In this document: in pieces, positions 1 through 64,000 of the stretch | How positions within the stretch are numbered: position 1 is the first letter of the stretch | How the letters are laid out: every line of letters begins with the position of its first letter | Origin: Patescibacteria group bacterium | GTDB taxonomy: Bacteria; Patescibacteriota; Minisyncoccia; Phycocordibacterales; Phycocordibacteraceae | Direction: 5' to 3' | NCBI GenBank assembly: GCA_019752595.1 | Contig: JAIELV010000001.1 | Coordinates: forward strand, 378,551-442,550 | DNA: 64,000 nucleotides | The notes under the pieces: model-generated | The model's database searches: none | Told to the model about the DNA's origin: nothing | Seen by the model: only the letters and a program-made list of their open reading frames with translations | Position numbers and translations under genes: made by a program

Positions 1-1213
1 GAATATGTTCGCGGTCTTTTGCCTTAGCCAAATCAAACGCTGTTCTTTTCTTGACGACATCCTTTCTGTGCTCAATAAAGTGCGAAAGTATACCTGCGAG
101 TGAAAGCGTTTCAGGTACGCCGTCAACCAAAAGCACCATATTGTAATGGAAGGCCTCCTCAAGCTGAGTGTGTTTATAGAGGTAGTTCAAAACCGCCTGT
201 GGCTGTGCGTTGTTCTTCAGTTCAATCACGACGCGAATGTCTTTCGTTGATTCGTCTCGAATATCACGAACGCCTTCCAATTTTTTATCGCGCACCAAAT
301 CGGCAATCGCTACAATCAAATCCGATTTGTTTACACGGTACGGAATCGAGGTAATAACAATGATGTTGTTCCCTTTCTTGTCTTCAGTAATTTCGGCAAC
401 ACCGCGCACCACCACTGGACCTCTACCGTTTGCGTACGCATGCGCAATATCCTTTGCGTTGTACGCCACTCCGCCTACGGGGAAATCGGGACCTTGCACG
501 AATTCAAGCAAATCTTCAGTCGATGCGTCGGGGTTATCAATGAGGTGTACCGTTGCGTCGACCACTTCATTCAAGTTATGCGGAGGAACATTCGTCGCCA
601 TACCGACGGCGATACCTAATGTTCCGTTCAAAAGAATGTTCGGCACTCCAGCGGGAAGCACATCAGGTTCTTTCTGCGTACCGTCGTAGTTGGGGCGCCA
701 CTCTACTGTTTCTTTTTCCAAGTCCGCAAGAAGGTCTGCAGAAAGTTTCGACATTTTCGCTTCGGTATACCTCATTGCTGCTGCAGAATCGCCGTCAATT
801 GAACCAAAGTTACCTTGCCCGATTATGAGTGGGTAACGCATGGTGAAATCCTGCGCCATTTTTACAAGTGCGTCATACACCGCGGTGTCGCCGTGCGGGT
901 GGAATTTTCCCAAGACATCTCCGACTACCGCTGCAGATTTCCTTGGCTTCGAGCTTGAGGTCAAACCCATGCGGTGCATGGTGTAGAGAATTCTTCGGTG
1001 TACTGGCTTCAAACCGTCCCGCACATCAGGAAGTGCGCGTGAAGTAATAACCGACATCGCGTAATCGAGGTACGACTCGCGCATCTCGTCCGTTATCGAA
1101 CGCGAAACGACGCGAACCTGCCCGCCGGCAGACGGGGACCCATTTTTTGAACTAGAATCGGCGGGTTCTTCCCCGCCACTTCGTGCCTTTTTCGGTAGTT
1201 TATTTTTCGCCAT
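1..1213 (-). CDS. gyrA: DNA gyrase subunit A (or topo IV ParC-like), N-terminal part. Start is ATG at 1213 and the gene runs out of the window.
   Basis: My translation of the minus strand gives [13 protein letters not shown]...[19 protein letters not shown]...[70 protein letters not shown]. This is the type IIA topoisomerase A-subunit signature, including the active-site Tyr region. Confidence 0.88.
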
Positions 1214-1254
1214 TTGGTCGTTACAGTATACCCTTTACCACTTTCAAGAGAAAG

Positions 1255-1515
1255 CTACTCCGCTCTATTTTTGACTCCTGAAAAATCAGGCATTTCAGGG
1301 AACGGCGGTAATTCGGGAAGTTGTATATTCACGGGGGTTGCAGTGTTTTCCACTTCGCTATCATCTTTCAGTTTCAATGGCCCGACCGACACAAGTAACA
1401 CAAGCCATACCGCAGTCACACACGCGGTAATAATAATCGTAAAAACCGCCACAAAACGGCGTCGCTCCTCAATGGGCTTTTTTCTCATTGAAAGGAGCCA
1501 ATCGAAAAAGCTCAT
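1255..1515 (-). CDS. small single-TM hypothetical protein
   Basis: 86-aa ORF with one hydrophobic helix, co-directional between the MBL hydrolase and gyrA. Confidence 0.35.
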   Translation of the reverse strand: MSFFDWLLSMRKKPIEERRRFVAVFTIIITACVTAVWLVLLVSVGPLKLKDDSEVENTATPVNIQLPELPPFPEMPDFSGVKNRAE

Positions 1516-1522
1516 ACTCTAT

Positions 1523-2149
1523 TTATTCAAGCACCACAACGTCACCGTCCATAGCATCCAGCTCTTTTTTTCTCACCGTAAATTTATCAGTCGGTTTTAC
1601 GCCAGTCTCTCCTGCCGCTTTCAAAAACGCTGTGATGTCTTTATCGGAAGATATGGCATACGGAATAACCGCGTTCGGCTCAATCCCAGTCACCAGTTCA
1701 TGCGCCGCTTTTGGCTCGAGTGTTCCTTCACCAACAGGCACAAGCACGATGCCGACGCCGTCTAATTCAGCGCGCACATCAGCAGGAAGTTTTGACGAGG
1801 AGAGCGCGCCCAAGACCAGCACCTTCATACCGTCCATTTCAATTATATATATCGTGTTACCGACATCAGAAAGCACGTCGCCATAATCAGAGCGCGAAGA
1901 AAAACCTGTCACCCGCACATCTCCTACTTCATACGCGCCTGGACCTGAAATAACGAACGGTTCTTTTTCGCCATGCGTTGCGGTGTCAGCGCCATTCCAA
2001 TCAACATCAGGAACGGATATCAAAACAACGTCTGACCCGAATTTTGAAACTTTATGTTTTTTTGAACGCTGGGACGGCGGATTGACTGCAACCGTCACGG
2101 GCCCCGCTGAAATTTTAAACCCGTATCCTCCGACTTTCTGAATTACCAT
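1523..2149 (-). CDS. metal-dependent hydrolase, beta-lactamase-fold (UPF0173-like)
   Basis: 208 aa. The glycine-rich pattern and the GxxxLVLGAL / DxVLISVPD-type motifs are typical of MBL-fold hydrolases. Confidence 0.7.
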   Translation of the reverse strand: MVIQKVGGYGFKISAGPVTVAVNPPSQRSKKHKVSKFGSDVVLISVPDVDWNGADTATHGEKEPFVISGPGAYEVGDVRVTGFSSRSDYGDVLSDVGNTIYIIEMDGMKVLVLGALSSSKLPADVRAELDGVGIVLVPVGEGTLEPKAAHELVTGIEPNAVIPYAISSDKDITAFLKAAGETGVKPTDKFTVRKKELDAMDGDVVVLE

Positions 2150-2181
2150 TGAGCGATTATATCACTACCCCCTGCAGAAAC

Positions 2182-2496
2182 TTAATCCTTTCTCCGAGTA
2201 GCGCGCTTGCGGGAATCGGCTCGATCTCGGGCACCTTGTTCTTTTTTCAGCTGAGCGTAATCTTCCTCTACTTCAATTGCGAGAGCTTCTCCGATTACCA
2301 AAAGTGCATTTACTTCTCTTTGAGAACGTCCTTGTGTCGGAGTATTCACCAGACCGATCATAAGGCCGAGCGTTTCTTGCCGCTCTTCACGGTTTCTTCC
2401 GCTCGCTGGAACCATCCTTCCGCGGGGAGAGCAATAGAGTTTCTGACCAAAACGACCGTTTGCTTCCCGAGGTTGTTTTTCTGTCGGTGATACCAT
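2182..2496 (-). CDS. hypothetical protein
   Basis: 104-aa ORF upstream of, and co-directional with, the MBL hydrolase. No recognisable motif. Confidence 0.3.
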   Translation of the reverse strand: MVSPTEKQPREANGRFGQKLYCSPRGRMVPASGRNREERQETLGLMIGLVNTPTQGRSQREVNALLVIGEALAIEVEEDYAQLKKEQGARDRADSRKRATRRKD

Positions 2497-2572
2497 ACGT
2501 ACCTTTGTATCCCCCTACCGAGCCTTCGTCAAACGGCATGAGGCTCAAGAAAATGCGCAAGTACTAAAACCA

Positions 2573-2601
2573 AAATGTGCTATACTTAGTATAGCACATT
2601 T
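2573..2601. repeat. 29-bp perfect palindrome AAATGTGCTATACT-T-AGTATAGCACATTT. A second family member is at 25167-25193.
   Basis: Seen directly in the sequence. Both copies are followed by TGCGTG. Confidence 0.8.
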
Positions 2602-2721
2602 GCGTGTTCCACCTTCCTCTGCTATTGTTCCCCGACAAAGCCTTTAGGGGCTTTTGTCACTTCGGAGCGGCTTAACCCTTTGTACGGCAACGTACAAACA
2701 CCCGCCCTGATTACTGCAAAA

Positions 2722-3813
2722 ATGGCTAAAGCTAAAAAAGAAGTTGTTGTGTTGCCCGAAAACGAGGCAATGGAGAAACTCTTGCAAGAGAGTGCCATTC
2801 CCCCTGTCGGAGGCGACACCATTGAAGGACCAGTGGTCTACATCGGTTCAGGTAAGGTGTACATTGATCTCGCACCGTTCGGTACGGGAATTATTTACGG
2901 GCGCGAATACCTTTCGGCTCGCGACGTTCTCCGCAAAGTCGCTTTGGGCGATACCGTTTCCGCGAAAGTAATTGGTTCGTACAGCAAGGAAGGCTACATC
3001 GAGCTTTCACTCAAAGAGGCACGTCAGGCGATGATTTGGTCTGATGCTGAGCGCGCAATCGCTGGTGGCACCGTATTCGAACTCCCTGTCAAAGACGCAA
3101 ACAAAGGTGGGCTCATTATTCAGTGGCAAGGTATTCAGGGCTTTTTGCCCGCTTCTCAGTTGAAGCCTGAACACTACCCACGTGTGAAGGAAGGTGACAA
3201 ACAGCTTATTCTCGACGAGCTCAAGAAATTCATTGGACAAAATCTTTCAGTTTCAATCATTACCGCAGATCCGCGCGAAGGAAAACTCATCTTCTCTGAA
3301 CGTGGTGGCGCGAAGGAAAATAAAGGTGCACTCGCTGACCGCTATGCTGTGGGCGATGTTGTAGAAGGAATGGTAACGGGCATCGTCGACTTCGGTATCT
3401 TCGTGAAAATCGAAGAAGGTCTTGAAGGGTTGGTACACATTTCAGAAATCGACTGGGGATTGGTGGAAGACCCTCGCCTATTCGCAAAAGTAAATGAACC
3501 CATCAAGGTCCGTGTCATCGACATCAAAGACGGAAAGATTTCTCTTTCTCTCAAACAAATGTCGGAAGACCCATGGGTTTCTGCAGCAAAGAAATACAGC
3601 AAGGACGACACAGTTGAAGCTGCGGTCATCAAGTACAACAAGTACGGTGCCCTGGCATCAATTGAAGAAGGCGTTGCGGGATTGGTACACGTTTCAGAAT
3701 TTGAATCTGAAGCAAAACTCCGCGAGGCGCTGTCACTCGGCAAGACCTACAAGTTCAAAATTTCTTTGTTTGAACCAAAGGATCACCGCATGACCCTCTC
3801 GTTGAACAAATAA
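2722..3813 (+). CDS. rpsA: 30S ribosomal protein S1 (short, multi-S1-domain form)
   Basis: Repeated S1 domains (GxVxGxVxxIxDFGxFV...). ATG at 2722 (MAKAKKEVV) is preferred over the TTG at 2680. Confidence 0.88.
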   Translation: MAKAKKEVVVLPENEAMEKLLQESAIPPVGGDTIEGPVVYIGSGKVYIDLAPFGTGIIYGREYLSARDVLRKVALGDTVSAKVIGSYSKEGYIELSLKEARQAMIWSDAERAIAGGTVFELPVKDANKGGLIIQWQGIQGFLPASQLKPEHYPRVKEGDKQLILDELKKFIGQNLSVSIITADPREGKLIFSERGGAKENKGALADRYAVGDVVEGMVTGIVDFGIFVKIEEGLEGLVHISEIDWGLVEDPRLFAKVNEPIKVRVIDIKDGKISLSLKQMSEDPWVSAAKKYSKDDTVEAAVIKYNKYGALASIEEGVAGLVHVSEFESEAKLREALSLGKTYKFKISLFEPKDHRMTLSLNK

Positions 3814-3825
3814 GATCTTTACAAC

Positions 3826-3857
3826 AAAAAATCCCCGCACTCGCGGGGATTTTTTGT
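3826..3857. terminator. bidirectional rho-independent terminator
   Basis: CCCCGCACTCGCGGGG stem flanked by an A-run and a T-run, between convergent rpsA and pth. Confidence 0.6.
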
Positions 3858-4456
3858 TAATTAAATCGGTTCATCGCCACTGTGTGGCCCTCGACAGCAA
3901 TTGTCTCCACCGCTTCTATCACTTTCTTCATTACCTTTTTATATTCGGTTAAATTATCGGGTGAAAATTTGCCCAAGAGAAATTTCAACACTTTCTCCTC
4001 CCCTGTTGGCTTCTTTGCAATACCTTTTGGAGTCTTTGGAGAAACACCAACCCTGATGCGTATGAAATTTTTCGTCTTCACCGCTTTTATAACTGACTCG
4101 ACGCCGTTATGCCCCCCAGAACTCTTACCGCGCGAAATTTTGAACGTCCCCAACGGCATATCAAGCTCGTCGTGAATAACAATGAGGTTATCGACGTCCT
4201 TTTTTGACTTCACAAAGCGTAAAACCGCGACCCCAGATTTGTTCATAAAGGTATCTGGTATGAGCAAGGTTACTTTTTTGCTACTCAAAGTACCTGTTGA
4301 TGATTGAAATGGCGGTTTCTTCTCAATTTTCCATTCTGAAAAGTCATGCGTAGCGTGAATTCTCTCTACAACCATGCGTCCCGCATTGTGTCGCGTGTTT
4401 TCGTACTCACTTCCTGGGTTTCCTAGTCCAACTATCACAAACATAGGAATAAGCAT
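3857..4456 (-). CDS. pth: peptidyl-tRNA hydrolase
   Basis: GLGNPG and HNG motifs, about 199 aa. Confidence 0.9.
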   Translation of the reverse strand: MLIPMFVIVGLGNPGSEYENTRHNAGRMVVERIHATHDFSEWKIEKKPPFQSSTGTLSSKKVTLLIPDTFMNKSGVAVLRFVKSKKDVDNLIVIHDELDMPLGTFKISRGKSSGGHNGVESVIKAVKTKNFIRIRVGVSPKTPKGIAKKPTGEEKVLKFLLGKFSPDNLTEYKKVMKKVIEAVETIAVEGHTVAMNRFN

Positions 4457-4629
4457 ACACCGTATTAATCAGATTCTTAAACACCTAAGCGGAGAGAAGC
4501 GTTTTTGCAACACTAAGACTCGGGCAAACGCCCCGGAGTGGTGTTGCAAAAACGCTTCGCGGAGCGAGAAAGCATTGCGACACGTTTTGACCCTTGTGTG
4601 CAAATGAACTCAAGCGTACAATTTCACAC

Positions 4630-5193
4630 ATGACTCCCGATAAGAGTGCAATCTTGGACGACGTCATAAAATTTGCACTCATCGCACTCCTTATTGTCGT
4701 ACCGCTTCGATGGTTCGTCGCACAGCCGTTCATTGTGCGTGGCGCATCCATGGAGCCAGTATTCGAAAACGGCGAATATCTGATTGTTGACCAGCTCACC
4801 TACCGTTTCGAAGAGCCTGAACGTGGAGATGTCATTATCATGCGCTATCCGAAAGACCCTGACGTCTTCTTTATTAAGCGAATCGTAGGGCTACCAAGCG
4901 AAACGGTCGAACTCCAAGGGAAACAAGTCATCATCCGTCGCGGAGTAAATGAAGAATCAATCACGCTCGACCAATCATTCATCGAGCCAGAGCGGATGCG
5001 CGACGAATACGGAACCTATGCCTTAGGCGATGATGAATACTTTGTGATGGGCGACAACAGAAATGAAAGTTCCGATTCGCGCTCATGGGGTTCACTGCCA
5101 CGCGACAACATTATCGGCCGTCCGTTTATCCGCCTTTTCCCGCCAACACGAATTGATCTTTTCCCCGGTCACATTACAACTCAACCACAATAA
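4630..5193 (+). CDS. lepB: signal peptidase I
   Basis: N-terminal TM helix, catalytic SMEP (Ser) box, GDNRxxSxDSR box. An alternative start is at 4594. Confidence 0.85.
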   Translation: MTPDKSAILDDVIKFALIALLIVVPLRWFVAQPFIVRGASMEPVFENGEYLIVDQLTYRFEEPERGDVIIMRYPKDPDVFFIKRIVGLPSETVELQGKQVIIRRGVNEESITLDQSFIEPERMRDEYGTYALGDDEYFVMGDNRNESSDSRSWGSLPRDNIIGRPFIRLFPPTRIDLFPGHITTQPQ

Positions 5194-5202
5194 AAAAATT
5201 CT

Positions 5203-6312
5203 ATGCGTTCACTTGAGCGAGGCACACGAAGAGAGACACTTGAGAAAGCGATAGCGCGTATTGCGTTCGCCTACGGATTCACCTCGCAACCTGTTGCGAT
5301 TTCACGAAAGACTGCGAGCGCTACGCACGCCGACACAAAAACCGCTGCATCACTTTCACTTTTGAAATCTGCAACTACCACGGTGTCTGCAGGACCACTG
5401 CAACTCTGGGGCGCATTGAAAACAACACATGGCACCGCACTCTCACTCGCGGTCGTCGGCACCAAACAGGCAATCGGCAACGCACTCGTGGTGAAAACAG
5501 CGCTCTCGATTGTTGAACTTTCAGGTTTTGAAAATCCTTCGGTCATGGTGTCTTCTGTTGGTGACGCAGAATCAAAACGTCGCTTCACGCGCGAGCTAGG
5601 AAACTTCTTTAAGAAAAACGCTGAACATATACCCACTGACCTGAAAGCGAAAGTCGCGCATGATCCTGATGGTGCGTACCGCGAACTTTTGACACGAAAA
5701 GATCCAATGATGGAAAAAGCACCTCGCACTATTGATTACCTTTCTGAGAACTCAAGAAAAGCTATGCTTGAAACGCTTTCGTTCTTTGAAGCAGTTGGCA
5801 TTGGCTATACCATCGACGCACGCCTCCACGGCGAAGCAGGAGTTGCGGGCGATTTGGTATTCGCAATAGACGCGCAAGACAAATCGGGCGAACGCATCCG
5901 TATCGCAACAGGCGGACGTTTTGAAAATGAAACAAAGAAAGCGGGACTTCCTGAAGGTCGCACTGCAACCGCGCTTACCCTCTCCCTCTCAAAGGCTCTG
6001 CGATTGGACGAAATGCAACAGGCACCGAACTGTTTCGTGGTTCACGTCGGCGATGCAGCAAAATTGAAGGCATTCACTCTTCTTGAATCACTCTGGAAGG
6101 CACACGTTGCGGTGACCCAAACCCTTATGTCTGACAACTTTCGCGACCAAATAGAGAAAGGCAGGCTTTCAGGCGCAAAATATCTTGCCATCATCGGTCA
6201 ACGAGAAGCTCTCGACAGTACGATCATTGTGAGAAATGTAGCGACCCAAATGCAGACCACGCTCCCTATGGAAAAACTTGAAGGATACGTCCTTCGCGGT
6301 GCACGTGCATAG
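5203..6312 (+). CDS. histidyl-tRNA synthetase-like protein (class II aaRS fold plus anticodon-binding domain) with a degenerate motif 2
   Basis: N-terminal GTRRETLEKAIARIAFAYGF matches the HisRS N-terminus, ATGGRFE resembles motif 3 (GGRYD), and the C-terminal AKYLAIIGQREALDSTIIVRN resembles an HGTP_anticodon domain. The motif-2 arginines (FRYERPQ.GR.R.F) are replaced (LKTTHGTALSLAVV). Confidence 0.55.
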   Translation: MRSLERGTRRETLEKAIARIAFAYGFTSQPVAISRKTASATHADTKTAASLSLLKSATTTVSAGPLQLWGALKTTHGTALSLAVVGTKQAIGNALVVKTALSIVELSGFENPSVMVSSVGDAESKRRFTRELGNFFKKNAEHIPTDLKAKVAHDPDGAYRELLTRKDPMMEKAPRTIDYLSENSRKAMLETLSFFEAVGIGYTIDARLHGEAGVAGDLVFAIDAQDKSGERIRIATGGRFENETKKAGLPEGRTATALTLSLSKALRLDEMQQAPNCFVVHVGDAAKLKAFTLLESLWKAHVAVTQTLMSDNFRDQIEKGRLSGAKYLAIIGQREALDSTIIVRNVATQMQTTLPMEKLEGYVLRGARA

Positions 6313-6322
6313 AAGTTGAAAC

Positions 6323-6877
6323 ATGCCAAGACGGCAAGAACAAAAACCATACACCCCTGAAATTCTAGCGCGCGCCGAGGCACTTCATAGTTCTGGTCTT
6401 ATGTGGAAGACAGTCGCGGAGAGAATCGGACACTCGTTTGGTTCCCTCATGACAACTCGTTCTCAAATAAAAAAGAACACAACTCGTGTGACGGCTGGAG
6501 AAATGCGTGCAGAGTCTGCGCGAAAAATGGCGTACGTAGAAACATTGATTTCACTTGGAATGAAGCCGAAGGAAATGCAGCACGTCTTGAAACTATCAGG
6601 CAGCGCGTTGTCTATGCGATTTCTGAGCTGGGGCTTAGATCGCGAAGAACGCGTGGCGCTACGCCTCGCGGATGAAATATTTGCAGGCACACTACAAAAA
6701 GCGCGAGCGATTGTCCGCGAATATAGTGGCTCATCTCTACCAGCAAGGAAAAGTGCCGAGTTACGTGAACTAAAGCGAGAACTTCATCGCCGCTCTGAGC
6801 TGAGACTCGCTGAAATCGAAGCCCTTGTCCATAATTCCCAAGACGCGTCTATTTCAGAAACTCACTCGGAAGCGTGA
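6323..6877 (+). CDS. hypothetical protein, possibly HTH-containing
   Basis: 184-aa ORF in a co-directional operon-like array. No clear motif. Confidence 0.45.
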   Translation: MPRRQEQKPYTPEILARAEALHSSGLMWKTVAERIGHSFGSLMTTRSQIKKNTTRVTAGEMRAESARKMAYVETLISLGMKPKEMQHVLKLSGSALSMRFLSWGLDREERVALRLADEIFAGTLQKARAIVREYSGSSLPARKSAELRELKRELHRRSELRLAEIEALVHNSQDASISETHSEA

Positions 6878-6915
6878 ATTGCAAAAACCCCCCCTGTGTG
6901 CTTAAATAACGCGCT

Positions 6916-7164
6916 ATGGCAGTAAACGTATCAGTCGTTAAACACGGCACGGAGAACTCAATGAGCCTTATTCGAAGGTTCACGAAGCGCATGCAAGGCG
7001 CAGGTATTGTCCGCAAGGTAAAGGGTATGCGCTACAAGTTGCGCAGTCAGTCAAAAAACCGCCGCAAAACTTCAGCATTGGTACGCGTTGAAAAGCACGC
7101 AAAAAAGACCGAAATGGAGAAATTGGGTCTCCTTGAGGCTCGCCCAGAACGCCCTCGCAGATAA
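6916..7164 (+). CDS. rpsU: 30S ribosomal protein S21
   Basis: 82-aa basic protein. LIRRFTKRMQ...RKxRxxxK pattern of S21. Confidence 0.8.
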   Translation: MAVNVSVVKHGTENSMSLIRRFTKRMQGAGIVRKVKGMRYKLRSQSKNRRKTSALVRVEKHAKKTEMEKLGLLEARPERPRR

Positions 7165-7170
7165 CAGCAC

Positions 7171-7563
7171 GTGGCTTCCTTCTCTCTCGTCAATGAAACC
7201 CGAAACCCTCTCCTGAGGGTTTCTTTTCGTAAAATCGCAAAGGAAGTTATGGGCGAGAAGTATTCCCTGTCGGTTATTTTCACTACACCGAAAAAAATAG
7301 CTAAGTTGAATGGAAGCTACCGCGGGAAGCCTACTTCAACAGACATCCTTTCGTTCGGGCTCTCAAAAACAGAGGGCGAACTCTACATTTCAATGCCTGA
7401 TGTTGTAAAAAAAGCCCCACTTTTCTACCTTTCAACTAAAAAATATCTCGAGTACCTGTACATTCACGGCCTCATACACCTCAAAGGTTTTGATCACGGA
7501 CGAAAAATGGAAGCGGTAGAGAAAAAATACTGCAAACGGTTCGGGTTCACGCATCCCTCGTAA
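7171..7563 (+). CDS. ybeY: rRNA maturation endoribonuclease YbeY
   Basis: TDILSF motif and H..HxxGxDH zinc motif (HGLIHLKGFDH). Confidence 0.8.
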   Translation: MASFSLVNETRNPLLRVSFRKIAKEVMGEKYSLSVIFTTPKKIAKLNGSYRGKPTSTDILSFGLSKTEGELYISMPDVVKKAPLFYLSTKKYLEYLYIHGLIHLKGFDHGRKMEAVEKKYCKRFGFTHPS

Positions 7564-7657
7564 ATCAGCGTGATAATATAACGGAAAGGTTGGCTTTAAG
7601 GAGTGTGCTTTTTGGTTTCCCTATACCCTAAACGCTGAACCCTAACCACTTCTCACA

Positions 7658-8830
7658 ATGGCATCACGCATCGCAGTCGGCATAGATATAGGCACCTACC
7701 AGGTTCGGGTTGTTATTGCTCGCGAATCCAGTGACCGCTCTTCTTTGTACCCGAAAATTATCGGCACAGGCTACGCGGAATCAAAGGGACTTCGTCACGG
7801 CTACATCGTGAACCACGACGACGTCGCTGCTGCTATTCGCGTTGCCGCACACCAGGCGGAAAAACTGGCTGGAGTAAGAATAAAAACAGCATTCCTTTCA
7901 ATTGGCGGTATTGGTATCGATGAAGTACGCGGTGTCGGCGAAGCGGTTGTCTCGCGTGCGGACAACGAAGTTACCGACTTGGATATCGACAAAGCAATCG
8001 AAACATCGCGGGCAAACATCGCGGGCAAACTCATCAACCGCAGAGTCCTGCACACCATCCCCCTCTCCTACACGATTGACGGCGCGGAAGTTTTGGGGCG
8101 CCCTCAAGGCATGCGCGGTGCGAAAATTTCTGTTGAAACTCTTTTTGTTACCTGTCTCAAACAACACGTTGAAGATTTAATTGAATCGGTGGAAGGCGCG
8201 GAAATTGCAGTCTCCGACATCATGGCGTCGCCCTTGGCAGGTTCGCTCGTCACCGTATCGAATGCTGAAAAAAAAGCAGGATGCGTGTTAGCAAACATCG
8301 GCGCAGAAACTGTTTCGATTGTTGTCTTCGACAACGGTCTCCCGATGTCGATGAAAGTGTTCAAAATCGGCTCGATGGATATCACCAAAGACATCGCGCT
8401 CGGACTTCGCATCTCACTTGATGAGGCAGAGCAACTCAAACTTGGCGCTGTCACACACGCACAGTACTCAAAGAAAAAATTTGATGACATTCTCTCGGCG
8501 CGTCTTGCGGATATCTTTGAACTAATTGATGGACACTTAAAAAAACTCGGGAAAGACCAAATGCTTCCTGCAGGAATTATTTTGACAGGTGGTGGCTCGG
8601 GTATCGGGCCGATAAAAGAAATTGCGGAATCTTCCCTAAAGCTTCACTCAAAAATTGCACAGATTAATATTCCTGCGGATGCAAAAATAAAAGATTCAAC
8701 GTGGGCAGTTGCCTACGGCATGACCATTTGGGGCCTGACGGGCGATTCATTTGCACGTCCCGCTGCAGGAGAAGCGATTTCTGATATCGGCAAATCAATA
8801 GGGGGCTTTTTCAAACAGTTCCTCCCGTAA
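7658..8830 (+). CDS. ftsA: cell division protein FtsA
   Basis: Actin-like ATPase (GIDIGT), 390 aa, directly upstream of ftsZ. Confidence 0.88.
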   Translation: MASRIAVGIDIGTYQVRVVIARESSDRSSLYPKIIGTGYAESKGLRHGYIVNHDDVAAAIRVAAHQAEKLAGVRIKTAFLSIGGIGIDEVRGVGEAVVSRADNEVTDLDIDKAIETSRANIAGKLINRRVLHTIPLSYTIDGAEVLGRPQGMRGAKISVETLFVTCLKQHVEDLIESVEGAEIAVSDIMASPLAGSLVTVSNAEKKAGCVLANIGAETVSIVVFDNGLPMSMKVFKIGSMDITKDIALGLRISLDEAEQLKLGAVTHAQYSKKKFDDILSARLADIFELIDGHLKKLGKDQMLPAGIILTGGGSGIGPIKEIAESSLKLHSKIAQINIPADAKIKDSTWAVAYGMTIWGLTGDSFARPAAGEAISDIGKSIGGFFKQFLP

Positions 8831-8864
8831 AAAATAGCTGTCAAAAAACTCACTTTTGTTAAAA

Positions 8865-9143
8865 TTATTCTTTTCGTTTTTTTGATTTATCTTCTAAAGC
8901 CTTAGAATATAACGCGTCACAAAGTAAATACGAACCTCCAAGAGCGTTAGCGAACACGAGCCCACTGATGAGAATCAGCTCTTCTGTGGATTCTGGGTCA
9001 AAGACAAATGGTGATACCGCGGCCGCACCTAATCCGACTACGCCACACAGTGCGTTCGCTCGACGATTGTTTCGCTCGCGTAAATGGCGCGCTACGCGAT
9101 CCCCTGGTGAAGGTTTTGGAGTGTGGTCGGGAGATTCCGTCAT
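8865..9143 (-). CDS. small membrane protein (hypothetical)
   Basis: ORF antisense between ftsA and ftsZ with a Gly/Ala-rich hydrophobic segment. Weak support. Confidence 0.25.
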   Translation of the reverse strand: MTESPDHTPKPSPGDRVARHLRERNNRRANALCGVVGLGAAAVSPFVFDPESTEELILISGLVFANALGGSYLLCDALYSKALEDKSKKRKE

Positions 9144-9267
9144 AATAAGCACTTTAACTCGTGGAAAAATTAACACAATGTCAGTAAAAGTCAAACATTG
9201 CAACGGCTATGTCTTTTCACTATGATATGAACACTAATTAAAAAGCCCGCCACCCTTACAAAAACCT

Positions 9268-10437
9268 ATGCCACAAGTACATTCAGAGTTGGAGTCAGCT
9301 GCACGAATCCGCGTCATCGGCGTCGGAGGCTCAGGCAAAAACGCCTTGAACCACATGGTCACCTCAAAGGTGAAAGGGGTTGATTTCGTTGTCGTAAACA
9401 CCGATGCGCAGGACTTACAGCAGTCACTGTCACGCACGAAGATTCACATCGGCAAGAATTTGACGAGAGGTTTGGGTGCAGGAATGAATCCTGCAGTCGG
9501 TAAGCGAGCTGCAGAAGAAACACAGTCTGAAATTCAGGACGCGCTTCGCGGGAGCGACATGGTGTTTATCGCGGGAGGTATGGGCGGAGGAACATGCACG
9601 GGTGCCGCGCCGATTGTTGCGCGCATCGCAAAAGAAACAGGAGCTTTGACTGTGGCCGTTGTTACCAAACCATTCTCGTTTGAAGGTCAGCAAAGAATGC
9701 GCCTCGCAGAACAGGGCTTGGAAGATTTGAGAAAAGAAGTGGACGCACTCATTGTCATTCCGAACGATCGCTTGTTGGCAGTTGTTGACTCAAACACAAC
9801 CGTGAGAAGCGCATTCGCGATGTGTGACGAAGTGTTGCGACAAGCTGTTGAAGGCGTTTCAGATTTGATTACGACTCCAGGCAACATCAACTTGGACTTC
9901 GCAGACATCAAGGCAATCATGGAAGACGCTGGTTCAGCACTCATGGGCGTTGGTCTTGCGCAAGGCGAGAAGCGCGCGGAAGAAGCAGCGCGTGCAGCTA
10001 TCAATTCCCCACTCTTGGATATTTCAATCAATGGTGCGAAGGGCGTCTTGCTCTCAATTGCAGGTGGTGAAGACTTGGGACTTTTGGAAGTACAGGCAGC
10101 AGCGCAGATTGTTACGGAATCTATCGATAAGAACGCAAAAGTTATCTTTGGTACCTCTAAAGATGAACGCCTGAAGAAAGGCGAAGTACGCGTGACCGTT
10201 ATCGCAACGGGCTTCCCAGAAGAATTAACGGCGCGCGGTGGTACTCCTCTCTTCCAGGCAACACCGAAGAAAGAGAAGAAGGAAGACGAGGGTAAGATTT
10301 TCAACACCATCATGCCAGTAGCTAAGGATGAAGAAATCGTCGCTCCTGCTCGCAAAGAACCTGAACCAAAACCCGCTGATGACGACGATGATTGGGGTGC
10401 GGTTCCAGCGTTTCTCCGAAGAAACAAGAAAAACTAA
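9268..10437 (+). CDS. ftsZ: cell division GTPase FtsZ
   Basis: GGGTCTGAAP tubulin signature, 389 aa, acidic C-terminus. Confidence 0.95.
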   Translation: MPQVHSELESAARIRVIGVGGSGKNALNHMVTSKVKGVDFVVVNTDAQDLQQSLSRTKIHIGKNLTRGLGAGMNPAVGKRAAEETQSEIQDALRGSDMVFIAGGMGGGTCTGAAPIVARIAKETGALTVAVVTKPFSFEGQQRMRLAEQGLEDLRKEVDALIVIPNDRLLAVVDSNTTVRSAFAMCDEVLRQAVEGVSDLITTPGNINLDFADIKAIMEDAGSALMGVGLAQGEKRAEEAARAAINSPLLDISINGAKGVLLSIAGGEDLGLLEVQAAAQIVTESIDKNAKVIFGTSKDERLKKGEVRVTVIATGFPEELTARGGTPLFQATPKKEKKEDEGKIFNTIMPVAKDEEIVAPARKEPEPKPADDDDDWGAVPAFLRRNKKN

Positions 10438-10871
10438 TGACCAATCAAGAAAAACAACGCGCCCCGAACGGCCACGGCAGACGGGGTGTTGTTATGCGTA
10501 CTCGCGTAGAACATATCTTTCACGCTCTTGCAACAATTGAATCAGCTGATTCCTACACTGGAATGAGCGGACCACTTGCTGTAGCAGCATTTCGTAGATT
10601 ACAAGACAAAAGTGCCGAGGTTTCATTGGCTAGCTCCATCATAGACGGTTCGGATTTAGTTCCAGAGACACTCAAAGCGCGAGCGCGTTCGATAGCCCAC
10701 GCAATTCAGATAACAGTAGGCCGGTGCCGGACAATTGATAGACGTCGTCATGAACCGATTGAAACCGACTCGGAAGGCGTTACGCCTGGAATGAGAGACT
10801 TTCTTAAAAGAAGCGCGCAAGAGGCGGCGCGTATAGCAGCAAAAAGAATTCATATTATAAGGGGGGAGTAA
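10437..10871 (+). CDS. hypothetical protein downstream of ftsZ
   Basis: ATG overlaps the ftsZ stop (ATGA). 144 aa, no recognised domain. Confidence 0.4.
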   Translation: MTNQEKQRAPNGHGRRGVVMRTRVEHIFHALATIESADSYTGMSGPLAVAAFRRLQDKSAEVSLASSIIDGSDLVPETLKARARSIAHAIQITVGRCRTIDRRRHEPIETDSEGVTPGMRDFLKRSAQEAARIAAKRIHIIRGE

Positions 10872-10890
10872 AAAAAATTACCCATACAAC

Positions 10891-11175
10891 ATGTTAGTGG
10901 CCCGAGAACTCGTTGAACAATATCTCCGCAGTGAAGCTGAAGAGATTGCCACGATAGCCGCTCGAGAGGTGTCCAGAGCGATGCAACCAGGCTCGAATAT
11001 CGGTTTTAATCCCGAACTGCATCCTATTCAAATAGAAAACGCTACTGCGCATATTCATGCGTATCCCGCCCATCGGCAAGATTCGGAAGCATCAGACGCA
11101 ATGATGAAACGTGCACTTCACAACTGGGGCGTGATGTATCGCGCTCACGGTGCCCGCACAAGGAGATCTGACTAA
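10891..11175 (+). CDS. hypothetical protein
   Basis: 94-aa ORF with no motif. Confidence 0.3.
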   Translation: MLVARELVEQYLRSEAEEIATIAAREVSRAMQPGSNIGFNPELHPIQIENATAHIHAYPAHRQDSEASDAMMKRALHNWGVMYRAHGARTRRSD

Positions 11176-11234
11176 CACTATAACTCGTTTGTACACTTCC
11201 ATTCTTGTCTAGTCCGCTATACACTGTGTAGCTA

Positions 11235-12158
11235 ATGTACGACCTAGCGATTATCGGAGGAGGACCAGCGGCTTCAGCGGCGGCAGTCTACGCAGCACGT
11301 AAACTACTTAAAACGGTCATGGTTGCCGATTCTTTCGGTGGACAATCAGTGGTTTCGGAGGAAATTCAAAATTGGATAGGCACGGAAAAAATTTCAGGAA
11401 ACGATCTTGCAAAAAATCTTGAAGCACACGTGCGCGCATACGCGGGCGACGTTGTTGATATTAATAAGGGAGAGTGGGTAACCGCGATTACCGCAAAAGA
11501 CGGAGGCTTTTCAGTTGCAACAAAAAGCGGGAAAGCGTTTGATGCAAAGACGGTACTGGTTGCAACGGGCGGTTCACGCAGAAAACTTGAAGTGCCTGGC
11601 GCAGCTGAATTTGATAACAAAGGCCTTACCTACTGCGCATCCTGCGATGGCCCCCTATTCTCAGACATGGACGTCACGGTTGTCGGTGGCGGCAACGCGG
11701 GCTTTGAAACGGCCGCGCAGCTTCTCGCCTACTGTAAAAGCGTCACGCTTTTACACAGAAGCCCTGCATACAGCGCAGACCCAGTGACGGTTGCAAAAGT
11801 GCTCCAGCATCCAAACATGAAAGGTATTTTGAATGCGGAACCAACAGAAGTGTTTGGAGAAAAATTCGTAAAAGGCATAAAGTATAAAGACAAGACAACG
11901 GGCGAAATTCACACCCTCAACACGCCAGGCATTTTCGTTGAAATCGGATTGGTGCCATCAACAGATTTTGTAAAAGAGTTGGTTACTCTGAATAAAGTTG
12001 GAAAAATTGAAGTTGATCCGAAAACACAAATGACGAGCCGCGAAGGCGTGTGGGCTGCAGGTGACTGTACTGACGGGCTCTACCACCAAAACAACATTGC
12101 TGTCGGAGACGCAGTAAAAGCGATTGAAGACATCTACATCTTCCTCAAAACCCGTTAA
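11235..12158 (+). CDS. trxB: thioredoxin-disulfide reductase
   Basis: GGGPAASAA FAD-binding site, redox-active CASCDG motif, NAD(P)-binding GGGNAG. Confidence 0.9.
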   Translation: MYDLAIIGGGPAASAAAVYAARKLLKTVMVADSFGGQSVVSEEIQNWIGTEKISGNDLAKNLEAHVRAYAGDVVDINKGEWVTAITAKDGGFSVATKSGKAFDAKTVLVATGGSRRKLEVPGAAEFDNKGLTYCASCDGPLFSDMDVTVVGGGNAGFETAAQLLAYCKSVTLLHRSPAYSADPVTVAKVLQHPNMKGILNAEPTEVFGEKFVKGIKYKDKTTGEIHTLNTPGIFVEIGLVPSTDFVKELVTLNKVGKIEVDPKTQMTSREGVWAAGDCTDGLYHQNNIAVGDAVKAIEDIYIFLKTR

Positions 12159-12163
12159 CGCCT

Positions 12164-13093
12164 ATGTCCATTCTCATATCGGGCTCTCTTGCCTATGACC
12201 GCATACTAAATTTCGCTGGGAAATTTGCCGAACACATTCTTCCCGATAAAATTCACACACTCAATGTCAGCTTCTTCTCTCCAGAAATGGAAGAATCATT
12301 TGGCGGGACTGCGGGTAACATAGCGTACAACTTACAGCTACTCGAGGAATCCCCCATTCTTCTTGCTCGAGGAGGCAGTGATTTTCGAGATTACACTAAA
12401 TGGTTTGAGAAAAACCGCATACCGACAGAGAGTGTTGAAATTGATACCGAACTGAAAACAGCCGTCGCCACTATCATTACCGATGAGGCAAACAATCAAA
12501 TTGCTGCTTTTTACCCTGGCGCAATGCTTGAGCCATACAAAAAACCGATTCCCGAGGGACGTGTAGGAATTGTAGCTGCAGGAAATCCTGATGACATGAA
12601 ACATATGCCTAACGCTTTTAAAGAGCGTCACATTCCCTATATCTACGACCCCGCGCAGGGGATACCTATTCTTTCGGGAGAGGATTTGAAAGCGGGTATG
12701 ACAGGCGCAGAGATTGTTATTTCAAACGATTATGAGCTTTCACTCATGAAAGAAAAAACGGACTGGGATGAGGCGGAAATTCTGAAACATGCGAAAGTGC
12801 TTGTCACTACGCTTGGCGAGCAAGGTTCGCGCATTATGAGCTCCTCAGAGACACTCATAATCGCTCCCGCTGAGGCCGAGAGTGCAGAAGACCCCACAGG
12901 CGCGGGCGACGCGTACCGTGCAGGCTTTATTGCAGGGTACGTACGCGAATTTCCTCTGAAAACGTGCGGTCAGCTGGGTGCAATCGTCGCCTGTTATACT
13001 GTCGAACGGCACGGAACGCAGACGCACCGATTTACGCTTGCGGAATTGCGGGAACGCTATCATAAAAATTTTAATGAAACAGTGAATATATGA
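12164..13093 (+). CDS. PfkB-family carbohydrate/nucleoside kinase, possibly an adenosine kinase given the ahcY neighbour
   Basis: GGTAGN and DPTGAGDAY PfkB signatures. The stop overlaps the ahcY start. Confidence 0.8.
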
Positions 13094-14343
13094 GTGATGT
13101 TAAAGATGTAACCCTCGCTGCGGAAGGTAAGAAGAGAATTGAATGGGCAGAGCGTGACATGCCAGTATTGCGCTCGGTACGCGAAGAGTTTGCAAGAACA
13201 CAAATTTTTAAGGACATGAATTTTTCTGCGTGCCTCCACGTAACGGCGGAAACGGCGAACCTCATGCGCACACTAAAAGCAGGTGGCGCGAATGTACTTT
13301 TGGTTGCCTCAAATCCGCTCTCAACGCAGGACGACGTCGCTGCTTCCCTCTCTGTTGATTACGGCATCGAGGTGCATGCAATCCGCGGCGAAGACAAAGA
13401 CACATTCTTTAAACACATCGAGGCAGCACTCGCACACAAGCCCGTTATCACTATGGATGATGGTGCGGATTTGATAACAACGTTGCACCAAAAATATCCT
13501 GACCAAGTAAAGGAAATTATGGGCTCAATGGAGGAAACAACAACGGGTGTTATTCGCCTTCGTGCGATGGAAAAAGACGGCGCACTAAAGCTCCCTGTTG
13601 TTGCCGTAAACGATGCAAAAACAAAGAACCTCTTCGATAACCGCTACGGTACAGGCCAGTCCACTTTGGACGGTATTATCCGTGCAACCGACAGTTTGAT
13701 TGCAGGAAAAGTGGTTGTGGTCGGCGGCTACGGCTGGTGCGGTAAGGGTTTTGCCATGCGTGCCCGCGGTATGGGTGCCCACGTTATCGTGACCGAAATC
13801 GACTCTATAAAGGCCTTAGAAGCCGTTATGGACGGCTTTGAAGTCATGCCTATGGAAGCGGCGGCTAAGAAAGGAGACATATTTTGCACTCTTACGGGCG
13901 ACATAAACGTTATAGATAAGGACGATTTCCCACTTATGAAAGACGGGGCAATTCTCTGCAATTCAGGCCATTTTGACGTCGAAATTAACCTCAAGGCGCT
14001 CGAGGCAATGGCTGAGAAAGTCACGAAAAATGTGCGTAAAAACGTTGATGAATTCTTGGTCAAAGGGAAAAGAATTTACGTTATCGGCGAAGGACGCTTG
14101 GTAAACCTTGCCGCGGCAGAAGGTCACCCTGCATCCGTTATGGATATGAGCTTTGCCACGCAAGCCCTCGCCTCTTCATGGGTTGTTGAGAACCGCGGGA
14201 AACTTTCCGCACGCGTATACGACATCGACGAAGCAATTGAGAAGCGTGTCGCTGACTTCAAACTCAACTCCATGGGCGTTTCAATCGACACACTTACAGA
14301 AGAGCAAAAACACTACCTCGACAGCTGGCAACACGGCACATAA
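13090..14343 (+). CDS. ahcY: adenosylhomocysteinase
   Basis: 417 aa. NAD-binding GYGWCGKG and the conserved SAHH core. Confidence 0.93.
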
Positions 14344-14373
14344 ACAAAAACGCCCCATTCGGGGCGTTTTTTA
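14344..14373. terminator. bidirectional rho-independent terminator
   Basis: CGCCCCATTCGGGGCG hairpin with an A-run upstream and a T-run downstream, between convergent ahcY and fba. Confidence 0.6.
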
Positions 14374-15321
14374 TTTCTTAAGAAGTTCCTTTACTGCGTC
14401 TATTTGATTCGCTGAGCCGAAGACTTCGTTTTTGTGCGCGATGAAGTTCGCATACTCTTCCATGTACTGTTTGCCCGGGTCTCGCAAATCGATACCAGCA
14501 GGTTTATCGCGTAAATATTCGCGGTGAACAGAGGTCCAGATTAATCGCCCGTCGGTATCAATGTTAATTTTTACAACGCCGTACTTATGCACGTCACGCA
14601 AATCATTTTCATTAACACCTTTTGCTCCCGACAATTTTCCTCCCGCCGCTTCAATGCGTTGCACCTCCTCCTGCGGAACTGACGACGAACCGTGCATGAC
14701 CATTGGCAATCCAGGCAATGCTTTATTCAACTCTTGCAGGCGGTCAAAATGAATCTTCTGGGAGCCAGAGAATTTGTACGCGCCGTGGCTGGTGCCGACC
14801 GCAACGGCAAGGCTGTCGCATCCCGTCATTTCCACAAACTTCTTTGCTTCTTCAACATCAGTCAGGTGTGCGTTCGCTTCATCGACGGCAATATGTTCCT
14901 CAACTCCTCCCAATTGCCCTATTTCCGCTTCCACACGAATTCCCTTTTCGTGCGCATGGTCTACGACACGTTTAGTGATTTCAACATTCTTTTCAAACGA
15001 CTCCATCGAGGCATCAATCATGATGCTCGAATAAAAGCCTGAATCAATTGAATCATGCGCTGAATCCTCATCACCATGGTCCAGGTGCACCGCAAAAATC
15101 ACATCAGGGAACATTTTGTCGCATTCCCGAATCAGCGCTTCCAAGATTTGTTTTCCTGCGTATTTTCTTGCGCCTCGCGATATCTGGAGTATGAATGGAG
15201 CTTTTGACTGCTGATTCCCGCGGAACAGACCGAGAATCTGCTCCATGTTGTTGATGTTATACGCACCGATTGAAAACTTTCCGTATGCCGCTGCAAACAA
15301 TTCTTTTGTGGTAACAATCAT
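14371..15321 (-). CDS. fba: fructose-bisphosphate aldolase, class II
   Basis: Class II FBA motifs (HLDHG, GTSHG). Confidence 0.88.
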   Translation of the reverse strand: MIVTTKELFAAAYGKFSIGAYNINNMEQILGLFRGNQQSKAPFILQISRGARKYAGKQILEALIRECDKMFPDVIFAVHLDHGDEDSAHDSIDSGFYSSIMIDASMESFEKNVEITKRVVDHAHEKGIRVEAEIGQLGGVEEHIAVDEANAHLTDVEEAKKFVEMTGCDSLAVAVGTSHGAYKFSGSQKIHFDRLQELNKALPGLPMVMHGSSSVPQEEVQRIEAAGGKLSGAKGVNENDLRDVHKYGVVKINIDTDGRLIWTSVHREYLRDKPAGIDLRDPGKQYMEEYANFIAHKNEVFGSANQIDAVKELLKK

Positions 15322-15339
15322 AAATAGTCTTTAATGTTA

Positions 15340-16122
15340 TTAAGATTTCACGGGCGACACCTTATTTAAAAGTGCCATAATCTCGCCATGAAGAACAGTG
15401 CTTGAACATAACTGCCCTTCCTGATCGCGGTCAAAGCGTTCAGGCACGTTTCCGAAAAGATCGGTCGCCTTTCCTCCCGCCTCTTCAACCAGCAATTTCG
15501 ACGGGGTCATGTCATACACGGAGCGACCACCAAAGAGAGACGCAGAAAATTCCCCCGCCGCAACCAAGGCACTCATGTAATGAATAGAAAGACCGACAAT
15601 TGAAGTTCCGCCGTGCGCTTTTATTGCTTCCAAAAGCGGGTGCAAATTCCTAACCTCTTTCAGTTTCCCCATACCAACCACCGTCCGCTGAAGGGTCGCG
15701 GATTCCGTTACGTGTATCTTCTTTCCGTTCATGAAGGCCCCCTTGCCTTTTTCTGCCGTAAACATACGGTCAAGAAACGGATCGTATACAACACTAAGTA
15801 TAGGTGTACCTGATTGTGTCAATGCAAGCGCAAACGTTGCAGTGGGAATACCGTGTGAGAAATTGTGTGTGCCGTCGACAGGATCGCAAATCCATACATA
15901 TTCGCTTTTTTCAGAGAAATCATCGCCTTCTTCGGAAAGAACGCTGTGCTCAGGGTAGGCATCCTTGAGTGCCTTGAGTACCAAATCATTAATAGCGAGG
16001 TCGGTTGCGGTAACAGGCGTGTTGTTATCTTTCCACTCCTGGTTGCAGTTCAGAGTGAAATTCTTCTTTATTATCTCGCCAGCCTGTTTTGCTAAATCTT
16101 TCGCTACATCACTATGCGCCAT
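15340..16122 (-). CDS. inositol monophosphatase / FBPase-family phosphatase
   Basis: DPVDGT and EEG motifs of the IMPase superfamily. Confidence 0.8.
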   Translation of the reverse strand: MAHSDVAKDLAKQAGEIIKKNFTLNCNQEWKDNNTPVTATDLAINDLVLKALKDAYPEHSVLSEEGDDFSEKSEYVWICDPVDGTHNFSHGIPTATFALALTQSGTPILSVVYDPFLDRMFTAEKGKGAFMNGKKIHVTESATLQRTVVGMGKLKEVRNLHPLLEAIKAHGGTSIVGLSIHYMSALVAAGEFSASLFGGRSVYDMTPSKLLVEEAGGKATDLFGNVPERFDRDQEGQLCSSTVLHGEIMALLNKVSPVKS

Positions 16123-16161
16123 ATATGTATCTGAATGCGCCTAGTATACCCTTCAGGACTG

Positions 16162-17508
16162 TTACTTGGCTAGCGGAAGGGTAACAATGAAATGCGAACC
16201 AACGCCCTGAATTGATTCTACGGAAACCGTACCTTTCATTGCTTCCACAATCTGTTTGGTGATCCATAAACCTAAGCCCGTGCCCACCTCTTTTCTTACG
16301 CGGTCGCCTGGCACACGGTAAAACTTTCCGAAAAGTTTTTTCACATCTTCCGCACTCATACCAATACCCGTGTCGGATACACGCAAGACAAAATTCTTGC
16401 CATCACTCTTCCCACTGATAGTTATTTCTCCTTTGTCGGAATACTTTACGGCGTTTGAAACAAAGTTCGTCACTACCTGACGCAATCGTCCCTCATCCGC
16501 CGTAATCAGAACGCCTGACGGCACCTGAACCGCTACGGCAAGCCCTTTCGCGCTTGCAGCAGGAGTCAGGCCTTCGGCTACGGACTGTATAACTGATGCG
16601 GGATCAAAATCTTTTATTGCGTACTCCAGTCTTCCCTGCTCAATGCGTGCGACGTCTAGAATGTCTGCAATCAGCATGTTTTGCGCCTGCGCAGCGTCGT
16701 CAATGCGTTTCAAGAGCTCAGGTGCATTTTCTGCATGGACACCTTTTTCTTTTAGTTCCGCTACATACCCACGAATAATTGTGAGCGGAGAACGAAGCTC
16801 ATGCGACACCATACCAACGAAATCGTCTTTCAATTGGTCAACTTCTTTCAAACGGCGATAGAGCTCTGTGTAGTCAATAATGCGTGCGTGATGAAAAAAG
16901 AGAAACAGGAGCAATAAGAGAATTCCAAATAAAATGAAAAAGCTCGTTTGAATATTGCCTGCTATCTGTCGGTCGGCCTCAGAGAGGCTTTGGCGTGTGA
17001 GAAGGACCCCGAGCGTCTGTTTATCTTCAGAAAGAATGGCGCGCGCGGTTCTAAAAAAACGCTTTCCACCAAGAACCTCTTCAACGGTAAACGATTGCTC
17101 TGGCTCGGCAACCGCAAGCGAAAGTACGAAGTCATATCCCACTAAATTAGTCCCTCGCTGAGCCTCATTCAGTGCCGATGTAATTATCCATGCGTCCCCT
17201 ATTTTTTCGACTGCAAGAAATTCGACGATGGTGGGATTTCTATCCGCCATGTCGCGCATGTAGAGAGAAAGTTTCTCAGGGTCGCGTATGTAGAGGGCCG
17301 ACAGCGGTGCGAATGCATCTTGCAGAGATCCCACGCGCACATTTACCAGCCTGTCCTGCGCATCTTGTGCAATCGTTGAAAAACGATTTGCAATATATAT
17401 AAATGAAACAAAAATCGCTACTGCGACAAAAACGGTGAGCCACAGTTGTGGATTTGCAAATATTTTTGCTAAACCGCGCGAAAGTGTTCGGGTATCAAAA
17501 AGAGACAT
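16162..17508 (-). CDS. sensor histidine kinase (2 TM helices, HisKA plus HATPase_c)
   Basis: H-box HELRSPLT, and N, G1 and G2 boxes (GTGLGL). No response regulator nearby. Confidence 0.85.
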   Translation of the reverse strand: MSLFDTRTLSRGLAKIFANPQLWLTVFVAVAIFVSFIYIANRFSTIAQDAQDRLVNVRVGSLQDAFAPLSALYIRDPEKLSLYMRDMADRNPTIVEFLAVEKIGDAWIITSALNEAQRGTNLVGYDFVLSLAVAEPEQSFTVEEVLGGKRFFRTARAILSEDKQTLGVLLTRQSLSEADRQIAGNIQTSFFILFGILLLLLFLFFHHARIIDYTELYRRLKEVDQLKDDFVGMVSHELRSPLTIIRGYVAELKEKGVHAENAPELLKRIDDAAQAQNMLIADILDVARIEQGRLEYAIKDFDPASVIQSVAEGLTPAASAKGLAVAVQVPSGVLITADEGRLRQVVTNFVSNAVKYSDKGEITISGKSDGKNFVLRVSDTGIGMSAEDVKKLFGKFYRVPGDRVRKEVGTGLGLWITKQIVEAMKGTVSVESIQGVGSHFIVTLPLAK

Positions 17509-17512
17509 TCCG

Positions 17513-19162
17513 TTATACAGCTACAGTCGGATCTTTGGGACCTGCACGAAGCACTCCGAGAATAATGAGGGCAATCAAGGCAAATACGACAAACGCCACG
17601 ACACCGACAAGGGTTAAGTTACTTTGCAAAAGCGAAAGCGGAGTGACTTCAGGAGTTTCGGGTATCAAAAGCGGAGTAAATTCGGCAGCTTCCGCACGCT
17701 TTACGAACGGCACTGCAGGGCTTTTTGCCAAAATACGTCCACCTGCGTCAACGGTGGCAACATACAACTCGTGATTGCCATCCTCAAGCTCGGTGTCTAA
17801 GGTGTAACTCCATGCACCACTTGCATCTGCTTTCACTGTAACAACTACGGGCGTTGAAAACACATACAATGTGACGAAACTGTTTGGAAGCGCGCGTCCT
17901 GAAAACGTAACTTCTTCCTTAAACGCAGGTAACGAGGATATGTCGGATTTTACAGCCCCACTCGTGTCAGGTTCAGAATCAAAAGGTTTCAATGTGACAT
18001 TAATCGTGTGAACCTCGAACACATTTTCTGCTACTTCCCCTGCAACTTTTGGAGATTCAACAGGAACCTGTATAACATCCGTCGTAAGCACGTTAAAGCC
18101 AAGAAGCACGCGTTCGCCGTCCGTCAGGAAACTTCCTGAAGTATACGCATTCTGGGGATCCGTGTTGTATATGTTTTGCTCGTCGTAATTTGAAATACCG
18201 TCCCTGTCTACGTCTTCGTACAAACCAAGACCGCCACGACCCAAAAGTTCTTCCCGTGCCTTTGACACTTGCTCGGTGTTTTCCGAAACCACCTCCAGGA
18301 CCGTGCGTGCGGACGGTGAGAGGTCCACATCAACACCCGTGTCAGCTTTAATGAGCAAGCGGAGCTCATCAAGTGACGACTTCAACACTGGTTGCAGTTC
18401 GTTTGCTCCTACACGTTCGTCGCCTGAAGCGATGGTGGAGCGTACATCTTGAGAAAGTTTTGCAGTCAGCGTTTCAATACGCCTCCGACGCTCGTCCACA
18501 TCAAACGCGCGCGTTGATGGTTCTTTTGGCTCTCGAGTAGAAAGTTGCGCTTTGTCGAATGCGTTTTCTACTTCTCGCGTCACACGGTCGCGTACGGCAT
18601 TTTCTACTCTTCTCACCTCGCGCTGGAATTGTCGAAGTGATGCACCGATATCACTTATCATCTCCTGCGCGCCTGTATTCTCTGGAGTACGCTCTACACC
18701 AGGGAGTGCTCCCGTACTCGTTGCGGGAGTATCCCGTGGCACAGGAACAGGCGTGGGCACAGGAACAGGCTGCGTAATCAAAACGCGTGGCGCGGAGTCG
18801 TTTGGCTGAACGGGTGGTTGCACGACCGTAGTTCCAGTTGGTGGTGTCGACGTTGGAATAACTATCGGAACATACCAATCAGGAAGCTGAATCTGAATGT
18901 TACTAAGGTCTATGGTTGTCGTGGCAACGTCTTCGTCATCAGTGTCAGAACCCATCGGTTCATTCGTCCTCTCACCACCGTCTTCACCTACTTGCCGACT
19001 CGGATCCCATCCTGCAGGTCGAGTTGACGAGGAAACACCAAGCGCACCGACAGTGTTTGCGGTTAACGCATCTCCTGAGGTCAGGGCGTTCATACCACCT
19101 ATAAGGCCGACACAGAGGAGTGCGAACAACGAAAGCATGCCCAAAAGCGGTGCGGGCTTCAT
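17513..19162 (-). CDS. secreted/surface protein with Pro-rich linker, coiled coil, Ig-like domain and C-terminal TM anchor
   Basis: Signal peptide, PVPVPTPVPVP tract, Asp-rich calcium-binding-like DVDRDGISNYDE, C-terminal hydrophobic anchor. Confidence 0.6.
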   Translation of the reverse strand: MKPAPLLGMLSLFALLCVGLIGGMNALTSGDALTANTVGALGVSSSTRPAGWDPSRQVGEDGGERTNEPMGSDTDDEDVATTTIDLSNIQIQLPDWYVPIVIPTSTPPTGTTVVQPPVQPNDSAPRVLITQPVPVPTPVPVPRDTPATSTGALPGVERTPENTGAQEMISDIGASLRQFQREVRRVENAVRDRVTREVENAFDKAQLSTREPKEPSTRAFDVDERRRRIETLTAKLSQDVRSTIASGDERVGANELQPVLKSSLDELRLLIKADTGVDVDLSPSARTVLEVVSENTEQVSKAREELLGRGGLGLYEDVDRDGISNYDEQNIYNTDPQNAYTSGSFLTDGERVLLGFNVLTTDVIQVPVESPKVAGEVAENVFEVHTINVTLKPFDSEPDTSGAVKSDISSLPAFKEEVTFSGRALPNSFVTLYVFSTPVVVTVKADASGAWSYTLDTELEDGNHELYVATVDAGGRILAKSPAVPFVKRAEAAEFTPLLIPETPEVTPLSLLQSNLTLVGVVAFVVFALIALIILGVLRAGPKDPTVAV

Positions 19163-19222
19163 TAGGAGTATCGTACCACCACACTACAGCACCCTTAGGT
19201 CGCCCGAACGTTCGTGTGGAAA

Positions 19223-19894
19223 TCAGTTCTTATGGAAAAAACTGAACTTCGTATCGTGGTCGTAATGGTCAACTCCTTCTTTGTTTTTCAGAAACGCGAC
19301 GGCTTGATACGTAACTGGAGTGGCAAGAATTTCAATTGCCAACTTGAAGACGTAGTTTGAAACTGCGATAGAGATCAGGAGTTCGTTCGGCAAAATACCC
19401 CAAAACGCAATTGCAACGAACAAGGTTGTATCAAGAGCCTGCGCTACCACAGATGAACCAATGGTGCGCGCCCACAGATGTCTTCCTGAGGTCATTACTT
19501 TCATTTTTGCCAGTATGATCGCGTTCACGAAGGAGCCAAGAAAATATGCGACAAGACTTGCAAGAACAATACGAGGTGTCATGCCAAGAATTGCTTCATA
19601 TGCCGCTTGATGCGCCCAATCAGCTGCTGGCGGGAGCACACCAACAATTGACGTCATTAGCGCGAGGAGGAACGTTGAGAAAAAGCCCATCCAGATAACC
19701 GCACGCGCTTTTTTGAATCCATAGACCTCGGTCAGCACGTCTCCGAGGATGTACGCCAACGGAAACAGAAGAGTGCCCGCATCAAATACAAACCAGGTGA
19801 GGTCGGTAATTTTTGTCGAAACAATATTTGATATCAAAAGGACCGTAACAAAAAATACGGAAATGACTGTGAAGTATTTGTACGAGTGCGACAT
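19223..19894 (-). CDS. queuosine-precursor transporter family (YhhQ/DUF165-like) membrane protein
   Basis: Polytopic membrane protein with a YhhQ-like conserved pattern (SNI...K.....DxG......YxLxDVLTEVYG). Confidence 0.65.
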   Translation of the reverse strand: MSHSYKYFTVISVFFVTVLLISNIVSTKITDLTWFVFDAGTLLFPLAYILGDVLTEVYGFKKARAVIWMGFFSTFLLALMTSIVGVLPPAADWAHQAAYEAILGMTPRIVLASLVAYFLGSFVNAIILAKMKVMTSGRHLWARTIGSSVVAQALDTTLFVAIAFWGILPNELLISIAVSNYVFKLAIEILATPVTYQAVAFLKNKEGVDHYDHDTKFSFFHKN

Positions 19895-19899
19895 AATTT

Positions 19900-20718
19900 T
19901 TAAAGTTTATGAGTAAGATCTCCAACTGGAACGAGTGTAATACGATTTAGATTAGGGCTAAGTACTTTTACTAATCTGTGAAGACGTGCCATTTCGACAT
20001 CTAACTCTTCCTTGGATCTAATTCTTTGCTCCGAAAAGACGAAAAGCTTGCTTTCGACAAGCTCTATATCATGCCTCCATTCGTCCACATCTAATACTGC
20101 AAGCACATCTGGGGTCAGAATTTCAAATGCTTCTCGTTCGTACCCTTTTGGAGCATATAATCTGAATTTTTGATTGAATCCTGGGGGTGGTGAAACACGA
20201 GGAAGGAAAAACTCTTTTATTCCCGAAAGGCTTTTGTTGTGCGTGTTATTAAGATAGAAGTGTGGGAAGGTACCCGAAAACACTACTTCGAACACGGAGT
20301 AGAACCTATATTCGGCAGATTTACCAAAACCGTTTTGGTAGCTGTATTGAAAAAATCGAAAAGCGCGGTCCTCAATCGTTCCCATAAGTCCGTGTGTGGT
20401 TGATTTATTGTGACCTTCACGGAACATCAATGCATCATTTTGAAAGTACGGCTTCCAAACATACGTGTACCCGTATTCAGCTGCCAACTCTTTCCAAAAA
20501 CGTTCAGCGAGCTTTGAGAGATGAGAAACGTACAGCACCACGACTACCGACGCCAAAAATGCCGCGAGGACAAACACTCCTGCTACCACCTCTACGGGAA
20601 TGAGGGAAAAATAAATACTCGTAACGCCGAAAATTATAAGTAATACGTCAAGCAACGCAAAACCTAAGAGTATATACACGAATTGCTGTTCCGATACTTT
20701 TTGTTCGTTTTGAATCAT
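19900..20718 (-). CDS. membrane protein, hypothetical
   Basis: Two N-terminal TM helices. The longer ORF (to 20769) would overlap tRNA-Ser, so I chose the ATG at 20718. Confidence 0.5.
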   Translation of the reverse strand: MIQNEQKVSEQQFVYILLGFALLDVLLIIFGVTSIYFSLIPVEVVAGVFVLAAFLASVVVVLYVSHLSKLAERFWKELAAEYGYTYVWKPYFQNDALMFREGHNKSTTHGLMGTIEDRAFRFFQYSYQNGFGKSAEYRFYSVFEVVFSGTFPHFYLNNTHNKSLSGIKEFFLPRVSPPPGFNQKFRLYAPKGYEREAFEILTPDVLAVLDVDEWRHDIELVESKLFVFSEQRIRSKEELDVEMARLHRLVKVLSPNLNRITLVPVGDLTHKL

Positions 20719-20722
20719 AGAG

Positions 20723-20809
20723 CGGAGAGGGAGGGATTCGAACCCTCGGTACAGTTTCCCATACGCCACATTTCGAGTGTGGTGCCTTCGACCACTCAGC
20801 CACCTCTCC
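20723..20809 (-). tRNA. tRNA-Ser (anticodon CGA)
   Basis: Manual fold: acceptor GGAGAGG/CCTCTCC, anticodon loop CUCGAAA, long variable arm, T-loop GGTTCGAAT. No CCA encoded. Confidence 0.9.
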
Positions 20810-20929
20810 TTGGATGCAACTTCGCGATTCTAGCATTTTTCAATCAAAATGCTATATTTCAAGCCACGGCTTCATGCAATGAAGCCGCTCGGCTCATAAA
20901 GAGCGCCTTCTGCGATAGCAGAAGGATCG

Positions 20930-20969
20930 GCCCGCCAAACGTGCAGCTCTGCTCACGTTTGAGTGGCCT
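20930..20969. repeat. 40-bp direct repeat, copy 1, containing the hairpin AAACGTG...CACGTTT
   Basis: Identical to 21041-21080. Confidence 0.85.
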
Positions 20970-21040
20970 TCTTGAAACAGTTTTGCTCACGCAAAACCTC
21001 GGCTTAGAAAAAGCCCTTATCTGCTAAAGCAGATAACTCA

Positions 21041-21080
21041 GCCCGCCAAACGTGCAGCTCTGCTCACGTTTGAGTGGCCT
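21041..21080. repeat. 40-bp direct repeat, copy 2
   Basis: Identical to 20930-20969. Confidence 0.85.
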
Positions 21081-21127
21081 CGCTCGAAGAAAATGAATTC
21101 GTACACGATTCATTTTCCTTCTCGCTC

Positions 21128-21199
21128 GGCCCCATCGTCTAACGGCTAGGACGCATCCCTTTCACGGATGAAATCGGAGTTCGATTCTCCGTGGGGTCA
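21128..21199 (+). tRNA. tRNA-Glu (anticodon TTC)
   Basis: Manual fold: acceptor GGCCCCA/TGGGGTC, anticodon loop CTTTCAC, T-arm CGGAG-TTCGATT-CTCCG. Confidence 0.88.
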
Positions 21200-21204
21200 T
21201 GATT

Positions 21205-21232
21205 CATAAAACCGCCTTGTGGCGGTTTTTGT
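21205..21232 (+). terminator. rho-independent terminator after tRNA-Glu
   Basis: AACCGCCTTGTGGCGGTT followed by a T-run. Confidence 0.6.
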
Positions 21233-21348
21233 ATACATGAACTCAAGCGAGCAAACTGCTTTGCTCGCGTCTGGAGAATCGAAGGTGGTTGAGCATATGA
21301 GTGAGCAATACGAATGCGAAACCCGTACTGCTTCTGTAAGAAGCGATT

Positions 21349-21366
21349 CTCCGTGGGGTCACAAAG
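21349..21366 (+). repeat. 18-bp duplicate of the tRNA-Glu 3' end (CGATTCTCCGTGGGGTCA)
   Basis: Exact copy of tRNA-Glu 3' end 21182-21199, about 150 bp downstream. Followed by a long hairpin at 21363-21409. Confidence 0.8.
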
Positions 21367-21570
21367 TACAAAAAGCCGCCAAGCAGTTGGCGGCTTTTTG
21401 TACTTTGTGACGGACGGAGGCATGTTTTGTCAGCAGACAAAACAGCTGAGGCGGGGCAGAGAACACTTAGTATTTTACTCCCCCTGGGAGTAGAATACTT
21501 AGTGATTCGTGACCACTTTTTCTGCAATTGAAGAATGAAAACCGCCTCAAAAAACCATCGAATCTACACA

Positions 21571-21894
21571 ATGAGCGTCGCGCGCGTATACCCTTTGTAC
21601 ATTACAAAAGTAAAGAAAAAAGGACGCACAAAAGCTGAAGTTGATGAAGTCACTCGCTGGCTTACGGGGTATACGCAAAAACAACTCGAGGTGCATTTAA
21701 AAAAACAAACTGATTTCAAAACCTTCTTTGCGAAAGCGAAAATAAACCCCTCGCGAAAATTAATTAACGGCGTTGTGTGCGGCGTTCGCGTCGAAGACAT
21801 CAAAGAGCCCACTATGCAGGCTATACGCTATTTGGATAAACTTGTCGACGAACTAGCCAAAGGCAGACCGATAGAAAAAATCCTTCGAAAGTAA
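21571..21894 (+). CDS. small conserved hypothetical protein (DUF2200-like)
   Basis: About 108 aa starting [21 protein letters not shown]. The N-terminal pattern recalls the DUF2200 family. Family assignment is from memory. Confidence 0.45.
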
Positions 21895-21998
21895 ACTTTA
21901 CACTTTGAGCTAAGGGTATCCGAAAACACTCGAACGTAATTGCCAATTAGTTATTTACACCTTATCAAAGAAAAGAAAAGAAAAGAAATAATTTTAGC

Positions 21999-22214
21999 CT
22001 ACTGTTCAGAGCGGGCAGATTGAAGCCATGTGCGGAACAAATCAATCTTTCCCTGCTCTAGAGATAACACCTTCCCTGGCGTAAACGATTTTGCATATAC
22101 AACATCTTGTGAGGCGCCTACAAACACCCCCTGGACGGCATCAAATATATGTTTGCCGAATTGAAAGGCACGTATTCCTTGAATATCAGACACTCGAATA
22201 TACTCACCCGCCAT
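21999..22214 (-). CDS. hypothetical small protein
   Basis: 71-aa ORF with no motif. Confidence 0.25.
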   Translation of the reverse strand: MAGEYIRVSDIQGIRAFQFGKHIFDAVQGVFVGASQDVVYAKSFTPGKVLSLEQGKIDLFRTWLQSARSEQ

Positions 22215-22320
22215 ACACCCATTTAACTACTTTTCGGCAATCACGCAACAATTTCAGTAGTATTACAAACCGACGATTTTAACACTAGAAGAAATTTGCC
22301 TGCCCATAAGTGATACCATA

Positions 22321-22767
22321 ATGCATATGAACGAGACCGACTGGCAGACCCCTGATTTTATGAAGAAAAAGAATATCCCTCACTATTATGGTGATTCGGT
22401 GCGCAACATGTTTATTGCGTCCGCCGTAATCTACGCAATCGCGCTTCCCCTGTTTGGCAGCCTCTTACCCCTTAGTGTGTACGTCGGTATCGGTATCGTG
22501 CTTCTTCTGGTATTCCTTGCGGGTATCACGAACCCACACTCGCAGATACTCATGTTCATAAACGCGGGCGTTGCAGGGATTGGAGTCTATCTCATGCAGA
22601 CTGCCGCAATTTCTGGGTTCGGAGTAGATTCCACTGCTCTTTTCGTACTTCGCCAAATGGTCGTTATTCTATTATTGATAGCTTTCTACGACGCCGTCAA
22701 AACCGCTCGAAACATGCTCATAGGAAAAATCGGAACCGCCCCACAACCAGGAGAGTTCAGTAAATAA
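22321..22767 (+). CDS. membrane protein (3-4 TM), hypothetical
   Basis: Hydrophobic helices. Alternative starts are at 22327 and 22360. Confidence 0.5.
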   Translation: MHMNETDWQTPDFMKKKNIPHYYGDSVRNMFIASAVIYAIALPLFGSLLPLSVYVGIGIVLLLVFLAGITNPHSQILMFINAGVAGIGVYLMQTAAISGFGVDSTALFVLRQMVVILLLIAFYDAVKTARNMLIGKIGTAPQPGEFSK

Positions 22768-22793
22768 AACGCGAAACGCGCGCGTTACTCTAT

Positions 22794-22883
22794 TTAGAAA
22801 ACCTGTCTTTTACGTACTGAAGAATTTGCTGTTTTGCATAGTCGCGAACCAATCCTGCAAGCTCTGCGCTGTCTATCATCTTT
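22794..22883 (-). CDS. 29-aa small ORF (MIDSAELAGLVRDYAKQQILQYVKDRFSK) with a strong SD
   Basis: GGAGGAAAG-ATG is the only strong Shine-Dalgarno I noticed in the window. It lies downstream of a near-consensus sigma70-like promoter at about 23075-23103 on the minus strand. Confidence 0.3.
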   Translation of the reverse strand, partial: KDDRQRRACRIGSRLCKTANSSVRKRQVF

Positions 22884-23074
22884 CCTCCGTCGTTTCGACG
22901 TAGTCGTAAATTACCTCGGGACCAGGATTCTATTACAAAACGAAACGTTATGTATTTTTGTTTATAGACAAACGTGACTACACACGCAATTTCGCTTGCG
23001 TCGTGTTCAATATGACTTTCTTACACGTTCAAAACTGGTGTTGGGCGTCGGCGCTCCCTTCTTTCTGCCATTTA

Positions 23075-23103
23075 TATATTATAGCAGAAAAAGTATAATT
23101 GTC
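23075..23103 (-). promoter_or_regulatory. near-consensus sigma70-type promoter (TTGACA-16 nt-TATAAT) reading leftward
   Basis: The minus strand reads TTGACAATTATACTTTTTCTGCTATAAT. Confidence 0.45.
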
Positions 23104-23653
23104 AAAGATTCCCTAGTACGGCTTCGGCGGGCACTGCTCCTTCTCTTAGAATAATAGGTTGAATTCCGCGCGCATCAACAACTGTTGAGGGTAGAGAGTC
23201 GGGCAACACACCCTCATCGATTACCTCCGTAATCATCCCCGCGCGCTCTGCAAATTGCGCACGTATTTCTTTCGGTGACGAAAGTGTCGGTTGGTCTGCA
23301 ACATTTGCTGAAGTTGCTGTTATCGGCTTCCCCAACTCACGCACGAGGCGCAGCGGCACGGGATGATTCGGAATACGAACACCCACAGTCCCCGTCCCCG
23401 CAGTCAGATTGTCAGGAAGATTTTTTGCTTTCAAAACAATAGTGAGTCTCCCAGGAAGAAATTTCACCGTAAGCTTCTCAGCAAGAGGTGTAACTTCAGC
23501 GTACTGACGCATCATTTCTATACCAGAAACAACAATAGAAATTGGCTTGTTCTCATTGCGTCCCTTTAATTCAAAAAGACGCGAAACAGCCTCGGCGTCG
23601 GTTGCATCAACACCAAGACCGTAGATCGTGTCGGTTGGATAAAGAACAATCAC
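23102..23653 (-). CDS. tsaC: L-threonylcarbamoyladenylate synthase (TsaC/YrdC)
   Basis: PTDTIYGLG and KGRxxxKP motifs, 183 aa. Confidence 0.85.
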   Translation of the reverse strand: MIVLYPTDTIYGLGVDATDAEAVSRLFELKGRNENKPISIVVSGIEMMRQYAEVTPLAEKLTVKFLPGRLTIVLKAKNLPDNLTAGTGTVGVRIPNHPVPLRLVRELGKPITATSANVADQPTLSSPKEIRAQFAERAGMITEVIDEGVLPDSLPSTVVDARGIQPIILREGAVPAEAVLGNL

Positions 23654-23658
23654 TGAAG

Positions 23659-23991
23659 TTAGTGCTTACGCGGTTCGTTGGGTGTGAATGACGCTGGAAT
23701 TGCGTGTGTTCCAGATTTCCATGTTTTCACTATTTCCCGCATCCTGGCATTCCACACACCGCGTCCACCTTTTCTGTGGCTTATGCCCTTTTGCTCCCCA
23801 TGGTCAGTCCTCAAATAACTTCCACCCTGCCGTTCTTTTCCGATAGAGGAAGCTGTTGCCATACCTCTATAAAGTGTACGCCCATCATTTGGGACGTCAA
23901 GAAAGGCGCAGTAGAACTGTGGGTTAATCTTCAGAAAGCCCATCTGACCAGATGTACGCAGGGTCCTTGCCCTCTCGGGGACCGAGTTCAC
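23659..23991 (-). CDS. hypothetical protein
   Basis: 110-aa ORF, basic and Gly-rich, no clear motif. Confidence 0.3.
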   Translation of the reverse strand: MNSVPERARTLRTSGQMGFLKINPQFYCAFLDVPNDGRTLYRGMATASSIGKERQGGSYLRTDHGEQKGISHRKGGRGVWNARMREIVKTWKSGTHAIPASFTPNEPRKH

Positions 23992-24221
23992 GCGGCGTAC
24001 ACCTAGGGAAGGAAAAAGCGTCTGTGATTGGAATTTGAAATGCAGCTTCTTCGATTAGAATTTTTGAAGCTGCCACGGGAGTGATTTTCGGCTCTCTTTG
24101 ATCAGCAGTTTTCCTCGTGCGTGTTCTTTTTCTATCGCGCTCTGTAGACATAAGTTTCGAATTCTAACCAAATACCACTGGGGTTGCAAGGAATTTTGTT
24201 GCACGATATTGTACAAACTTC

Positions 24222-24294
24222 GGGCGGTTAGCTCAGTTGGTAGAGCATTCCCTTGACGTGGGAAGGGTCACAGGTTCGAATCCTGTATCGCCCA
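24222..24294 (+). tRNA. tRNA-Val (anticodon GAC)
   Basis: Manual fold: GGGCGGT acceptor, D-arm GCTCAGTTGGTAGAGC, anticodon loop TTGACGT, T-arm ACAGGTTCGAATCCTGT. Confidence 0.9.
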
Positions 24295-24300
24295 CTCGAT

Positions 24301-24567
24301 ATGAATCTTGAAGAAATTGAAAAAGAGATCTCGGCAATTCAAGAACGTAATAAAAAAGTCGAGACTGATAAAGCGTGGGAGGTGAGCCTAGCACGCAAGA
24401 TCCTTATTGCGGTCATGACGTACGTAGTCGTGCTTCTCGCACTATTTGTAGTAGAGGCACCGAATCCTTACTTGAATGCGTTTGTGCCGAGCACGGGTTT
24501 TCTTCTTTCAACGCTTTCGCTACCCTGGTTTAAAAAGAAGTGGATAGAATCGCGTAAACAAAAATAG
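24301..24567 (+). CDS. small membrane protein, hypothetical
   Basis: ATG immediately after tRNA-Val. Coiled N-terminus plus TM helices. Confidence 0.4.
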   Translation: MNLEEIEKEISAIQERNKKVETDKAWEVSLARKILIAVMTYVVVLLALFVVEAPNPYLNAFVPSTGFLLSTLSLPWFKKKWIESRKQK

Positions 24568-24592
24568 CGGGTGTAGGATTTCTCCTATACCT

Positions 24593-25168
24593 GTGGATCT
24601 CGAAAAACAAAAACTCCTGGTTCCACGCGTCCCACGAAGAGCAGTACTTGCAGGTCTGTTATTGCCGCTTGTGAAAACGGTTCCTGCGACGCGTGAAGAA
24701 CGACAACGACTTGCTGAGCAAAATATTTCACACCTTCCTGAAATAGTGCTTGCCGATTTGCGCGCGCGAACTTCGGGGGTCGGAGAAACCCATTTCGGCG
24801 ACGAGCTTGCTGCAGGCAGATTCCTGGCGAGTGAAAACGAGCTCGGGAGAGAAGTGAGCGCTGCCATACTTGAGCTCCAGGGCGAGGGCGACCAAAAGAT
24901 AGCCCCTGATCTTGCAGAAGCACAGGTGTATTGGCTACTCAGAAATTCTGGGCATGGTCAAAGGCTGTCGCGTACAGAACGTGAAGCTATTGTTGCTCTT
25001 TCAAATTGGTGGCCTGAGATCTTTGAGCCGTATTACGACGACGGAGATGGTTCGCGCCGCACGCTTGTTGAAGAAATGCGAAACTACCCCTCGCTTCAAA
25101 GAGCTTTTGAAAGAAGCGGGCGTCAAGACATAGAAGTTGCCGACGCGAAATCCCGCTCATCCGACTAA
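24593..25168 (+). CDS. hypothetical protein (GTG start)
   Basis: 191-aa ORF with no motif. Confidence 0.45.
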   Translation: MDLEKQKLLVPRVPRRAVLAGLLLPLVKTVPATREERQRLAEQNISHLPEIVLADLRARTSGVGETHFGDELAAGRFLASENELGREVSAAILELQGEGDQKIAPDLAEAQVYWLLRNSGHGQRLSRTEREAIVALSNWWPEIFEPYYDDGDGSRRTLVEEMRNYPSLQRAFERSGRQDIEVADAKSRSSD

Positions 25169-25193
25169 AGTGCTATACTAAGTATAGCACTTT
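25167..25193. repeat. 27-bp perfect palindrome AAAGTGCTATACT-A-AGTATAGCACTTT, a family member of 2573-2601
   Basis: Sits between the convergent 3' ends of the 24593 ORF and orn. Confidence 0.8.
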
Positions 25194-25203
25194 GCGTGGG
25201 CAC

Positions 25204-25767
25204 TTAGAGGGAAAGGAGTTTGGTGCGGTAGTATTTCAACTCCTCAATAGAGCGAAGAATATCTTCTTTCGCGCGATGCGCTTTCTCCCCTTTCATGTTT
25301 TGCCACTCGTCATACAGCTCAGGTTTCCACCTGCGTGCAAGTTCTTTCAGAGTTGAAACATCAATGTTTCTATAAAACAGGTGGTCATACACCGTCGGCA
25401 TTTGTGCTTTCAAAAACATTCTATCCATGTGTACAGAATTTCCGCACAGTGGGGCTGTTCCTGCTTCTGCGTGTTCAGAAATGAATGAGAACAATTCTTT
25501 TTCTGCTTCAGCGAGGGTCACGACGCTTGCAACAGACGCTTCTAAAACTCCGCTCTTTTCATGAAGCGCTTTCACTTCGGGAGTGATACGGTCAAATGCG
25601 CTTCTGTCCGCGTGGATTGTAATTTCAGGGCCTTCAGCAACAATGTTCAATTCTTTGTCGGTAATCACCGTTGCAACCTGAATAATTTGATCCGTATTCA
25701 CATCTGCCAAGGACGTCATTTCAACATCCATCCATACCCACAGGTCGCTTCGTGTATGCATATTCAT
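25204..25767 (-). CDS. orn: oligoribonuclease (DEDDh 3'-5' exonuclease)
   Basis: WMDVEMTSL exo I motif and H-x4-D exo III motif, about 187 aa. Confidence 0.85.
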   Translation of the reverse strand: MNMHTRSDLWVWMDVEMTSLADVNTDQIIQVATVITDKELNIVAEGPEITIHADRSAFDRITPEVKALHEKSGVLEASVASVVTLAEAEKELFSFISEHAEAGTAPLCGNSVHMDRMFLKAQMPTVYDHLFYRNIDVSTLKELARRWKPELYDEWQNMKGEKAHRAKEDILRSIEELKYYRTKLLSL

Positions 25768-25833
25768 ATCAGGAAACAGTGTAGCGTACCTCGCCGTTTT
25801 TTACACAACAACTACCAATACCATATCACACCT

Positions 25834-25867
25834 ATGTCACTATGTTACCATGGTAACATAGTGACAT
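25834..25867. promoter_or_regulatory. 34-bp perfect palindrome ATGTCACTATGTTACCATGGTAACATAGTGACAT upstream of orn
   Basis: Seen in sequence in the orn 5' region. Confidence 0.6.
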
Positions 25868-25923
25868 ATATACACGCCACACATTCCGCATGTAAATACT
25901 AGACAATTTAAATACTGTGTAAT

Positions 25924-26577
25924 TTAAATAATATGCAAAAGCTCGGGAAGCACACTCACCTGCTTCCATGCAGCCCCCCTCAATTCCTCTGTGCCATTAC
26001 CAACAAGCACCCCGCGTCCCGTATACCGAAAACCCTCAATATCATTAATTGAATCTCCTACAAACAGTATTTCTTCTGGCTTCGCACCCACTTTATCGCC
26101 GAAGTCCTTGAGAGCTCTTACTTTCGCCTGAAGCTCGTCAGAATCTTCGTTATACGCAATTCCAGAAAACACACCGTCCGTATACACAAACGATGTGTAT
26201 GAATACGCATGCTGTATGCCAAGCGCTTCGGCTACAGAACGTACGTAATCTGTGAGTCCTGAAGAAATGACGGCGAGAGGGTATTTTTTTAGAAGAACAT
26301 CGGCGACCTCTTTCGCACCTGGAAGCAGTCGGAAGTTTTTAAAAACACTGTCTGCCTGCTCTTTCGTAATGCCTGGTGTTTTTTTAAGATACAAATCCGC
26401 CATCATGTCGGTTACTGCACGAAAAGAAAGTGCGCCATCGACATACAGTCTGTGCAACCGCACATTGTCTTCGCGGGACAAACCGAAAAGCACGTGCAAT
26501 TCCTCCCACACATAAGAATCAATAAGAGTGCCGTCAACGTCAAACGCGACGGCTTTGATAGCAGGCATTTCTCCCAT
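25924..26577 (-). CDS. HAD-superfamily hydrolase
   Basis: FDVDGTL motif I, and motif IV GDSxND. Confidence 0.8.
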   Translation of the reverse strand: MGEMPAIKAVAFDVDGTLIDSYVWEELHVLFGLSREDNVRLHRLYVDGALSFRAVTDMMADLYLKKTPGITKEQADSVFKNFRLLPGAKEVADVLLKKYPLAVISSGLTDYVRSVAEALGIQHAYSYTSFVYTDGVFSGIAYNEDSDELQAKVRALKDFGDKVGAKPEEILFVGDSINDIEGFRYTGRGVLVGNGTEELRGAAWKQVSVLPELLHII

Positions 26578-26582
26578 AAAAA

Positions 26583-26792
26583 TTAATCGTCCTCTTCTTC
26601 AGCGTAACGTCCTCGCAATACATCGTGTGCAGTAGCGCGCCATGCTTGCCTTCCAGCCCTTGTCGCAGCACGACCGTCAGCAGCTTTCCACTTTGCTTCC
26701 GCTTTCTTCCCTATCTTCCTTTTTCGCGGACTCACCTCTCCATCCTTCGGTGCCTCGCCTTCCCCTGCCTCTAAATGCGTGAAGTCTGCCAT
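26583..26792 (-). CDS. small basic protein, hypothetical
   Basis: 69 aa, Lys/Arg-rich, operonic with the HAD hydrolase. Confidence 0.35.
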   Translation of the reverse strand: MADFTHLEAGEGEAPKDGEVSPRKRKIGKKAEAKWKAADGRAATRAGRQAWRATAHDVLRGRYAEEEDD

Positions 26793-26845
26793 GATGATTC
26801 AAAAGTTACTGAATGATATAGTACCCACTGAAACCACTGATTGCA

Positions 26846-28006
26846 ATGAAAATCCTAGCTATAGAAACCAGCTGCGACGAAACTGCAGCAACCATCCTTG
26901 AAGGCTCGGGGGACGTCAAAAACGCACACTTTAAAATCCTCGGAAATGCTCTTCTCTCACAGGCTGATCTTCACGCTGCATACGGGGGCGTATACCCTAA
27001 CCTCGCGAAACGCGAGCATCAGTTAAACCTTGTTCCGCTCACACTTCGCGCGCTCACTGAAGCGGGGTTGTACGAAAAAGAAGAAGGCATTACCCCGTCG
27101 CAAGAAGAAGCGTTGAATGAAGTGCGCGAACAAGGTTTTAAAGATGCAATAAAAAACTTCCTGTACGAAGTAAAAACCCCTGAGATAGATTTAATTGCGG
27201 TTACACATGGTCCAGGCCTTGAGCCTGCGTTGTGGACAGGTATCAGTTTCGCATCAGCTATCGGGAAAGCGTGGAACATTCCTGTGATGGGAATCGACCA
27301 CATGGAAGGACATATTGTTTCTGCGCTTTTAGAACCCGTCGACAAAGGTTATTCGCTTCGCCCACCGAAATTGCCTCTCCTCTCGCTTTTGATTTCAGGC
27401 GGACACACTGAATTCGTCCTTATGGAAGAGTGGTTTGTGTATGAAAGAATTGGCGAAACCAAAGACGACGCTGTGGGCGAAGCATTTGATAAAGTCGCTC
27501 GCCTCTTGAATCTTGCCTATCCAGGCGGGCCGCAAATCGCGGCGCTTGCGGCCCGCTCGCGAGCACGCGACAAAAACGACATTATTTTTCCTCGCCCCAT
27601 GGCGACTGACGCGACCTGTGATTTTTCTTTCTCTGGGTTGAAAACAGCAGTGATGTACAAACTTCAAAAGATGGACAAAATTAGCGAAGAAGACAAAGAG
27701 CACATCGCGCACGCATTTGAAGACGCGGTGCGCGATGTGCTCGTCATCAAAACCCGCCGTGCACTCACCGAAAAAATGCCTGGCTCATTCCTAATCGGTG
27801 GCGGTGTGTCGGCAAACGACCTCGTTCGTCGTGGACTGGTGGATTTAGTACAAAAGGATTTCACGGACACCGAAGTATTTCTCCCTGAAAAAGAATTGAC
27901 GGGCGACAACGCCATTATGATAGGTGTAGCTGCATACCTCCGCGCCTCTTCAGGCAGGAAACCACAAGGACCGCTTTTTGCATCGGGCTCCCTGCGACTC
28001 TCTTAA
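26846..28006 (+). CDS. tsaD: tRNA N6-adenosine threonylcarbamoyltransferase TsaD/Kae1 family
   Basis: MKILAIETSCDETAA start, HxEGH metal motif (HMEGHIVS), 386 aa with an insert. Confidence 0.88.
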   Translation: MKILAIETSCDETAATILEGSGDVKNAHFKILGNALLSQADLHAAYGGVYPNLAKREHQLNLVPLTLRALTEAGLYEKEEGITPSQEEALNEVREQGFKDAIKNFLYEVKTPEIDLIAVTHGPGLEPALWTGISFASAIGKAWNIPVMGIDHMEGHIVSALLEPVDKGYSLRPPKLPLLSLLISGGHTEFVLMEEWFVYERIGETKDDAVGEAFDKVARLLNLAYPGGPQIAALAARSRARDKNDIIFPRPMATDATCDFSFSGLKTAVMYKLQKMDKISEEDKEHIAHAFEDAVRDVLVIKTRRALTEKMPGSFLIGGGVSANDLVRRGLVDLVQKDFTDTEVFLPEKELTGDNAIMIGVAAYLRASSGRKPQGPLFASGSLRLS

Positions 28007-28009
28007 AAT

Positions 28010-29113
28010 TTATACAACCAAAAGTGCTCCTGGGAACAGCATTTGCCCGAGCGCTAAAACGCCGACCATCAAAAAGAGTAAAAGAAAACCAAGCGCTACA
28101 TTTGCAGGGTGCTGGCGTTTCATTTCTATAAAAATCATCAACACGAGCCCAATCGCAATAATCGTTGCAAGTACTATGTACACCGACTGCGCCACAGATT
28201 TAGGCGACGTAACAAGCTTCTGAATAAAAGGCATACCTGCGTCCGTTGTAGCAAGAGCAATCAAATCTGAAGTCGTCGCTGCTTCAGCTCTCACGGCTAT
28301 GAACGTGTCGTCATTTAACACAATAGACGGTTCTTCTTGTTCAATGTGATCATGGTCAACGCCGTGTTTTTCTTCACCAGCGACTTCTGCACCATGTGCG
28401 TCTTCAACTGTAGCCCCCTTCACAGCAACAGGCGCGCTCGGAAGCGTGCTTGATGCAGTTTTTGGCAGGGTTGGAGTTGGTTTCGGAATCGTGGTCGCCT
28501 TCGTTACGCTCGTCGGAAATGTACTGAAAGTAGATGCGGGTGAGCCGAACATTTGCACCACGAAAACAGTTGGACGCCCTTCAAACACTCCCTCGGCAAC
28601 GCCGATACCGATTTCGGTAAAGTGCGAGTTCAGAATGTTTGCGCGATGCCCTGGCGAATCCATCCATGCCTTAACGACGTCCACGGAATCGTAGAAACGA
28701 ACTGCAAGATTTTCACCTGCATACACAAAGTTGTAGCCCGCGGTTTTAAACCAGTGCCAGGGCGTAAGTCCTTCGGGTGAATTGTGTGCAAAATACCCTT
28801 TCGACGCCATGTCTTCTGCTTTCAGTTGTGCTGCGCGCTCCAACACAGGATTTACTCTCAAAGAAAGGAGTTCGTTTTGTGCACGGTCAATGTTCGTCAA
28901 TTCAACCACTGCGGAAGAAATAACTGCCGCTAGGTAATCAGTATTTTCAAGAATCGCGCGTTGCAAAAGCAGCGTTCCTAAACCGACGATTGCAATGAGT
29001 GCGCCGACCGCGAGAACCGCTTTCACGCGGAAAAAATGCGGCTTGTATTCGTTATCCGAATGCGGGATGAAAGAATCGCGTATTTCGCTGACTATTCTTT
29101 CTAAAAAGTTCAT
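28010..29113 (-). CDS. membrane-anchored CAP/SCP (PR-1-like) domain protein
   Basis: N-terminal TM helix, CAP-domain motifs (GYFAHNSPEG...GENLA...WMDSPGHRANIL), Thr/Pro-rich linker, C-terminal TM helices. Confidence 0.7.
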   Translation of the reverse strand: MNFLERIVSEIRDSFIPHSDNEYKPHFFRVKAVLAVGALIAIVGLGTLLLQRAILENTDYLAAVISSAVVELTNIDRAQNELLSLRVNPVLERAAQLKAEDMASKGYFAHNSPEGLTPWHWFKTAGYNFVYAGENLAVRFYDSVDVVKAWMDSPGHRANILNSHFTEIGIGVAEGVFEGRPTVFVVQMFGSPASTFSTFPTSVTKATTIPKPTPTLPKTASSTLPSAPVAVKGATVEDAHGAEVAGEEKHGVDHDHIEQEEPSIVLNDDTFIAVRAEAATTSDLIALATTDAGMPFIQKLVTSPKSVAQSVYIVLATIIAIGLVLMIFIEMKRQHPANVALGFLLLFLMVGVLALGQMLFPGALLVV

Positions 29114-29221
29114 ACTTTATTATACCACGGGAAAATCTATTTTGCAAGTGCTCCCACTACTTCTAGGGTATCACGAAAAAAACCGCCTAGAATGGCGGTT
29201 TTTCTGTCATCTGGAAGATAT

Positions 29222-29755
29222 TTATTCGCCTCTCTCTCCAAGGAGGTCAACCTGTGCGCCTTCTAGTGGTGCCGTGGAAACAGTAGTCACTTCAACGCGG
29301 CGCGGACGTGCAGGGAGCCTGAATTCACCGACAACACGTCTGCGAGAAACTCCATCACCACCTACTACGTTTTCGTAACGCGCAGTAACGGAACGTGGAA
29401 GTGTTGCAAAGGGGTCTGAAGAGTGGACAGGGTTTGCAGCAAGAGCACGTGCCTCGGCGTCGCGTTCAGCCTGCATTTCTACAAAACCCTGAATAATTCG
29501 CGCGTCAACTTGAGCTGCGGTTTCGACAGGAATTGCTGGCGTTACTTCGCGAATAATACCTGCTTTCTCTCGTGGTGCGCGCGCTGCATCAACCATCCGA
29601 GATACTGAAAAACCTTCTACAAAATTGCGATATATAGGATTCTGCTGAATTGCATATCCGGTCGCCAACAGCAAGAGCGCTGACGCAGTAAGCATGCTTC
29701 TCGAGTGTGGACGTGAAGCGGTGACGATAGTTGCTTCCATCATGTTTTTTGACAT
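29222..29755 (-). CDS. secreted hypothetical protein
   Basis: Signal-peptide-like N-terminus. Intrinsic terminator downstream at 29175-29206. Confidence 0.45.
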   Translation of the reverse strand: MSKNMMEATIVTASRPHSRSMLTASALLLLATGYAIQQNPIYRNFVEGFSVSRMVDAARAPREKAGIIREVTPAIPVETAAQVDARIIQGFVEMQAERDAEARALAANPVHSSDPFATLPRSVTARYENVVGGDGVSRRRVVGEFRLPARPRRVEVTTVSTAPLEGAQVDLLGERGE

Positions 29756-29861
29756 GCTTCGTATTATAACCCCTTTTTTAGAATATGCAAGCCCTCGGAT
29801 ATTCCAACAAAAAACCGCCCTTCGACAAGCTCAGGGCGGTTTTTGAATCGAGTGGAATCGA

Positions 29862-30311
29862 TTAACGAGTGACCTGGATGTCTGCTCCGCCGAGTTCAGT
29901 CTCGGTAGCAACTACAGTTACGCGATTATTTCCATCTTTCACTATTGAGTAAAGCGTCGTGTACGCTGAACTACAATCTGAAACAGCGCCCGCCGTAACG
30001 GTCGGATCAACAGGGAGAGAAGGGAGATAAGTCGGGACCAATGTTGCACAGAGGTCAATACCACCAGTCTTTGCAATAGTTGTCGTAGAAGTGGTTATTA
30101 CAGACGGTAGTGCACCTTTATTGTCTGCAATGTACTGACCCACGGCATTCAATATCGCATTCACATTTGAAGTTCTCTGACTGTTATTTGCCTGTGCAAA
30201 CTGGCGAGCCGGGTTGATAGCAACCAAAACGACACCTGCGAGAATCGCGATAATACCGATAACGATGAGGATTTCAATCAAAGTGAAACCTCGAACAGTT
30301 TTTTTCTTCAT
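29862..30311 (-). CDS. type IV pilin (prepilin-type N-terminal methylation motif), probable major pilin
   Basis: MKKKTVRGFTLIEILIVIGIIAILAG is the class III signal. Strong terminator downstream (29808-29845). Confidence 0.85.
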   Translation of the reverse strand: MKKKTVRGFTLIEILIVIGIIAILAGVVLVAINPARQFAQANNSQRTSNVNAILNAVGQYIADNKGALPSVITTSTTTIAKTGGIDLCATLVPTYLPSLPVDPTVTAGAVSDCSSAYTTLYSIVKDGNNRVTVVATETELGGADIQVTR

Positions 30312-30416
30312 AAATACATATTATAAATAACTAAATAATGGCTTATCTAAAGAGCTTTTCTCGGAATACCATAGCATGCCCTGCTACTTGAAATCAATCA
30401 ACTTTTGTTTTCTAAT

Positions 30417-30839
30417 TTAAAGAGCATAGAGCTCCTCCCAAGCGGTTACGTCGCCCGTATCAGAGTCAATAATCGCTTCAATATTCGTCGTGGCACCGTT
30501 TACTACCCCTTGCGCACGCACTCTACTCTCCCCTGACGCTGGAGTATTGGGTGTAAGAGAAACGACCGTGCAGGTTTGTGTCCCGACCGCAACCGAAAGG
30601 TTACTGATTGCACGCTGAGGATCATTCACGGTCGCAATCCGCGACGCCTGCACGCAAGCTTCCGCCAGACCTTCGCTTTTCAGTTTATTTTCTACATCAA
30701 GAAGCATGAACCTGCCCATAATTCCCTGCTGTGCGAGCGTCAACACCGCAAAAAGAAACACCAAGCCGAGAATGGTGATGGTGATAAGAGCGAAAAACCC
30801 ACGCTCTGTTCTGTTTTTCTGCATCTTAGTTTTTGACAT
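30417..30839 (-). CDS. pilus-associated minor pseudopilin-like protein (PilX-like)
   Basis: Basic N-terminus plus a hydrophobic helix (RGFFALITITILGLV). Start chosen at MSKTKM. Confidence 0.5.
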   Translation of the reverse strand: MSKTKMQKNRTERGFFALITITILGLVFLFAVLTLAQQGIMGRFMLLDVENKLKSEGLAEACVQASRIATVNDPQRAISNLSVAVGTQTCTVVSLTPNTPASGESRVRAQGVVNGATTNIEAIIDSDTGDVTAWEELYAL

Positions 30840-31311
30840 AACGGGTAACAGCAGATATCGGAACTCCGTTTGCGGAAAAGACAAAAACCAGAGAGTCGGG
30901 TTCACCTACACCTCCTGCAATGCGCGAAAAATTCAGTCCTGTCATTGCGACGCGGTCGGAATGCACTGGAATCGCTCCCGAACCACGGTTTACTGTTATT
31001 TCATTCCCTGTATTGGTAACCGTTACTGTCCCCAACGGGGTAACGGTGGTGAGCGAGGATCCCTGAGCGCCGACAACTGGAGCACTGATTGAAGTGGCGG
31101 AATTTAAAATGTTCAGAATTTTCTGCGTCACGTTTGCTGCCTCCATTTCTTGGACAGTAGATTTACTCTGTCGTTCAGTATTCGTGAACAGCGGGTAGCT
31201 GGCAACAACCACTCCCGTCACCAAAAATGTCGCCAACGCGAGATATACAACCGCTTCAATGAGCGAAATTCCGCGGAGCGACTTATGGCGTGCAGGCTGA
31301 AGGTAAATCAT
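30826..31311 (-). CDS. minor type IV pilin / pseudopilin
   Basis: RGISLIEAVVYLALA prepilin motif. Confidence 0.7.
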   Translation of the reverse strand: MIYLQPARHKSLRGISLIEAVVYLALATFLVTGVVVASYPLFTNTERQSKSTVQEMEAANVTQKILNILNSATSISAPVVGAQGSSLTTVTPLGTVTVTNTGNEITVNRGSGAIPVHSDRVAMTGLNFSRIAGGVGEPDSLVFVFSANGVPISAVTRYVKN

Positions 31312-32782
31312 AAATGATACGCAATATATCGTTTGAGCGGTTTACCGCAAACACGTAGTTGTCGAGGTACGCAAGACCGCGAGTTACCTGCGAGAAATTC
31401 AGGCCGCAGGTGCTCTGCACAACAGGATTTGCGGAATCTTCGATATTCAGCACGAAAAACGGTTCGTTACTATCGGTAGTTGAAAGATAGGCAAAGCGAC
31501 CACGAACCTTGGTATCCGAAACTTCACTGTTCGGCCCAAGTCCCATCTTCAAAGAGCCCAGCAGTGCGACGGATGAGGGGGTAGAAACATCAAGGACGTA
31601 GTAGTCCCTCTCTGTTGAACCGTTTACCCGTGCCCGACCCAAATACGCAATCCCACCAGCAACATCAACCGACCACCCGTCTTCAGTGCTCTCTGCAGGA
31701 GTCGCAGCGTGTGTGCGAGCATTAAATTTCATATTCATCGTTCCTGGGGTCGAAAAATTAGGCGGGAGGGATAGTGAAGCGGGATTAGAAATATCGATGA
31801 TAACTAATTCGCCGTAATCTGCAGAGGTCGCGAGGTACGCGTAATTACCCGATACAACAATGTCGTTAATGTTATGCGTAACTTCAAGAGACCCGAGCTG
31901 AACTGGCACCTGAGGATTTGAAACATCGATAACATGAAACTCGGGACCTGCAGTTTCTCTGAGCCCGATGTACACGCGCTCGTCGTAGTAAGCAATACTC
32001 CAACCTTCGGGATATGAGCCTGAGCCATCGACACCTGCAAGTGTCAGCTCGGCCGCTACGCTAGGATTCGCAGGATCGGAAATATCGATGACCTGTAGCT
32101 GGTCTTCGTTGTCGTTTTGAATGACGTACGCATACTGCCCAGCAACATCAATGCCATAGAGGCCGTTCCCCGTGTTCAACTCTCCCACAGCAGGATCAGT
32201 CGGATTTTCAGGGTCGTCAACGCCGAACACATAAAAGTCTTCATTTCCTCCTGAAGAAGGGTCTGCTGTTACAAACGCGTAGCGATGGCCGTTAAACCAT
32301 TGCGCGTCGACACCGGTGCCGTCTGCGCCGGAAACATCAACAGAGCCCAAAGAATCAGGGTTATCCCATTCCGTGCTCGGAGGAAACGGGTCGCACCCGC
32401 CCCCCAAGGCAAGTGCGTTTTGAATGCTAGCCACTGCCGACACTATCCCCGCGGAAAGCGCTCTGTTTTTTTCCGTAGATGTGCTGAAGGAAGTGTCGGT
32501 GATTTTCAGACACGGGGAAGAATTGGTTACCGTACGCGTATAGCCTGCGTTTACGTTCACCGTCGAGGAAAGTGCATTGAACCCTGTAGCAACGGAAGCA
32601 AGCTGGAGATCAGTTTGGGACGATGATTGTGCTTGGTATACGGTTTCCTTCGTGAGTTCAGTATCCAAACCAGCAGTCTGACCGTTAAACGAAAGCAAAA
32701 CGGCGCTCGACATAATAATCGTAAAAACCGCAAGGGCGATGACGACTTCGACTGTAAGAAATCCTCTTTTCATAATTACCAC
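31283..32782 (-). CDS. pseudopilin with a C-terminal LVIVD-repeat beta-propeller domain
   Basis: KRGFLTVEVVIALAV prepilin-like N-terminus. Repeated xYAYVxxxxxxLxVIDISNPxxP units are typical of LVIVD repeats. Confidence 0.7.
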   Translation of the reverse strand: MVIMKRGFLTVEVVIALAVFTIIMSSAVLLSFNGQTAGLDTELTKETVYQAQSSSQTDLQLASVATGFNALSSTVNVNAGYTRTVTNSSPCLKITDTSFSTSTEKNRALSAGIVSAVASIQNALALGGGCDPFPPSTEWDNPDSLGSVDVSGADGTGVDAQWFNGHRYAFVTADPSSGGNEDFYVFGVDDPENPTDPAVGELNTGNGLYGIDVAGQYAYVIQNDNEDQLQVIDISDPANPSVAAELTLAGVDGSGSYPEGWSIAYYDERVYIGLRETAGPEFHVIDVSNPQVPVQLGSLEVTHNINDIVVSGNYAYLATSADYGELVIIDISNPASLSLPPNFSTPGTMNMKFNARTHAATPAESTEDGWSVDVAGGIAYLGRARVNGSTERDYYVLDVSTPSSVALLGSLKMGLGPNSEVSDTKVRGRFAYLSTTDSNEPFFVLNIEDSANPVVQSTCGLNFSQVTRGLAYLDNYVFAVNRSNDILRIIYDLPSACTP

Positions 32783-33222
32783 TCTACTCTTCCTTCGGTA
32801 TTAACTGAAATCGTCGCGGTCTTTGCACCATCAGTCACAGCCATGGCTGCCGCGGTTGATGTGCCAGAAAGCTGTCCAAATACAAACTCGGTGTCACCGC
32901 CAGTCGTCACTCCCGCGCCTTTTGCTATCGAACGCTTATTCGTCCCCGCAACAAAAGAAACCCCCTCAAACAAGGTGTACTGAGCTGCTTCAACCTTTAG
33001 GCCATGCGAAGTCTGATTAATATTTGAAAGCGCTTTCGTACGCTGCCCCATCAGCAGAGTTGCTATCAGGTTCTGCTCATTGAGCGCCACGGAACGGCCA
33101 ATCGCGTCCGTCATAAAAACCGCTCCGGTACCTAGAATGACCGAAAGAATCCCAATGACGACAATCACTTCGATCATCGAAAATGCGCGTACCGTGTTAC
33201 CGCTGGAGGCTTTGTGTAATTT
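32776..33222 (-). CDS. pseudopilin (GspH/FimT-like)
   Basis: RAFSMIEVIVVIGIL class III signal. Start chosen at MKLHKASS. Confidence 0.7.
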   Translation of the reverse strand, partial: KLHKASSGNTVRAFSMIEVIVVIGILSVILGTGAVFMTDAIGRSVALNEQNLIATLLMGQRTKALSNINQTSHGLKVEAAQYTLFEGVSFVAGTNKRSIAKGAGVTTGGDTEFVFGQLSGTSTAAAMAVTDGAKTATISVNTEGRVEW

Positions 33223-34348
33223 CATATATAGGAGCAATAACGGAAACGGCAACAAATCCCACAACGAGACCCATAACAAGCATCAAAATAGGCTCGAGAA
33301 TCGAAGAAAGATTTTTCGTCAAATCGTTCAGCTCGGCTTCATACATATCAGAAAGATACAAAAGCGTGTCAGACAACGACCCTGTTTTCTCGCCGATTGC
33401 TATCATGTGTGTCGTCATCGCGGGGAAGAACGGTGCGCGCTTTGAAAGCGTTTTAGAAATCTGCTCCCCTCGCTCAGCAGATTTTGCAAGTGCCAGATAT
33501 TCTTTTCGGTACACAAGATTCTCTGTCGTTTCCGCGACAATCAAGAGTGCGTCGGTAATTTTCAAACCGCTTTTCAGGAGAAGTCCGAGCGTGCGGTTAA
33601 AGTTCGACATGTTGTATGCGGCCATGATGGTGCCGACAATCGGCATTTTCAGAAACGCGTAGTCGAATACAAAACGGACCTTCTCGCTTGCACGGATGAT
33701 CATCGCCAGAGCGAACCAGCACGCAGCAAGGACGAAGAACGTTAGGATGCCATGTTTCTGCAAGAACGTACTCATCGCCAAAAGCATCTTCGTGGTGAAC
33801 GGGAGTTCAACTGCAAGAGATGCAAAAATCGGCATTATTTTTGGGAATATAAACACCGTCAAAAGCCCAGTGATTCCCAAGGTCGCAAGCGTAATAACGA
33901 TAGGATACACGAGAGCGCCAGTAATACGTCGCTTCAACTCATACCGCTTTTCAAGCTCATTCGCGAGATATATAAGGTTCTGAGAAAGAATGCCTGACAG
34001 TTCCCCAACCTTGATGATGTTCAAAGCAAAGTGGCCGAATGTATTCCCAAAACGCTTCATTGAAACGTGCAAATACTGCCCGCTTGAAATGTCGGTTATA
34101 AGGCGTTCATACACGCGCTGGGCGCCTCCCCCTTTCGACTGCTCTTTCAATATGTGGAGACTTTCAAGAATTGGTACGTTTGACTTGATAAGAAACGAAA
34201 GGCGCTTCGCAAAAAGCATTTGGTCTTTCACTGAAAAACGTACTGACATAGAAAACAGCGGTGCCGTCTTTTTTTTCGGAGAAGCGTTCACTGTGGCTTT
34301 TATTTTTTCACGCGCAAAATACGCTTTAACTGATTCAAGAAATTTATT
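33197..34348 (-). CDS. pilC: type IV pilus assembly platform protein PilC (T2SS F-domain)
   Basis: Two GspF-type domains and polytopic membrane segments. Start chosen at MNKFLESVKAYF. Confidence 0.85.
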   Translation of the reverse strand, partial: NKFLESVKAYFAREKIKATVNASPKKKTAPLFSMSVRFSVKDQMLFAKRLSFLIKSNVPILESLHILKEQSKGGGAQRVYERLITDISSGQYLHVSMKRFGNTFGHFALNIIKVGELSGILSQNLIYLANELEKRYELKRRITGALVYPIVITLATLGITGLLTVFIFPKIMPIFASLAVELPFTTKMLLAMSTFLQKHGILTFFVLAACWFALAMIIRASEKVRFVFDYAFLKMPIVGTIMAAYNMSNFNRTLGLLLKSGLKITDALLIVAETTENLVYRKEYLALAKSAERGEQISKTLSKRAPFFPAMTTHMIAIGEKTGSLSDTLLYLSDMYEAELNDLTKNLSSILEPILMLVMGLVVGFVAVSVIAPIYEITQSLQR

Positions 34349-35558
34349 CATGGATGACACGAAGTATTTCTGCAACAGTCGTCTGCCCCTGTAGAGCCTT
34401 GGCAAGCCCGTCCTCAAACATCGTCGTCATGCCGTTTTTCACGCCGATTGCACGAATGTCGGTAGAAGATGCTTTTCTTAAAATCGCATCTCGAACTTCG
34501 GGATCCATGACCAGCACTTCGTTGACACCAATTCTTCCTGAAAATCCCGTCATATTGCACTTCTCGCATCCTTTGTGACGGTAGAGCGTGCCTAATTTCC
34601 CTTTCAGATGCTCAGGGAGAATCGAAAGCAAGTTTTCTTTCTCCGCCTCCGTTGGTTTATACGCTTCACGACAGGTGTGACAAATACGGCGCACCAGACG
34701 CTGACCGATAGCGATCGAAACGGTAGAGGCCACAAGGTATGGCTCGATTTTCATATCCAGAAGGCGTGGGAGTGTCGTCGCCGCATCATTCGTGTGAAGT
34801 GTGGAAAGTACCAAGTGTCCCGTGAGTGCGGTATTCACCGCAATCGCTGCAGTTTCTACGTCACGAATTTCACCGACCATGATGATGTCAGGGTCCTGAC
34901 GGAGCATGGAGCGCAAACCGTTTGCAAACGTCAAATCACTCCTCGGATTGACCTGTATCTGCTCGATACCCTCAATCGCATACTCAATAGGGTCTTCAAG
35001 TGTGACAATTGAAACTTCTTTTGAATTCAACATTTTAATGAGCGTGTACAGGGTTGTTGTTTTTCCACTTCCGGTCGGACCTGTAGAAAGAATCATACCG
35101 CTCGGTTTTTTCGCCGCTTTTACAATCTTCGCCGCATCGGACTCAGAAAATCCGAGCATCTCCAATGTGTAATTCGCTGCCTTGTCTGACAAAAGACGCA
35201 TAACGACATTTTCTCCGTGATACGTGGGCGCGATTGAGACGCGCACATCAACAAATTCCTCCATGTTCGGAAATACAAGGCGGAATCGACCGTCCTGCGT
35301 TGCCTGATGCTCGTCAGTGCGGAGTCCTGAAATAATTTTAATTCTCGAAACCACTTCTCCGTGAATTTCTTTTGGAAATATATATACCTCCTGCAAAACA
35401 CCGTCGATACGAAATCGGATTTTTACCCCAGAAGGGGTTGGGTCGACATGTATGTCAGAGGCTCGACTTTCCTGCGCTTTTTCAATAAGCGCGTCAACAA
35501 GGGAAATAATTGAAAGATGAGCCCCCTTTGCAAGTTCCTGTTCTACTGAGGTCGGCAT
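34344..35558 (-). CDS. pilB: type IV pilus assembly ATPase PilB/GspE family
   Basis: Walker A GPTGSGKTT, Asp box, His box, and CxxC...CxxC zinc motif. Start chosen at MPTSVEQ so the terminator at 35638-35668 stays intergenic. Confidence 0.88.
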   Translation of the reverse strand: MPTSVEQELAKGAHLSIISLVDALIEKAQESRASDIHVDPTPSGVKIRFRIDGVLQEVYIFPKEIHGEVVSRIKIISGLRTDEHQATQDGRFRLVFPNMEEFVDVRVSIAPTYHGENVVMRLLSDKAANYTLEMLGFSESDAAKIVKAAKKPSGMILSTGPTGSGKTTTLYTLIKMLNSKEVSIVTLEDPIEYAIEGIEQIQVNPRSDLTFANGLRSMLRQDPDIIMVGEIRDVETAAIAVNTALTGHLVLSTLHTNDAATTLPRLLDMKIEPYLVASTVSIAIGQRLVRRICHTCREAYKPTEAEKENLLSILPEHLKGKLGTLYRHKGCEKCNMTGFSGRIGVNEVLVMDPEVRDAILRKASSTDIRAIGVKNGMTTMFEDGLAKALQGQTTVAEILRVIHE

Positions 35559-35637
35559 AGAAAATAAGCCACTCGAATTCCCTGCGGGAAAAGAGCGGCT
35601 TACGCCACTATACGCCTGTTTTGCCAAGGGGGCAAGA

Positions 35638-35668
35638 CAAAAAAACCGCCCAACTGGGCGGTTTTTTA
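35638..35668 (-). terminator. rho-independent terminator
   Basis: ACCGCCCAACTGGGCGGT plus a T-run on the minus strand. Confidence 0.6.
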
Positions 35669-35683
35669 CCAAATTTGTAACCA

Positions 35684-36514
35684 TTATTCGTGGTCTTCTC
35701 CTTCCCCAGGAAGCCAAAAGACGTGTGTGATAAGGGTCAAATCGCCGTCCTTTTTTGCAAACTCGTTTGCGCGCCCCTGTGCGTCGCGCCCGATAGCGAC
35801 ACCGAATTCAGGATGCTCCGCATTCCCTGCCTGAAGAGCAGCGTGTGCCGCGCCCAAGGCTTTGCCTGCCAACTGCCCTACCGTAGTGGAAGAATCCGTA
35901 TGCGCGTACATTAATTCAAGCTGAGCGAAGTCGTGCGCATTCGGATGTTCGTTTGCAGGATCGGTTGCGCTTGCCCCACCCGCTCCGCCGTCAGGGTCGT
36001 TCGTGTAATCCACACAGGAGCCGAGGTTCGCGTTGTTGAATGCCTCATCCTGGTGCGCGAGTCCGAATGCGTGCGCAACTTCCTGACACATCACCAGACG
36101 GCGCCATGCAGGAGCATTATAGGAAGCAGTATTGAAGTACGAATCATTCATCTTCGCAGTTCCTTTGGTGATATGACCGTTACTGTCCGCCCAGATTGAG
36201 GCAATGCCAAGCCAGCCGTTGTTTCCATACGCAGCATTGCAGACCTCAATTCTTCCCGTTGTTCCTTTGCACTGTCGCGGACTCACGAGCCCCGCAACAA
36301 TAGTGGTGTCCAATACTGATGATGCGCTCCAATCGGAAGATGCTTCCGCAAGATACGCATCCCAGACACTTGTTACGTTGTCGCCTAATTTCAGCGTGAA
36401 CGGATTTGAGGTCCGCGCCCAATGATAATTCCCCCATGAGTGGGAAGCGTATGCCACTCCCGCAACAGAGAACGCGAGAAGAAGTGCGAACGCAAGCAAT
36501 GATTTTCTAAGCAT
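35684..36514 (-). CDS. secreted protein with a metzincin-like motif (putative metalloprotease-like)
   Basis: Signal peptide MLRKSLLAFALLLAFSVAGVAYA. CQEVAHAFGLAHQDE resembles HxxGxxH zinc motifs but lacks a canonical HExxH. Confidence 0.4.
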   Translation of the reverse strand: MLRKSLLAFALLLAFSVAGVAYASHSWGNYHWARTSNPFTLKLGDNVTSVWDAYLAEASSDWSASSVLDTTIVAGLVSPRQCKGTTGRIEVCNAAYGNNGWLGIASIWADSNGHITKGTAKMNDSYFNTASYNAPAWRRLVMCQEVAHAFGLAHQDEAFNNANLGSCVDYTNDPDGGAGGASATDPANEHPNAHDFAQLELMYAHTDSSTTVGQLAGKALGAAHAALQAGNAEHPEFGVAIGRDAQGRANEFAKKDGDLTLITHVFWLPGEGEDHE

Positions 36515-36589
36515 CTTTGTATAGTTAGTAGAATGAGTAAATCTGTATACAGCGTACACCTTTCTCTTCTAGCGTCTACTACATATAAA

Positions 36590-36628
36590 GGAAAACCCCG
36601 CCCTTTTATTTTAGGGCGGGGTTTTCGT
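36590..36628. terminator. bidirectional rho-independent terminator
   Basis: AACCCCGCCC...GGGCGGGGTT hairpin flanked by A-runs and T-runs. Confidence 0.6.
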
Positions 36629-36639
36629 AGGAAGACTGT

Positions 36640-39600
36640 TTAGTTATCAGTCCAAGGTACAAGTGTCGGTAATTCGAGGCTCAAAGCAGGACACTCAATA
36701 AGATTCATCTGGCGCAGAGTGGTGATGTACACCAAGCCTGTTGCCGACGTCAAATTCCACGGCTTCAAGATTGAATCAGGGTTTGATGCCTGGAATGCCT
36801 TCACTGCCTCTTCGGTCATCGGACCAAAGAAACCTGTAATCGGAAGGTTTGCACCAACCCATTTGTTGAGGAATGCCTGAAGTTTCTTCACTTGTTCAAG
36901 GTCGTTCTTTGACCAAGCGCGCTTCAAGAATTTATCCATGTACAAACCGCAGGTTTCTCCAAGCACTCCCCCTGCACCGTCGGTGTTGCTGGGGCCGATT
37001 GAAGCACCGAGAACGAACGGACCGTTACTGCCGTTCGAGAACAACTGAGGGTCTGCGCCACCTGAACCGCCGCCTCCGCCACCGCCGTTACCTGGATTAT
37101 TTACTTCAGTTAACGATGTTGGTGAATACGAATTCGGATTGTTTGGGTCATTGTCCAAGTGACAGCCTGGGTCGCCAGCGTCTGAAAGACCGTCGCCGTC
37201 GTTATCCAAACCGTCTGAACAATCGAAGTCAGGATTCCAGACGTTTGTGAAGGTACAAGTGACTACATCACCTGCATCAACAAGTATCTGATGACCATTT
37301 GTGATTGATTCGCCTGCTGATTGACCGTCATAGAGGCAGGACACGGAACCGAAATCCCAGTTTGACGGAATTCCCGTTTCAACAATCGTGTGCGTTCCTT
37401 CCGTGTTCAGAGTGAGTGTGTTCATTCCGTCTTCGGAATCAAAGTTTTGGGCTTCGCCTCCGTTAAGAGAGAAGCTGAACTGATTGAAGAAGGTCGGAGG
37501 AATTTCCCCATCGTACGAAAGTACTTTCTTCACAATCAAGACAGGCTTGAAAGGTGCGCAATCAGGGTCCGCAAGGTCTATAAGGTTGTCACCGTCGTTG
37601 TCTGATTCATCAGTACACATAGCGAGCGTAGTTTCATTTCCTTCGCTCTGTCCGTTTGGATCATATACCGTACCGCCGTCACCGTTATCGACGAAACAAC
37701 CTGGATCATTTTGGTCAATCAAACCATCTGACGGGACATCGTTTTCAATACCGTCTGCACACGCTGGCTTATCATTGTTTGTGATTGTACAGGTTGCAGT
37801 TTGTCCGAGAAGCAAACTTCCTGAGCATGACTCAGAGTGCGTAACGGTGTAACCAGCGTTCGTGCTCGAATCTTCAAGTACAGAGTAACTTCCAGGAAGG
37901 ATTGAGAGGAGCACTTCTCCAACCGTGTCGAAGAAGTATGAAGAGCCTGTATTGTTCAACTTGAATGAGAACGTCGAGGTTGCATTCGTCTTGCCGTTGT
38001 CATTCACGAGTACTTTCTTCACCAAGACCGTCGTTGCTTGATCGTTATTCGCGAAGTAACACTGCTTCGTCTCGCCGATTGCAATAGAACCGCTGCATGC
38101 ACCTGTCATCGTTGCTGTGTATCCCTGTACAGGATCTTCAGTAACAGTGAATGTGCCAGGGAGAACAAAAATCGTGTTTTGCCCTGTACCTGAACTGATT
38201 GGCGTAAACGCGGTGTCGAGGAACGAAGTCGTTCCGCTGTTTGTCGTGTATGAGAGGTCGAATGTAAAGTCTGCAGGACCTTTCGTGCCACCAAGGTTGT
38301 CATTAATTACCGTTTTGTGAACAATTACTTTCGGAATGTATCCACTGCAACCAGAATCATTCAGGTCAACAAATGTATCTCCATCGTTATCCTGTCCGTC
38401 AGAGCAGGTAGCGAGCGTTGATTCGTTTCCTTCTGAAGTTGCATTGGCGTTGTATGAATCAGGATTATTTGCCTGAAGGTCAGTGTGACAACCAGGGTCT
38501 GCTGAATCCGTCAAACCGTCGCCATCATCGTCTGTACCGTTTGAGCATGCAGGGAGCGGAATATCGTTGTTCGTAATTGTACAGATAACATTCTGACCCA
38601 GGCCGACAGTAACGGTGTCAGCGTCTACCTGCGTTCCGCCTGTACATACCCATGCGGATGCCGCATATCCTGCAGGTCCTGATTCAGAAAGATTGTAATC
38701 ACCTGCGTCGAATGAAACAACGCCTGAGCTGTTGACTGAAGGACCTACACCTGAAAATCCTGTTGCACCAGTTGCTGTAAGAGTAAACGCTGAAGCGGGA
38801 GTGGTGCCGTTGTTGTCGTTGTCATCAATCACTACCTTATTAAGCGTGAGTGAAGAAGTGTTGTCATCGTTTACAATCGTACAATTTTTGTTTTCACCGA
38901 TAGCAAGCGTGATTGTGCCGTTTGAAGCACAGTCACCGCCGATGGTACCTGTGTATCCCGCTGCCGCTTCTTCGCTCACCGTGTACGTGCCTGCGTTCAA
39001 TGTGTTCGCAACACCCGATGTAACAATTGAGCTTGCAATCTTCAAGATAAAGTCAGCGATAACCTTCACGCCGCCGTTGTCGTTCGTTACAGTCTTTGTG
39101 ACGCTAAGGGTCGGTGCAATATCATTGTTTACAATCGTACAGGTCTTGTTCTGACCTGCAGACAAAGTGACGGTGCCGTTTGCTGCACAATCGCCACCAA
39201 ACGTTGCCGCGTATCCTGCTACATTCGTTTCGGAAACTGTGTGCGCACCGATAGAAACTGTAGCGGGAGTTCCTGATGTCGTAGGATTGCCGTCGATAAA
39301 GAGTGGGAAATCGCCAACACCAAGCGTTCCGCCGTTGTCGTTCGTAACCGTCTTCACCACAGTCAATTTCGGAGCAGGAAGCGCGTTGAATGCGACGCAG
39401 TGATAAGTTGTCGCAAATGCTGGAGAAGAAATGCTGTCGTAGTTGTCGTAGTTTTCTACGTCAGAGGAGCAGTAAATTTCTGCTGATACGTTTCCACCAG
39501 AAACTCCCGTGAACGGAACATAGTTAGCCTGCATCTGCTCGCGAACCCAAACGGATGAACCTGCTGGTACTTGTGCAGTTGCTACACCACTTCCATTTGT

Positions 39601-40689
39601 TGCAGGGAACGGCGTCCATGAGCCACCAGCTGCACCGACGTTGTCTCCTGGGTTTGCTGCTGCACTTGGTGCCCATTCAAAATTCCATCCTGATTGAAGG
39701 CGGCAGTTCGGATGTGTGCTGAGGAATGTAGAAGCGGTTGACGCGGTAATGTTTGCTCCACCGCTCATGTTCGGAAGGTCTGCTTCTGAATCACAGACAA
39801 TCTTCGTTGCTGAAATAGTTGCTGGAACTGGGTCATCGTTGTTCGTAATCGTACAGGTTGAAGTACCACCTGCAGTCACAGTCAAAACACAGCTGTTAGA
39901 TGTGTTTGGAGAATAGCTGACCGCGTACCCAACAGGAGTAACTTCAGTAATCGTGTACGTACCAGGAGCTACTGAAAGTGAGTTTGAACCGTCTGCCTCA
40001 AACTGAATCGGGGAACCGTTGTTTACCTTGAATGAGAAGTTAGAAGCCGTTGCTGTTCCTCCGCTGTTGTTGGTAACAGTCTTATTTACGACAATCGTTC
40101 CTGGCATTGCGTCTCCCGTAAGGAGAACGTCATCAAGTCGGAATTTATCACTTGAAGAGAGGCTGGAGCCGTAAAATCTGATTCTGAAGTTCGCATTGTT
40201 ATTTGCACCTGAAGGAAGCGAGTGGGAAGCCTGAAGCCAGTTTGATTGTGTGGGTGAATCATCGTAGTTAACGATAGTGGTCCACGTACTCCCCCCGTTT
40301 GACGACCACTGAACCTCAAGTTCGTCGTCGGCAGAAAGACCGCCAGGAATTTTATACCAATACGAGAGCACAATATTTTGAGAACCGACAGTCGATATAT
40401 TTTTCCTCAACTCGTCACCATTCGCATCCTTTACTTCGGCTGCGCTAGAACCGCCGTGTGTATCGTTGATGATGTCCCAATCGTTATCAGCAGCCGACCA
40501 CTGAGAAAAATTTCCTGTTTCAAATCCATCTGAAAAAAGCGTCGCTGCCTGCGCATTCTGCGGAAACGCGAGAAGCGCACCTGCCGATGTAATAAGGAGA
40601 GCCAAAATCGTAAGAGAGCTTACGAGGTTTTTTGCCCAGCCCGAAATCCCATAAAACTTAGTAATGTTGATCATAAAATAAATACTCAA
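36640..40689 (-). CDS. giant cell-surface repeat protein (1349 aa) with a C-terminal peptidoglycan-binding-like domain
   Basis: Signal peptide. More than 8 repeated units of about 100 aa (KTVTNDNGGT...TCTITNNDI), Asp-rich DGxDNDGDGxxD calcium-binding-like inserts, and a C-terminal KKLQAFLNKW...GFFGPMTEEAVKAFQ PG_binding_1-like motif. Confidence 0.75.
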   Translation of the reverse strand: MSIYFMINITKFYGISGWAKNLVSSLTILALLITSAGALLAFPQNAQAATLFSDGFETGNFSQWSAADNDWDIINDTHGGSSAAEVKDANGDELRKNISTVGSQNIVLSYWYKIPGGLSADDELEVQWSSNGGSTWTTIVNYDDSPTQSNWLQASHSLPSGANNNANFRIRFYGSSLSSSDKFRLDDVLLTGDAMPGTIVVNKTVTNNSGGTATASNFSFKVNNGSPIQFEADGSNSLSVAPGTYTITEVTPVGYAVSYSPNTSNSCVLTVTAGGTSTCTITNNDDPVPATISATKIVCDSEADLPNMSGGANITASTASTFLSTHPNCRLQSGWNFEWAPSAAANPGDNVGAAGGSWTPFPATNGSGVATAQVPAGSSVWVREQMQANYVPFTGVSGGNVSAEIYCSSDVENYDNYDSISSPAFATTYHCVAFNALPAPKLTVVKTVTNDNGGTLGVGDFPLFIDGNPTTSGTPATVSIGAHTVSETNVAGYAATFGGDCAANGTVTLSAGQNKTCTIVNNDIAPTLSVTKTVTNDNGGVKVIADFILKIASSIVTSGVANTLNAGTYTVSEEAAAGYTGTIGGDCASNGTITLAIGENKNCTIVNDDNTSSLTLNKVVIDDNDNNGTTPASAFTLTATGATGFSGVGPSVNSSGVVSFDAGDYNLSESGPAGYAASAWVCTGGTQVDADTVTVGLGQNVICTITNNDIPLPACSNGTDDDGDGLTDSADPGCHTDLQANNPDSYNANATSEGNESTLATCSDGQDNDGDTFVDLNDSGCSGYIPKVIVHKTVINDNLGGTKGPADFTFDLSYTTNSGTTSFLDTAFTPISSGTGQNTIFVLPGTFTVTEDPVQGYTATMTGACSGSIAIGETKQCYFANNDQATTVLVKKVLVNDNGKTNATSTFSFKLNNTGSSYFFDTVGEVLLSILPGSYSVLEDSSTNAGYTVTHSESCSGSLLLGQTATCTITNNDKPACADGIENDVPSDGLIDQNDPGCFVDNGDGGTVYDPNGQSEGNETTLAMCTDESDNDGDNLIDLADPDCAPFKPVLIVKKVLSYDGEIPPTFFNQFSFSLNGGEAQNFDSEDGMNTLTLNTEGTHTIVETGIPSNWDFGSVSCLYDGQSAGESITNGHQILVDAGDVVTCTFTNVWNPDFDCSDGLDNDGDGLSDAGDPGCHLDNDPNNPNSYSPTSLTEVNNPGNGGGGGGGSGGADPQLFSNGSNGPFVLGASIGPSNTDGAGGVLGETCGLYMDKFLKRAWSKNDLEQVKKLQAFLNKWVGANLPITGFFGPMTEEAVKAFQASNPDSILKPWNLTSATGLVYITTLRQMNLIECPALSLELPTLVPWTDN

Positions 40690-40893
40690 TTTATTAATTA
40701 TTGATATATAAAGCCAGAGATACTAAGGGCGGAAAAGAGCGGGCCAGAAGACATTTCTTCCAGATTAGTCTTCCCTTGTAATACATCAAATGCCCCTGTG
40801 GGTCAATACTTGACTCGTGTTGTAACAATGAGTATTTCTCTTCGCAAGAGGCAAGAAAACAAAGGTGTCTTTTGCATACCCACAAGTGTCTTA

Positions 40894-40941
40894 TTGTCCT
40901 TTAAAAAGGACACTACATTTGACTGTCCTTTATAAAGGACA
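40894..40941. promoter_or_regulatory. two 18-bp palindromes, TGTCCTTTAAAAAGGACA and TGTCCTTTATAAAGGACA, 30 bp apart
   Basis: In the divergent intergenic region between the giant surface-protein gene and valS. Confidence 0.55.
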
Positions 40942-41035
40942 TAGGTAAAAGACAGCAGGAAGTACTGTAAATAAACGGCTAATCTAAAGAATGTTTCCCA
41001 GAAAAGATATCCACCTGTGATAGTATTCAAAAATC

Positions 41036-43285
41036 ATGCACGACAAGTTTCTTAAGCCCTACGATTTCAAAGGAACTGAAACTGAAATCTATAAACGATG
41101 GGAAGAAGCGGGCTACTTCAATCCCGACAAACTCCCCCTTCGGCTAAACGCTCAGGGCAAGCTGGAAGACCGCAAAGAGCCGTTCACGATTGTCCTCCCT
41201 CCTCCGAATGTAACAGGCACCCTTCACATGGGTCACGCGGCAATGCTCGCGGTTGAGGATATTTTGGTCCGTACCGCCCGCATGCAGGGCAAGCGGGCGC
41301 TCTGGATTCCAGGCACCGATTCCGCAGCTATCGCCACACAATCAAAGGTTGAGGGTGAGATATATAAGAAGGAGAAGAAAACTCGCTACGACATCGGCCG
41401 CGAAGAGCTTCTAAAACGAATTGACGCATTCACCAAGGAAAGCGAATCAACCATCATTAGTCAGGTAAAGCGCATGGGCTCATCTTTGGATTGGAGCAGA
41501 TACGCATACACGTTGGACTCCAAACGCTACAGCGCCGTGATGACAGCATTCGTTCGCATGTTTGATGCAGGGCTGATCTACCGTGGAGATAGAATTGTGA
41601 ATTGGGATCCGAAACTCCAAACAACTGTGTCTGACGACGAAATTGAATACGTCGAAGAATCAGTTCCCTTCTACTATTTCAAATACGGCCCGTTCACTAT
41701 CGGTACCGTACGCCCCGAAACAAAGTTCGGCGACAAATACGTCGTTATGCATCCAGACGATGCGCGATATAGGGAATGGAAGCACGGCCAGCAAATAGAG
41801 GTGGAGTGGATTAATGGACCGATAACCGCAACGGTGATTAAAGATGAAGCAGCAGACATGGAGGTGGGTTCGGGTGTCATGACCATCACTCCCGCACACT
41901 CCGTCATAGACTTTGAAATAGCCAAGCGCCACAACCTAGACATTGAGCGTGTTATCGACGACCGCGGAATACTTTTGGACATCGCAGGTGAATTCAAAGG
42001 TCAGCACATCAAGAAAGCTCGACCAATGATTGTGGAAAAACTTCAGGCAAAAGGTCTGATTGAGAAAGTTGACGAGAAATACGTTCACAACATTGCCACC
42101 AACAGCCGAGGCGGCGGAATTATCGAGCCACAGATAAAACTTCAGTGGTTTATTGCGGTTAATAAAGAATTCGTCATCCCCCATTCTGAAATCCCTGGAA
42201 TCGCTTCGGGCTCAACGACTACACTGAAGGCGCTCATGCGAGCTGCAGTTGAAAGTCACGCGACCACGATTCTGCCCGAGCGTTTCGAACGCGTGTACAT
42301 GCACTGGATTGATAACTTGCGCGACTGGTGTATCTCGCGCCAGATTTGGTTCGGACACCGTATTCCTGCTTGGTACCGTTCGACTGACGCTCACGGCAAG
42401 TCGAACGGTACCCCGAGCGAAAGTCGAGGGGTAGAAATAAAAGTGTCAGTTGATTCCCCTGGCGCAGGCTGGGAACAGGACCCCGACACTTTGGACACGT
42501 GGTTCTCTTCGGGTTTGTGGACATTCTCAACGTTGGGCTGGCCTGAAAAAACTGAAGACTTGAAACGCTTTCACCCGACGTCAGTTCTTGAAACGGGATA
42601 CGACATTATTTTCTTCTGGGTTGCCCGCATGGTGTTGATGAGTGCATTCCACTTAGGGCAAGTGCCATTCAAAACAGTGTACCTCCACGGCTTGGTGCGC
42701 GATGCGAAAGGAAAGAAAATGTCTAAATCCCTCGGGAACATCATCGACCCCGTCGATATGATTGAAAAATACGGCGCCGACGCCGCTCGCCTCTCCCTCA
42801 TCATAGGCGCGGCACCTGGAAACGATATCAAGCTTTCTGAAGACCGCGTGCGCGGATACAAAAACTTTGCCAACAAAATCTGGAATATTGCGCGTTTCGT
42901 TCTCGAAAGCACTGAGGGGCTTGATGTAACTACGAAGCCGACACTCAGTGTCGAAGACACAGCTGACATTGAAGAATTGAATAAAACAATCGCCGAAGTC
43001 ACCAAGCAAATGAACGATTACCGTTTGGATTTAGCCGCGGACGCTACGTACCACTACATCTGGCACACATTCGCTGACGTCGTGATTGAAAAGAGTAAAG
43101 CAGCTCTCAAAGGCGACGACCTCGCAGCAAAACAGAGAACCGCGTGGAAGTTGTACACAATTCTCACCACATCATTGAAACTCATCCATCCGTTCATGCC
43201 GTTTGTGACGGAAGAAATTTGGACACACCTTCCAAAGAAAGATTCAGACATGCTGATCGTGGCCCCCTGGCCCACCATCTCCTAA
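41036..43285 (+). CDS. valS: valyl-tRNA synthetase (short form, no C-terminal coiled coil)
   Basis: HMGHA (HIGH) and KMSKS motifs, with editing-domain insertion. Confidence 0.9.
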   Translation: MHDKFLKPYDFKGTETEIYKRWEEAGYFNPDKLPLRLNAQGKLEDRKEPFTIVLPPPNVTGTLHMGHAAMLAVEDILVRTARMQGKRALWIPGTDSAAIATQSKVEGEIYKKEKKTRYDIGREELLKRIDAFTKESESTIISQVKRMGSSLDWSRYAYTLDSKRYSAVMTAFVRMFDAGLIYRGDRIVNWDPKLQTTVSDDEIEYVEESVPFYYFKYGPFTIGTVRPETKFGDKYVVMHPDDARYREWKHGQQIEVEWINGPITATVIKDEAADMEVGSGVMTITPAHSVIDFEIAKRHNLDIERVIDDRGILLDIAGEFKGQHIKKARPMIVEKLQAKGLIEKVDEKYVHNIATNSRGGGIIEPQIKLQWFIAVNKEFVIPHSEIPGIASGSTTTLKALMRAAVESHATTILPERFERVYMHWIDNLRDWCISRQIWFGHRIPAWYRSTDAHGKSNGTPSESRGVEIKVSVDSPGAGWEQDPDTLDTWFSSGLWTFSTLGWPEKTEDLKRFHPTSVLETGYDIIFFWVARMVLMSAFHLGQVPFKTVYLHGLVRDAKGKKMSKSLGNIIDPVDMIEKYGADAARLSLIIGAAPGNDIKLSEDRVRGYKNFANKIWNIARFVLESTEGLDVTTKPTLSVEDTADIEELNKTIAEVTKQMNDYRLDLAADATYHYIWHTFADVVIEKSKAALKGDDLAAKQRTAWKLYTILTTSLKLIHPFMPFVTEEIWTHLPKKDSDMLIVAPWPTIS

Positions 43286-43340
43286 ACCCACGCTGCCACC
43301 CTTACCCGTTGGCGTCCCTGTCCTCTGTTGCCCACCTCCA

Positions 43341-43364
43341 AATCTTCCCATATATGGGAAGATT
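43341..43364. promoter_or_regulatory. 24-bp perfect palindrome AATCTTCCCATATATGGGAAGATT, copy 1
   Basis: Overlaps the first ATG of the TrpR-like gene. Identical to 43831-43854. Confidence 0.7.
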
Positions 43365-43821
43365 TTCTCGAGAAATGGAGTACACTTATAACAATATGAA
43401 AATCCGCCCTGGAAAACTGACGAGGCAACAAACCATAGAGACACTCGACGCGCTTTACACTGCAGCGAGTGCAATCAAGGGTAGGGATGCTGTAAAAATG
43501 TTTCTTCGTGATCTACTCACAAAAAGCGAGCGCGTTATGCTCGGTAGAAGAATACTTATCGCGCAAAAGCTTTTAGCAGGAGAAACTCAAACAGCCATTA
43601 AACAGTCTCTCGGGGTTGGAAACGACACAATTGCCAGAGTTGAACAGTGGCTTCAAGACCAAATTCCAGGATACGAACAAGCGCTGAAGAAAATGGAAGA
43701 AGTGTACGACGCGCGCGCGATGCGGAGAGCTCCGCTTGGTACGTTTGGATATTTAAAAAGAAAATACCCTCTCCACTTCCTATTCTTTCCTATTCCGAAA
43801 CGACCCACGAGTAGAAAATAG
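43354..43821 (+). CDS. TrpR-related YerC/YecD-family DNA-binding protein
   Basis: ERVMLGRRILIAQKLLAGETQTAIKQSLGVGNDTIARV is a Trp-repressor-like HTH. Start is uncertain (43354, 43375 or 43396). Confidence 0.65.
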   Translation: MGRFSREMEYTYNNMKIRPGKLTRQQTIETLDALYTAASAIKGRDAVKMFLRDLLTKSERVMLGRRILIAQKLLAGETQTAIKQSLGVGNDTIARVEQWLQDQIPGYEQALKKMEEVYDARAMRRAPLGTFGYLKRKYPLHFLFFPIPKRPTSRK

Positions 43822-43830
43822 TTTTCAACC

Positions 43831-43854
43831 AATCTTCCCATATATGGGAAGATT
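43831..43854. promoter_or_regulatory. 24-bp perfect palindrome AATCTTCCCATATATGGGAAGATT, copy 2
   Basis: Downstream of the TrpR-like gene and upstream of prsW. Confidence 0.7.
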
Positions 43855-43933
43855 GCACATTACGTTACTCACGAAATCACCCCAAGAATACTTAATGGAT
43901 TGGGTATGAAATTTTATACGTTAGAATAAAGCA

Positions 43934-44668
43934 ATGTTTTCCCTCTTCGGTATAGAGGCTTCTGCTGCATTGATTGCACTTGCTGCAGGATTTATACCTG
44001 CACTCATTTGGATGGTTTTCTGGATGTACGAGGACAAGCGCCGTCCTGAACCGCGCCACATGGTGATTCGCACCTTCCTTCTCGGCATGCTGTGCGTGAT
44101 TCTGGTTTTGCCGTTGGAGAAAATGGCGGTTGATGCGGGTATCCCCGTGTCGTTCTTTCTCTTTTTTGTGTGGGCAGGCATAGAAGAAATAGTGAAATTC
44201 GCGCTTGCGCTTTTGTTTGTGCTTCGCAATTCTGCCGTTGATGAACCGATTGATATTCCGATTTATATGATTTCAATCGCTCTTGGCTTTGCAGCGCTCG
44301 AAAACACACTTTTCCTTTTAACACCGATTACAGACGGAAAACTTTTGGAGAGCATCGTCACGGGAAATTTGCGCTTCGTGGGTGCGTCACTGATTCACGT
44401 GCTTTCATCGGCGGTTATCGGTGGTGCGCTTGCATTCGCCTTCTATCGCGATTTTTGGGACAAAGTGTGGTATGCCGTCGTGGGAGTTATCCTCGCAATT
44501 TCATTGCATGCAGTGTTTAACTTCCTTATAATCACTACAGGCGCAGGCAACATACTGACCGTTTTCTTGGGCGTGTGGGTCGGCATCATTTTCCTTCTCC
44601 TCACACTTGAACGAGTCAAAGCGCTCCGACGTCCAGCCTGGTGGCAAAAAACATTTATGAAACGCTAA
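43934..44668 (+). CDS. PrsW-family intramembrane metalloprotease
   Basis: Polytopic. EExxK (IEEIVKF), FAALEN and HxxxxxxxG motifs typical of PrsW/DUF818. Confidence 0.7.
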   Translation: MFSLFGIEASAALIALAAGFIPALIWMVFWMYEDKRRPEPRHMVIRTFLLGMLCVILVLPLEKMAVDAGIPVSFFLFFVWAGIEEIVKFALALLFVLRNSAVDEPIDIPIYMISIALGFAALENTLFLLTPITDGKLLESIVTGNLRFVGASLIHVLSSAVIGGALAFAFYRDFWDKVWYAVVGVILAISLHAVFNFLIITTGAGNILTVFLGVWVGIIFLLLTLERVKALRRPAWWQKTFMKR

Positions 44669-44678
44669 TCATTCTCAT

Positions 44679-45164
44679 ATGGCAAAAAAACCATCTTTCT
44701 TCGACAGACTGACAGGCGCTTCAAACTACGAAACCGATTTCGATTCTTTTGAGGATGAAGCTCCGCAGGCAAAACCCGTGCGTGGCCAGCAAGCACAAAC
44801 AGCGCAACCAGTTGCAATGCAAAGCGAAGAGGTAGGCGTAGCGCAGTTGACTGTTGATGTATATCAGACGGATGCCGACATTATCATTCGCGCATTGGTT
44901 GCAGGTGTACGCCCTGAAGATTTGGATATCGCTATTACGCGCGACATGGTGACTATCAAAGGAAAGCGCGTGGAGCAGAAAGAAGTACAGGAAAACAATT
45001 ACGTGTATCAGGAATTGTATTGGGGTGCATTTGAAAGAACCGTAGTCCTTCCTGCCGAGGTAGATGTTGATATGGCTGAAGCTTCAGAAAAGCATGGACT
45101 TTTGACCGTACGACTTCCAAAGATAAACAAAGACCGTCAAACGAAACTTAAAGTCCGCGGGTAA
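44679..45164 (+). CDS. Hsp20/alpha-crystallin small heat-shock protein
   Basis: Alpha-crystallin domain pattern (DVYQTDADIIIRAxVAGV...LPAEVD...GLLTVRLPK). Confidence 0.8.
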   Translation: MAKKPSFFDRLTGASNYETDFDSFEDEAPQAKPVRGQQAQTAQPVAMQSEEVGVAQLTVDVYQTDADIIIRALVAGVRPEDLDIAITRDMVTIKGKRVEQKEVQENNYVYQELYWGAFERTVVLPAEVDVDMAEASEKHGLLTVRLPKINKDRQTKLKVRG

Positions 45165-45237
45165 AGGTACCTCAGGAACAAGCCTCACGGCTTTCACCTT
45201 TCTGGCTCCTCGGCTCGGAAATAAAAAGCGGAGCTTT

Positions 45238-45633
45238 TCATTTCTCTCGCTCTACGTCACCAGTGATTGCCTGAACTTCCGTCCAGCCAATACTTTTCCC
45301 CCATACGCCGTTCTCTTTTCGCACTGGCCACCTACCTTCACGCACAATACGTAATCCAATCGGATTTCGATTTGGTGTGTGCTCTACTTCCTGAATTGAA
45401 TTAATCGTGAGTGGAAACCTGAGTGGAACCTGAACACCATCAAGGTACAAGCCTGCATCTCCACCATCAGCAACAACTTTTTCAAAAAGACCCACTGCAC
45501 TCAAAGCGCTTCCCTCTTCGGACACCTGAAGTATTTTTGGTTCAACTGTTTCCATCGCGGAATTCATGACGCCTTGCATCCGAAGATGCGCAAGCGCGTA
45601 CATGGGAGAAGGACAGTACAACTCTTTCGACAT
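45238..45633 (-). CDS. hypothetical protein
   Basis: 131-aa ORF with no motif. Confidence 0.35.
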   Translation of the reverse strand: MSKELYCPSPMYALAHLRMQGVMNSAMETVEPKILQVSEEGSALSAVGLFEKVVADGGDAGLYLDGVQVPLRFPLTINSIQEVEHTPNRNPIGLRIVREGRWPVRKENGVWGKSIGWTEVQAITGDVEREK

Positions 45634-45639
45634 ATAGCG

Positions 45640-46242
45640 CTAGTTACTAACGGGAAGTCCACCAAGATCTTCGCTCTGAATTTCTTTGTAGAGTGGGTTT
45701 TTCTTAAGTGCTGGTTTGCCATCTTTCTCCACTACGTAGTATGCAAAACCGCGCATGCGCTTTACTGGCTCATAGTCAGCGTGCCCAGGCATCGATACAG
45801 GGTTTGCTTCATCAAAATTCACAGGGCTATCGTCTGCCGTTACGAAATATGTGTTCCCCGTGTTAACCACCAAATGCCCTTCTTCAGGAGGCATGTAGAC
45901 GTGATCTCCTGCCTTTACGGGGATTGCTTTGAACGATTCAATAACGTCGTCCAATGGTTCTCCATTCGCATCCTTTGCACGCTTCTGTAAAAGCGCTACA
46001 CCTTCACCGAGAAGAATGTAATAGTTTTCATCCAGCTGACCTACGTGATAATGGCCGTACGTTTTTATGTATTCGCCTGAGATCATCCCTGGCTCCCACA
46101 CAGTGACGTTCCGCTGGTCTTTGCCTCCGCGAATCATGTAGTAGTGGATAGACGGCCCGCCCGCGTTTGGGTCCATCAAAACCTCCTGCATCTTTTCGTG
46201 CGTGCGTGCTGCGTAGTGTTTTCCGACAAATTGAAAGTCCAT
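45640..46242 (-). CDS. cupin-type (archaeal-type) glucose-6-phosphate isomerase
   Basis: About 200 aa cupin. TYGHYH metal motif and YMIRGGKD-like block resemble the cPGI family (Pyrococcus-type). Confidence 0.6.
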   Translation of the reverse strand: MDFQFVGKHYAARTHEKMQEVLMDPNAGGPSIHYYMIRGGKDQRNVTVWEPGMISGEYIKTYGHYHVGQLDENYYILLGEGVALLQKRAKDANGEPLDDVIESFKAIPVKAGDHVYMPPEEGHLVVNTGNTYFVTADDSPVNFDEANPVSMPGHADYEPVKRMRGFAYYVVEKDGKPALKKNPLYKEIQSEDLGGLPVSN

Positions 46243-46284
46243 ATGTATTTACAGGGTAGCAAAAAATAGTACCACAAAAACTTT

Positions 46285-47424
46285 CTAGAGGTTTCTCTCA
46301 GGGTAAAGACTCCTATTTAGAAATTCGATATACGAATCCCAATCACGCGAAACGGTGTGCCCTCCTACTCGATGTGTTTTGAATTCGAGAGTTGGAACCT
46401 GACCTCTCCTCATTCGAATCTTATTTGCGGATGCGACTGTTTTTTCCTGTAACTCAGGTGCTGACCACCAATCAGTTTCATCAACAGAAACGAGGACGGG
46501 CACATCCGACATCGCTAAGAGATGTTTTTGGCCGTACGGTATTTTTCTAACCTGAGCAATGAGATTCAAAAATCCGGGACGATACCAATGCGAAAAAAGA
46601 TACGCCATCAACGCGGAAGGCTCGCCTGCTCCGCTTTTGAGTGGTGTTGCTCCCGCTTTACCCGAGGCAACAGCAATGCCTGCCTTAAATGGGTGTTCGT
46701 GCGCTAACGCAACATGAACCGATTTTCCAAGGCGTGAAAAACCCATGACCGCCATGCGTGCAGCGTCTATCATCGGTTCATCTTGGATAGCGTGTGCAAT
46801 GTGCGACATACTCCACGCCCACATTGCAATAGCGCCAGGCCTTTGGTGTGCTTCTAAAAGTTCGGGATATAAACCGTATCCACCGATATCAGACGGTTTC
46901 GGATGCGTGTCGGGAACGATGTCATCATATGAATACGTAACTGCAGCATAGCCTCGCGATATAATTTCGTTTACATCAAAACGATCTTTTTTCGATCCAC
47001 GGTGTTCCTCTCTGAAAGCAATTTCGTACCGAGGACTTATGGAATGCACGGTTCTGGACAGGACATTCGGATCTGAAGTTACGGAATGATTACCGTATAT
47101 ATTTGGAGATACCAAGACTGGAAAGTTTCCTTCCTTTGCAGGAGTATTAAGCAACACAATCACCTTGATTGATTTCCCCGCTCTCGATAATGTCACTGCA
47201 AATTGTTTTCTATATCCTATTTCATTCCCTGTAGTGGAATCAAAAATAGGACCTTCTTCAAGGAGTTCTTTTTCAAGATGGGGCGATTCCTTTGGTACCT
47301 TCCCGTACACTTTGTCGGTAAAAAAGTGACGTGCTCCCGATATCCTTTCAGGGTAAATTTCTTCGTCGCGAAACTCACCGTCCGCGTATCTAAATGCCCG
47401 AATATCGGACTCCAAAGAACTCAT
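46285..47424 (-). CDS. alpha/beta-hydrolase, glucuronoyl-esterase (CE15)-like
   Basis: GFSRLGKS nucleophile elbow resembles the CE15 G-C-S-R-x-G motif, 379 aa. Confidence 0.45.
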   Translation of the reverse strand: MSSLESDIRAFRYADGEFRDEEIYPERISGARHFFTDKVYGKVPKESPHLEKELLEEGPIFDSTTGNEIGYRKQFAVTLSRAGKSIKVIVLLNTPAKEGNFPVLVSPNIYGNHSVTSDPNVLSRTVHSISPRYEIAFREEHRGSKKDRFDVNEIISRGYAAVTYSYDDIVPDTHPKPSDIGGYGLYPELLEAHQRPGAIAMWAWSMSHIAHAIQDEPMIDAARMAVMGFSRLGKSVHVALAHEHPFKAGIAVASGKAGATPLKSGAGEPSALMAYLFSHWYRPGFLNLIAQVRKIPYGQKHLLAMSDVPVLVSVDETDWWSAPELQEKTVASANKIRMRRGQVPTLEFKTHRVGGHTVSRDWDSYIEFLNRSLYPERNL

Positions 47425-47503
47425 GATGCTTGGGGTATGAATACATACTCAAGCACCTCATTCAACAATGCCGAAGCGAGCTTTGTCGTTGTATTCATTT
47501 CGG

Positions 47504-47577
47504 TGCTTGGGGTGAGATTCGAACTCACGACCCCTCCCTCTTCAGGGGAGTGCTCTAACCAACTGAGCTACCCAAGC
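47504..47577 (-). tRNA. tRNA-Phe (anticodon GAA)
   Basis: Manual fold: GCTTGGG acceptor, anticodon loop CTGAAGA, T-arm GTGAGTTCGAATCTCAC. Confidence 0.9.
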
Positions 47578-47787
47578 GAACGAGAAGGAAAATAAGGAAC
47601 TTGTTCACTTATTTTCTTCGAGTGAGCTTGGGAAAGCTTGGCTTACCCATAGCAAACTCGCTTAGGATAATAGCGCGAAGTGCGTCTTTTTGCGAGTGAA
47701 AGAAAAAAGAAAGCTCACTCTCTTTTTTCGCGAACCGAGCAAAAAGAATCCTAAGCGAATTAGCTTAGGAAGCTTGGACAAGGCTTC

Positions 47788-48192
47788 CTAATCTACCCTT
47801 CCTGTGCGCGATACCAACCCCGTCGTAGGAGTAGCTCTGGGAGTAACGTCCTTCAGAACAACCTCCCGAGCACTGTCCTCACTCATAACGTCTACTATTC
47901 GGTATAACTGAGCGTAATCAGCAAGCGTTTTTCTTTCAAGCCAGTTCGCAAGTTTACTAGCACCCAAACAAATTCCATACGAAATTGGCACACTGCCCAA
48001 AACGCTGGAAACCGCTAACTCGGGAGAGCGCGTTAAAATACCAATAAAAAGAGGCGCGGCAGCGGGTATGTAGGAAGCGAATTGAATTGGTACTTCGTTA
48101 TTTCTTAAAAAATTTACTGCGGGGAAACGCCATTCCAATTCATCAAAACGTCCACGCACCCCCTCTACCGTCAAAGCCTCACTTTTTTGCAT
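47788..48192 (-). CDS. hypothetical protein
   Basis: 134-aa ORF. Confidence 0.35.
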   Translation of the reverse strand: MQKSEALTVEGVRGRFDELEWRFPAVNFLRNNEVPIQFASYIPAAAPLFIGILTRSPELAVSSVLGSVPISYGICLGASKLANWLERKTLADYAQLYRIVDVMSEDSAREVVLKDVTPRATPTTGLVSRTGRVD

Positions 48193-48227
48193 AGCGAGTA
48201 AAAACTAGCACAAAACGATTTTTGGGT

Positions 48228-48551
48228 CTACTGCCCCACCGCCGCCTTTGCTTGCTCTATGAGTTTTGCAAAGTCAAAACCTGCGCCTGCCTCCTGAAGC
48301 TTGCTGAGCGCGTCAGACATCTGTGCAGACTGCCCTTGTGCGGTTTGGTAGGCAGTCATAATTCCCTCGAGGTACGGTTGAAGGTAGAGCCACGTGAGGT
48401 ATGGCAGTACAACTACGAGAACGACCCACCAGACGAAGTGAATGATGCCGCCAATCATGGCGTCGCGTCGCATGTCTTTCAGCATGCGGTTATTCTCTTT
48501 GGTGAGAGCGTATAAGTCTTTCAACTGATCTTCAGGAATGATGACTCCCAT
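48228..48551 (-). CDS. small membrane protein, hypothetical
   Basis: 107 aa, central TM helix (WWVVLVVVLPYLTWLYL). Confidence 0.4.
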   Translation of the reverse strand: MGVIIPEDQLKDLYALTKENNRMLKDMRRDAMIGGIIHFVWWVVLVVVLPYLTWLYLQPYLEGIMTAYQTAQGQSAQMSDALSKLQEAGAGFDFAKLIEQAKAAVGQ

Positions 48552-48576
48552 ATTGAAAAAGTATACATCAAATTTT

Positions 48577-48648
48577 GTGCCATCGTCAGGAGTCGAACCT
48601 GAATCAGCTCGTTAGGAGTGAGCCGTTCTATCCATTGAACTACGACGG
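48577..48648 (-). tRNA. tRNA-Arg (anticodon CCT)
   Basis: Manual fold: GCCGTCG acceptor with a G-T wobble, anticodon loop CTCCTAA, T-arm TCAGGTTCGACTCCTGA. Confidence 0.85.
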
Positions 48649-48663
48649 CGAGTGAGAAAGAAC

Positions 48664-48685
48664 ATAGAAATGCTAGCATTTCTAT
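48664..48685. promoter_or_regulatory. 22-bp perfect palindrome ATAGAAATGCTAGCATTTCTAT just upstream of the tRNA-Arg 5' end
   Basis: Seen in sequence. Confidence 0.5.
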
Positions 48686-48836
48686 ACTTTTCGAACGAGC
48701 CGTCGAAAGCTTTTGTTTCAAAAGCTTACTGCGGGGCGTTCTCGACTTCAACCCTTGCAAGACTTACACGCGAGGCCGTGCAAAGAGCTTATCACGCTCA
48801 GTATGACGAAAAAACCGCCCTTTCGGGCGGCTTTGC

Positions 48837-49094
48837 TTAAGCCTTGAGGCCTAGAAGTTCTGCAATTTTCTCGCGGTCAAAGCCAATAATGACGTCGTCA
48901 CCAATAACAATAACTGGTACGCCCATTTGGCTGGTGATATCAAACATTTCCTGACGGCGTTCCAAATCTTTTGAAACGTCGTAATTTACGAACTGAATGT
49001 TGTTTTCAGCAAAATACTCCTTTGCCATCTGGCAGAAGTGGCAGGTGGGGGTCGAATAAATCGCTACTGTTTTTTGCTGTGTGGTTGATTCCAT
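48837..49094 (-). CDS. glutaredoxin-like protein (CxxC thioredoxin fold)
   Basis: VAIYSTPTCHFCQMAKEYF active site, about 85 aa. Terminator downstream at 48808-48836. Confidence 0.75.
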   Translation of the reverse strand: MESTTQQKTVAIYSTPTCHFCQMAKEYFAENNIQFVNYDVSKDLERRQEMFDITSQMGVPVIVIGDDVIIGFDREKIAELLGLKA

Positions 49095-49183
49095 ATATCT
49101 TTTAGTTAACTTGGATGACAAGTGTACCATACTTGTCTTTTGGGTGTGGAAAAGAGTATTTTCTCTCGCTCACATATAGATTT

Positions 49184-49534
49184 TTATTCCCCCCTTTGTT
49201 CTTTAAAGAAGGCTGTGCGTCTCTCCATGCACCCGTATCCTCCCTCAGGAAAACCGCCGCTACACACGAGAGGCTGATCGGTACCATGGATGCCGCATTT
49301 CAACATCCCTGTTGCAGGGTCTTTTTCTAAATGCCCGCATTTCCCCTCCATTTTGTAATACCCTCGTACATCCCGCCCTGTATCTGGTCGCCCCACAAAT
49401 TTCAATACCGTTCCAGCAGTCTTGAGAATACTCACCTCATCATCATTCAAAGGTAGGATGATGTTTTGACAGCACGCTGCCTCGCAGTTCGCGCAATTTG
49501 GCCTCGACAACAGTTTAGGTGCTTCTTTGTTCAT
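49184..49534 (-). CDS. YkgJ/UPF0153-family CxxCxxCC metal-binding protein
   Basis: CANCEAACCQ motif plus additional conserved Cys. Confidence 0.6.
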   Translation of the reverse strand: MNKEAPKLLSRPNCANCEAACCQNIILPLNDDEVSILKTAGTVLKFVGRPDTGRDVRGYYKMEGKCGHLEKDPATGMLKCGIHGTDQPLVCSGGFPEGGYGCMERRTAFFKEQRGE

Positions 49535-49536
49535 AT

Positions 49537-49923
49537 TTATTCTTCCCCGCGCAAGAAAGCGTCTTTATCAAATCCTGATGGTGCAACACCCTGCATCTCA
49601 CGCTGAAGCCTGCAACTCAACGATCCTGGTACAAAAGTTTTGCATGCATGAGGTCTGTCTGGATTCTCGTGTTGCGTACATATTGAATTCCCTGTGAGAG
49701 GGTCTTTTCCTATGTGTCCACAATCGCTGCGAAATTCATACAACGCTATTGCATGCATAACGTCTAAGTCTCTCAGCGGAGCTAAGTCTGTGCCACCACG
49801 CCTCAGAAACGCTGCTTCTTTCGGAGTAAATACACCTTCAATCCCTGCCTTACAACACGCCGAACAATTTGCGCAGGTTATCTCTCCGCGATTTTCTATA
49901 CTCATCAAAATACTAAACAACAA
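49537..49923 (-). CDS. YkgJ/UPF0153-family CxxCxxCC metal-binding protein (tandem paralog)
   Basis: CANCSACCK motif. Confidence 0.6.
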   Translation of the reverse strand: MLFSILMSIENRGEITCANCSACCKAGIEGVFTPKEAAFLRRGGTDLAPLRDLDVMHAIALYEFRSDCGHIGKDPLTGNSICTQHENPDRPHACKTFVPGSLSCRLQREMQGVAPSGFDKDAFLRGEE

Positions 49924-49941
49924 TTTAGAACAAAAAACAAG

Positions 49942-50319
49942 TTATCGCCCAAACCAACTCATAACTGTTTCCCAAAAACTTTTTTTCTCAGGAGTTACAT
50001 CTTGTGCGTTTTGCACCTGACTTGCCACAAGCACGATCTGTTCTTCTCCAGGTTTTGCTAGCTGATACCGAAGCCGTATCTCCTCTTCAATCCCCCGTTC
50101 GGTTCCCAGCTTCGAAAGCGAGCTCTCCACGGCAGATTTCCTTGAACGAAGCTCTTCAAGTGCCTGTGCAGCCCCCTGGTGCGTCAGGCGTGCTTCCTCT
50201 GCCTTTCCGTACAATCGCCACGCCGCAGCCCCTAGTGTTGCTATAAGGAGTGCGAGGACAACCAAAGCCACCCAGCCGATAGCCCGTATAAAAAACCTTT
50301 TCCATTGGAGGGGCGTCAT
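49942..50319 (-). CDS. FtsB/DivIC-like septum formation initiator (TM plus coiled coil)
   Basis: N-terminal TM helix followed by a predicted coiled coil, about 125 aa. Confidence 0.45.
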   Translation of the reverse strand: MTPLQWKRFFIRAIGWVALVVLALLIATLGAAAWRLYGKAEEARLTHQGAAQALEELRSRKSAVESSLSKLGTERGIEEEIRLRYQLAKPGEEQIVLVASQVQNAQDVTPEKKSFWETVMSWFGR

Positions 50320-50473
50320 ACTTACGTTATACTAACCTGAAATAAACAAACCGTATGTTGTTTCATAAAAAGACCAAAGGGATTATCAAGATTGTGTGGA
50401 TTGTACTCGCAGTACTCATCATACTGAGTATGATTCTCCTTTCCTTCCCTATTTTTAACGCTTAAAAGGCTTT

Positions 50474-52273
50474 TTATCGGCCTTCGTCGGGTTTGACCAT
50501 TTTGAGGAATACATCTGGGGGGATGTGCATTTTCTTATGCTCGCCACGACGTTCTTTTCCTTTCTTCTGCTTCTCTAGAAGCTTTTTCTTTCGGGAAACG
50601 TCTCCTCCGTATAGGTATCCCGTTACGTCTTTGCGCATCGCCGATATTGATTCCGACGCCACAATGCGCCCGCCTGCCTTCGCCTGAATTTTGACCACGA
50701 ACATTTGGCGCGGGAGTGTTTTCTTCAGCTTCTCAACAGTCGCGCGGGCTTCTTCGTCAATACGCCGAGTAGAAACAACTCGTGAAAAGGCTGGTATGAG
50801 TTCATCCGCAACGAGAACGTCCATTCGCATGACGTCCGCCACGCGCATATCACCGAATTCATACGACAAAGATGCGAAACCTGAAGAAACACTTTTCAGC
50901 TTATCGAAAAAGCCTCGCATCAACTCTCGAAGTGGCATCTCGGCCTCTATCACCATACGGTCATCGGCAAACAAATTCGCAGCACCCACAATTGATTCGT
51001 GTTCGTACAGAAGTTGTGTGATGGGCGAAAGAAATCGTGGTGGCGTAATGATGTTCAAAGAAACCCACTGCTCTTTTATCTGCTGAATCATGCCGTATTC
51101 GGGAAATTGTACGGGAGTAAAGACAGAGACTTCGTTCCCTTTTGTATCAACAATCTGGTACAGAATGGACGGCGTTGTAATAACGGGTTCAAGATTAAAC
51201 TCACGCCGTAGTCTTTCGGTGACAATCTCGAGGTGAAGCATGCCCAAAAATCCACAGCGGAATCCTTTACCTAAAATAGAAGAACCGTCTTCTTCAAAGG
51301 AAAGTGCCGCATCCGACAGCCTGAGCCTCGTCAGCGCCTGCTTTAAAAGAACAAACTCATCCTGTGTCTCTGGGTACAGGGATGCCCACACCACTGGCCG
51401 TGGCGTTGCGTACCCTGAAAACGCAGGTAATGAGCACGTGCTGGTTTTTAACGTGTCACCGACTATCGCAACACCAGGCTCCTTGATTCCCGTTACTACA
51501 TAGCCAATCTCGCCAGCCTTCAATGAATCCGCTGATTTTTCGGCGGGAATAAACCACCCTGTTTCTAGAGCAATCATTTTCTTTCCAACTGCAGAGAAAA
51601 GTATCGTGTCTTTTGCGCGTATCTCCCCGTCTAACACTCGAACGAATGCCACTACGCCTCTATGTTCCGAATAAGAAAAATCAAACACTAACGCCCTCCC
51701 GCCCTGTCCCGTATATTCTGTTTTTGGTGCGGGAACCCTGACAACGATTGCCTCCAAAAGTTCCTGCACCCCCTCGCCTGTTTTTCCCGAAACACTCAAG
51801 ATTGATTCGGGGTCAACTGAAAGGTTTTTTGAAAGTTCTTCACGAATTTCAGGAACGCGCGCCGCAGGCGCATCTATTTTTGAAATGACAGGAATAATAG
51901 TGCATCCTGCTGCTTTTGCCATACCCAATGTTGCCAATGTCTGCGCCTGTATGCCCTGTGTTGCATCGACCAAAAGAATGACACCTTCAACTGCGGTGAG
52001 CGCACGTGAGACTTCGTACCCGAAATCGATGTGACCAGGAGTGTCGATAAGATTCAAAATGTACTCCTGCCCTTTATCTCTAAATGACATCCTGACGGGC
52101 TGCATTTTTATCGTGATCCCGCGCTCGCGCTCTAAGTCCATTGCGTCCAGCACCTGCTCACGCATCTTGCGTACCTCGATAGTCTTGGTGACCTCAAGCA
52201 TGCGGTCGGCCAACGTGCTTTTGCCGTGGTCAATGTGAGCTATGATGCTGAAATTTCTTATATGAGAAAGCAT
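50474..52273 (-). CDS. lepA: elongation factor 4 (LepA)
   Basis: NFSIIAHIDHGKST G-domain start and the LepA-specific C-terminal domain, 599 aa. Confidence 0.93.
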   Translation of the reverse strand: MLSHIRNFSIIAHIDHGKSTLADRMLEVTKTIEVRKMREQVLDAMDLERERGITIKMQPVRMSFRDKGQEYILNLIDTPGHIDFGYEVSRALTAVEGVILLVDATQGIQAQTLATLGMAKAAGCTIIPVISKIDAPAARVPEIREELSKNLSVDPESILSVSGKTGEGVQELLEAIVVRVPAPKTEYTGQGGRALVFDFSYSEHRGVVAFVRVLDGEIRAKDTILFSAVGKKMIALETGWFIPAEKSADSLKAGEIGYVVTGIKEPGVAIVGDTLKTSTCSLPAFSGYATPRPVVWASLYPETQDEFVLLKQALTRLRLSDAALSFEEDGSSILGKGFRCGFLGMLHLEIVTERLRREFNLEPVITTPSILYQIVDTKGNEVSVFTPVQFPEYGMIQQIKEQWVSLNIITPPRFLSPITQLLYEHESIVGAANLFADDRMVIEAEMPLRELMRGFFDKLKSVSSGFASLSYEFGDMRVADVMRMDVLVADELIPAFSRVVSTRRIDEEARATVEKLKKTLPRQMFVVKIQAKAGGRIVASESISAMRKDVTGYLYGGDVSRKKKLLEKQKKGKERRGEHKKMHIPPDVFLKMVKPDEGR

Positions 52274-53920
52274 TTATGCGTTCGGTCTTCCCTTCAGTTT
52301 CTGCGAAACAATCGCCACGACCTCTTTGAACTCCCGACTCTCTAGAAGATACAGAGTAGCAGCCCATGCCGCAAGCCCTGCAACAAAGGCAGAGACCGCC
52401 TGAGTCAAAACCCCCATGAACGTTGAGAGTGGTACGCCAGGGCCAATTAGGGTAAGTGTTGCATACGCTGCCGCCCCGCCGATAACAGACGCAGAAAACG
52501 ATGTCATGAGCGTATCAACAGTGCGTCCTTCCCAACCGAAACGACGAGCAAACAAATACCCAAAGAGAAGTGCGGCGAGCATAATCGTGATGGAGTATGA
52601 AAGCGGAATCATCAAAACTTCTGTACCAGGGACATTCTCGACACGAAACAGTGACTCAAGAAAATTTCGAGCAAAATCTGCCTGCGTCAGCCACCACACG
52701 CCATACGAAGCGGAAGCTGCAGCCACAAATGTACCGCCGACGTTGACGATAATAGGAACAAGAGACGACTGCGCAGCATAGTACGCACGAGAGAAAATAA
52801 GAATCACTGATTGCGCAATTAAGGAAAGTGCAAACAGTGCAAGTATGGCGGCAGTAAGCCGTGTGTCAGACCAAGAAAACTCTCCCGACCCGAGAATGAT
52901 ACGAACTATATGTGCACGCAAGACAATCATCAGCGTAATCGCGGGCATCGTCCAGAAAATGATATGCCGTACTGACGCCCATACTTCTTTTGTAAATCCC
53001 ACGATATCCTTTTTTGCCATCATCGCGGCCAAAGCGGGGAAAAGCGCTGCAGCGTATGAAATGCCAATCACCGTAAGCGGTACCGACTGTAAGTTGGAGG
53101 CAAATGAAAGTGCGGAAATAGTGCCCGCAACGGTCATCGAGGCAATCGATGCAAATACCAAGAGAAGTACTTGTTGGGAAGAAAGAGCAAGAGCGCGAGG
53201 CACTGAGGGAAGCGCAACTTCAATAACTGATTCACGCAGCGACGTAAGCGTCGGTAGTTGGATGTGTTTTGCGTGGCCGATAATCGGAATCACCTGCGCA
53301 AGAAGGTGTAGTACAGCCCCGAAAACCACTCCCCACCCCAACCCCGCAACACCCATTTCAGGTACAAGAAATATCGCGCCGAAAATAATCCCACAGTTGT
53401 AGAGAACTGGTGCGAGTGCGTAAATAACAAAGCGTCGCATGACCTGAATCACCGACGTCGCGATTGATGAAAGTCCGAGAAGAATTGGTTGCACGAGCAT
53501 TATTTGCGACAAGAGAATAGTGTCTGCTTGTGCGGAAAGCGTAAACCCAGGAAACATAAAAGGTACGAGTGTGGGAATGAAAAACCACAAAATTGCCGAA
53601 GCGAGAACAGAAACGACACCGAATGCAAAAAGCACATTCCCTACGAGTGCCCCCTGCGCTTTTTCTTCCCGCGCAGACAAAAGCGGAACAAGCGCAAACG
53701 AAGAAACAAAGAGAGTGAGGAACGCAAATATCAAATCGGGAATACGGAACGCGGCAAAATATGCGTCGAGTGTTGGGCCTGCACCATAGAGATGCGCAAA
53801 CGTTCTATCGCGGACTAGAGCTAGTACTTGCGAAAGTACAGAAAAACCCGCAAGCACGTATGCAGCTTCGTGGAGGCCCCGAATGGGACGGGTCATCGCC
53901 TCAAGTACCCTACCGACCAT
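52274..53920 (-). CDS. murJ: lipid II flippase MurJ/MviN
   Basis: 548 aa, polytopic. Conserved MurJ N-terminal pattern (…LSQVLALVRDRTFAHLYGAGPTLDAYFAAFRIPD). Confidence 0.85.
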   Translation of the reverse strand: MVGRVLEAMTRPIRGLHEAAYVLAGFSVLSQVLALVRDRTFAHLYGAGPTLDAYFAAFRIPDLIFAFLTLFVSSFALVPLLSAREEKAQGALVGNVLFAFGVVSVLASAILWFFIPTLVPFMFPGFTLSAQADTILLSQIMLVQPILLGLSSIATSVIQVMRRFVIYALAPVLYNCGIIFGAIFLVPEMGVAGLGWGVVFGAVLHLLAQVIPIIGHAKHIQLPTLTSLRESVIEVALPSVPRALALSSQQVLLLVFASIASMTVAGTISALSFASNLQSVPLTVIGISYAAALFPALAAMMAKKDIVGFTKEVWASVRHIIFWTMPAITLMIVLRAHIVRIILGSGEFSWSDTRLTAAILALFALSLIAQSVILIFSRAYYAAQSSLVPIIVNVGGTFVAAASASYGVWWLTQADFARNFLESLFRVENVPGTEVLMIPLSYSITIMLAALLFGYLFARRFGWEGRTVDTLMTSFSASVIGGAAAYATLTLIGPGVPLSTFMGVLTQAVSAFVAGLAAWAATLYLLESREFKEVVAIVSQKLKGRPNA

Positions 53921-53926
53921 ATTCTT

Positions 53927-56260
53927 CTAGTTCGTCGGTGTTTTTACGTCGTCTGGCGACTCAACCGGAACATCAAAAGGATTCTCGCCTGCTTCAAGCG
54001 CCGAAATAACGCTCGTCAGTGTTGTGTTGTCTGGATTTTCTTCCTGTAAAGATTTGAACTGTATGAGGGCGTCCGTGAGGCGATTCAAAAATACATATGC
54101 CTGCCCCAAAAAGAACGAGGCATTCGCGTACTCAGGATTTATAGCAAGCGCTTGCTCAAACGAAGTCTTTGCATCTGTGTATCGTTTTGCCTGAAGTTGA
54201 AGAAGACCAAGCTGGTAGATAAGTTGCGCATTGTTTGGCTCCAGTACGACAGCGGAAGTGACTGAGTCGATAGCATCTGAAAGCCTTCCTTCGTTAAAGG
54301 ATACCTGTGCCAAAAGAAGAATTGCGGGAGTGTAATCTGCCTTTTTCTTGAGTGCTGCTTGCGCAAAATCGGTCGCGCCGTCTGCGTCATTTATGGCAAG
54401 TCGTATCTGCGCCATTCGGTAATCAACTTCTGGTGTTTGTGGATTGTACTTCCGCGCCTCTTTGAGTGCCTCTTCTGCGGTTTCGCCAGAGCCTTCAATC
54501 CCCAACGGAACGACAGAGGCGTAGACTGACGCGCGTGAAAGCCAGTTTTGGTAATTTTTCGAATCTAAATCTGTAGCACGCTGTCCTGCGTTTATTGCAT
54601 TGCTTAGAAGTTCGCGGAACTTCACCTGCGCTACTTCGTCGGACGATCCCTCCGTAACAAGCGCACTCAAGCGAGACAATTCGATGGCAACGAGTGTGCG
54701 ATAGTACCTATCCTGTTCTGAAAGGCTGAGCGCCGAAAGTATTGATGTGCGAGCACCTTCAAAATCTCCTTGTAATGAACGGTTCACTGCGTCTTGACTG
54801 CGCATTGTTGATGCAAAAACTGTAGAGCCACCATAGAGCGACACCAGTGAAGCAACTGAGAGAAGCAGTATGACCAAAACGGCAAAGAAGCCAGCGCGGG
54901 GGCTTTTAGCAAACGTTATGTGTAGCTCGTTTGAAAGACGAGTGCCACGCAAAGACGCAAGGAAAAGACCGATAAAGAGATACATCAGGAGTGTGAGGCC
55001 TTGATCGGGCACATAGAACAGATGAACCAAAAGCAGATAGAGTGTTCCAACTGCGGTCGTTACGATTACAAAATACGCCTGTTCATTGCCTTCGGGTGCT
55101 GAAAGAAGTGCTTTCGTGACGAGTGATAGTAAGGTGCCGATAACCAAAAGCCACATCAACGCGAGCACTGCTCCCCCTGTTGCTACTGATGACGGAATTG
55201 CACCAAAGCCTGCTGAGAAGGCTATATCCCAAAACGGTGTAGCAACGATTGATTCAGGGCGCGACTCAAACCATTCAAAGGCGAATGTATTTGGTCCAGT
55301 GCCAAAAACAGGGCTTTTTGCAAATACACTTTGCATAACAGCCACTGTTCCCTCTACTGAAGGGCGAACTTCAAGCGATTGAATATTGAGAGCGTTCTGC
55401 AACGAAAGTGCTACTCCGTTTCCTGCAAAAAGGAAAAAAAGTGAAATGATGACCACTAATCCCGCTGCTGCACCTTTCATGCCGATGTCCGCTCCGTGCC
55501 CACCTCGCCCAAACGAGCGAGTGAGTGCGTGAACAAAAACCGCAAATGAAATCAAGGCAACTAGCGACCACACAACGTTAAAGTTGATGATCGCAAGCAT
55601 ACCTATTGAGATTGCGAGAGCCGCATTCACCACAAATCCGCTTACTCTTGTGAAAGAAAGTGACTCGAGGGAAACGAGTGCAAGTGTTGCGAGAAGCCCG
55701 AAAAAGACCGCGAGCCCATTCCATCCGCCAATGAGGTTCGAGATTGGAGAGTCAAAATATGCAACGGGTACGCCACCAAAGAAAAACTGTACTGCCTGGA
55801 AGAGGATAACCACCACGCCCGCCGCAAGAACGCCTAAGAGCACGGCAAACACTTGCTTTGCATGCTGTATCGAAAGAAGTACAACGACGGTGAGTGAAAC
55901 ACAGAGTGCAATAAAACCAAATGTATCTGAATCAATCTGGTAGCCAAACAGTGACGCCTGCGGATGCCCTGAAAAAAATGCAGAGGCCAGAAACGCAAAC
56001 GGGAGTGCAAGGAGCGTAAAGAGTGTGAACGAAACAGGAATCGAAAGGGAGCGCGTTTTAAATGTGTTGAGTGCGAAAAGGATAAAAAGAACAGTGACGG
56101 CAAGTAAGGCGAGCATGACTTTCGAGAACTGGAACACTGCCCCATCAATGGGGAGGAAGAAAATCGGAATTAAAAATGCGAGGCCAGCAACCAAAAGTGC
56201 AGGAAAGCCTGCCGATCGTTTTTTCGACGAAAGCTCTTCGCTAAATGTAGGTTCTTCCAT
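53927..56260 (-). CDS. O-antigen ligase (Wzy_C)-like polytopic membrane protein with C-terminal TPR repeats
   Basis: More than 10 TM helices with a large periplasmic loop typical of O-antigen ligase-like proteins. The C-terminal 250 aa contain TPR repeats. Confidence 0.7.
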   Translation of the reverse strand: MEEPTFSEELSSKKRSAGFPALLVAGLAFLIPIFFLPIDGAVFQFSKVMLALLAVTVLFILFALNTFKTRSLSIPVSFTLFTLLALPFAFLASAFFSGHPQASLFGYQIDSDTFGFIALCVSLTVVVLLSIQHAKQVFAVLLGVLAAGVVVILFQAVQFFFGGVPVAYFDSPISNLIGGWNGLAVFFGLLATLALVSLESLSFTRVSGFVVNAALAISIGMLAIINFNVVWSLVALISFAVFVHALTRSFGRGGHGADIGMKGAAAGLVVIISLFFLFAGNGVALSLQNALNIQSLEVRPSVEGTVAVMQSVFAKSPVFGTGPNTFAFEWFESRPESIVATPFWDIAFSAGFGAIPSSVATGGAVLALMWLLVIGTLLSLVTKALLSAPEGNEQAYFVIVTTAVGTLYLLLVHLFYVPDQGLTLLMYLFIGLFLASLRGTRLSNELHITFAKSPRAGFFAVLVILLLSVASLVSLYGGSTVFASTMRSQDAVNRSLQGDFEGARTSILSALSLSEQDRYYRTLVAIELSRLSALVTEGSSDEVAQVKFRELLSNAINAGQRATDLDSKNYQNWLSRASVYASVVPLGIEGSGETAEEALKEARKYNPQTPEVDYRMAQIRLAINDADGATDFAQAALKKKADYTPAILLLAQVSFNEGRLSDAIDSVTSAVVLEPNNAQLIYQLGLLQLQAKRYTDAKTSFEQALAINPEYANASFFLGQAYVFLNRLTDALIQFKSLQEENPDNTTLTSVISALEAGENPFDVPVESPDDVKTPTN

Positions 56261-56321
56261 ACGTTATATACGTCTTACTATGAGTACGAGTATACCACGC
56301 ACCACGTAATAGAATTTTTAA

Positions 56322-56366
56322 GAGTTGGTGAAAAAAGAAACACCCCTCGATTTTATTCGAGGGGTG
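56322..56366 (-). terminator. rho-independent terminator (3' of rnpB)
   Basis: CACCCCTCGAATAAAATCGAGGGGTG hairpin followed by a T-run on the minus strand. Confidence 0.55.
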
Positions 56367-56377
56367 AATCATATTTT

Positions 56378-56866
56378 TACGCGTCGCACCGATAAGCCGA
56401 GTTCTGTCTTCGTTTTGGAAACCAAAACGGAGGCAATCATGTATCTGGGATTTTCGTTACCGAAAACCTCGAGCGGCACTCCCGCACACCAACTTTGCCA
56501 TCGTCGTTCTTGTGCCAACCATGGCTCACTGAACTGGCGATATTCACTGTTCTGGCGTTTACCCGAGGTATATTTTCTCGGAACGACAGAGGCACAATGA
56601 CAAAGTTGGTGTGCGGGCACGGCCTTGCACTCAGGTATGTATTTAGCCGTTTCATTCTTACCTTTCAGTAAGACTCGCCCCGCCGTCACCGAAGTGACAT
56701 CGGGGCGTCCTCGGCCTTTCGGCCTCGGACGTTTCTGCTCGCAACACGCGCTCGGGCGTAACCGAGCGGACGGGCGTTACCCGCTACCTTGCTCCGTATC
56801 ATTTCTGATGCGGGAGTGTTCGGACTTTCCTCTCCTTTGAAAGAGCGACTGCCTGGTGCTCGCTTA
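56378..56866 (-). ncRNA. rnpB: RNase P RNA (bacterial type)
   Basis: Minus strand carries the P4 strands GGAGAGGAAAGTCCGAAC (5') and GACAGAACTCGGCTTATCGGTG (3'). The ends can pair as P1 (GCGAGCACC/GGTGCGACGC). No credible ORF. Confidence 0.75.
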
Positions 56867-56948
56867 ATTATACCACGTTTTCAACTATTTTGCAGCTCGC
56901 CTCGCGACTACACTTTGATTTTCTACTGCAGAGTACCGCAAAGAAAAT

Positions 56949-57281
56949 CTAGGCGGAAATTATCAGCACCGAACGCTTGATAGCAACAAACGCGTACCCC
57001 CACAAAATCGGGAGCCAAATCGGCATAAGCCCTAGAAGAGTTCTTGAGGTGAATGTTTCGACACCAGTTGAAACAAATAGTGATTCCCCTATCGTGAGCA
57101 CCACGAGACCAAACACAAATACTAGGAAATCTTTTTCTTCTTTTCTAATTAAAAAAGAAATAAGGATGATAAAGAGGTACGTTGTCGCCAAAAGGTAATC
57201 ATTTTTCACAATCGGAATTAACCCAATCATGATAAGAATTGGTATCGCGTTCAGAAATATGCTTCTGACTTTTTTATGCAT
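56949..57281 (-). CDS. small polytopic membrane protein, hypothetical
   Basis: 110 aa, 3 TM helices. Confidence 0.4.
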   Translation of the reverse strand: MHKKVRSIFLNAIPILIMIGLIPIVKNDYLLATTYLFIILISFLIRKEEKDFLVFVFGLVVLTIGESLFVSTGVETFTSRTLLGLMPIWLPILWGYAFVAIKRSVLIISA

Positions 57282-57297
57282 ACTGCCCGAAGGGTGC

Positions 57298-58314
57298 TTA
57301 CTGCCGAGAACACAAACTATTTTGATTTGTCATTTTTCCGTAAAAACCTGAGGCATTCGCAAGATACGCTAGCGGGCACGCTGCGAAATTTGTTTTTACG
57401 GGATATGAGGAAGCGTTAGATAGACCGCGGTTCGTTCGAAGATCAATGACGCCAAAGCCAAAAGAACCTTCAATTCTCCCCACGCGCCCGAGAAGTGTCC
57501 CACGCGCTATAAGTTCAAGTTTTTTGATAAGGCACGCATTCTCTCCCACATGCGGTTTCCCGAGACACACAGAATCTGTAACCATTTTGTATATCGAATT
57601 TGAAAGTTCTTTCACGTGCGTTACATACCCAATGACGTCCTTGCAGAGCGCGAAATAAATTGTGTTGTCTTCGGGATCCGCGGAGAGCCCGTATTCCTGA
57701 GTGATGTGCGTAATGTACACATCACCTGGTGCGACAATATCGTACTTATTCAATTCCCCACTTCCGACAACTTTCACAACCGCATAGTCAGGCACACCAC
57801 TTGCGTTCATGCTTCCCGTTGGAGCTATAGAAGTGACAATTGAAAGTTGAACGGGATCAATCGTAAACGTTTTTCCTTCGCAGGACGGAAGCGTAGCGCG
57901 TTCATTCTCGCTTGGAATTTCAGGAGTGATCCTTTCAGAAGCCAGAAAACCAGGGTCGTAGGGCTTTGAAACAATAACGTCGGGCTTCGGTTCACTCTGA
58001 GGCGTCGTGGGCTGTGCCGATTCCGTTTGGTTTCCTAAAGCATTTGTCTTTGGTGGTACGGGTTTAGATTCTGGCGCTGACGAAGGTTTCGAAACAATAG
58101 GCGTTGCAGGTATCTCGTCCGACACCACGTCACTTTGCGCTTGCTCAACCACGGGCAACATCTGTACCTCATTCTCAGTCGAACTTCCAGGATTCATGTA
58201 TAACCCGTAGGCAAACGCACCAACAAGAAATATTCCTACGACACTTAATACGAGCGTTTGAGGTTTTATACCTAGCATATGGTTAATATGGTACCGCACT
58301 AAATGTACGCGCAT
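57298..58314 (-). CDS. membrane-anchored extracytoplasmic protein (TM, Pro/Ser-rich linker, C-terminal domain)
   Basis: N-terminal TM helix, PxxP-rich low-complexity linker, Cys-containing C-terminal domain. Confidence 0.5.
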   Translation of the reverse strand: MRVHLVRYHINHMLGIKPQTLVLSVVGIFLVGAFAYGLYMNPGSSTENEVQMLPVVEQAQSDVVSDEIPATPIVSKPSSAPESKPVPPKTNALGNQTESAQPTTPQSEPKPDVIVSKPYDPGFLASERITPEIPSENERATLPSCEGKTFTIDPVQLSIVTSIAPTGSMNASGVPDYAVVKVVGSGELNKYDIVAPGDVYITHITQEYGLSADPEDNTIYFALCKDVIGYVTHVKELSNSIYKMVTDSVCLGKPHVGENACLIKKLELIARGTLLGRVGRIEGSFGFGVIDLRTNRGLSNASSYPVKTNFAACPLAYLANASGFYGKMTNQNSLCSRQ

Positions 58315-58326
58315 GCCATACCTGGT

Positions 58327-59406
58327 CTATGGAGTGAACTTTTTTGTTCGGTACAAAGCTCCGCCGTTTACCTCGAGTGTTTTTTTCAGTTCCGCCGTCT
58401 TTAGTTTCACATCGTCAAACCCTATATTTTCAACATTCACGACGGTAATGACCACACTTCCGCCTTGAAGAAAAATGAGAGTGTCCGTATAGCCTGGAAA
58501 TTCGACCCCTTTAAATATGTCGTACATGTTCATATCGCCCACGAGATTAATAGTGTCTTCTCCGCCAGCCCCATCAAAAAACACACCTTTTCCAGTCCAA
58601 TACGAACGAGCAAGCGGGGTGTTGGCTGCGTACTTCGTTGTATCGGACGTATACGTGGAACCCGAACCAATACGAAATAATTTGGTAAGCCCGCTCACGC
58701 GGCCCGTCGCTACGTCAACAACTGCAATCTGGTAGTGTCCTTCTCTCAGTCGGACGACTGCCTCTGTACCCGCCTCAGTAATATATTTCTCCTCCAAGTA
58801 CCATTCAAATACTTTTGCATCTGCACGCGGAGAGGTTTCTGCGGTTATACGTGCTTCATGTATACCGTTTATGCGCCCCAATAAATCCTTGTGAATAACA
58901 AACATACGGTACTGTGGCGTCACCGCAGTGGGATCACGCACCTCAATGTGATATTGCAAACCGAAAGTAAGCGGACCTTCGTCGGGCGAGAGTGAAACTG
59001 AAAAAGCGCCAGCGGCAACCTTCTCTTCAAGAGAAGAACTTTGCGTTACTATCTCGCCCCCCCATGCGCACGTCCCTGCGCCTGCCGAAATCGCACACAC
59101 GTCGCGCGCGGATGCTTTGGTCACATTCGGAAACATCGCGACGACTTTCAATTCATAGCTCACCGTTAGGTCGCGTCTTTCGTTTGAAGTACCCGCATCA
59201 GTTTTTGGATCGTATGCAGTTGCGCCTGATACATCGGAAGCAGTAGGAACAACATCAACAACTGTTTCACTTTCAGATATAGGTTTAGTCTGCTTGATGT
59301 ATTGCGATGTAAAAAAGACGTACGCCAACCCTCCTAACATTCCAAGCGCTAACGCAACAATGGCTATTTTGACCATAGGATGCGTACAGTGTACGACAAT
59401 CTGCAC
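58327..59406 (-). CDS. membrane-anchored extracytoplasmic protein, hypothetical
   Basis: N-terminal TM helix (IAIVALALGMLGGLAYVFF) and a C-terminal beta-rich domain. Confidence 0.5.
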   Translation of the reverse strand: MQIVVHCTHPMVKIAIVALALGMLGGLAYVFFTSQYIKQTKPISESETVVDVVPTASDVSGATAYDPKTDAGTSNERRDLTVSYELKVVAMFPNVTKASARDVCAISAGAGTCAWGGEIVTQSSSLEEKVAAGAFSVSLSPDEGPLTFGLQYHIEVRDPTAVTPQYRMFVIHKDLLGRINGIHEARITAETSPRADAKVFEWYLEEKYITEAGTEAVVRLREGHYQIAVVDVATGRVSGLTKLFRIGSGSTYTSDTTKYAANTPLARSYWTGKGVFFDGAGGEDTINLVGDMNMYDIFKGVEFPGYTDTLIFLQGGSVVITVVNVENIGFDDVKLKTAELKKTLEVNGGALYRTKKFTP

Positions 59407-59410
59407 ATCA

Positions 59411-59588
59411 TTGCGGTGAAATTATATCCTTTGCGCGAACCCATTTCGAGCAGAACCCCTGACCTATCGCGCCTCGCGGACTCGGCGCTCCCCGCGCGAG
59501 GACGCGCGGGCGACCGAAGCCCTGCCGCTTCCTATGCATTTCTGTTTTGGCGGGGGAAGTGCATTGAAGAATTGGAATGGAGCGGCAG
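59411..59588. repeat. IR1-L: 178-bp inverted repeat, perfect reverse complement of 61554-61731
   Basis: Direct base-by-base comparison. GC-rich with internal hairpins (CCGCGCG-AGGA-CGCGCGG). Confidence 0.9.
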
Positions 59589-59689
59589 GGCTTCGGTCGA
59601 AATGCATTGTGCTTGCCCCTCCCTCCCAGTGCGCGCACATCAGTTTTGCCGTTTTTAGGAAAAATTATAAAACGGCAAAACTGACTCCC

Positions 59690-61249
59690 TTAAATGCTAC
59701 CGGAAAATCCAAGCGGAATTTCTTTCGCGAGACTTTCCAAATGTTCGGTCATAAATTGGTCTTTTTCATAATACGGGACAATTTTCCGAACCATTTCGTA
59801 CAAACTCTTTGTCTTGGAACTAAGTTGTTCTTTGCCACGAATTTCTGCAGCTTGACACGCGCACATCAATTCAAAGGCAATAATATATTTTGCGTTTTCA
59901 AAAATAGTTTTTGCTCGTCGCGCCGCGATTAGTCCCATAGAAACTATGTCTTGAAAATCCTCGGTTGAGGTTAGTGTTTGAATGGAAAGCGGAACACAAA
60001 GCGACCTATTCTCGGCAGTAAGAGAGGTTGCCATAAATTGACCTCCCATCAAACCAAACTGCAATCCGGGTACAGGAGAAAGAAAAGGCGGCAATCCATT
60101 GCTGTGATGGCTGTCCAAAAATCTATCTATTCGTCTGTCGGACAAATTTGAAAGCGTCGTGAGACTTATGGCGAGTTGGTCCATCGCCATCGCAATATAT
60201 TGGCCGTGAAAATGCCCATTGTGAAAGACATCTTGCTCGCTTTCTATAACTAATGGATTATCGTTAGAAGAATTTAATTCGTCCTCTACTACCTGACTAA
60301 TAACTTCTAGATTGTCGCGAATTGGTCCGATAATTTGCGGAGTGCATCGCAAAGAATATGCGTCTTCAATTTGAATGGGATTTCCTTGCGGATTATCCTT
60401 TCTATTTTTTTGTAATGTACTGCCGACCGAATCTTCATCGGCAATCATTTTACTATCAGCGAGAATGGCAAAAATATTTTCTGCTGTGATTTGCTGCCCT
60501 TTGTGAGGTTTAAGAGCGTGGACTCTGGGGTCAAATGGTTTTCGAGTTGCTTTCAGTGTTTCAAGTGTAATAGCCGAGACGACATCGTAAGTCGCGAGCA
60601 AACTTTTTACTTCGTCAATCAAAACAGAAGCCATACCAACCATCGCTGAAGTTCCGTTTATCATTGCCAAACCCTCTTTAAAACCAAGTGTCATTGGCTC
60701 AATTTTTGCCGCCTTTAGTGCGTCCGCACCCGATATAATTTTTCCATCAAATTTTGCTTTCCATTGGCCGATTCCGACCAACGCAATGCAAGCAAGCGGC
60801 GCAAGGTCGCCACTTGCGCCCAACGAACCCTTTTCAGGAATACAAGGAATAATCCCTGCGTTGAAAATCGCAATAAACTTTCTGAAATTTTCTTCGGAAA
60901 TTGCAGAATTACCTCTCGCTAAAGAGTGTATGCGAGCGAGCATAGTTGCCCGCACGATTTCATCGGGCAGAAAATTTCCTACATTGGTCGCGACACCATT
61001 GAGCAAATTTACTTGCAACTCACCGAGTTTGTTTTCCGGAATAAGCCAACTCACAAAACCTCCCATTCCGGTATTTACTCCGTAAATAGTTCTTCCGTCT
61101 TTTACAAGTTTTTCGAGTGTTTGGCGGCACTTGGCAACTCGCTCGAAAACCTCATTATCAAAATCAATAGTCGCCTTTGGATTACGCGCAACCGCAACAA
61201 GCCCTGCGAGGGTAAGTTGTTCCGAATCCATTTTAAATACGGTTTCCAT
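59690..61249 (-). CDS. histidine/aromatic amino-acid ammonia-lyase (MIO-dependent HAL/PAL/TAL family)
   Basis: 519 aa. GSLGASGDLAPLA carries the Ala-Ser-Gly MIO-forming triad. Hairpin terminator at 59641-59685. Confidence 0.85.
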   Translation of the reverse strand: METVFKMDSEQLTLAGLVAVARNPKATIDFDNEVFERVAKCRQTLEKLVKDGRTIYGVNTGMGGFVSWLIPENKLGELQVNLLNGVATNVGNFLPDEIVRATMLARIHSLARGNSAISEENFRKFIAIFNAGIIPCIPEKGSLGASGDLAPLACIALVGIGQWKAKFDGKIISGADALKAAKIEPMTLGFKEGLAMINGTSAMVGMASVLIDEVKSLLATYDVVSAITLETLKATRKPFDPRVHALKPHKGQQITAENIFAILADSKMIADEDSVGSTLQKNRKDNPQGNPIQIEDAYSLRCTPQIIGPIRDNLEVISQVVEDELNSSNDNPLVIESEQDVFHNGHFHGQYIAMAMDQLAISLTTLSNLSDRRIDRFLDSHHSNGLPPFLSPVPGLQFGLMGGQFMATSLTAENRSLCVPLSIQTLTSTEDFQDIVSMGLIAARRAKTIFENAKYIIAFELMCACQAAEIRGKEQLSSKTKSLYEMVRKIVPYYEKDQFMTEHLESLAKEIPLGFSGSI

Positions 61250-61254
61250 AGGTC

Positions 61255-61476
61255 TTAGTTGATAAAGTAGTTTAAAGGTTTTTTATAGATTTTCGCCAAC
61301 TCTGCTAATTCTACCGCGTCCACACTACGCTCGCCTCGTTCTATTTTGGACAAGTACGCCTGTGGCTTCTTCAGCTTTTTACCTGCCTCCACCTGCGTCA
61401 AATTTGCCGCTAGGCGAGCGGAACGGAGTTTTGCTGCAAATTTTCTATATTGAGCCGAATATTTCTTCCTCGTCAT
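61255..61476 (-). CDS. XRE-family helix-turn-helix transcriptional regulator
   Basis: 74 aa. LTQVEAGKKLKKPQAYLSKIERGER HTH_3 signature. The longer ORF to 61608 runs into IR1-R and was not used. Confidence 0.75.
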   Translation of the reverse strand: MTRKKYSAQYRKFAAKLRSARLAANLTQVEAGKKLKKPQAYLSKIERGERSVDAVELAELAKIYKKPLNYFIN

Positions 61477-61553
61477 TATTTTAACATGGTATAACCCATT
61501 GTGGAATATACCAGTTTGGTATATTCTTTTGTGAGAGCGGAACGCCCTCACTT

Positions 61554-61731
61554 CTGCCGCTCCATTCCAATTCTTCAATGCACTTCCCCCGCCAAAACAG
61601 AAATGCATAGGAAGCGGCAGGGCTTCGGTCGCCCGCGCGTCCTCGCGCGGGGAGCGCCGAGTCCGCGAGGCGCGATAGGTCAGGGGTTCTGCTCGAAATG
61701 GGTTCGCGCAAAGGATATAATTTCACCGCAA
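61554..61731. repeat. IR1-R: 178-bp inverted repeat (partner of 59411-59588)
   Basis: Perfect reverse complement of IR1-L. Overlaps IR2-L by about 6 bp. Confidence 0.9.
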
Positions 61732-61857
61732 CTTGATACTTCCATCGGATTTAATTCCGAATCTGCGCCCGAGGCGGGCGGGCGCAGATGCATTTTCGCG
61801 CGCAGACGCGCGGTATTCTCTGACGGCGGGGAGAATCCGAAATGCGGGGATTTGCCC
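61726..61857. repeat. IR2-L: about 132-bp inverted repeat, perfect reverse complement of 63272-63405
   Basis: Direct comparison. Contains internal hairpins (TCTGCGCCCG-AGGC-GGGCGGGCGCAGA). Confidence 0.9.
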
Positions 61858-61879
61858 TTGTTTCAATCCAAAACCACTT

Positions 61880-63532
61880 ATGGATAACAAACCAAAATAT
61901 TTTCTATACGCGCGTAAGTCGTCAGAGGATGATGACCGCCAAGTGATGAGCATTGAGGCGCAACTGTTTGAACTGCGTGAATACGCGTGTAAAGAAAACC
62001 TTGAAATTCTTGAGGAATTTCAAGAGTCGAAAAGCGCAAAGACACCCGGCCGTGATATTTTCGGCCTCCTCATGGCGAAAATTGAGCGTATGGACGGCGT
62101 AGGCATACTCGCGTGGCATCCCGATAGGTTGGCGCGTAATAGCGTGGACGGAGGCAGAGTTATTTATGCCGTAGACACGCGCAAACTGGTGTCTATGCGC
62201 TTTCCGACATTTTGGTTTGAACCCACCCCGCAGGGGCTGTTTATGTTGCAAGTGGCGTTCGGCCAATCGAAATATTATTCCGATAATTTGAGTGAGAATA
62301 TCAAACGGGGTATCCGCCAAAAATTGCGACGAGGCGAGTGGTTGAACTGCGCTCCCTTTGGCTATCAGAATAATTTGCGTATCAGGAATATCGAACCGCA
62401 CCTAACCGAAGCGCGTATCGTGAAATTAGCGTACGAAGAATACGCCAAAGGGTCGCACACTCTCGTTTCGCTCGCGCAATTTTTGGCGGAGCTGGGCGTA
62501 CTTACGAAAAACCGAACGCCACTTGCCAAAGTTTCCATCAAACGGCTTCTAACGCACCGCGTCTATATCGGCTTTGTGAAGCACGCAGGCGAATGGTTTG
62601 ACGGAAACTTTGAGCCAATTCTTTCACCGCAATTATTTGAAGCCGTACAGAAAATCGTCGTGAGCAAGGAACGGCCGCGCAAAAGGAAAATCAAGCACGA
62701 TTTTCCTTTTACCGGACTTTTTCGATGTGGCGAGTGCGGAAGCATGATTAGCGCACAATGGGCAACTGGAAAATCCGGCGGTCGCTACCGCTATTATCGG
62801 TGTTCGAAAAAGCGCGGCCGTTGCTCTCAACCGTATGTGCAGGAAAGTGAGTTAGCGGACAAAATCACGGCACGGCTTCAAACAATCTCACTCCCCGATA
62901 GGTATACCGGCTGGATGCTGAACAAAGTGGACGAATGGGAGCGCGAAGAAACCGCCTCAACGGGGAGCGAGGTTCAAAATCTTTCCGAGCAAATCAAAGC
63001 GAACGAGGCACGCATGGAGAAACTCGTTTCTGCGTACTTAGATAACGATGTACCGAAAGAAATGTACTTGAAGCGAAAAGACGCGCTCATGCGTGTCCTC
63101 GCCGCTTTGAAAGTCGAAAAGAAAAATTTTGAACGCGGAAGAAAGAATTGGGTCGAACCCCTGCAGAAGTGGATTTTGGATATGAAACAAGCCGATTTTT
63201 TGTCCTCATCCAGCAATTTCGGAGAAATTGCCTCCTTCGTCAAAAAAGTCGGAACGAACCCTATGGTTCGTGGCAAATCCCCGCATTTCGGATTCTCCCC
63301 GCCGTCAGAGAATACCGCGCGTCTGCGCGCGAAAATGCATCTGCGCCCGCCCGCCTCGGGCGCAGATTCGGAATTAAATCCGATGGAAGTATCAAGTTGC
63401 GGAGACGGCGAGATTCGAACTCGCGGAGGTTTGACCCTCACTCGCTTTCCAAGCGAGCGCACTAGACCACTATGCGACGTCTCCGTTGCCTTCTTGTATA
63501 CCATATATGTAACCTCCCTACAGCTTCCGTAG
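61880..63532 (+). CDS. large serine recombinase (resolvase domain, recombinase domain, zinc ribbon)
   Basis: YARKSSEDDDRQVMSIEAQ catalytic Ser motif near the N-terminus and a CGECG...YYRC zinc-ribbon. The C-terminal reading frame continues through IR2-R and the antisense of tRNA-Ser, so the true stop is uncertain. Confidence 0.8.
   Translation: MDNKPKYFLYARKSSEDDDRQVMSIEAQLFELREYACKENLEILEEFQESKSAKTPGRDIFGLLMAKIERMDGVGILAWHPDRLARNSVDGGRVIYAVDTRKLVSMRFPTFWFEPTPQGLFMLQVAFGQSKYYSDNLSENIKRGIRQKLRRGEWLNCAPFGYQNNLRIRNIEPHLTEARIVKLAYEEYAKGSHTLVSLAQFLAELGVLTKNRTPLAKVSIKRLLTHRVYIGFVKHAGEWFDGNFEPILSPQLFEAVQKIVVSKERPRKRKIKHDFPFTGLFRCGECGSMISAQWATGKSGGRYRYYRCSKKRGRCSQPYVQESELADKITARLQTISLPDRYTGWMLNKVDEWEREETASTGSEVQNLSEQIKANEARMEKLVSAYLDNDVPKEMYLKRKDALMRVLAALKVEKKNFERGRKNWVEPLQKWILDMKQADFLSSSSNFGEIASFVKKVGTNPMVRGKSPHFGFSPPSENTARLRAKMHLRPPASGADSELNPMEVSSCGDGEIRTRGGLTLTRFPSERTRPLCDVSVAFLYTIYVTSLQLP
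63272..63405. repeat. IR2-R: inverted repeat (partner of 61726-61857)
   Basis: Perfect reverse complement of IR2-L. Abuts the 3' end of tRNA-Ser(GGA). Confidence 0.9.
63400..63484 (-). tRNA. tRNA-Ser (anticodon GGA)
   Basis: Manual fold: GGAGACG acceptor, anticodon loop TTGGAAA, long variable arm, T-arm GCGAGTTCGAATCTCGC. No CCA encoded. Confidence 0.85.
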
Positions 63533-63551
63533 TACTACATACAGACATATC

Positions 63552-63586
63552 GGAGCGCGGCCACAAGCCGCGCTTTTGGTTTTCTA
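63552..63586 (+). terminator. rho-independent terminator (plus-strand orientation)
   Basis: AGCGCGGCCACAAGCCGCGCT followed by TTTTGGTTTT. Confidence 0.55.
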
Positions 63587-63597
63587 CTTAAACAAAA

Positions 63598-63924
63598 TCA
63601 CCAGCTACCGCTTGCACCCCCGCCACCCGAAGAACCACCTCCGAACCCGCCGAAACTTCCTCCACTCGAACCACCCCATGTACTTCCCCCTGTCCACCAC
63701 GGCGGAGTCGAACCTGAAGAGCGCGCTTCACGGTATGCGCTTGAAACCGCGAAATCAACAATCAGCCCGATAACAATCAGCGGGATCGCGCTTATCAAAG
63801 CCACGCTTACACCTGCAAAAAGTGCAACCACACCTGCTCCTACTGCACCAAAAACACCTCCCAACCACCAGTCCTTTGTACGCGACATAATCGACACAAC
63901 CCATGCGCCGACAAAGAAAATCAT
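63598..63924 (-). CDS. membrane protein with a Gly/Ser-rich C-terminal tail, hypothetical
   Basis: 2-3 TM helices followed by GGSSGGSFGGFGGGSSGGGG. Confidence 0.4.
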   Translation of the reverse strand: MIFFVGAWVVSIMSRTKDWWLGGVFGAVGAGVVALFAGVSVALISAIPLIVIGLIVDFAVSSAYREARSSGSTPPWWTGGSTWGGSSGGSFGGFGGGSSGGGGASGSW

Positions 63925-64000
63925 GTAGCCGATAAATCCGATATCTTCAAAAGAAAAATTCGCGCTTTCTTCAATCGGCGGAACCGCGCTCGGATCGCGA

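Follow-up and report, generated by a model that had tools for sequence, protein, structure and literature searches.

A compact pilus locus of a Patescibacterium encodes a pilin fused to a predicted LVIVD propeller, a candidate tip adhesin

A 64-kb stretch of DNA from the ultrasmall genome of a Parcubacteria-type member of the Patescibacteria (hereafter 'the window', meaning the whole of the sequence that was analyzed) harbors, on its minus strand at positions 29862-35558, seven tightly packed, co-directional open reading frames (ORFs), which encode in 5' to 3' order an assembly ATPase, a platform protein, three prepilins, a small pilin-fold protein that lacks Glu5, and a major pilin. In the second of the three prepilins, a protein of 499 residues, the pilin module is followed by a predicted seven-bladed beta-propeller of LVIVD repeats. 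The best explanation of these features as a whole, which we hold with moderate confidence, is that the locus serves a Patescibacterium of Parcubacteria/Paceibacteria type as a minimal, self-contained operon for a type IV filament, and that this filament bears a propeller-carrying adhesin at the tip. The pilin-LVIVD architecture was already catalogued in 2021 (in 30 proteins), and the protein described here is a further member of that group; what is new relative to that catalogue is that the LVIVD module is predicted to form a complete seven-bladed propeller, and that it resides within a conserved seven-gene cassette.

Organization of the operon

The initial annotation had described seven co-directional pilus genes at this location, and all seven ORFs are confirmed as real; the true starts of three of them are probably internal ATG codons (34351, 33225 and 30839). 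Its assignments of pilB, pilC, three pseudopilins and a major pilin were upheld by Pfam and NCBIfam matches and by prepilin motifs, and its label 'PilX-like' for the sixth gene found no support from any HMM: PilX_N is matched by a single one of 35 orthologues (E 0.002). The GC content of the operon is that of the surrounding DNA.

The pilB-type assembly ATPase (34344..35558, on the minus strand, as are all features given below; 404 residues; T2SSE, PF00437, E 4e-122) is a short form without the N-terminal GSPII_E_N domain, and displays a Walker A motif (GPTGSGKTT) and cysteines in a CxxC...CxxC arrangement (residues 293, 296, 331 and 334). Its best NCBIfam matches, GspE (501 bits) and PilB (468 bits), fall short of their equivalog cut-offs; it scores only 186 bits against the PilT family, and 247 bits against ComGA, below the cut-off of that family. 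The pilC/gspF-type platform protein (33197..34351) matches T2SSF (PF00482) in two stretches (E 1.5e-50) and scores 265 bits against NCBIfam GspF; counted from the ATG at 34351, its gene shares 8 nt with the 3' end of pilB, stop codon included, and the mechanically called ORF begins at a TTG (34417).

The signals of the three minor prepilins fit the pattern G/A↓(F/I)xxxE. The first (32776..33225; 149 residues from the ATG at 33225) carries the leader ...TVRA↓FSMIE, with Glu5 present, and its N_methyl match (E 2.5e-4, 20.9 bits) falls just below the Pfam cut-off of 21.2 bits; it also matches TIGR02532 (E 5e-4) and, weakly, GspH and ComGD (E about 0.08-0.09). The third (30826..31311; 161 residues; ...SLRG↓ISLIE, again with Glu5), whose gene overlaps that of the propeller pilin by 29 nt, matches N_methyl weakly in the window copy (E 0.023), but 37 of 38 orthologues match it, at best with E 1.9e-7. 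The profiles of both proteins (that of the first built from 38 orthologues) match solved pilins in their alpha1 helices only, several pilins of the operon show weak matches to ComGC, ComGD, ComGE or ComGF, and no assignment of the minor pilins to the H, I, J or K families was obtained by sequence from Pfam, NCBIfam and orthologue profiles.

The sixth gene (30417..30839) encodes a small protein of 140 residues from the ATG at 30839, or 135 residues from 30824, which begins with ...TERG↓FFALI, lacks Glu5, and possesses invariant cysteines at positions 57 and 85. No Pfam or NCBIfam family was found for it, and none of its 120 homologues carries a Pfam domain; wherever the source names one of those homologues, it is a Patescibacteria hypothetical protein. 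Its AF2 model (pLDDT 92.5) comprises a helix (residues 6-67) and a five-stranded sheet, and its best match by TM-score is the Streptococcus sanguinis minor pilin PilA (7o5y, TM about 0.5, with a non-significant E of 0.4).

The last gene of the operon, preceded by a gap of 105 nt, encodes the major pilin (29862..30311; 149 residues), which begins MKKKTVRG↓FTLIEILIVIGIIAILAG, with the signal RG↓FTLIE, matches N_methyl (E 1.4e-7) and GspG (E 1.2e-9), and contains Cys88 and Cys113. An intrinsic terminator read directly from the sequence lies 3' of it (29809..29844; AAAACCGCCC, a loop of 13 nt, and GGGCGGTTTTTTG), and was missed by the scan tool because its loop exceeds 8 nt. Promoter-like sites occur upstream of pilB (35607..35635, TTGCCC N17 TATAGT) and within the 105-nt gap (30320..30349, TAGATA N18 TATAAT); both are consensus matches only and constitute weak evidence, the number of such sites in the region being that expected from shuffled sequence, with no enrichment.

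That pilM, pilN, pilO, pilQ and pilT are not visible, as had been remarked at the outset, was borne out across the window. Pfam scans of 48 further window ORFs, each 120 residues or longer, found neither PilM/N/O nor a secretin (PilQ), no second T2SSE ATPase (PilT included) and no Peptidase_A24 (PilD), and tblastn with PilB as the query revealed no paralogue within the window. The sole PilM_2 match there is FtsA, adjoining FtsZ, and is not PilM. ComEA, ComEC and DprA-type families were matched neither by the scanned window ORFs nor in three annotated loci.

The propeller pilin

The propeller pilin (31283-32782) begins with a class III (prepilin) leader (32762..32782), which reads MVIMKRG↓, or MKRG↓ from the ATG at 32773 that serves as the NCBI start, and which forms the signal KRG↓FLTVE; an NCBI protein of 496 residues from a Patescibacteria MAG is 100% identical to the propeller pilin. 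The pilin module (residues 8-125; 32408..32761) is predicted by AF2, with a pLDDT of about 80-92, to consist of an alpha1 helix (6-61), a short strand (74-76) and a sheet whose three long strands span 81-118, and contains Cys91. A linker (126-141; 32360..32407) without regular secondary structure in the AF2 model, in which two alignments reveal a conserved GGCDPxPP (with Cys130) and an invariant Trp139, connects it to the predicted propeller (residues 142-499 and the stop codon; 31283..32359), in which Cys459 and Cys497 are found.

The initial annotation had proposed that LVIVD blades follow a prepilin N-terminus, and this held: the protein scores 75.7 bits against LVIVD (PF08309, cut-off 20.2) and 44 bits against Beta_propel (PF09826), and its seven LVIVD-type motifs begin at residues 181, 227, 280, 324, 392, 440 and 485. 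The Pfam N_methyl model, which had been named together with PF08309 as a check, is not reached by the window protein itself, and neither RCC1 (at E up to 1) nor the PilY1 propeller family (IPR008707) is matched. Failure of the repeat region to fold as a propeller had been set beforehand as a ground for refutation; the region is predicted to form one. Its similarity is to WD40-type scaffolds in general, and PilY1 is absent from its top 50 to 60 structural neighbours; the fold therefore gives no hint of the ligand. The best Foldseek match is a propeller phosphotriesterase (5hrm, E 8e-11, with a TM-score of only 0.45). Residues that never or almost never vary (W139, G207, G273, and the Asp or Glu that opens each LVIVD strand) look structural, and no conserved cluster of His, Asp or Cys was seen in the alignments of the protein.

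Conservation of the cassette and divergence of the propeller

Both the fusion and the cassette as a whole are found repeatedly in the Parcubacteria/Paceibacteria, with the same gene order in Zambryskibacteria-like, Kaiserbacteria and other contigs. Among loci with enough upstream DNA, 65 of 68 have pilB and pilC directly upstream of the propeller pilin (the PilB copies being 44-95% identical), and in most loci pilins of the three types encoded 3' of it here lie downstream; among 45 full-length homologues, Gly-1 and Glu+5 of the prepilin signal each show conservation of 90% or more. The notion that the homologues are free secreted proteins with no tie to pilins, the other ground for refutation set beforehand, is thereby refuted. 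The pilin module alone (residues 1-141), used as a query against 1.84 billion representatives, retrieved 180 matches, and the 150 of these that were listed are mostly proteins of 440-570 residues, from which it follows that the fusion is stable and old. The major pilin is the best conserved of the pilins across loci (mostly about 40-60% identity, versus about 21-45% for the minor pilins).

In the closest relative, PilB is 95% identical, the other cassette genes 74-83%, the pilin module 74%, and the propeller about 45-47%. Across 56 genomes, PilB identity tracks that of the pilin module (Mantel rho 0.52, p 0.001) and displays no correlation with that of the propeller (rho -0.03, p 0.59, in a test limited by saturated identities). 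This decoupling, read from sequence comparison, suggests module exchange; since the propeller is not faster-evolving on average (family identity to the window protein is 41-43% for the propeller and 32% for the pilin module), exchange of variants would account for it better than simple diversifying selection.

Proposed role and alternative explanations

By analogy with modular pilins, S. sanguinis PilABC and TM7x PilX2, the propeller pilin is probably a pilus-tip adhesin. Modular pilins have been argued to be tip-exposed (PMC8179133), and the four minor pilins encoded here may similarly form a priming complex that ends at the filament tip, with the small Glu5-less subunit entering first and capping the complex, the 499-residue protein docking through its ordinary pilin module, and the major pilin polymerizing beneath the complex afterwards. 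A prepilin peptidase encoded elsewhere would process the pilins, allowing the propeller pilin to enter the filament and to present its C-terminal propeller at the tip as a ligand-binding module, through which the bacterium would most likely attach to a host; variants exchanged between lineages would retune binding specificity. The interpretation in the initial annotation is supported overall, the tip location and adhesin role by analogy with modular pilins and PilX2. The Patescibacteria source of the protein fits the episymbiotic lifestyle that the annotation had suggested.

Patescibacteria depend on DNA uptake for nucleotides, and it might be argued, in our view with low probability, that the product of the cassette is a short pseudopilus of the Com or T2SS kind for that purpose rather than an adhesive pilus, and that the propeller pilin binds DNA or opens the wall for it, as ComZ, a large minor pilin, does in Thermus. 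The machinery is as minimal as in Com systems (an ATPase, a platform protein and pilins, with neither PilT nor PilM/N/O in 64 kb), its ATPase is short and does register against ComGA, and several pilins show the weak ComG matches noted above. However, that ATPase scores far better against GspE and PilB, the minor pilins come first and the major pilin last (versus an order of comGA-GB-GC-GD-GE-GF-GG), the ComEA, ComEC and DprA-type families went unmatched, and a Patescibacteria propeller pilin that has been tested works in host binding (PMC11623550).

It also seems unlikely, slightly more so, that the 499-residue protein is not a filament subunit and that its pilin-like N-terminus is only an export signal and membrane anchor, leaving it to act at the cell surface as a receptor, or to belong to the assembly machine (for instance, in place of the missing alignment proteins, PilM/N/O being absent from the window). 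Archaeal class III signal substrates use such an N-terminus in just this manner, the earliest descriptions of LVIVD repeats concern cell-surface proteins of archaea and bacteria, the protein misses the N_methyl model, and a bulky 40-kDa module cannot fit the filament body. Yet Gly-1, Phe+1 and Glu5 are conserved, the last being needed for pilin-pilin registration rather than membrane anchoring; in the AF2 model, residues 1-125 adopt the full lollipop shape of a pilin, which is more than a transmembrane helix; the gene sits amid those of three other minor pilins, where tip-complex genes lie; and solved modular pilins with equally bulky modules have been modelled at the filament tip. That the propeller is instead an enzyme, a pilus-delivered hydrolase acting on the host envelope, we consider very improbable: modular pilins with predicted peptidase modules exist (PMC8179133), the phosphotriesterase is the top structural match, and secreted proteins (one with a metzincin-like motif) are encoded nearby, but the low TM-score to 5hrm, the structural appearance of the conserved residues and the lack of a His, Asp or Cys cluster argue against catalysis.

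Comparison with known systems

Considered as a type IV filament operon with a tip adhesin, the locus shares with the Com pilus and the T2SS pseudopilus a machinery reduced to an ATPase, a platform protein and pilins, with no retraction ATPase in the locus, and its ATPase and major pilin partially match GspE/GspG and ComG, all below equivalog cut-offs. It differs from both in gene order and in the absence here of secretin, GspC/L/M or ComE genes; to our knowledge, a propeller-bearing pilin is a feature of neither. Diderm T4aP systems, with PilY1/PilC and FimU-PilVWX (HIJK), likewise place a beta-propeller at the tip and four minor pilins in a priming complex, as proposed here, and in each set one member lacks Glu5. 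PilY1, however, is not a pilin and docks non-covalently, so that the fused propeller would act in cis as that of PilY1 does in trans, and the Glu5-less subunit here is small rather than of the bulky K type.

In the monoderm-type pili of S. sanguinis (PMC9934059, PMC8179133), a small Glu5-less PilA of GspI-like fold caps and stabilizes, at the filament tip, the two modular adhesive pilins, and it is PilA that the model of the sixth gene product matches best, if weakly, by TM-score. That system employs vWA and lectin modules and three minor pilins, where a propeller and four minor pilins are found here, and no sequence similarity to PilA-PilB-PilC is detectable. Modular type IV pilins in general (Raynaud et al. 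2021, PNAS, PMC8179133) share with the propeller pilin an N-terminal pilin module, a short linker and an identifiable extra module. In that study, Dataset S1 holds 30 proteins in all with prepilin plus LVIVD(xN) architectures (IPR012902-IPR013211, the latter being the LVIVD repeat), and an 860-residue Falkowbacteria protein with 12 LVIVD copies is mentioned. Those architectures were counted only, with the LVIVD motif described as 'of unknown function', and without fold, operon context or phylogenetic distribution.

The proposed mechanism has a parallel in PilX2 of the T4P-2 system of the Saccharibacteria member Nanosynbacter lyticus TM7x, likewise a minor pilin from the Patescibacteria that ends in a seven-bladed beta-propeller, and a proposed tip adhesin; when it was deleted, the fraction of host cells bound fell from about 10.6% to 4.6% (PMC11623550). 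PilX2 is built of RCC1 repeats and lacks a predicted PilD signal, whereas the protein described here has LVIVD repeats and a canonical G↓FxxxE. In TM7x, the pilins reside in a locus apart from the machinery (PilM/N/O included) and PilT is present; here, the ATPase, platform protein and pilins are united in one operon, with no PilM/N/O or PilT nearby.

Organization of the cassette

The type IV pilus cassette occupies positions 29862-35558 of the minus strand, where seven open reading frames, overlapping or nearly abutting, follow one another in a single direction, as the initial annotation had described. The only sizeable gap (105 nucleotides) lies ahead of the last gene, and the operon ends at a clear terminator (a hairpin followed by a T-run) at 29844-29809 on the same strand. 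A promoter scan returned sites at a level not above shuffle expectation. The GC content of the cassette is that of its surroundings, and horizontal acquisition of the cassette, having been considered, was set aside with no compositional sign of it.

The first gene, which starts at an ATG at 35558 on the minus strand, encodes a PilB/GspE-type ATPase of 404 amino acids (PF00437, E 4e-122) that scores 501 bits against GspE, 468 against PilB and 186 against PilT, all under the equivalog cut-offs of NCBIfam. The protein has, besides a Walker A box, the CxxC...CxxC zinc motif, with cysteines at residues 293, 296, 331 and 334. This tetracysteine motif is a mark of assembly, rather than retraction, ATPases, and the enzyme is of the assembly (PilB/GspE) type by two criteria: the motif itself, and a PilB/GspE score that exceeds that for PilT. 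It is followed on the same strand by a PilC/GspF-type platform protein (T2SSF, E 1.5e-50) and by five pilin-like proteins, with N-termini (a slash separating positions -1 and +1) that read, in gene order, RA/FSMIE, KRG/FLTVE, RG/ISLIE, RG/FFALI and RG/FTLIE. Glu5, as in class III signal peptides, is found in four of the five and is absent from the RG/FFALI protein.

The absence of a visible pilM, pilN, pilO, pilQ or pilT, also reported in the initial annotation, was found by ORF scans and tblastn to hold for the whole 64 kb. Among the 48 other window ORFs of at least 120 amino acids there was no Peptidase_A24, second T2SSE, secretin or PilN/O; the sole PilM_2 match in the window is FtsA, which adjoins FtsZ, and tblastn identified no ATPase paralogue in the window. 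The type IVa traits PilT and PilM/N/O were found neither in the 64-kb window nor, for three other genomes, within ±8 kb.

Neighbouring genes

Immediately upstream of pilB (35684-36559, minus strand) lies a gene for a secreted protein of 291 amino acids, belonging to no Pfam family, that contains the sequence QEVAHAFGLAH, a metzincin-like HExxHxxGxxH motif in which Gln replaces the first His; it is kept beside the cassette in L006, the closest relative, and in two further loci (L016 and L018). Two genes upstream of pilB (36640-40689, minus strand) is encoded a 1349-aa surface protein with SpaA/prealbumin-fold repeats and a C-terminal peptidoglycan-binding domain, whose gene is accompanied by a hairpin terminator at 36626-36591 (minus strand); a copy 77% identical to it lies beside the L006 cassette, and similar repeats occur near the cassette in about a dozen further loci. 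Next to the downstream end of the operon (28010-29113, minus strand) is encoded a CAP/SCP-domain protein that has a membrane helix at its C-terminus, found near the cassette also in L006, L011, L016 and L071.

Farther away, a large serine recombinase (Resolvase, Recombinase and Zn_ribbon_recom; 61733-63532, plus strand) overlaps a tRNA (63400-63484, minus strand) at the window end, and this overlap may represent the edge of an integrated element. An aromatic amino-acid lyase (59690-61249, minus strand; E 1.7e-168) and a glucuronyl-esterase-like protein (46285-47424, minus strand) are not quite what a reduced Patescibacteria genome would be expected to encode.

Structure of the propeller pilin

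The fourth gene (31283-32782, minus strand) encodes the 499-aa propeller pilin, the N-terminus of which (KRG/FLTVE) is a class III signal peptide (IPR012902), in which a short basic leader ends in Gly and is followed by a hydrophobic residue at +1 and by Glu at +5; in 45 homologues, Gly-1 and Glu5 are conserved to at least 90%. The protein itself gave no match to N_methyl (PF07963 / TIGR02532) at E values up to 1, its homologues P0040 and P0102 carry a precomputed PF07963 match, and an N-terminal match to ComGE is weak (E 3e-4). The LVIVD-type blades that had been placed after the prepilin N-terminus were borne out by PF08309 (LVIVD repeat, IPR013211), which scored 75.7 bits and thus above its Pfam gathering threshold of 20.2, and by seven copies of a hhxVhDhSxPxxP-type motif; PF09826 (Beta_propel) was matched at 44.2 bits (cut-off 22.4).

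An AlphaFold2 model built from the 45-sequence alignment (pLDDT 90.1, pTM 0.86) predicts a single alpha helix at residues 6-61 and a small antiparallel sheet at residues 74-118 (pLDDT about 80-92), which together form, in the model, the lollipop fold of a pilin. An unstructured linker (residues 126-141) with a conserved GGCDPxPP motif leads to residues 142-492, which are modelled as seven blades, mostly four-stranded; the concern that the repeat region might not fold as a propeller was therefore not realized in this prediction. The protein accordingly has the composition by which modular pilins are defined, namely a pilin module (or stalk), a linker, and a module that is not specific to type IV pili. 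Homology to PilY1 was considered and dropped, as the PilY1-type C-terminal propeller domain (IPR008707) was not identified.

The remaining pilins

The propeller pilin and the products of g3 (32776-33225), g5 (30826-31311) and g6 (30417-30839), all on the minus strand, constitute four contiguous minor pilins, three with Glu5 and one (g6) without it, an arrangement of the HIJK type that is kept in other loci. Sequence comparison assigned none of them to H, I, J or K: NCBIfam matches to GspH/I/J/K were all sub-threshold (GspH, E 0.077), and profiles of 35-38 orthologues, searched against PDB sequences, recovered only the pilin alpha1 helix, an unrelated IPT domain, or nothing. The g5 product belongs to a true prepilin family, with an N_methyl match in 37 of 38 orthologues in per-member Pfam scans.

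The g6 protein falls into no Pfam or NCBIfam family; none of its 120 homologues carries a Pfam domain, those named by a source being hypothetical proteins of Patescibacteria, and PilX_N is matched by only one of 35 orthologues. Its model, built from database homologues (pLDDT 92.5), displays a pilin fold in which a 62-residue helix is set on a five-stranded sheet. [quoted passage not shown] Because the protein lacks a Pfam or NCBIfam family and the match to PilA is not significant, the 'PilX-like' label that it had initially received describes an analogy and not a family assignment.

The last gene, g7 (29862-30311, minus strand), encodes the best-conserved pilin, with identities across loci of mostly about 40-60%, as compared with about 21-45% for the others, and is preceded by a promoter-like site of its own that is a mere consensus match. 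Both features would fit a major subunit, its initial designation.

Distribution and gene context

A 'Patescibacteria group bacterium' MAG encodes a hypothetical protein (K2P56_02455) with 100% identity to the propeller pilin, and more than 100 homologues of about 450-600 amino acids cover at least 90% of the latter, the named ones belonging to Kaiserbacteria, Zambryskibacteria, Parcubacteria and Minisyncoccia. When the pilin module alone (residues 1-141) was searched against 1.84 billion cluster representatives, 180 proteins were recovered; because most of the 150 listed are 440-570 amino acids long, the stalk appears, among the matches listed, to be dedicated to this fusion. The same stalk is found on longer proteins of about 810-850 amino acids, P0256 (848 aa) and P0292 (810 aa), which may carry two propellers each, as may the Falkowbacteria protein of 860 aa mentioned by Raynaud et al.

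A scan of one genome per species, for which a 16-sequence alignment served as query (the 45-sequence alignment having no stretch that was conserved enough), recovered 80 loci. The lineage names on their records are all of the Parcubacteria type (Taylor-, Sung-, Lloyd-, Nomura-, Lipton-, Wolfe-, Jorgensen-, Yanofsky-, Colwell-, Brenner-, Giovannoni-, Zambryski- and Vogelbacteria). Many TPA_asm MAG records among loci L005-L084 are titled 'uncultured Candidatus Saccharibacteria', and three 'Gammaproteobacteria', and bear a Parcubacteria-type cassette; these titles look like generic or wrong labels.

In 65 of the 68 loci with enough DNA, pilB and pilC immediately precede the propeller-pilin gene on its strand, and one of the three exceptions is due to no more than an insertion: in L002 (Kaiserbacteria, CP064968) a 594-aa GDSL lipase gene at 4427-6211 separates pilB from pilC in an otherwise identical cassette. 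Two loci (L064 and L077) contain the propeller pilin and its neighbour pilins with no pilB or pilC within 6 kb upstream, such that in some genomes the pilin block is apart from the machinery, as in TM7x. Downstream, most loci encode pilins that fall into three recurrent types, although the full trio was detected in only about half: Glu5 pilins of about 150 aa, Glu5-less proteins of about 127 aa in which an LAEAC motif is conserved, and major pilins of the GFTLIEILVVIGIIAILA type. The genes that flank the cassette vary between genomes.

Divergence of the propeller from the machine

Comparison of the present locus with L006 indicated that PilB is 95% identical, that PilC and the products of g3, g5, g6 and g7 are 74-83% identical, and that the pilin module is 74% identical, versus about 45% for the propeller (31283-32359, minus strand), in which the last three blades fall to 12-40%. 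Greater similarity to the L006 propeller is found in proteins whose stalks share only 35-41% identity with that of L006. In 1540 pairwise comparisons among 56 genomes, PilB identity tracked that of PilC (rho 0.76) and of the pilin module (Mantel rho 0.52, p 0.001), and was uncorrelated with that of the propeller (Mantel rho -0.03, p 0.59), these being comparisons of identities rather than trees, derived from automatic alignments and lying mostly within a range that is narrow and in part saturated. Within the largest propeller cluster (identity of at least about 50%), PilB identities extend over 51-81%, and the propeller is on average not less conserved than the stalk. Because propeller identity is uncoupled from that of both PilB and the stalk, these values suggest that propeller variants may have been exchanged between lineages.

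Proposed function and alternatives

In the models established for HIJK and for the S. sanguinis PilABC proteins, assembly is primed by minor pilins, which end at the tip, and a Glu5-less subunit enters first and sits topmost (PMC8179133, PMC9934059). When these models are applied to the cassette, the g6 protein would enter first and cap the tip complex, to be followed by the propeller pilin with the other two minor pilins; the major pilin would extend the filament, and the propeller would serve as the exposed ligand-binding module. By this analogy we consider it moderately probable that the propeller pilin, which would first be processed, is a tip adhesin. The contrary possibility, that it is a widespread secreted protein unconnected with pilins, did not survive the comparisons, the prepilin motif being kept in 45 homologues and pilB-pilC lying upstream in 65 of 68 loci; a role as a surface-anchored protein outside the filament is regarded as improbable, and assembly by the cassette of a pseudopilus for DNA uptake as only slightly less so. 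That the propeller is an enzyme module is very improbable, and was set aside as unsupported, since no conserved residues of a catalytic type were seen in the alignments.

The tip-adhesin reading can be extended, as a speculation that we regard as rather doubtful, to a scheme in which the cassette would be a complete ancestral pilus machine of Parcubacteria/Paceibacteria that operates without PilM/N/O or a retraction ATPase, the tip propeller would determine host recognition, and hosts would be changed by swapping propeller cassettes onto a conserved stalk. Such a scheme, if true, would account for the lack of coupling between propeller similarity and the phylogeny of the machine.

Comparison with known systems

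The Parcubacteria/Paceibacteria are among the largest uncultured bacterial groups. Publications about them mention only 'type IV pili-related genes', and no paper in the literature searched describes the cassette, its spread in Parcubacteria/Paceibacteria, its fold, or the uncoupled divergence of its propeller. A conserved operon with one obvious ligand-binding module offers a concrete candidate host-recognition protein for this almost uncultured group, one that can be tested in the few existing cultures (Minisyncoccus and Yanofskyibacterium) and whose propeller family can be traced across many genomes and its variants compared with host range.

The combination of a prepilin with LVIVD was listed in seven rows, totalling 30 proteins, of Dataset S1 of the modular-pilin catalogue of Raynaud et al. 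2021, where LVIVD is a motif 'of unknown function' (PMC8179133). The architecture is therefore catalogued, and the idea of a pilin that bears an adhesive propeller had been established before, both for Saccharibacteria and in work on modular pilins. Among tested proteins the nearest counterpart is PilX2 of Saccharibacteria TM7x, a minor pilin whose seven-bladed propeller is made of RCC1 repeats; host binding falls to roughly half when PilX2 is deleted (PMC11623550). With PilX2 taken by description, the two proteins differ in that PilX2 has RCC1 repeats and a non-canonical signal, whereas the protein in the window has a canonical prepilin signal and gave no RCC1 match. A propeller at the tip of a pilus is a principle familiar from PilY1 and from PilX2 of TM7x, and the value of the present system lies in a well-defined target rather than in a new principle.

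Follow-up and report, generated by a model that had tools for sequence, protein, structure and literature searches.

The locus analysed here raises the question of why a gene for a helix-turn-helix (HTH) protein should lie between two copies of one long palindrome, and whether these copies are the sites on which its own product would act. Patescibacteria (Candidate Phyla Radiation, CPR) possess very few transcription factors and, to our knowledge, no regulatory circuit of these bacteria has been worked out experimentally. The window, by which we mean the whole stretch of 64,000 nucleotides (64 kb) analysed from a Patescibacteria group bacterium, holds the gene order valS, regulator, prsW and hsp20, where prsW and hsp20 are encoded on the strand of the regulator. 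The 24-mer AATCTTCCCATATATGGGAAGATT occurs exactly twice in the window, at 43341–43364 and 43831–43854 with a spacing of 490 bp, which confirms the identical pair reported in a preliminary description of this DNA and shows that perfect palindromy in fact extends to 26 bp in both copies. The upstream palindrome (candidate operator 1; AAATCTTCCCATATATGGGAAGATTT, 43340–43365, no strand assigned) is centred 43 nt before the regulator start codon and 55 nt past the valS stop, and the downstream palindrome (candidate operator 2; CAATCTTCCCATATATGGGAAGATTG, 43830–43855, no strand assigned) is centred 21 nt past the regulator stop codon, which ends at 43821. Only the outermost pair of the two 26-bp palindromes is unlike between copies (A..T versus C..G), and the inner 20 bp of both read TCTTCCC-ATATAT-GGGAAGA (written as a search pattern, TCTTCCCATATATGGGAAGA).

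Searches of the window indicated that this pair stands alone. A third copy of AATCTTCCCATATATGGGAAGATT was absent from the 64 kb at up to 3 mismatches (shuffled sequences gave 0 matches in 100), and searches with the 16-mer core (≤3 mismatches) or the 10-nt half-site (≤1 mismatch) returned the same two sites and added none. Two CATATATG cores elsewhere in the window, at 16120 and 63502, were dismissed as chance occurrences whose palindromy stops at the core. Exact CTTCCCATATATGGGAAG was found in the GTDB species genomes (596 Gb, a collection that does not include the source genome) as 9 single matches in unrelated taxa, which is about the number to be expected by chance of an 18-mer palindrome in so much sequence, and no TrpR-like gene was present near the lone Saccharibacteria match (L006).

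The gene between the palindromes (43396–43821, plus strand) encodes a TrpR-family regulator of 141 aa (MBY0539279.1), an assignment based on Pfam PF01371, homologue alignment and the NCBI protein record. Its match to PF01371 (Trp_repressor) reached 59 bits (gathering score 27) and covered profile positions 2–87 of 88. The start codon was placed at ATG 43396, as MBY0539279.1 and 27 aligned homologues all begin MK(I/V)R; palindrome 1 therefore lies upstream of the start codon and does not, as initially described, overlap the gene's first ATG, since the ATG at 43354, within the palindrome, is merely the first in frame. The AlphaFold2 (AF2) model of the regulator (mean pLDDT 76) adopts an all-helical TrpR fold with an HTH, and its best structure matches in the PDB were S. 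aureus YerC (3KOR), a TrpR-like protein of R. obeum (3FRW) and E. coli TrpR. The best 41 PDB matches obtained with Foldseek were all TrpR, YerC or TrpR-like (probability 0.99–1.00; TM-score on target 0.53–0.74), in agreement with a PDB sequence search (E 2e-6 to 4e-4). The HTH comprises residues 63–86 (43582–43653, plus strand), with model helices at 65–72 and 76–89 and the recognition helix starting from N76-D77.

Alignment of 28 homologues identified an invariant protein core (LYTAA, RDLLTxSERxMLGRR) and a conserved C-terminal tail, YLKRKYPLHFLFFPIPK, at residues 119–135 (43750–43800, plus strand), in which K121, Y124, P125, L126, H127, F128, L129, F131 and P132 are invariant or nearly so. 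This tail belongs to an extension of about 40 aa, ending in KYPLHFLLFPxPK, that is conserved in the family and lacking from TrpR and HisR; it is modelled by AF2 as short helices at low confidence, and any role assigned to it is conjectural. The regulator scored below the cut-offs of both relevant NCBIfam models, TIGR01321 (trp operon repressor equivalog; 32.8 bits, cut-off 67.25) and TIGR02531 (YerC/YecD, that is HisR; 30.3 bits, cut-off 42.2). The earlier designation as TrpR/YerC-like thus stands as far as a TrpR-family HTH protein is concerned, by Pfam score and structure matches, while the YerC-like part is approximate. No trp biosynthesis genes adjoined the regulator in the window or in the loci inspected, nor were his genes seen in the neighbourhoods inspected. 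The score below the equivalog cut-off and the lack of adjoining trp genes make the NCBI name 'trp operon repressor' unjustified, and as a database name it is misleading for this family. In some CPR bacteria a 'trp repressor' gene heads a tRNA-Trp/TrpRS operon (PMC5370408). A profile search recovered 543 representatives of 50%-identity clusters at E ≤1e-10, and the named family matches were Parcubacteria, Paceibacteria or Kaiserbacteria.

The paired layout was found to be a feature of the family. In each of the five orthologous loci inspected first, the regulator lay between palindromes with the CATATATG core, with differing arms and in unrelated gene neighbourhoods, and 80 further loci taken from metagenomes brought the total to 86 loci (566 kb). 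Perfect palindromes of 16 bp or more numbered 205 in this set; 170 had GATATATC or CATATATG as their core, and almost all of these 170 were situated within about 100 nt of a regulator start or stop. Strict sites, defined by an ATATAT centre and at least 9 of 10 pairs, were counted in 73 non-redundant loci and occurred upstream in 59/71 (83%; median position of the proximal centre −28 relative to the ATG, with a range of −14 to −89) and downstream in 51/67 (76%; median +20 from the stop codon, which some sites overlap), when by our own estimate about 0.2 would be expected by chance in 505 kb. Loci that failed the strict test mostly carried palindromes with variant centres, for example GATGCATC or TTACGTAA, and two more distant members (E 1e-22 and 5e-29) also had related inverted repeats on both sides; in some loci two or three palindromes were present on one side. 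On this comparative sequence evidence the bracketed arrangement looks like a conserved regulatory module of the family, whatever the neighbouring genes. A full-text literature search found no account of this layout or motif, and the bracketed module has apparently not been described so far. The window lies at the high end of this set in that its two copies are identical over 24 bp, as in 5 of 51 loci, and its arms (TCTTCCC) are atypical in the family and without the −10-like TATSAT that most relatives have.

The conservation of the downstream site bears on a further claim of the preliminary description, namely that this copy possibly also controls prsW. As an operator it would place prsW, together with hsp20, under the regulator, and there are features that favour this: both genes are downstream of the regulator in the same orientation, the palindrome precedes the prsW start by 80 nt, the order valS-regulator-prsW recurs in two relatives (L054 and L090), and a roadblock or read-through would couple the regulator to any downstream gene on the same strand. 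However, the palindrome is retained whatever gene comes next, and the next gene shares the regulator's strand in 26 loci and is convergent with it in another 26. The order valS-regulator-prsW is common only to the window, L054 and L090, and in these three prsW is preceded by a conserved promoter block of its own (GAAA..ATACGTTAGAATAAAGCxATG) with a −10-like element, TAGAAT, outside the module (43922–43927, plus strand), followed by 6 nt and the ATG at 43934, a spacing from which the prsW mRNA is probably leaderless. This block starts about 65 nt past the downstream palindrome without overlapping it, and the sequence between the two is not conserved among the three loci. The prsW ATG lies 91 nt from the palindrome centre in the window and 69–70 nt from it in L054 and L090, whereas the interval between regulator stop and palindrome is 20–23 nt in all three; the short fixed distance on one side and the variable one on the other indicate that the downstream palindrome belongs to the regulator gene. 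We therefore regard a main function as prsW operator as very unlikely, and control of prsW by this copy was not borne out.

The anatomy of the sites resembles that of an operator. The half-site logo, yACTwYS-ATA|TAT-SrwAGTr, describes a dyad of 20 bp, and its arms are specific to each locus: at positions 4–10 the upstream and downstream copies of a locus had 94% identity in comparison to 50% between loci, with identity declining to 40% versus 32% at positions 11–13 and to the background at positions 14–16 (28% versus 26%). As locus-specific identity fades past position 10, the recognised element should be about 20 bp long. Paralogues on the same contig carried different arms (TACACCC/TTGTCCC; TTGTCCC/CACTATC; CACTATC/TTCACCC). 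The strongest mutual information between bases and residues linked half-site positions −6, −8 and −4 with N76, D77, K69 and Q65 of the HTH (z 6–14), a signal confounded by phylogeny in that several variable residues outside the HTH also score high. The HTH is the fastest-evolving part of the family protein, and in pairs at least 72% identical its rate of change was 1.7-fold that of the remaining protein for equal half-sites and 2.1-fold for different ones (Fisher p ~0.018, computed on non-independent pairs). That about 80% of 73 relatives are bracketed under the strict definition, by arms that are locus-specific and common to both copies, points strongly to the palindromes being the regulator's own sites, in line with the self-operator reading proposed at the outset. 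We consider it probable, from these comparisons, that the palindromes are cognate operators of the protein encoded between them and that the whole forms a negatively autoregulated module.

In such a module a homodimer of the TrpR-like protein would recognise the inner 20 bp, and occupancy of the upstream site, which would lie in the promoter and 5′ leader region, would repress transcription of the regulator's own gene, probably with a small molecule as co-repressor, as in TrpR and HisR. The right arm in most relatives includes a −10-like TATSAT or SATAGT, with the ATG as near as 14–16 nt to the centre, which suggests leaderless mRNAs. A sigma-70 scan detected nothing at the site in the window, and a position-by-position comparison of 60 loci showed no clear peak for a −35 element at a fixed distance from the palindrome centre; with no consistent −35 element, repression by occlusion is an assumption. 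The downstream site would be part of the same module and might cooperate with the upstream one by looping out the gene of about 490 bp, or might alternatively shield the gene from its neighbours as a roadblock. The separations of 450–530 bp showed no helical phasing (Rayleigh p >0.16 for periods of 10–11.3 bp), and looping is for this reason without positive support.

Palindromes of this length could also be structures that work without any protein, either cruciforms or RNA or single-stranded DNA hairpins that serve as terminators, insulators or stabilisers of mRNA ends. Both window copies can indeed form a hairpin (stem 11 bp, loop UAUA; −16 to −24 kcal/mol; z −3.3 to −4.6), and remote copies of the palindrome frequently lie between convergent gene ends. 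The first broken pair was nevertheless not biased towards G·U (15 of 102 cases on the sense strand and 18 on the antisense, when one third is expected). Pairing after the end of the palindrome fell to 1.52 of 6 positions against 1.5 expected, which is an abrupt end, and the self-complementary palindrome centre leaves no asymmetric loop. T tracts (6 or more T among the 9 nt on the 3′ side) followed only 3–7% of the family sites, while canonical terminators with a GC-rich stem and a T tract do occur elsewhere in the window (for example at 3823–3858 and 35640–35667). The bases after the window palindromes are TTTCTC (copy 1) and GCACAT (copy 2), and a scan for the intrinsic-terminator consensus flagged neither of them; the family palindromes have no spacer. 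A search of Rfam 15 gave no real match, the lone lncRNA hit being at chance level (E 0.12; 19.5 bits against a gathering score of 55). These results on G·U pairs, palindrome ends, T tracts and Rfam led us to reject an RNA hairpin or terminator, and the lack of G·U bias, T tracts and an asymmetric loop makes the sites resemble dyad-symmetric DNA sites.

One property of the sites is in better agreement with a structural role. Palindromy continues past the shared 20 bp by a mean of 3.1 perfect pairs (0.33 expected) to a total of up to 50 bp, and 44% of sites have at least 3 extra perfect pairs in comparison to 1.6% expected. No sequence conservation was seen in these outer arms, which are unlike even in the paired copies of a single locus. 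Long palindromy (to 44–50 bp) with unconserved arms is the result to be expected of selection for a stem; an ATATAT centre, moreover, is known to favour cruciform extrusion. The extension is unexplained by the plain operator model, as a dimer contacting 20 bp has no need of it. Two readings fit this result, selection for cruciform extrusion or a mutational bias in the form of template switching at a hairpin-prone operator, which would turn quasi-palindromes into perfect ones and lengthen them. A generic stem, however, does not require inner arms that are locus-specific, common to both copies and tracking the HTH, and the sites associate almost exclusively with a single protein family. Structures independent of the protein are therefore an unlikely account of the pair, and we retain the reading as cognate operators.

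Copies of the palindrome outside the module were few. Strict sites more than 250 nt from the regulator numbered about 15 in about 400 kb of flanking sequence, and several of these remote sites fell between genes, frequently at a gene end or in front of rarA or aspS. Sites within mutY and trpS were not accompanied by an insertion or deletion relative to solved homologues. In uvrB of two lineages the cognate palindrome was located inside an in-frame insertion of 10–13 aa in one loop, and uvrB of closer relatives had neither insertion nor palindrome. Among 72 loci, each about 6 kb long, uvrA, uvrB, uvrC and rarA were each present in 6–8, when about 0.5 would be expected, although these represent few independent lineages, in which uvrC is divergent from the regulator with a palindrome in the common spacer. 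No uvr or rarA gene was found near the module in the window.

Comparison of the window with its two syntenic relatives uncovered an abrupt change at the module itself. Protein identity between the window and L090 or L054 is 89% for ValRS and 85–89% for PrsW and only 60–63% for the regulator, so that these syntenic regulators are no closer to each other than a random pair of the family (median identity 58%), and nucleotide similarity (76–82% in the flanks) ends at 43274 and resumes at 43916. The arms at this syntenic site differ likewise, TCTTCCC in the window versus TTCTATC in L090 and L054, where the L090-type site is TTCTATCATATATGATAGAA. This comparison is an outlier, as in other syntenic pairs the regulator was as conserved as the flanks or more so. 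Either the module at this site was exchanged for another family member, or the protein and its sites changed specificity together very fast. The GC content showed no anomaly and no hint of foreign origin.

Such a replacement may be taken to mean that the gene and its palindromes form a mobile or recombining cassette of REPtron-like layout, in which the palindromes would be the ends or the copy-and-paste units and the protein a site-specific DNA binder. Besides the exchange of regulator and arms between flanks that remain 85–89% alike, this interpretation is favoured by loci with 84–95% identical proteins in which DNA homology runs exactly from palindrome edge to palindrome edge, by the uvrB-loop insertions that closer relatives lack together with the palindrome, and by the presence of several paralogues per genome. 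Set against it, neither the protein nor its surroundings showed a transposase, recombinase or nuclease domain, viral contigs yielded no family member, and the flanks stay syntenic in many closely related pairs. The low copy number (2 in 64 kb here, and the remote sites of the relatives noted above) and the unremarkable GC content likewise disagree with a mobile element, the mutY and trpS sites without insertion or deletion must have arisen in place, and cassette-like boundaries can be mimicked by fast-diverging intergenic DNA. We consider mobility of this kind distinctly unlikely.

A broader interpretation, which we put forward as a speculation with a small chance of being correct, is that of a self-contained, fast-diversifying cassette in which the recognition helix and both sites would change together, paralogues of one genome would be insulated from one another, whole modules would be exchangeable at a fixed place in the chromosome, and palindromes would grow into long, cruciform-prone perfect repeats and now and then be copied to new places, in frame into uvrB among others; it would constitute a system peculiar to Patescibacteria for DNA damage and stress (uvrABC and rarA in one clade, prsW and hsp20 in the window) or for chromosome structure and not a metabolite repressor. 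The association with uvrA, uvrB, uvrC and rarA in that clade is a hint that the regulator may govern DNA repair there. Under the preferred reading as operators, almost all genomes with a family member supply a protein and a DNA site that can be tested together, and the natural 'specificity swaps' of the family could serve to read the recognition code of TrpR-type proteins. The second candidate operator, the ATATAT centre and the extending palindromes raise questions of looping, roadblock, cruciform formation and template switching.

Among known systems, an arrangement of one gene between palindromes is found in REPtrons, where REP palindromes lie on both sides of a RAYT transposase gene; the palindromic elements of Rickettsia insert in frame into genes. 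The present module is similar to these in having one gene between cognate palindromes that are also found elsewhere, and in the in-frame uvrB insertions. It differs in that the encoded HTH protein has no HUH/Y1 or other catalytic domain, only Trp_repressor being matched, in its very few copies (2 in 64 kb) and in the other intragenic copies that occur without insertion or deletion.

Repressors with auxiliary operators such as LacI (O1-O2/O3), GalR (OE-OI) and lambda CI (OL-OR) act through DNA looping, and the lambda loop encloses cI. The likeness consists of two identical or similar sites of one repressor around or inside the regulated unit. In contrast to these repressors, the spacing of 450–530 bp here is without helical phasing, and across hundreds of lineages the partner site stays within about 20 nt of the stop codon, which has no described parallel in the looping systems.

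E. coli TrpR is an intertwined, all-helical homodimer that binds a palindrome of 18–20 bp over its own promoter in dependence on a co-repressor. The family sites share with its operator the ACT/AGT elements in the half-sites, although the ACT lies 2 bp further from the dyad centre here. There is no trp regulon in the present case, and TrpR has one operator per target without a downstream partner site.

The closest known relative is HisR (YerC) of Firmicutes (PDB 3G1C, 3KOR, 3FRW), which has the same fold and Pfam family and provided the best PDB sequence matches. The HisR/YerC operator has been described as cacTTTA-N6-TAAAgtg, autoregulation is common in the family, and about half of the hisR genes are preceded by their own site (PMC9413887). 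The present sites share with it a 20-bp dyad in the same register with CACT-type outer bases, and some of them read CACTTTG-ATATAT-CAAAGTG. Unlike HisR, the regulator described here is about 40 aa longer (141 versus about 100 aa), carries the KYPLHFLLFP tail and has no his genes nearby; its sites have an invariant ATATAT centre in place of the N6 of HisR, a second site after the stop codon is the rule, and the arms are hypervariable between lineages and paralogues. In summary, the module resembles autoregulated TrpR and HisR in its protein fold and in its dyad-symmetric candidate operators, and adds to them a downstream partner site, an ATATAT centre, paralogue-specific hypervariable arms, extending palindromes and a C-terminal tail, features that are not part of the described systems.

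In one clade, two TrpR-like paralogues are clustered with uvrC, uvrA, uvrB and rarA (relative loci L026, L058, L093 at about 3650-5000, L031, L032, L046 and L005), and because of this clustering our analysis suggests a link between the TrpR-like family and DNA repair genes. Within this cluster uvrC is divergent, and a palindrome-bearing spacer is common to uvrC and the regulator side. A further palindrome, cognate to a TrpR-like paralogue on the same contig, was found inside uvrB of L031 (5444-5475), L093 (9852-9883) and L046 (9587-9606), where it sits within an in-frame insertion of 10-13 aa in one loop after RPVTG; in the UvrB of L032, L048 and L058 this loop is short and has no palindrome.

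The C-terminal tail of the window regulator (residues 119-135, encoded at 43750-43800) carries the motif K-Y-P-L-H-F-L-L-F-P, which is invariant across the family and was modelled with low confidence in the structure prediction. It resembles a short linear motif for interaction with a putative partner. A distant family member in L098 (GCA_035547395.1) lies between ATATATCGATATAT-type palindromes (1449-1478 and 1941-1964), and the riboflavin genes ribE, ribH and ribBA lie downstream of it in the same orientation.

Downstream of the window regulator, prsW appears to be leaderless. In three related genomes (43922-43936 in the window, about 2848-2862 in L090 and about 850-864 in L054), a conserved TAGAAT element is separated from the prsW ATG by exactly 6 nt, and no Shine-Dalgarno sequence precedes this ATG.

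Other symmetrical elements were also observed in the window. At 25833-25868, where the DNA is intergenic or carries a short ORF, is the 36-bp perfect palindrome TATGTCACTATGTTACCATGGTAACATAGTGACATA, whose sequence bears no relation to that of the regulator's palindromes. A second dyad type, AA(A/T)GTGCTATACT-N-AGTATAGCAC(A/T)TTGCGTG, occurs in two copies (2574-2608 and 25167-25200) with a TGnTATACT extended -10-like element within each half, and may be bound by another regulator or consist of two promoters that face each other. On the minus strand, a 1349-aa ORF (36640-40689) probably encodes a large surface protein; its modules are repetitive and rich in Thr and Asn, and its D-rich repeats contain Cys. 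A hairpin at 40608-40625 resembles a bidirectional terminator.

About 100 nt 5' of valS is the 18-20-bp palindrome TGTCCTTTATAAAGGACA, which is conserved at the corresponding position in the related locus L090 (18-37). In the window copy (40923-40940), a TTGACT hexamer comes first and the palindrome occupies the spacer that follows it. The gene directly 5' of the regulator often encodes an aminoacyl-tRNA synthetase, namely trpS, aspS or asnS, valS, or cysS in L005 (41036-43285 in the window, 67-2457 in L020 and 474-1430 in L036). A 'trp repressor' gene at the head of a tRNA-Trp/TrpRS operon has been described in CPR bacteria (PMC5370408).

Follow-up and report, generated by a model that had tools for sequence, protein, structure and literature searches.

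A mirror-image island at a tRNA-Ser gene of Patescibacteria, probably an integrative element of a large serine recombinase with an inverted duplicate of its att region

Large serine integrases carry out the conservative integration of prophages and other elements (SPbeta SprA/YokA, phiC31, Bxb1, A118/LI integrase, Tn4451 TnpX and SCCmec Ccr) at a short core, with the recombinase gene adjoining the att site and only the core common to attL and attR. A directionality factor is normally required by serine integrases for recombination between attL and attR. To our knowledge, the known elements of this class have one attP of ~50 bp and no long repeats. Among serine-invertase segments (Salmonella Hin, Mu Gin and P1 Cin), both orientations coexist and alter which gene or promoter is read; the inverted repeats of the P1 C segment measure ~0.6 kb and have the cix sites at their outer ends. 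Hin, Gin and Cin, small serine invertases that carry a C-terminal HTH, depend on an enhancer and on Fis. The yeast 2-micron plasmid, which replicates autonomously, has the FRT target of its tyrosine recombinase FLP within 599-bp inverted repeats and uses inversion for copy-number amplification. Tyrosine recombinases were found in 910 of 937 tycheposons and cryptic elements, many with replication genes, and neither long inverted repeats nor an internal copy of att was reported for them (bioRxiv 10.1101/2020.12.28.424599).

The locus described here occupies 59411-63405 (3,995 bp) of a 64,000-nt stretch of Patescibacteria DNA (hereafter the window) and is probably one integrated site-specific element, in which the att region is duplicated in inverted orientation, with a serine recombinase and tRNA-Ser(GGA) as the target. 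It has in common with large serine integrase elements the enzyme class, the domain order (Resolvase, Recombinase, Zn ribbon), an alignment that reaches the coiled-coil region, a recombinase gene next to an att site and, as read below, conservative integration at a short core shared by attL and attR. In contrast to them, the whole att region (131 nt + 61-434 nt) is duplicated inverted internally and kept identical, the target appears to be recognised mainly by one conserved half-site, the tRNA end, and no directionality factor was identified in the element. Like tycheposons and other tRNA-targeting islands of streamlined genomes, the family is small, carries metabolic and defence cargo, is found in reduced genomes at tRNA 3' ends and forms tandem arrays; unlike them, it has a serine recombinase, long inverted repeats and an internal att copy. 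Serine-invertase segments resemble it in being bounded by inverted sites with the recombinase gene inside (as in Hin) or beside them, and the P1 C segment also in having its crossover sites at the outer margins of long inverted repeats, but the present enzyme is a large serine integrase, the orientation does not vary among genomes and inversion would be locally without effect. The circle predicted for the element would be small, as the 2-micron plasmid is, with identical long inverted repeats, far longer than the target, separating two unique segments of which one encodes the recombinase; the window element, however, is without a replication gene. No description of this mirror-image layout was found, and it is apparently undescribed.

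Table 1. Positions of repeats, cores, genes and signals in the window
Feature	Position	Strand	Remarks
Host gene X	58327-59376		
IR1 left arm (A'), outer copy of A arm	59411-59588		178 nt complementary to 61554-61731
Core S1 (TCACCGCAA on minus strand)	59411-59419	-	Read as attR crossover between A arm and host flank X
Sigma-70-like site TCGAAA-17-TATAAT, outer A arm	59421-59449	-	Points outward via S1 to host gene X
Ammonia-lyase (histidine/aromatic amino-acid), cargo	59690-61249	-	519 aa, ASG motif; PF00221, E 1.7e-168, full-length match
XRE-family HTH regulator	61255-61476	-	PF01381, E 1.1e-12
Promoter-like site for XRE gene	61505-61478	-	Unique sequence; within 61478-61526
Palindrome GAATATACCA-GTT-TGGTATATTC	61504-61526	-	Read from sequence; unique sequence
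IR1 right arm (A), inner copy	61554-61731		Repeat search
Same sigma-70-like site, inner A arm	61693-61721	+	Reads via S2 and B arm toward recombinase
IR2 left arm (B), inner copy	61723-61856		End is 23 nt ahead of recombinase ATG
Core S2 (TCACCGCAA)	61723-61731	+	Intact A/B junction, inverted vs S1 and S3; read as attP-like
Large serine recombinase	61880-63532	+	Pfam Resolvase, Recombinase and Zn_ribbon_recom domains
IR2 right arm (B'), outer copy	63272-63405		Abuts tRNA; repeat search
Core S3 (TCTCCGCAA on minus strand)	63397-63405	-	Read as attL crossover, tRNA acceptor end joined to B arm
tRNA-Ser(GGA), intact, target gene	63399-63484	-	tRNA prediction; Rfam 58.4 bits

The repeat search of the 64-kb window returned the arms of IR1 and IR2 (Table 1) and no other long repeats, and no further arm copies were present in the 64 kb at <=3 mismatches (0 expected by chance). 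The IR1 arms, separated by 1965 nt, were 100% complementary over 178 nt, as given in the initial annotation. The pair it described as an exact IR2 of ~132 bp is real, but measures 134 nt at 99%, with one mismatch and 1415 nt between the arms, and its exact portion (61726-61856 / 63272-63402) is 131 nt. The IR1 and IR2 arms share 9 nt (61723-61731), or the 6 nt already noticed when only the exact portion of IR2 is counted. IR2-R does contact the 3' end of tRNA-Ser(GGA), though it enters the gene by 3-7 nt where it had been thought to end exactly there. The arms have ~60% G+C against 48% in the window; of the hairpins that had been attributed to both pairs, fold z-scores agreed with those in the B arm (-2.65 and -2.33) but not in the A arm (0.07 and -1.24).

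Pfam matches confirmed the HAL-family lyase and the XRE regulator inside IR1. The XRE gene is the first of the cargo operon and divergent from the recombinase, and other loci have homologues of it at that position and in that orientation. Pfam domains also identified the large serine recombinase, whose conserved core comprises 463 aa (61880-63270) and whose residues 9-412 align with the SPbeta integrase YokA/SprA, including the position of the catalytic Ser and the zinc-ribbon cysteines. Its reading frame crosses IR2-R, as had been observed: the ORF has no stop within the element and continues through B' and the tRNA in antisense to a stop at 63532.

A short core corresponding to the tRNA acceptor end, TC[A/T]CCGCAA, is present three times in the element, the outer two copies direct and the middle one inverted. 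S1 and S2 are the same on the A side and part ways immediately after the core, as they do at ~22 other loci; S2 and S3 have the B side in common, the other side being tRNA at S3 and unrelated host DNA at S1. The edges of homology are sharp at S1 and S3, and the sole IR2 mismatch (T vs A) falls at S3 on the tRNA side of the inferred crossover. This three-core rule also holds in the ~22 loci with both pairs, where the core is CC-GCA at Ser, GC-ACA at Gly, TC-ACA at Glu and CC-ACA at tmRNA. From this geometry, the nested inverted repeats are best read as one ~305-bp att region, present once whole and once split over the element ends. The last 35 nt of the inner A arm (GGGTTCGCGCAAAGGATATAATTTCACCGCAA) are conserved family-wide and resemble a tRNA T-arm and acceptor end with a spacing 6 nt longer; GGTTCG lies 19 nt from the centre in the A arm and 13 nt in the tRNA arm, which is reminiscent of the attP half-site spacing of serine integrases, reportedly the longer one.

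The element family is common in Patescibacteria, where the same mirror layout with different cargo was found in dozens of other genomes from many independent assemblies. The order is tRNA, B arm, recombinase, second B arm, second A arm, XRE gene and variable cargo, A arm and host flank. Of the 39 loci at which the recombinase is complete, 35 had a ~131-nt pair, with the spacing constant at 1413-1416 nt, and the adjacent cargo pair was present in 17 of the 25 loci with >=3 kb of upstream flank, to which this count was limited. Homology of the B arm extends over 44 loci with a fixed inner boundary. A convergent tRNA adjoins 28 of the 35 loci with the ~131-nt pair (21 Ser, spanning all four anticodons seen, 4 Glu, 1 Arg, 1 Gly and 1 Leu), and a tmRNA adjoins two further loci. 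The recombinase is convergent on the tRNA in essentially all loci readable through both arms, and in at least 14 loci, orthologous pairs among them, the XRE-cargo operon points the same way with respect to the recombinase. Cargo genes are diverse across loci. No relative of the recombinase was found in the viral contig collection.

Different genomes have near-identical B arms at Ser-cga, gct, gga and tga, and the recombinase subfamily occurs in other genomes at several tRNA-Ser isoacceptors, other tRNAs and tmRNA. Orthologous elements have unrelated flanks past S1 (L043/L045, L047/L049 and L012/L014), several genomes contain two or more copies (L018/L019, L008/L037 and L014/L024), and arrays always repeat the unit of cargo and recombinase (L001, L021, L024 and L063). 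In a host relative without the element, the tRNA 3' end, a glyoxalase gene and gene X (72% identity) lie within 555 nt; L102, a contig that begins inside the tRNA, is an approximate empty site only. Neither an excised circle nor an empty site with identical flanks was observed among the loci compared; contig L066 looks like the predicted circle, but a graph walk through the repeat also yields it. Median arm identity was 100% within a locus (exact in 22 of 37, and never below 96%) and 63% between loci. Judging from these sequences, the arms evolve in concert, which agrees with the recent formation or active homogenisation proposed in the initial annotation. At L044 the B pair is 100% and the A pair 91.6% identical, thus the two pairs are not always of the same age, which speaks against the reading as a single att region.

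Direct 9-nt cores at the bounds, varied tRNA and tmRNA targets and the element-free relative all favour the small tRNA-associated integrative module with long inverted repeats that was one of the two initial readings. The large serine recombinase would have put the element into the last acceptor-stem bases of tRNA-Ser(GGA). Its att region of ~305 bp would consist of the A arm, a 5-9-nt core and the B arm, in two copies of inverted orientation: the intact one (S2, 61554-61856) between the divergent recombinase gene and XRE-cargo operon, the other split by integration into a B half at the tRNA (attL, S3) and an A half at the host flank (attR, S1). Recombination of S1 with S3 would restore the tRNA/X junction and release a circle in which two inverted att regions part the recombinase segment from the cargo segment. 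Tandem arrays may arise as the tRNA half-site outlives integration and serves again as a target. Arm identity may be maintained by gene conversion, possibly set off by recombinase cleavage at the cores, or by renewal at each transposition, and arms would decay in dead copies. Two equivalent att regions in the circle should lead to both orientations on integration; as the orientation is convergent nearly everywhere, the copies must differ in some way, or selection must act against one outcome. The internal inverted copy could act as a regulatory operator and leader, as a second attP, or in antisense/panhandle control of recombinase mRNA.

The other initial reading, an inverton within an inverton, would have the recombinase flip its own gene (S2-S3) and the cargo (S1-S2), as in a shufflon, which could, for example, let read-through that starts at the tRNA promoter enter the recombinase gene in sense or in antisense. 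The three cores do alternate in orientation so that inverted sites bound each segment, frequent recombination would yield perfect arms, and ~12 contigs show a flipped tRNA(+)-B-recombinase(+) order (L036, L069, L073, L075, L078, L081, L083, L085, L091, L096, L097 and L100). Each of these contigs, however, breaks off in the recombinase gene or at most 58 nt from the far arm, the kind of break that an ambiguous assembly graph at a 131-nt repeat should produce; wherever both arms could be read through, the recombinase and the tRNA converge, and neither set contains a complete flipped locus. Cargo orientation is likewise constant in the at least 14 loci and the orthologous pairs. Since the arms of each pair are identical, inversion would alter nothing within 130-430 nt of either gene, and we know of no large serine integrase that recombines attP with attL or attR. 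With gene orientation fixed and the sharp boundaries, varied tRNA targets and arrays left unexplained, a double switch is unsupported and we consider it unlikely. We give similarly little credence to two independent modules lying side by side, an autonomous one that consists of the recombinase between 131-nt terminal inverted repeats, and a non-autonomous cargo cassette whose own terminal inverted repeats mimic the tRNA. Each segment does have a perfect inverted repeat of its own, the A and B pairs can differ in age (L044 and L041), near-identical recombinases and arms carry different cargo, and multi-unit arrays occur. Against this, the A arm adjoins the B arm at every locus examined, no solo recombinase module directly against host DNA was seen in them, and arrays always alternate cargo and recombinase, the L063 M2 and L024 units encoding recombinases. 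Moreover, either module by itself lies between inverted cores, and a serine recombinase that acts at a non-palindromic centre (CC, TC) could invert such a module but not excise it.

An assembly artefact, either a duplication-inversion chimera or a palindromic contig from amplification or the assembler, is effectively refuted. Many related contigs do break at or in the repeats, and L066 illustrates how a graph walk makes mirror-image ends; yet the same in-register architecture recurs in >35 assemblies from unrelated projects and assemblers (judged from SPAdes-, MEGAHIT- and Flye-style contig names), including a complete genome (CP064994, L057) and contigs of 100-640 kb with the element far from the ends, and the arms match inside each genome while differing among genomes. 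It is just as implausible that dispersed MITE-like repeats flank these genes by chance. The arms are GC-rich, partly hairpin-forming and look non-coding, as MITEs would, but each has two copies in the 64 kb searched of the 831-kb source contig, with no diverged ones at <=3 mismatches, and in other genomes they are always at fixed positions relative to the recombinase and tRNA. The initial annotation had named both of these as outcomes that would overturn it; neither was found.

Promoter-like sites fit the integrative element as read here, although they are conserved only in part. The sigma-70-like site of the A arm (10 of 12 matches) is the joint best within 59300-63600 and a putative promoter; the position of its -10-like box is kept in many loci, not all, and the largest subfamily has a weak version of the box (TAATAC). 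This outward promoter would fire across the core, to the recombinase at S2 and to host gene X at S1. Hairpins formed by the B arm would follow the tRNA and border the recombinase gene on either side. The palindrome ahead of the XRE gene is a candidate operator next to the presumed promoter of that gene. Terminator-like T tracts count against this reading, as they are inward-facing in the window and outward in most other loci.

Both inverted-repeat pairs reported by the initial annotation were recovered, and their arms are the sole long repeats of the 64-kb window and are GC-rich as described (about 60% G+C vs 48% in the window). The pair around the lyase and XRE genes (IR1, A arms) is 178 nt long and 100% complementary, with 1965 nt between the arms, and a perfect inverted repeat of this length cannot be chance. 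The pair around the recombinase (IR2, B arms) is present but not perfect, extending over 134 nt with one mismatch and an exact part of 131 nt, with a spacing of 1415 nt. The overlap of the two inner arms, put at about 6 bp, is real and measures 9 nt (61723–61731), and the far B arm does meet the 3' end of tRNA-Ser, its last 3–7 nt running into the tRNA. Of the internal hairpins ascribed to both pairs, those of the B arm stand (fold z −2.65 and −2.33), while the A arm folds at the level of its composition (z 0.07 and −1.24). An Rfam search of the locus matched the tRNA alone and gave no known RNA family for A or B. The calls of a HAL-family lyase, an XRE regulator and a large serine recombinase were all supported by Pfam, and these three make up the gene content of the element.

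Features of the element and of related loci
Feature	Sequence	Positions	Strand	Remarks
Element	window	59411–63405		integrated at tRNA-Ser(GGA)
Host gene X	window	58327–59376		beyond S1
A arm, outer copy (IR1)	window	59411–59588		
A arm, inner copy (IR1)	window	61554–61731		
B arm, inner copy (IR2)	window	61723–61856		
B arm, far (tRNA-side) copy (IR2)	window	63272–63405		
Core S1	window	59411–59419	-	TCACCGCAA; junction of A arm and unrelated host DNA
Core S2	window	61723–61731	+	junction of A and B
Core S3	window	63397–63405	-	TCTCCGCAA; junction of tRNA arm and B
Aromatic/histidine ammonia-lyase	window	59690–61249	-	full-length match, Pfam
XRE helix-turn-helix protein	window	61255–61476	-	Pfam
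Large serine recombinase	window	from 61880	+	Pfam Resolvase, Recombinase and zinc-ribbon domains
tRNA-Ser(gga)	window	63399–63484	-	intact, Rfam 58.4 bits
A-arm sigma-70-like site	window	61693–61721		toward S2, B arm and recombinase; putative promoter
A-arm sigma-70-like site	window	59449–59421		toward S1 and host gene X; putative promoter
Nested-repeat layout at tmRNA 3' end	L047	9388–9917		core CCACA
Nested-repeat layout at tmRNA 3' end	L049	9387–9914		core CCACA

The recombinase has the domain architecture of a large serine integrase, with a catalytic domain (PF00239, residues 8–154, E 1.3e-20) and a C-terminal region of PF07508 (E 1.1e-12) followed by a zinc ribbon (PF13408, E 1.1e-12). 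Residues 9–412, which include the position of the catalytic serine, can be aligned to YokA/SprA, the SPbeta integrase, through the coiled-coil insert region; in the region of the nucleophilic serine, YARKSS of the window protein aligns with YLRRS of YokA. Close relatives are very numerous and are all attributed to Patescibacteria, the best 120 clusters being 66–83% identical to the window recombinase. A scan of viral contigs with the window recombinase gave no match, which argues against a phage origin and is otherwise uninformative. Look-ups for identical proteins gave no record for the window recombinase, the lyase or gene X. No candidate recombination directionality factor was recognised among the element genes.

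The recombinase reading frame of the window has no stop within the repeat and continues antisense through the tRNA to 63532. In the window (63272–63532) and in 33 related loci the stop was found 123–687 nt past the point where the far arm begins, in most cases outside the att core, either antisense to the tRNA or in the flank; the C-terminal tail would thus differ between the integrated and excised forms, or the mRNA may have no stop. When read through the far arm the recombinase frame is open in 31/33 loci and the +1 frame in 27/33, and the open frame is a weak sign of a coding tail. In gene calls the recombinase is lengthened through the left arm, in the window to a 599-aa ORF starting with TTG, and also across the tRNA.

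The 9-nt motif TC(A/T)CCGCAA, which is the tRNA acceptor-stem end with the discriminator base and 3 nt, occurs three times, as direct repeats at the ends of the element (S1 and S3) and inverted at S2. On the minus strand the order is tRNA, S3, B, recombinase (antisense), B', S2', A', XRE, lyase, A, S1, X, with primes for inverted copies. From this pattern A|B would be an attP-like site and tRNA|X the former attB, with S3 as attL and S1 as attR. An additional complete A|B site lies, inverted, between the divergent recombinase gene and XRE operon. The sole IR2 mismatch (S1 and S2 have A, S3 has T) falls on the tRNA side of the core, as expected from a crossover inside CCGCA. The same three-site rule was repeated in about 22 loci having both pairs.

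The A arm ends in 35 nt that are kept between loci (GGGTTCGCGCAAAGG-TAATA-nnTCACCGCA) and resemble a tRNA T-arm and acceptor end, with 19 nt from GGTTCG to the centre compared to 13 nt in the tRNA arm. According to work on the LI integrase, the spacing at which serine integrases contact half-sites is reportedly longer in attP than in attB. A conserved GAAACTTC box is present in the B arm, 7–14 nt from the centre. The centre of the core was placed by the symmetry of the GGTTCG and GAAACTTC boxes, which gave a shared core of 5 nt: CC-GCA for Ser tRNAs, GC-ACA for tRNA-Gly, TC-ACA for tRNA-Glu and CC-ACA for tmRNA. To the right of the centre the original tRNA trailer is kept at S1 and element sequence is found at S3; in L022, L030 and L046 the trailer kept at S1 is the encoded CCA. 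The host-side arm X is not conserved, so the enzyme seems to require mainly the tRNA half-site.

Related loci were collected in a census of 63 genomic and a few metagenomic loci, in which repeats and tRNAs were scored. Among the 39 loci with a complete recombinase and flanks, 35 have an inverted pair of about 131 nt around the recombinase gene at a spacing of 1413–1416 nt. In 28 of these 35 loci the far arm extends into the 3' end of a convergent tRNA (21 Ser with anticodons cga, gct, gga and tga, 4 Glu, 1 Arg, 1 Gly and 1 Leu), and in a further two it abuts a tmRNA gene. A second, adjacent pair (61–434 nt) around 1–6 kb of cargo was found in 17 of the 25 loci with at least 3 kb upstream; in loci where it was not seen the partner arm may sit past the fetched flank, and for L057, in the complete genome CP064994, the distance to it is 7.6 kb. 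Every examined locus has an A-type arm adjoining its B arm. RNAalifold applied to 33 B arms gave no consensus structure, the hairpins being out of register between subfamilies; compensatory hairpins were seen by eye, and statistical covariation is not claimed. Locus L034 (7169–8995) carries a second, more distant recombinase (about 50% identity) with its own 147-nt inverted pair, which abuts the 3' end of tRNA-Arg(gcg) and forms a mirror image of the first element 1 kb apart.

The alternative put forward by the initial annotation, a tRNA-associated integrative module, gained support from the direct repeats of the core, the varied tRNA targets and the flank boundaries. Near-identical B arms were found at four tRNA-Ser isoacceptors in different genomes, several genomes have two copies of the element, and the similarity between orthologous elements (L043/L045, L047/L049 and L012/L014) ends exactly at S1. 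In L102, from a relative of the window genome, the tRNA 3' end (…GAGAGTTCGAATCTCTCCGCCTCCGCA), a glyoxalase gene and gene X (72% identical) lie within 555 nt with neither recombinase nor repeats; this is an approximate empty site, because the contig starts inside the tRNA and an extra gene is present. Neither an exact empty site nor an excised circle was found among the fetched loci, in which the search for empty sites gave synteny on the tRNA side only, divergence was high and rearrangements turned up instead. The flank beyond S1 in L014 (3300–4821, including tRNA-Val) corresponds, in inverted orientation, to genes that in the window (24222–27600), L011, L012 and L046 are found across the tRNA-Ser/tRNA-Glu cluster; it may reflect an inversion of the chromosome, one end of which would lie at the element.

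The cargo varies between loci. Histidine ammonia-lyase is carried in the window, dCMP deaminase with GrpB in L002, GTP cyclohydrolase II fused to a methyltransferase in L014 and L037, cytochrome cd1 with cytochrome b5 in L043 and L045, a MamI-type restriction enzyme, DNA methylase and ThiF/DUF6791 protein in L049, DUF6671 in L022 and L046, and an ABC transporter in L041. Arrays were present in L001, L021, L024, L037 and L063, all of alternating (cargo, recombinase) units, which fits composite elements better than independent modules. As tRNA|B retains the tRNA half-site after integration, a new element could enter beside the tRNA and arrays would result. L024 is an array of three recombinase units, in which two spacers of identical sequence and about 180 nt in length (4702–4881 and 8277–8453) each end with a 24-nt copy of the tRNA-Ser 3' end against a B arm, and a similar 166-nt spacer reaches from the real tRNA to a tRNA-end fragment in L034 (6179–6343). 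L025 (1–2146) has a complete A-core-B unit on both sides of the recombinase (227-nt pair, 96.5% identity) and its cargo segment after the recombinase, not before; it can be read as an array of two elements of the same type, the second recombinase of which would have been lost.

Identity of the arms had been taken as a sign of recent formation or active homogenisation, and this agrees with arms that are identical within and divergent between loci. Within a locus the inner 125 nt of the two B arms have a median identity of 100% (22/37 exact, minimum 96%), compared to 63% between loci (66–99% for nearest neighbours). The inner boundary of B is fixed family-wide, so the duplication is old and inherited, not remade with random ends, yet its two copies change together (concerted evolution). 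Decayed arms occur in L008 (95.6%) and L051 (91.5%), L060 has none, and L044 combines a perfect B pair with an A pair of 91.6% identity. Gene conversion between the arms, perhaps begun by recombinase cleavage at the cores, could maintain the identity and would account for its starting exactly at the cores; alternatively, the arms would be renewed at every transposition. Conservative site-specific recombination alone was rejected as a source, as it cannot create, duplicate or homogenise inverted sequence. On two contigs of one MAG (L018 and L019) the recombinase genes are 98.3% nt-identical and the B arms 85% identical between the copies, with 98–100% match between the arms within each copy, a sign that gene conversion may have acted on the recombinase genes of two different elements within one genome.

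The initial annotation had also offered a recombinase-driven switch, an inverton within an inverton, which does not agree with a fixed orientation, with the class of the enzyme or with an inversion that leaves connections unchanged. In at least 14 loci the first gene beside the inner A arm is the XRE gene, which diverges from the recombinase; orthologous cargo keeps one orientation across different genomes, and the recombinase is convergent with the tRNA in every locus read through both B arms. A metagenome scan for the opposite state (tRNA, B arm and recombinase all on the same strand) returned about 11 real cases, to which L036 from the genome set is added. All of these approximately 12 contigs stop inside the recombinase gene or at most 58 nt from the far arm, and such truncated contigs are expected from graph ambiguity, as the 131-nt inverted repeat exceeds the usual k-mer length. 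The loci read through are all in one orientation, and a rare minority orientation could exist that only reads would reveal. Identical arms also mean that each gene keeps the same 131–178 nt up- and downstream after an inversion, and the promoter-like site and palindrome of the XRE gene both lie in unique sequence. A switch of the Hin/Gin type was rejected because the enzyme has the architecture of a large integrase and is neither a small serine invertase with a C-terminal HTH nor a tyrosine invertase.

Dispersed MITE-like repeats were dropped as an explanation, since the layout recurs in independent assemblies and each arm has exactly two copies within the 64-kb window, with no dispersed family. 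The same recurrence rules out an assembly artefact: assemblies with the family come from unrelated projects and assemblers, and include contigs of 100–640 kb that hold the element remote from their ends. Very many other contigs start or end in or beside the repeats (L003, L006, L007, L009–L011, L015, L038–L040, L069–L100 and others), and the family systematically breaks assemblies and leads to wrong annotation. Excision of a single module was rejected because the module cores are inverted and non-palindromic, and spread through recombination of the internal site with a new attB on incoming linear DNA because it predicts a flipped orientation. The predicted circle resembles the yeast 2-micron plasmid in outline; a plasmid of this kind was rejected because the window element has no replication gene, and none was found among the cargo proteins sampled.

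We thus favour a tRNA-targeting integrative element, in which the arms could have regulatory roles as well. The two best sigma-70-like matches within 59300–63600 are both the A-arm site TCGAAA-17-TATAAT, directed outward through the core, and only 23 nt of unique sequence lie upstream of the recombinase ATG. Insertion would cut host gene X from its upstream DNA, and the outward A-arm promoter would face X. A -10-like box is found at the same position in many loci, strong in the window and a few others and weak (TAATAC) in the largest subfamily; its conservation may reflect recombinase binding instead of a promoter. Through the B arm, GC-rich hairpins would come to lie immediately behind the tRNA and would flank the recombinase gene on either side. 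A general terminator role of B was rejected, as the direction of its T tracts is inward in the window and outward in the majority of other loci. A transcript from A across the recombinase would have the inner B copy at its 5' and the far copy at its 3' side, which could pair over 131 nt, and transcription continuing from the tRNA would run antisense to the recombinase; either panhandle pairing or antisense transcription could keep the enzyme low. The res site of Tn3 doubles as an operator, and the internal A|B site likewise lies between divergent genes.

Recombination of S1 with S3 would release a circle of about 4 kb and restore attB (…CGTCTCCGCAATGATGTGCAG…), and in this circle two inverted att regions would part the recombinase segment from the cargo segment. 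Contig L066 (3,923 nt) consists of cargo, XRE, a 399-nt A-core-B unit, the recombinase and the same 399 nt inverted to the contig end. This shape fits the predicted circle and is ambiguous, as an assembler walk through the repeat could give the same contig; the repeats are longer than both reads and k-mers. With two equivalent att copies both integration orientations should be common, which was not observed. This leaves three explanations, namely different uses of the two copies, loss of one of the outcomes, or an internal copy that does not act as a donor site.

Overall, the locus is probably a tRNA-targeting serine-integrase element with a duplicated att region, and our confidence in any particular role of the internal copy is far lower. 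It is a rather unlikely proposal that the internal inverted copy takes a functional part in transposition or its control, by a mechanism that would be new to serine integrases, and three versions of this can be conceived. The internal copy could be a second attP that stays intact when the element is integrated, and serve as a live donor or landing site with no need for a directionality factor. The arms could be remade from one template at each move, in an LTR-like manner, which would account for perfect arms in live copies and decay in dead ones. Lastly, the mirrored arms could fold a single strand into a duplex att site or an mRNA panhandle gating the recombinase, the strand being either competence-acquired DNA or the recombinase mRNA. 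If any of these versions were true, the family would be the main dedicated gene-exchange vehicle of Patescibacteria, with its own mechanism.

Literature searches found no description of this architecture, and a 2025 study of gene exchange in Patescibacteria mentions neither recombinases nor tRNAs (PMC12455944). The enzyme belongs with the large serine integrases and the element acts like a tRNA-targeting integrative island. What distinguishes the family is that the element contains an obligatory, perfectly kept copy of the whole att region in inverted orientation, and such an internal copy was not found described for serine integrases. The closest ecological analogue are the tycheposons of marine cyanobacteria (bioRxiv 10.1101/2020.12.28.424599), which differ in having mostly tyrosine recombinases and no such repeats.

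Patescibacteria (Candidate Phyla Radiation) have tiny genomes and poorly understood routes of gene exchange, and the family is abundant in them, with several copies in many genomes and with arrays. It integrates at tRNA and tmRNA genes in many of the phylum's classes and ferries metabolic and defence genes (e.g. a restriction-modification system and an ABC transporter component). Its architecture raises the mechanistic question of how arm identity is kept up and what the internal site does. For a whole clade of serine integrases specific to tRNA ends, the census also yields attP-like and attB-like sequences of natural origin, which could become tools, including in Saccharibacteria, which are now transformable.

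Two further observations were made in the window. An 83-nt direct repeat (20888–20969 and 20998–21080, 84% identity) lies between tRNA-Ser(cga) and tRNA-Glu(ttc); tRNA-Ser(cga) holds a family member in six other genomes and is unoccupied in the window. A bacterial class A RNase P RNA was identified at 56376–56864 on the minus strand (95.4 bits, E 1e-29); it is missed at the default threshold, as the Rfam gathering score is 100, and accounts for a 690-nt GC-rich gap with no real ORF.
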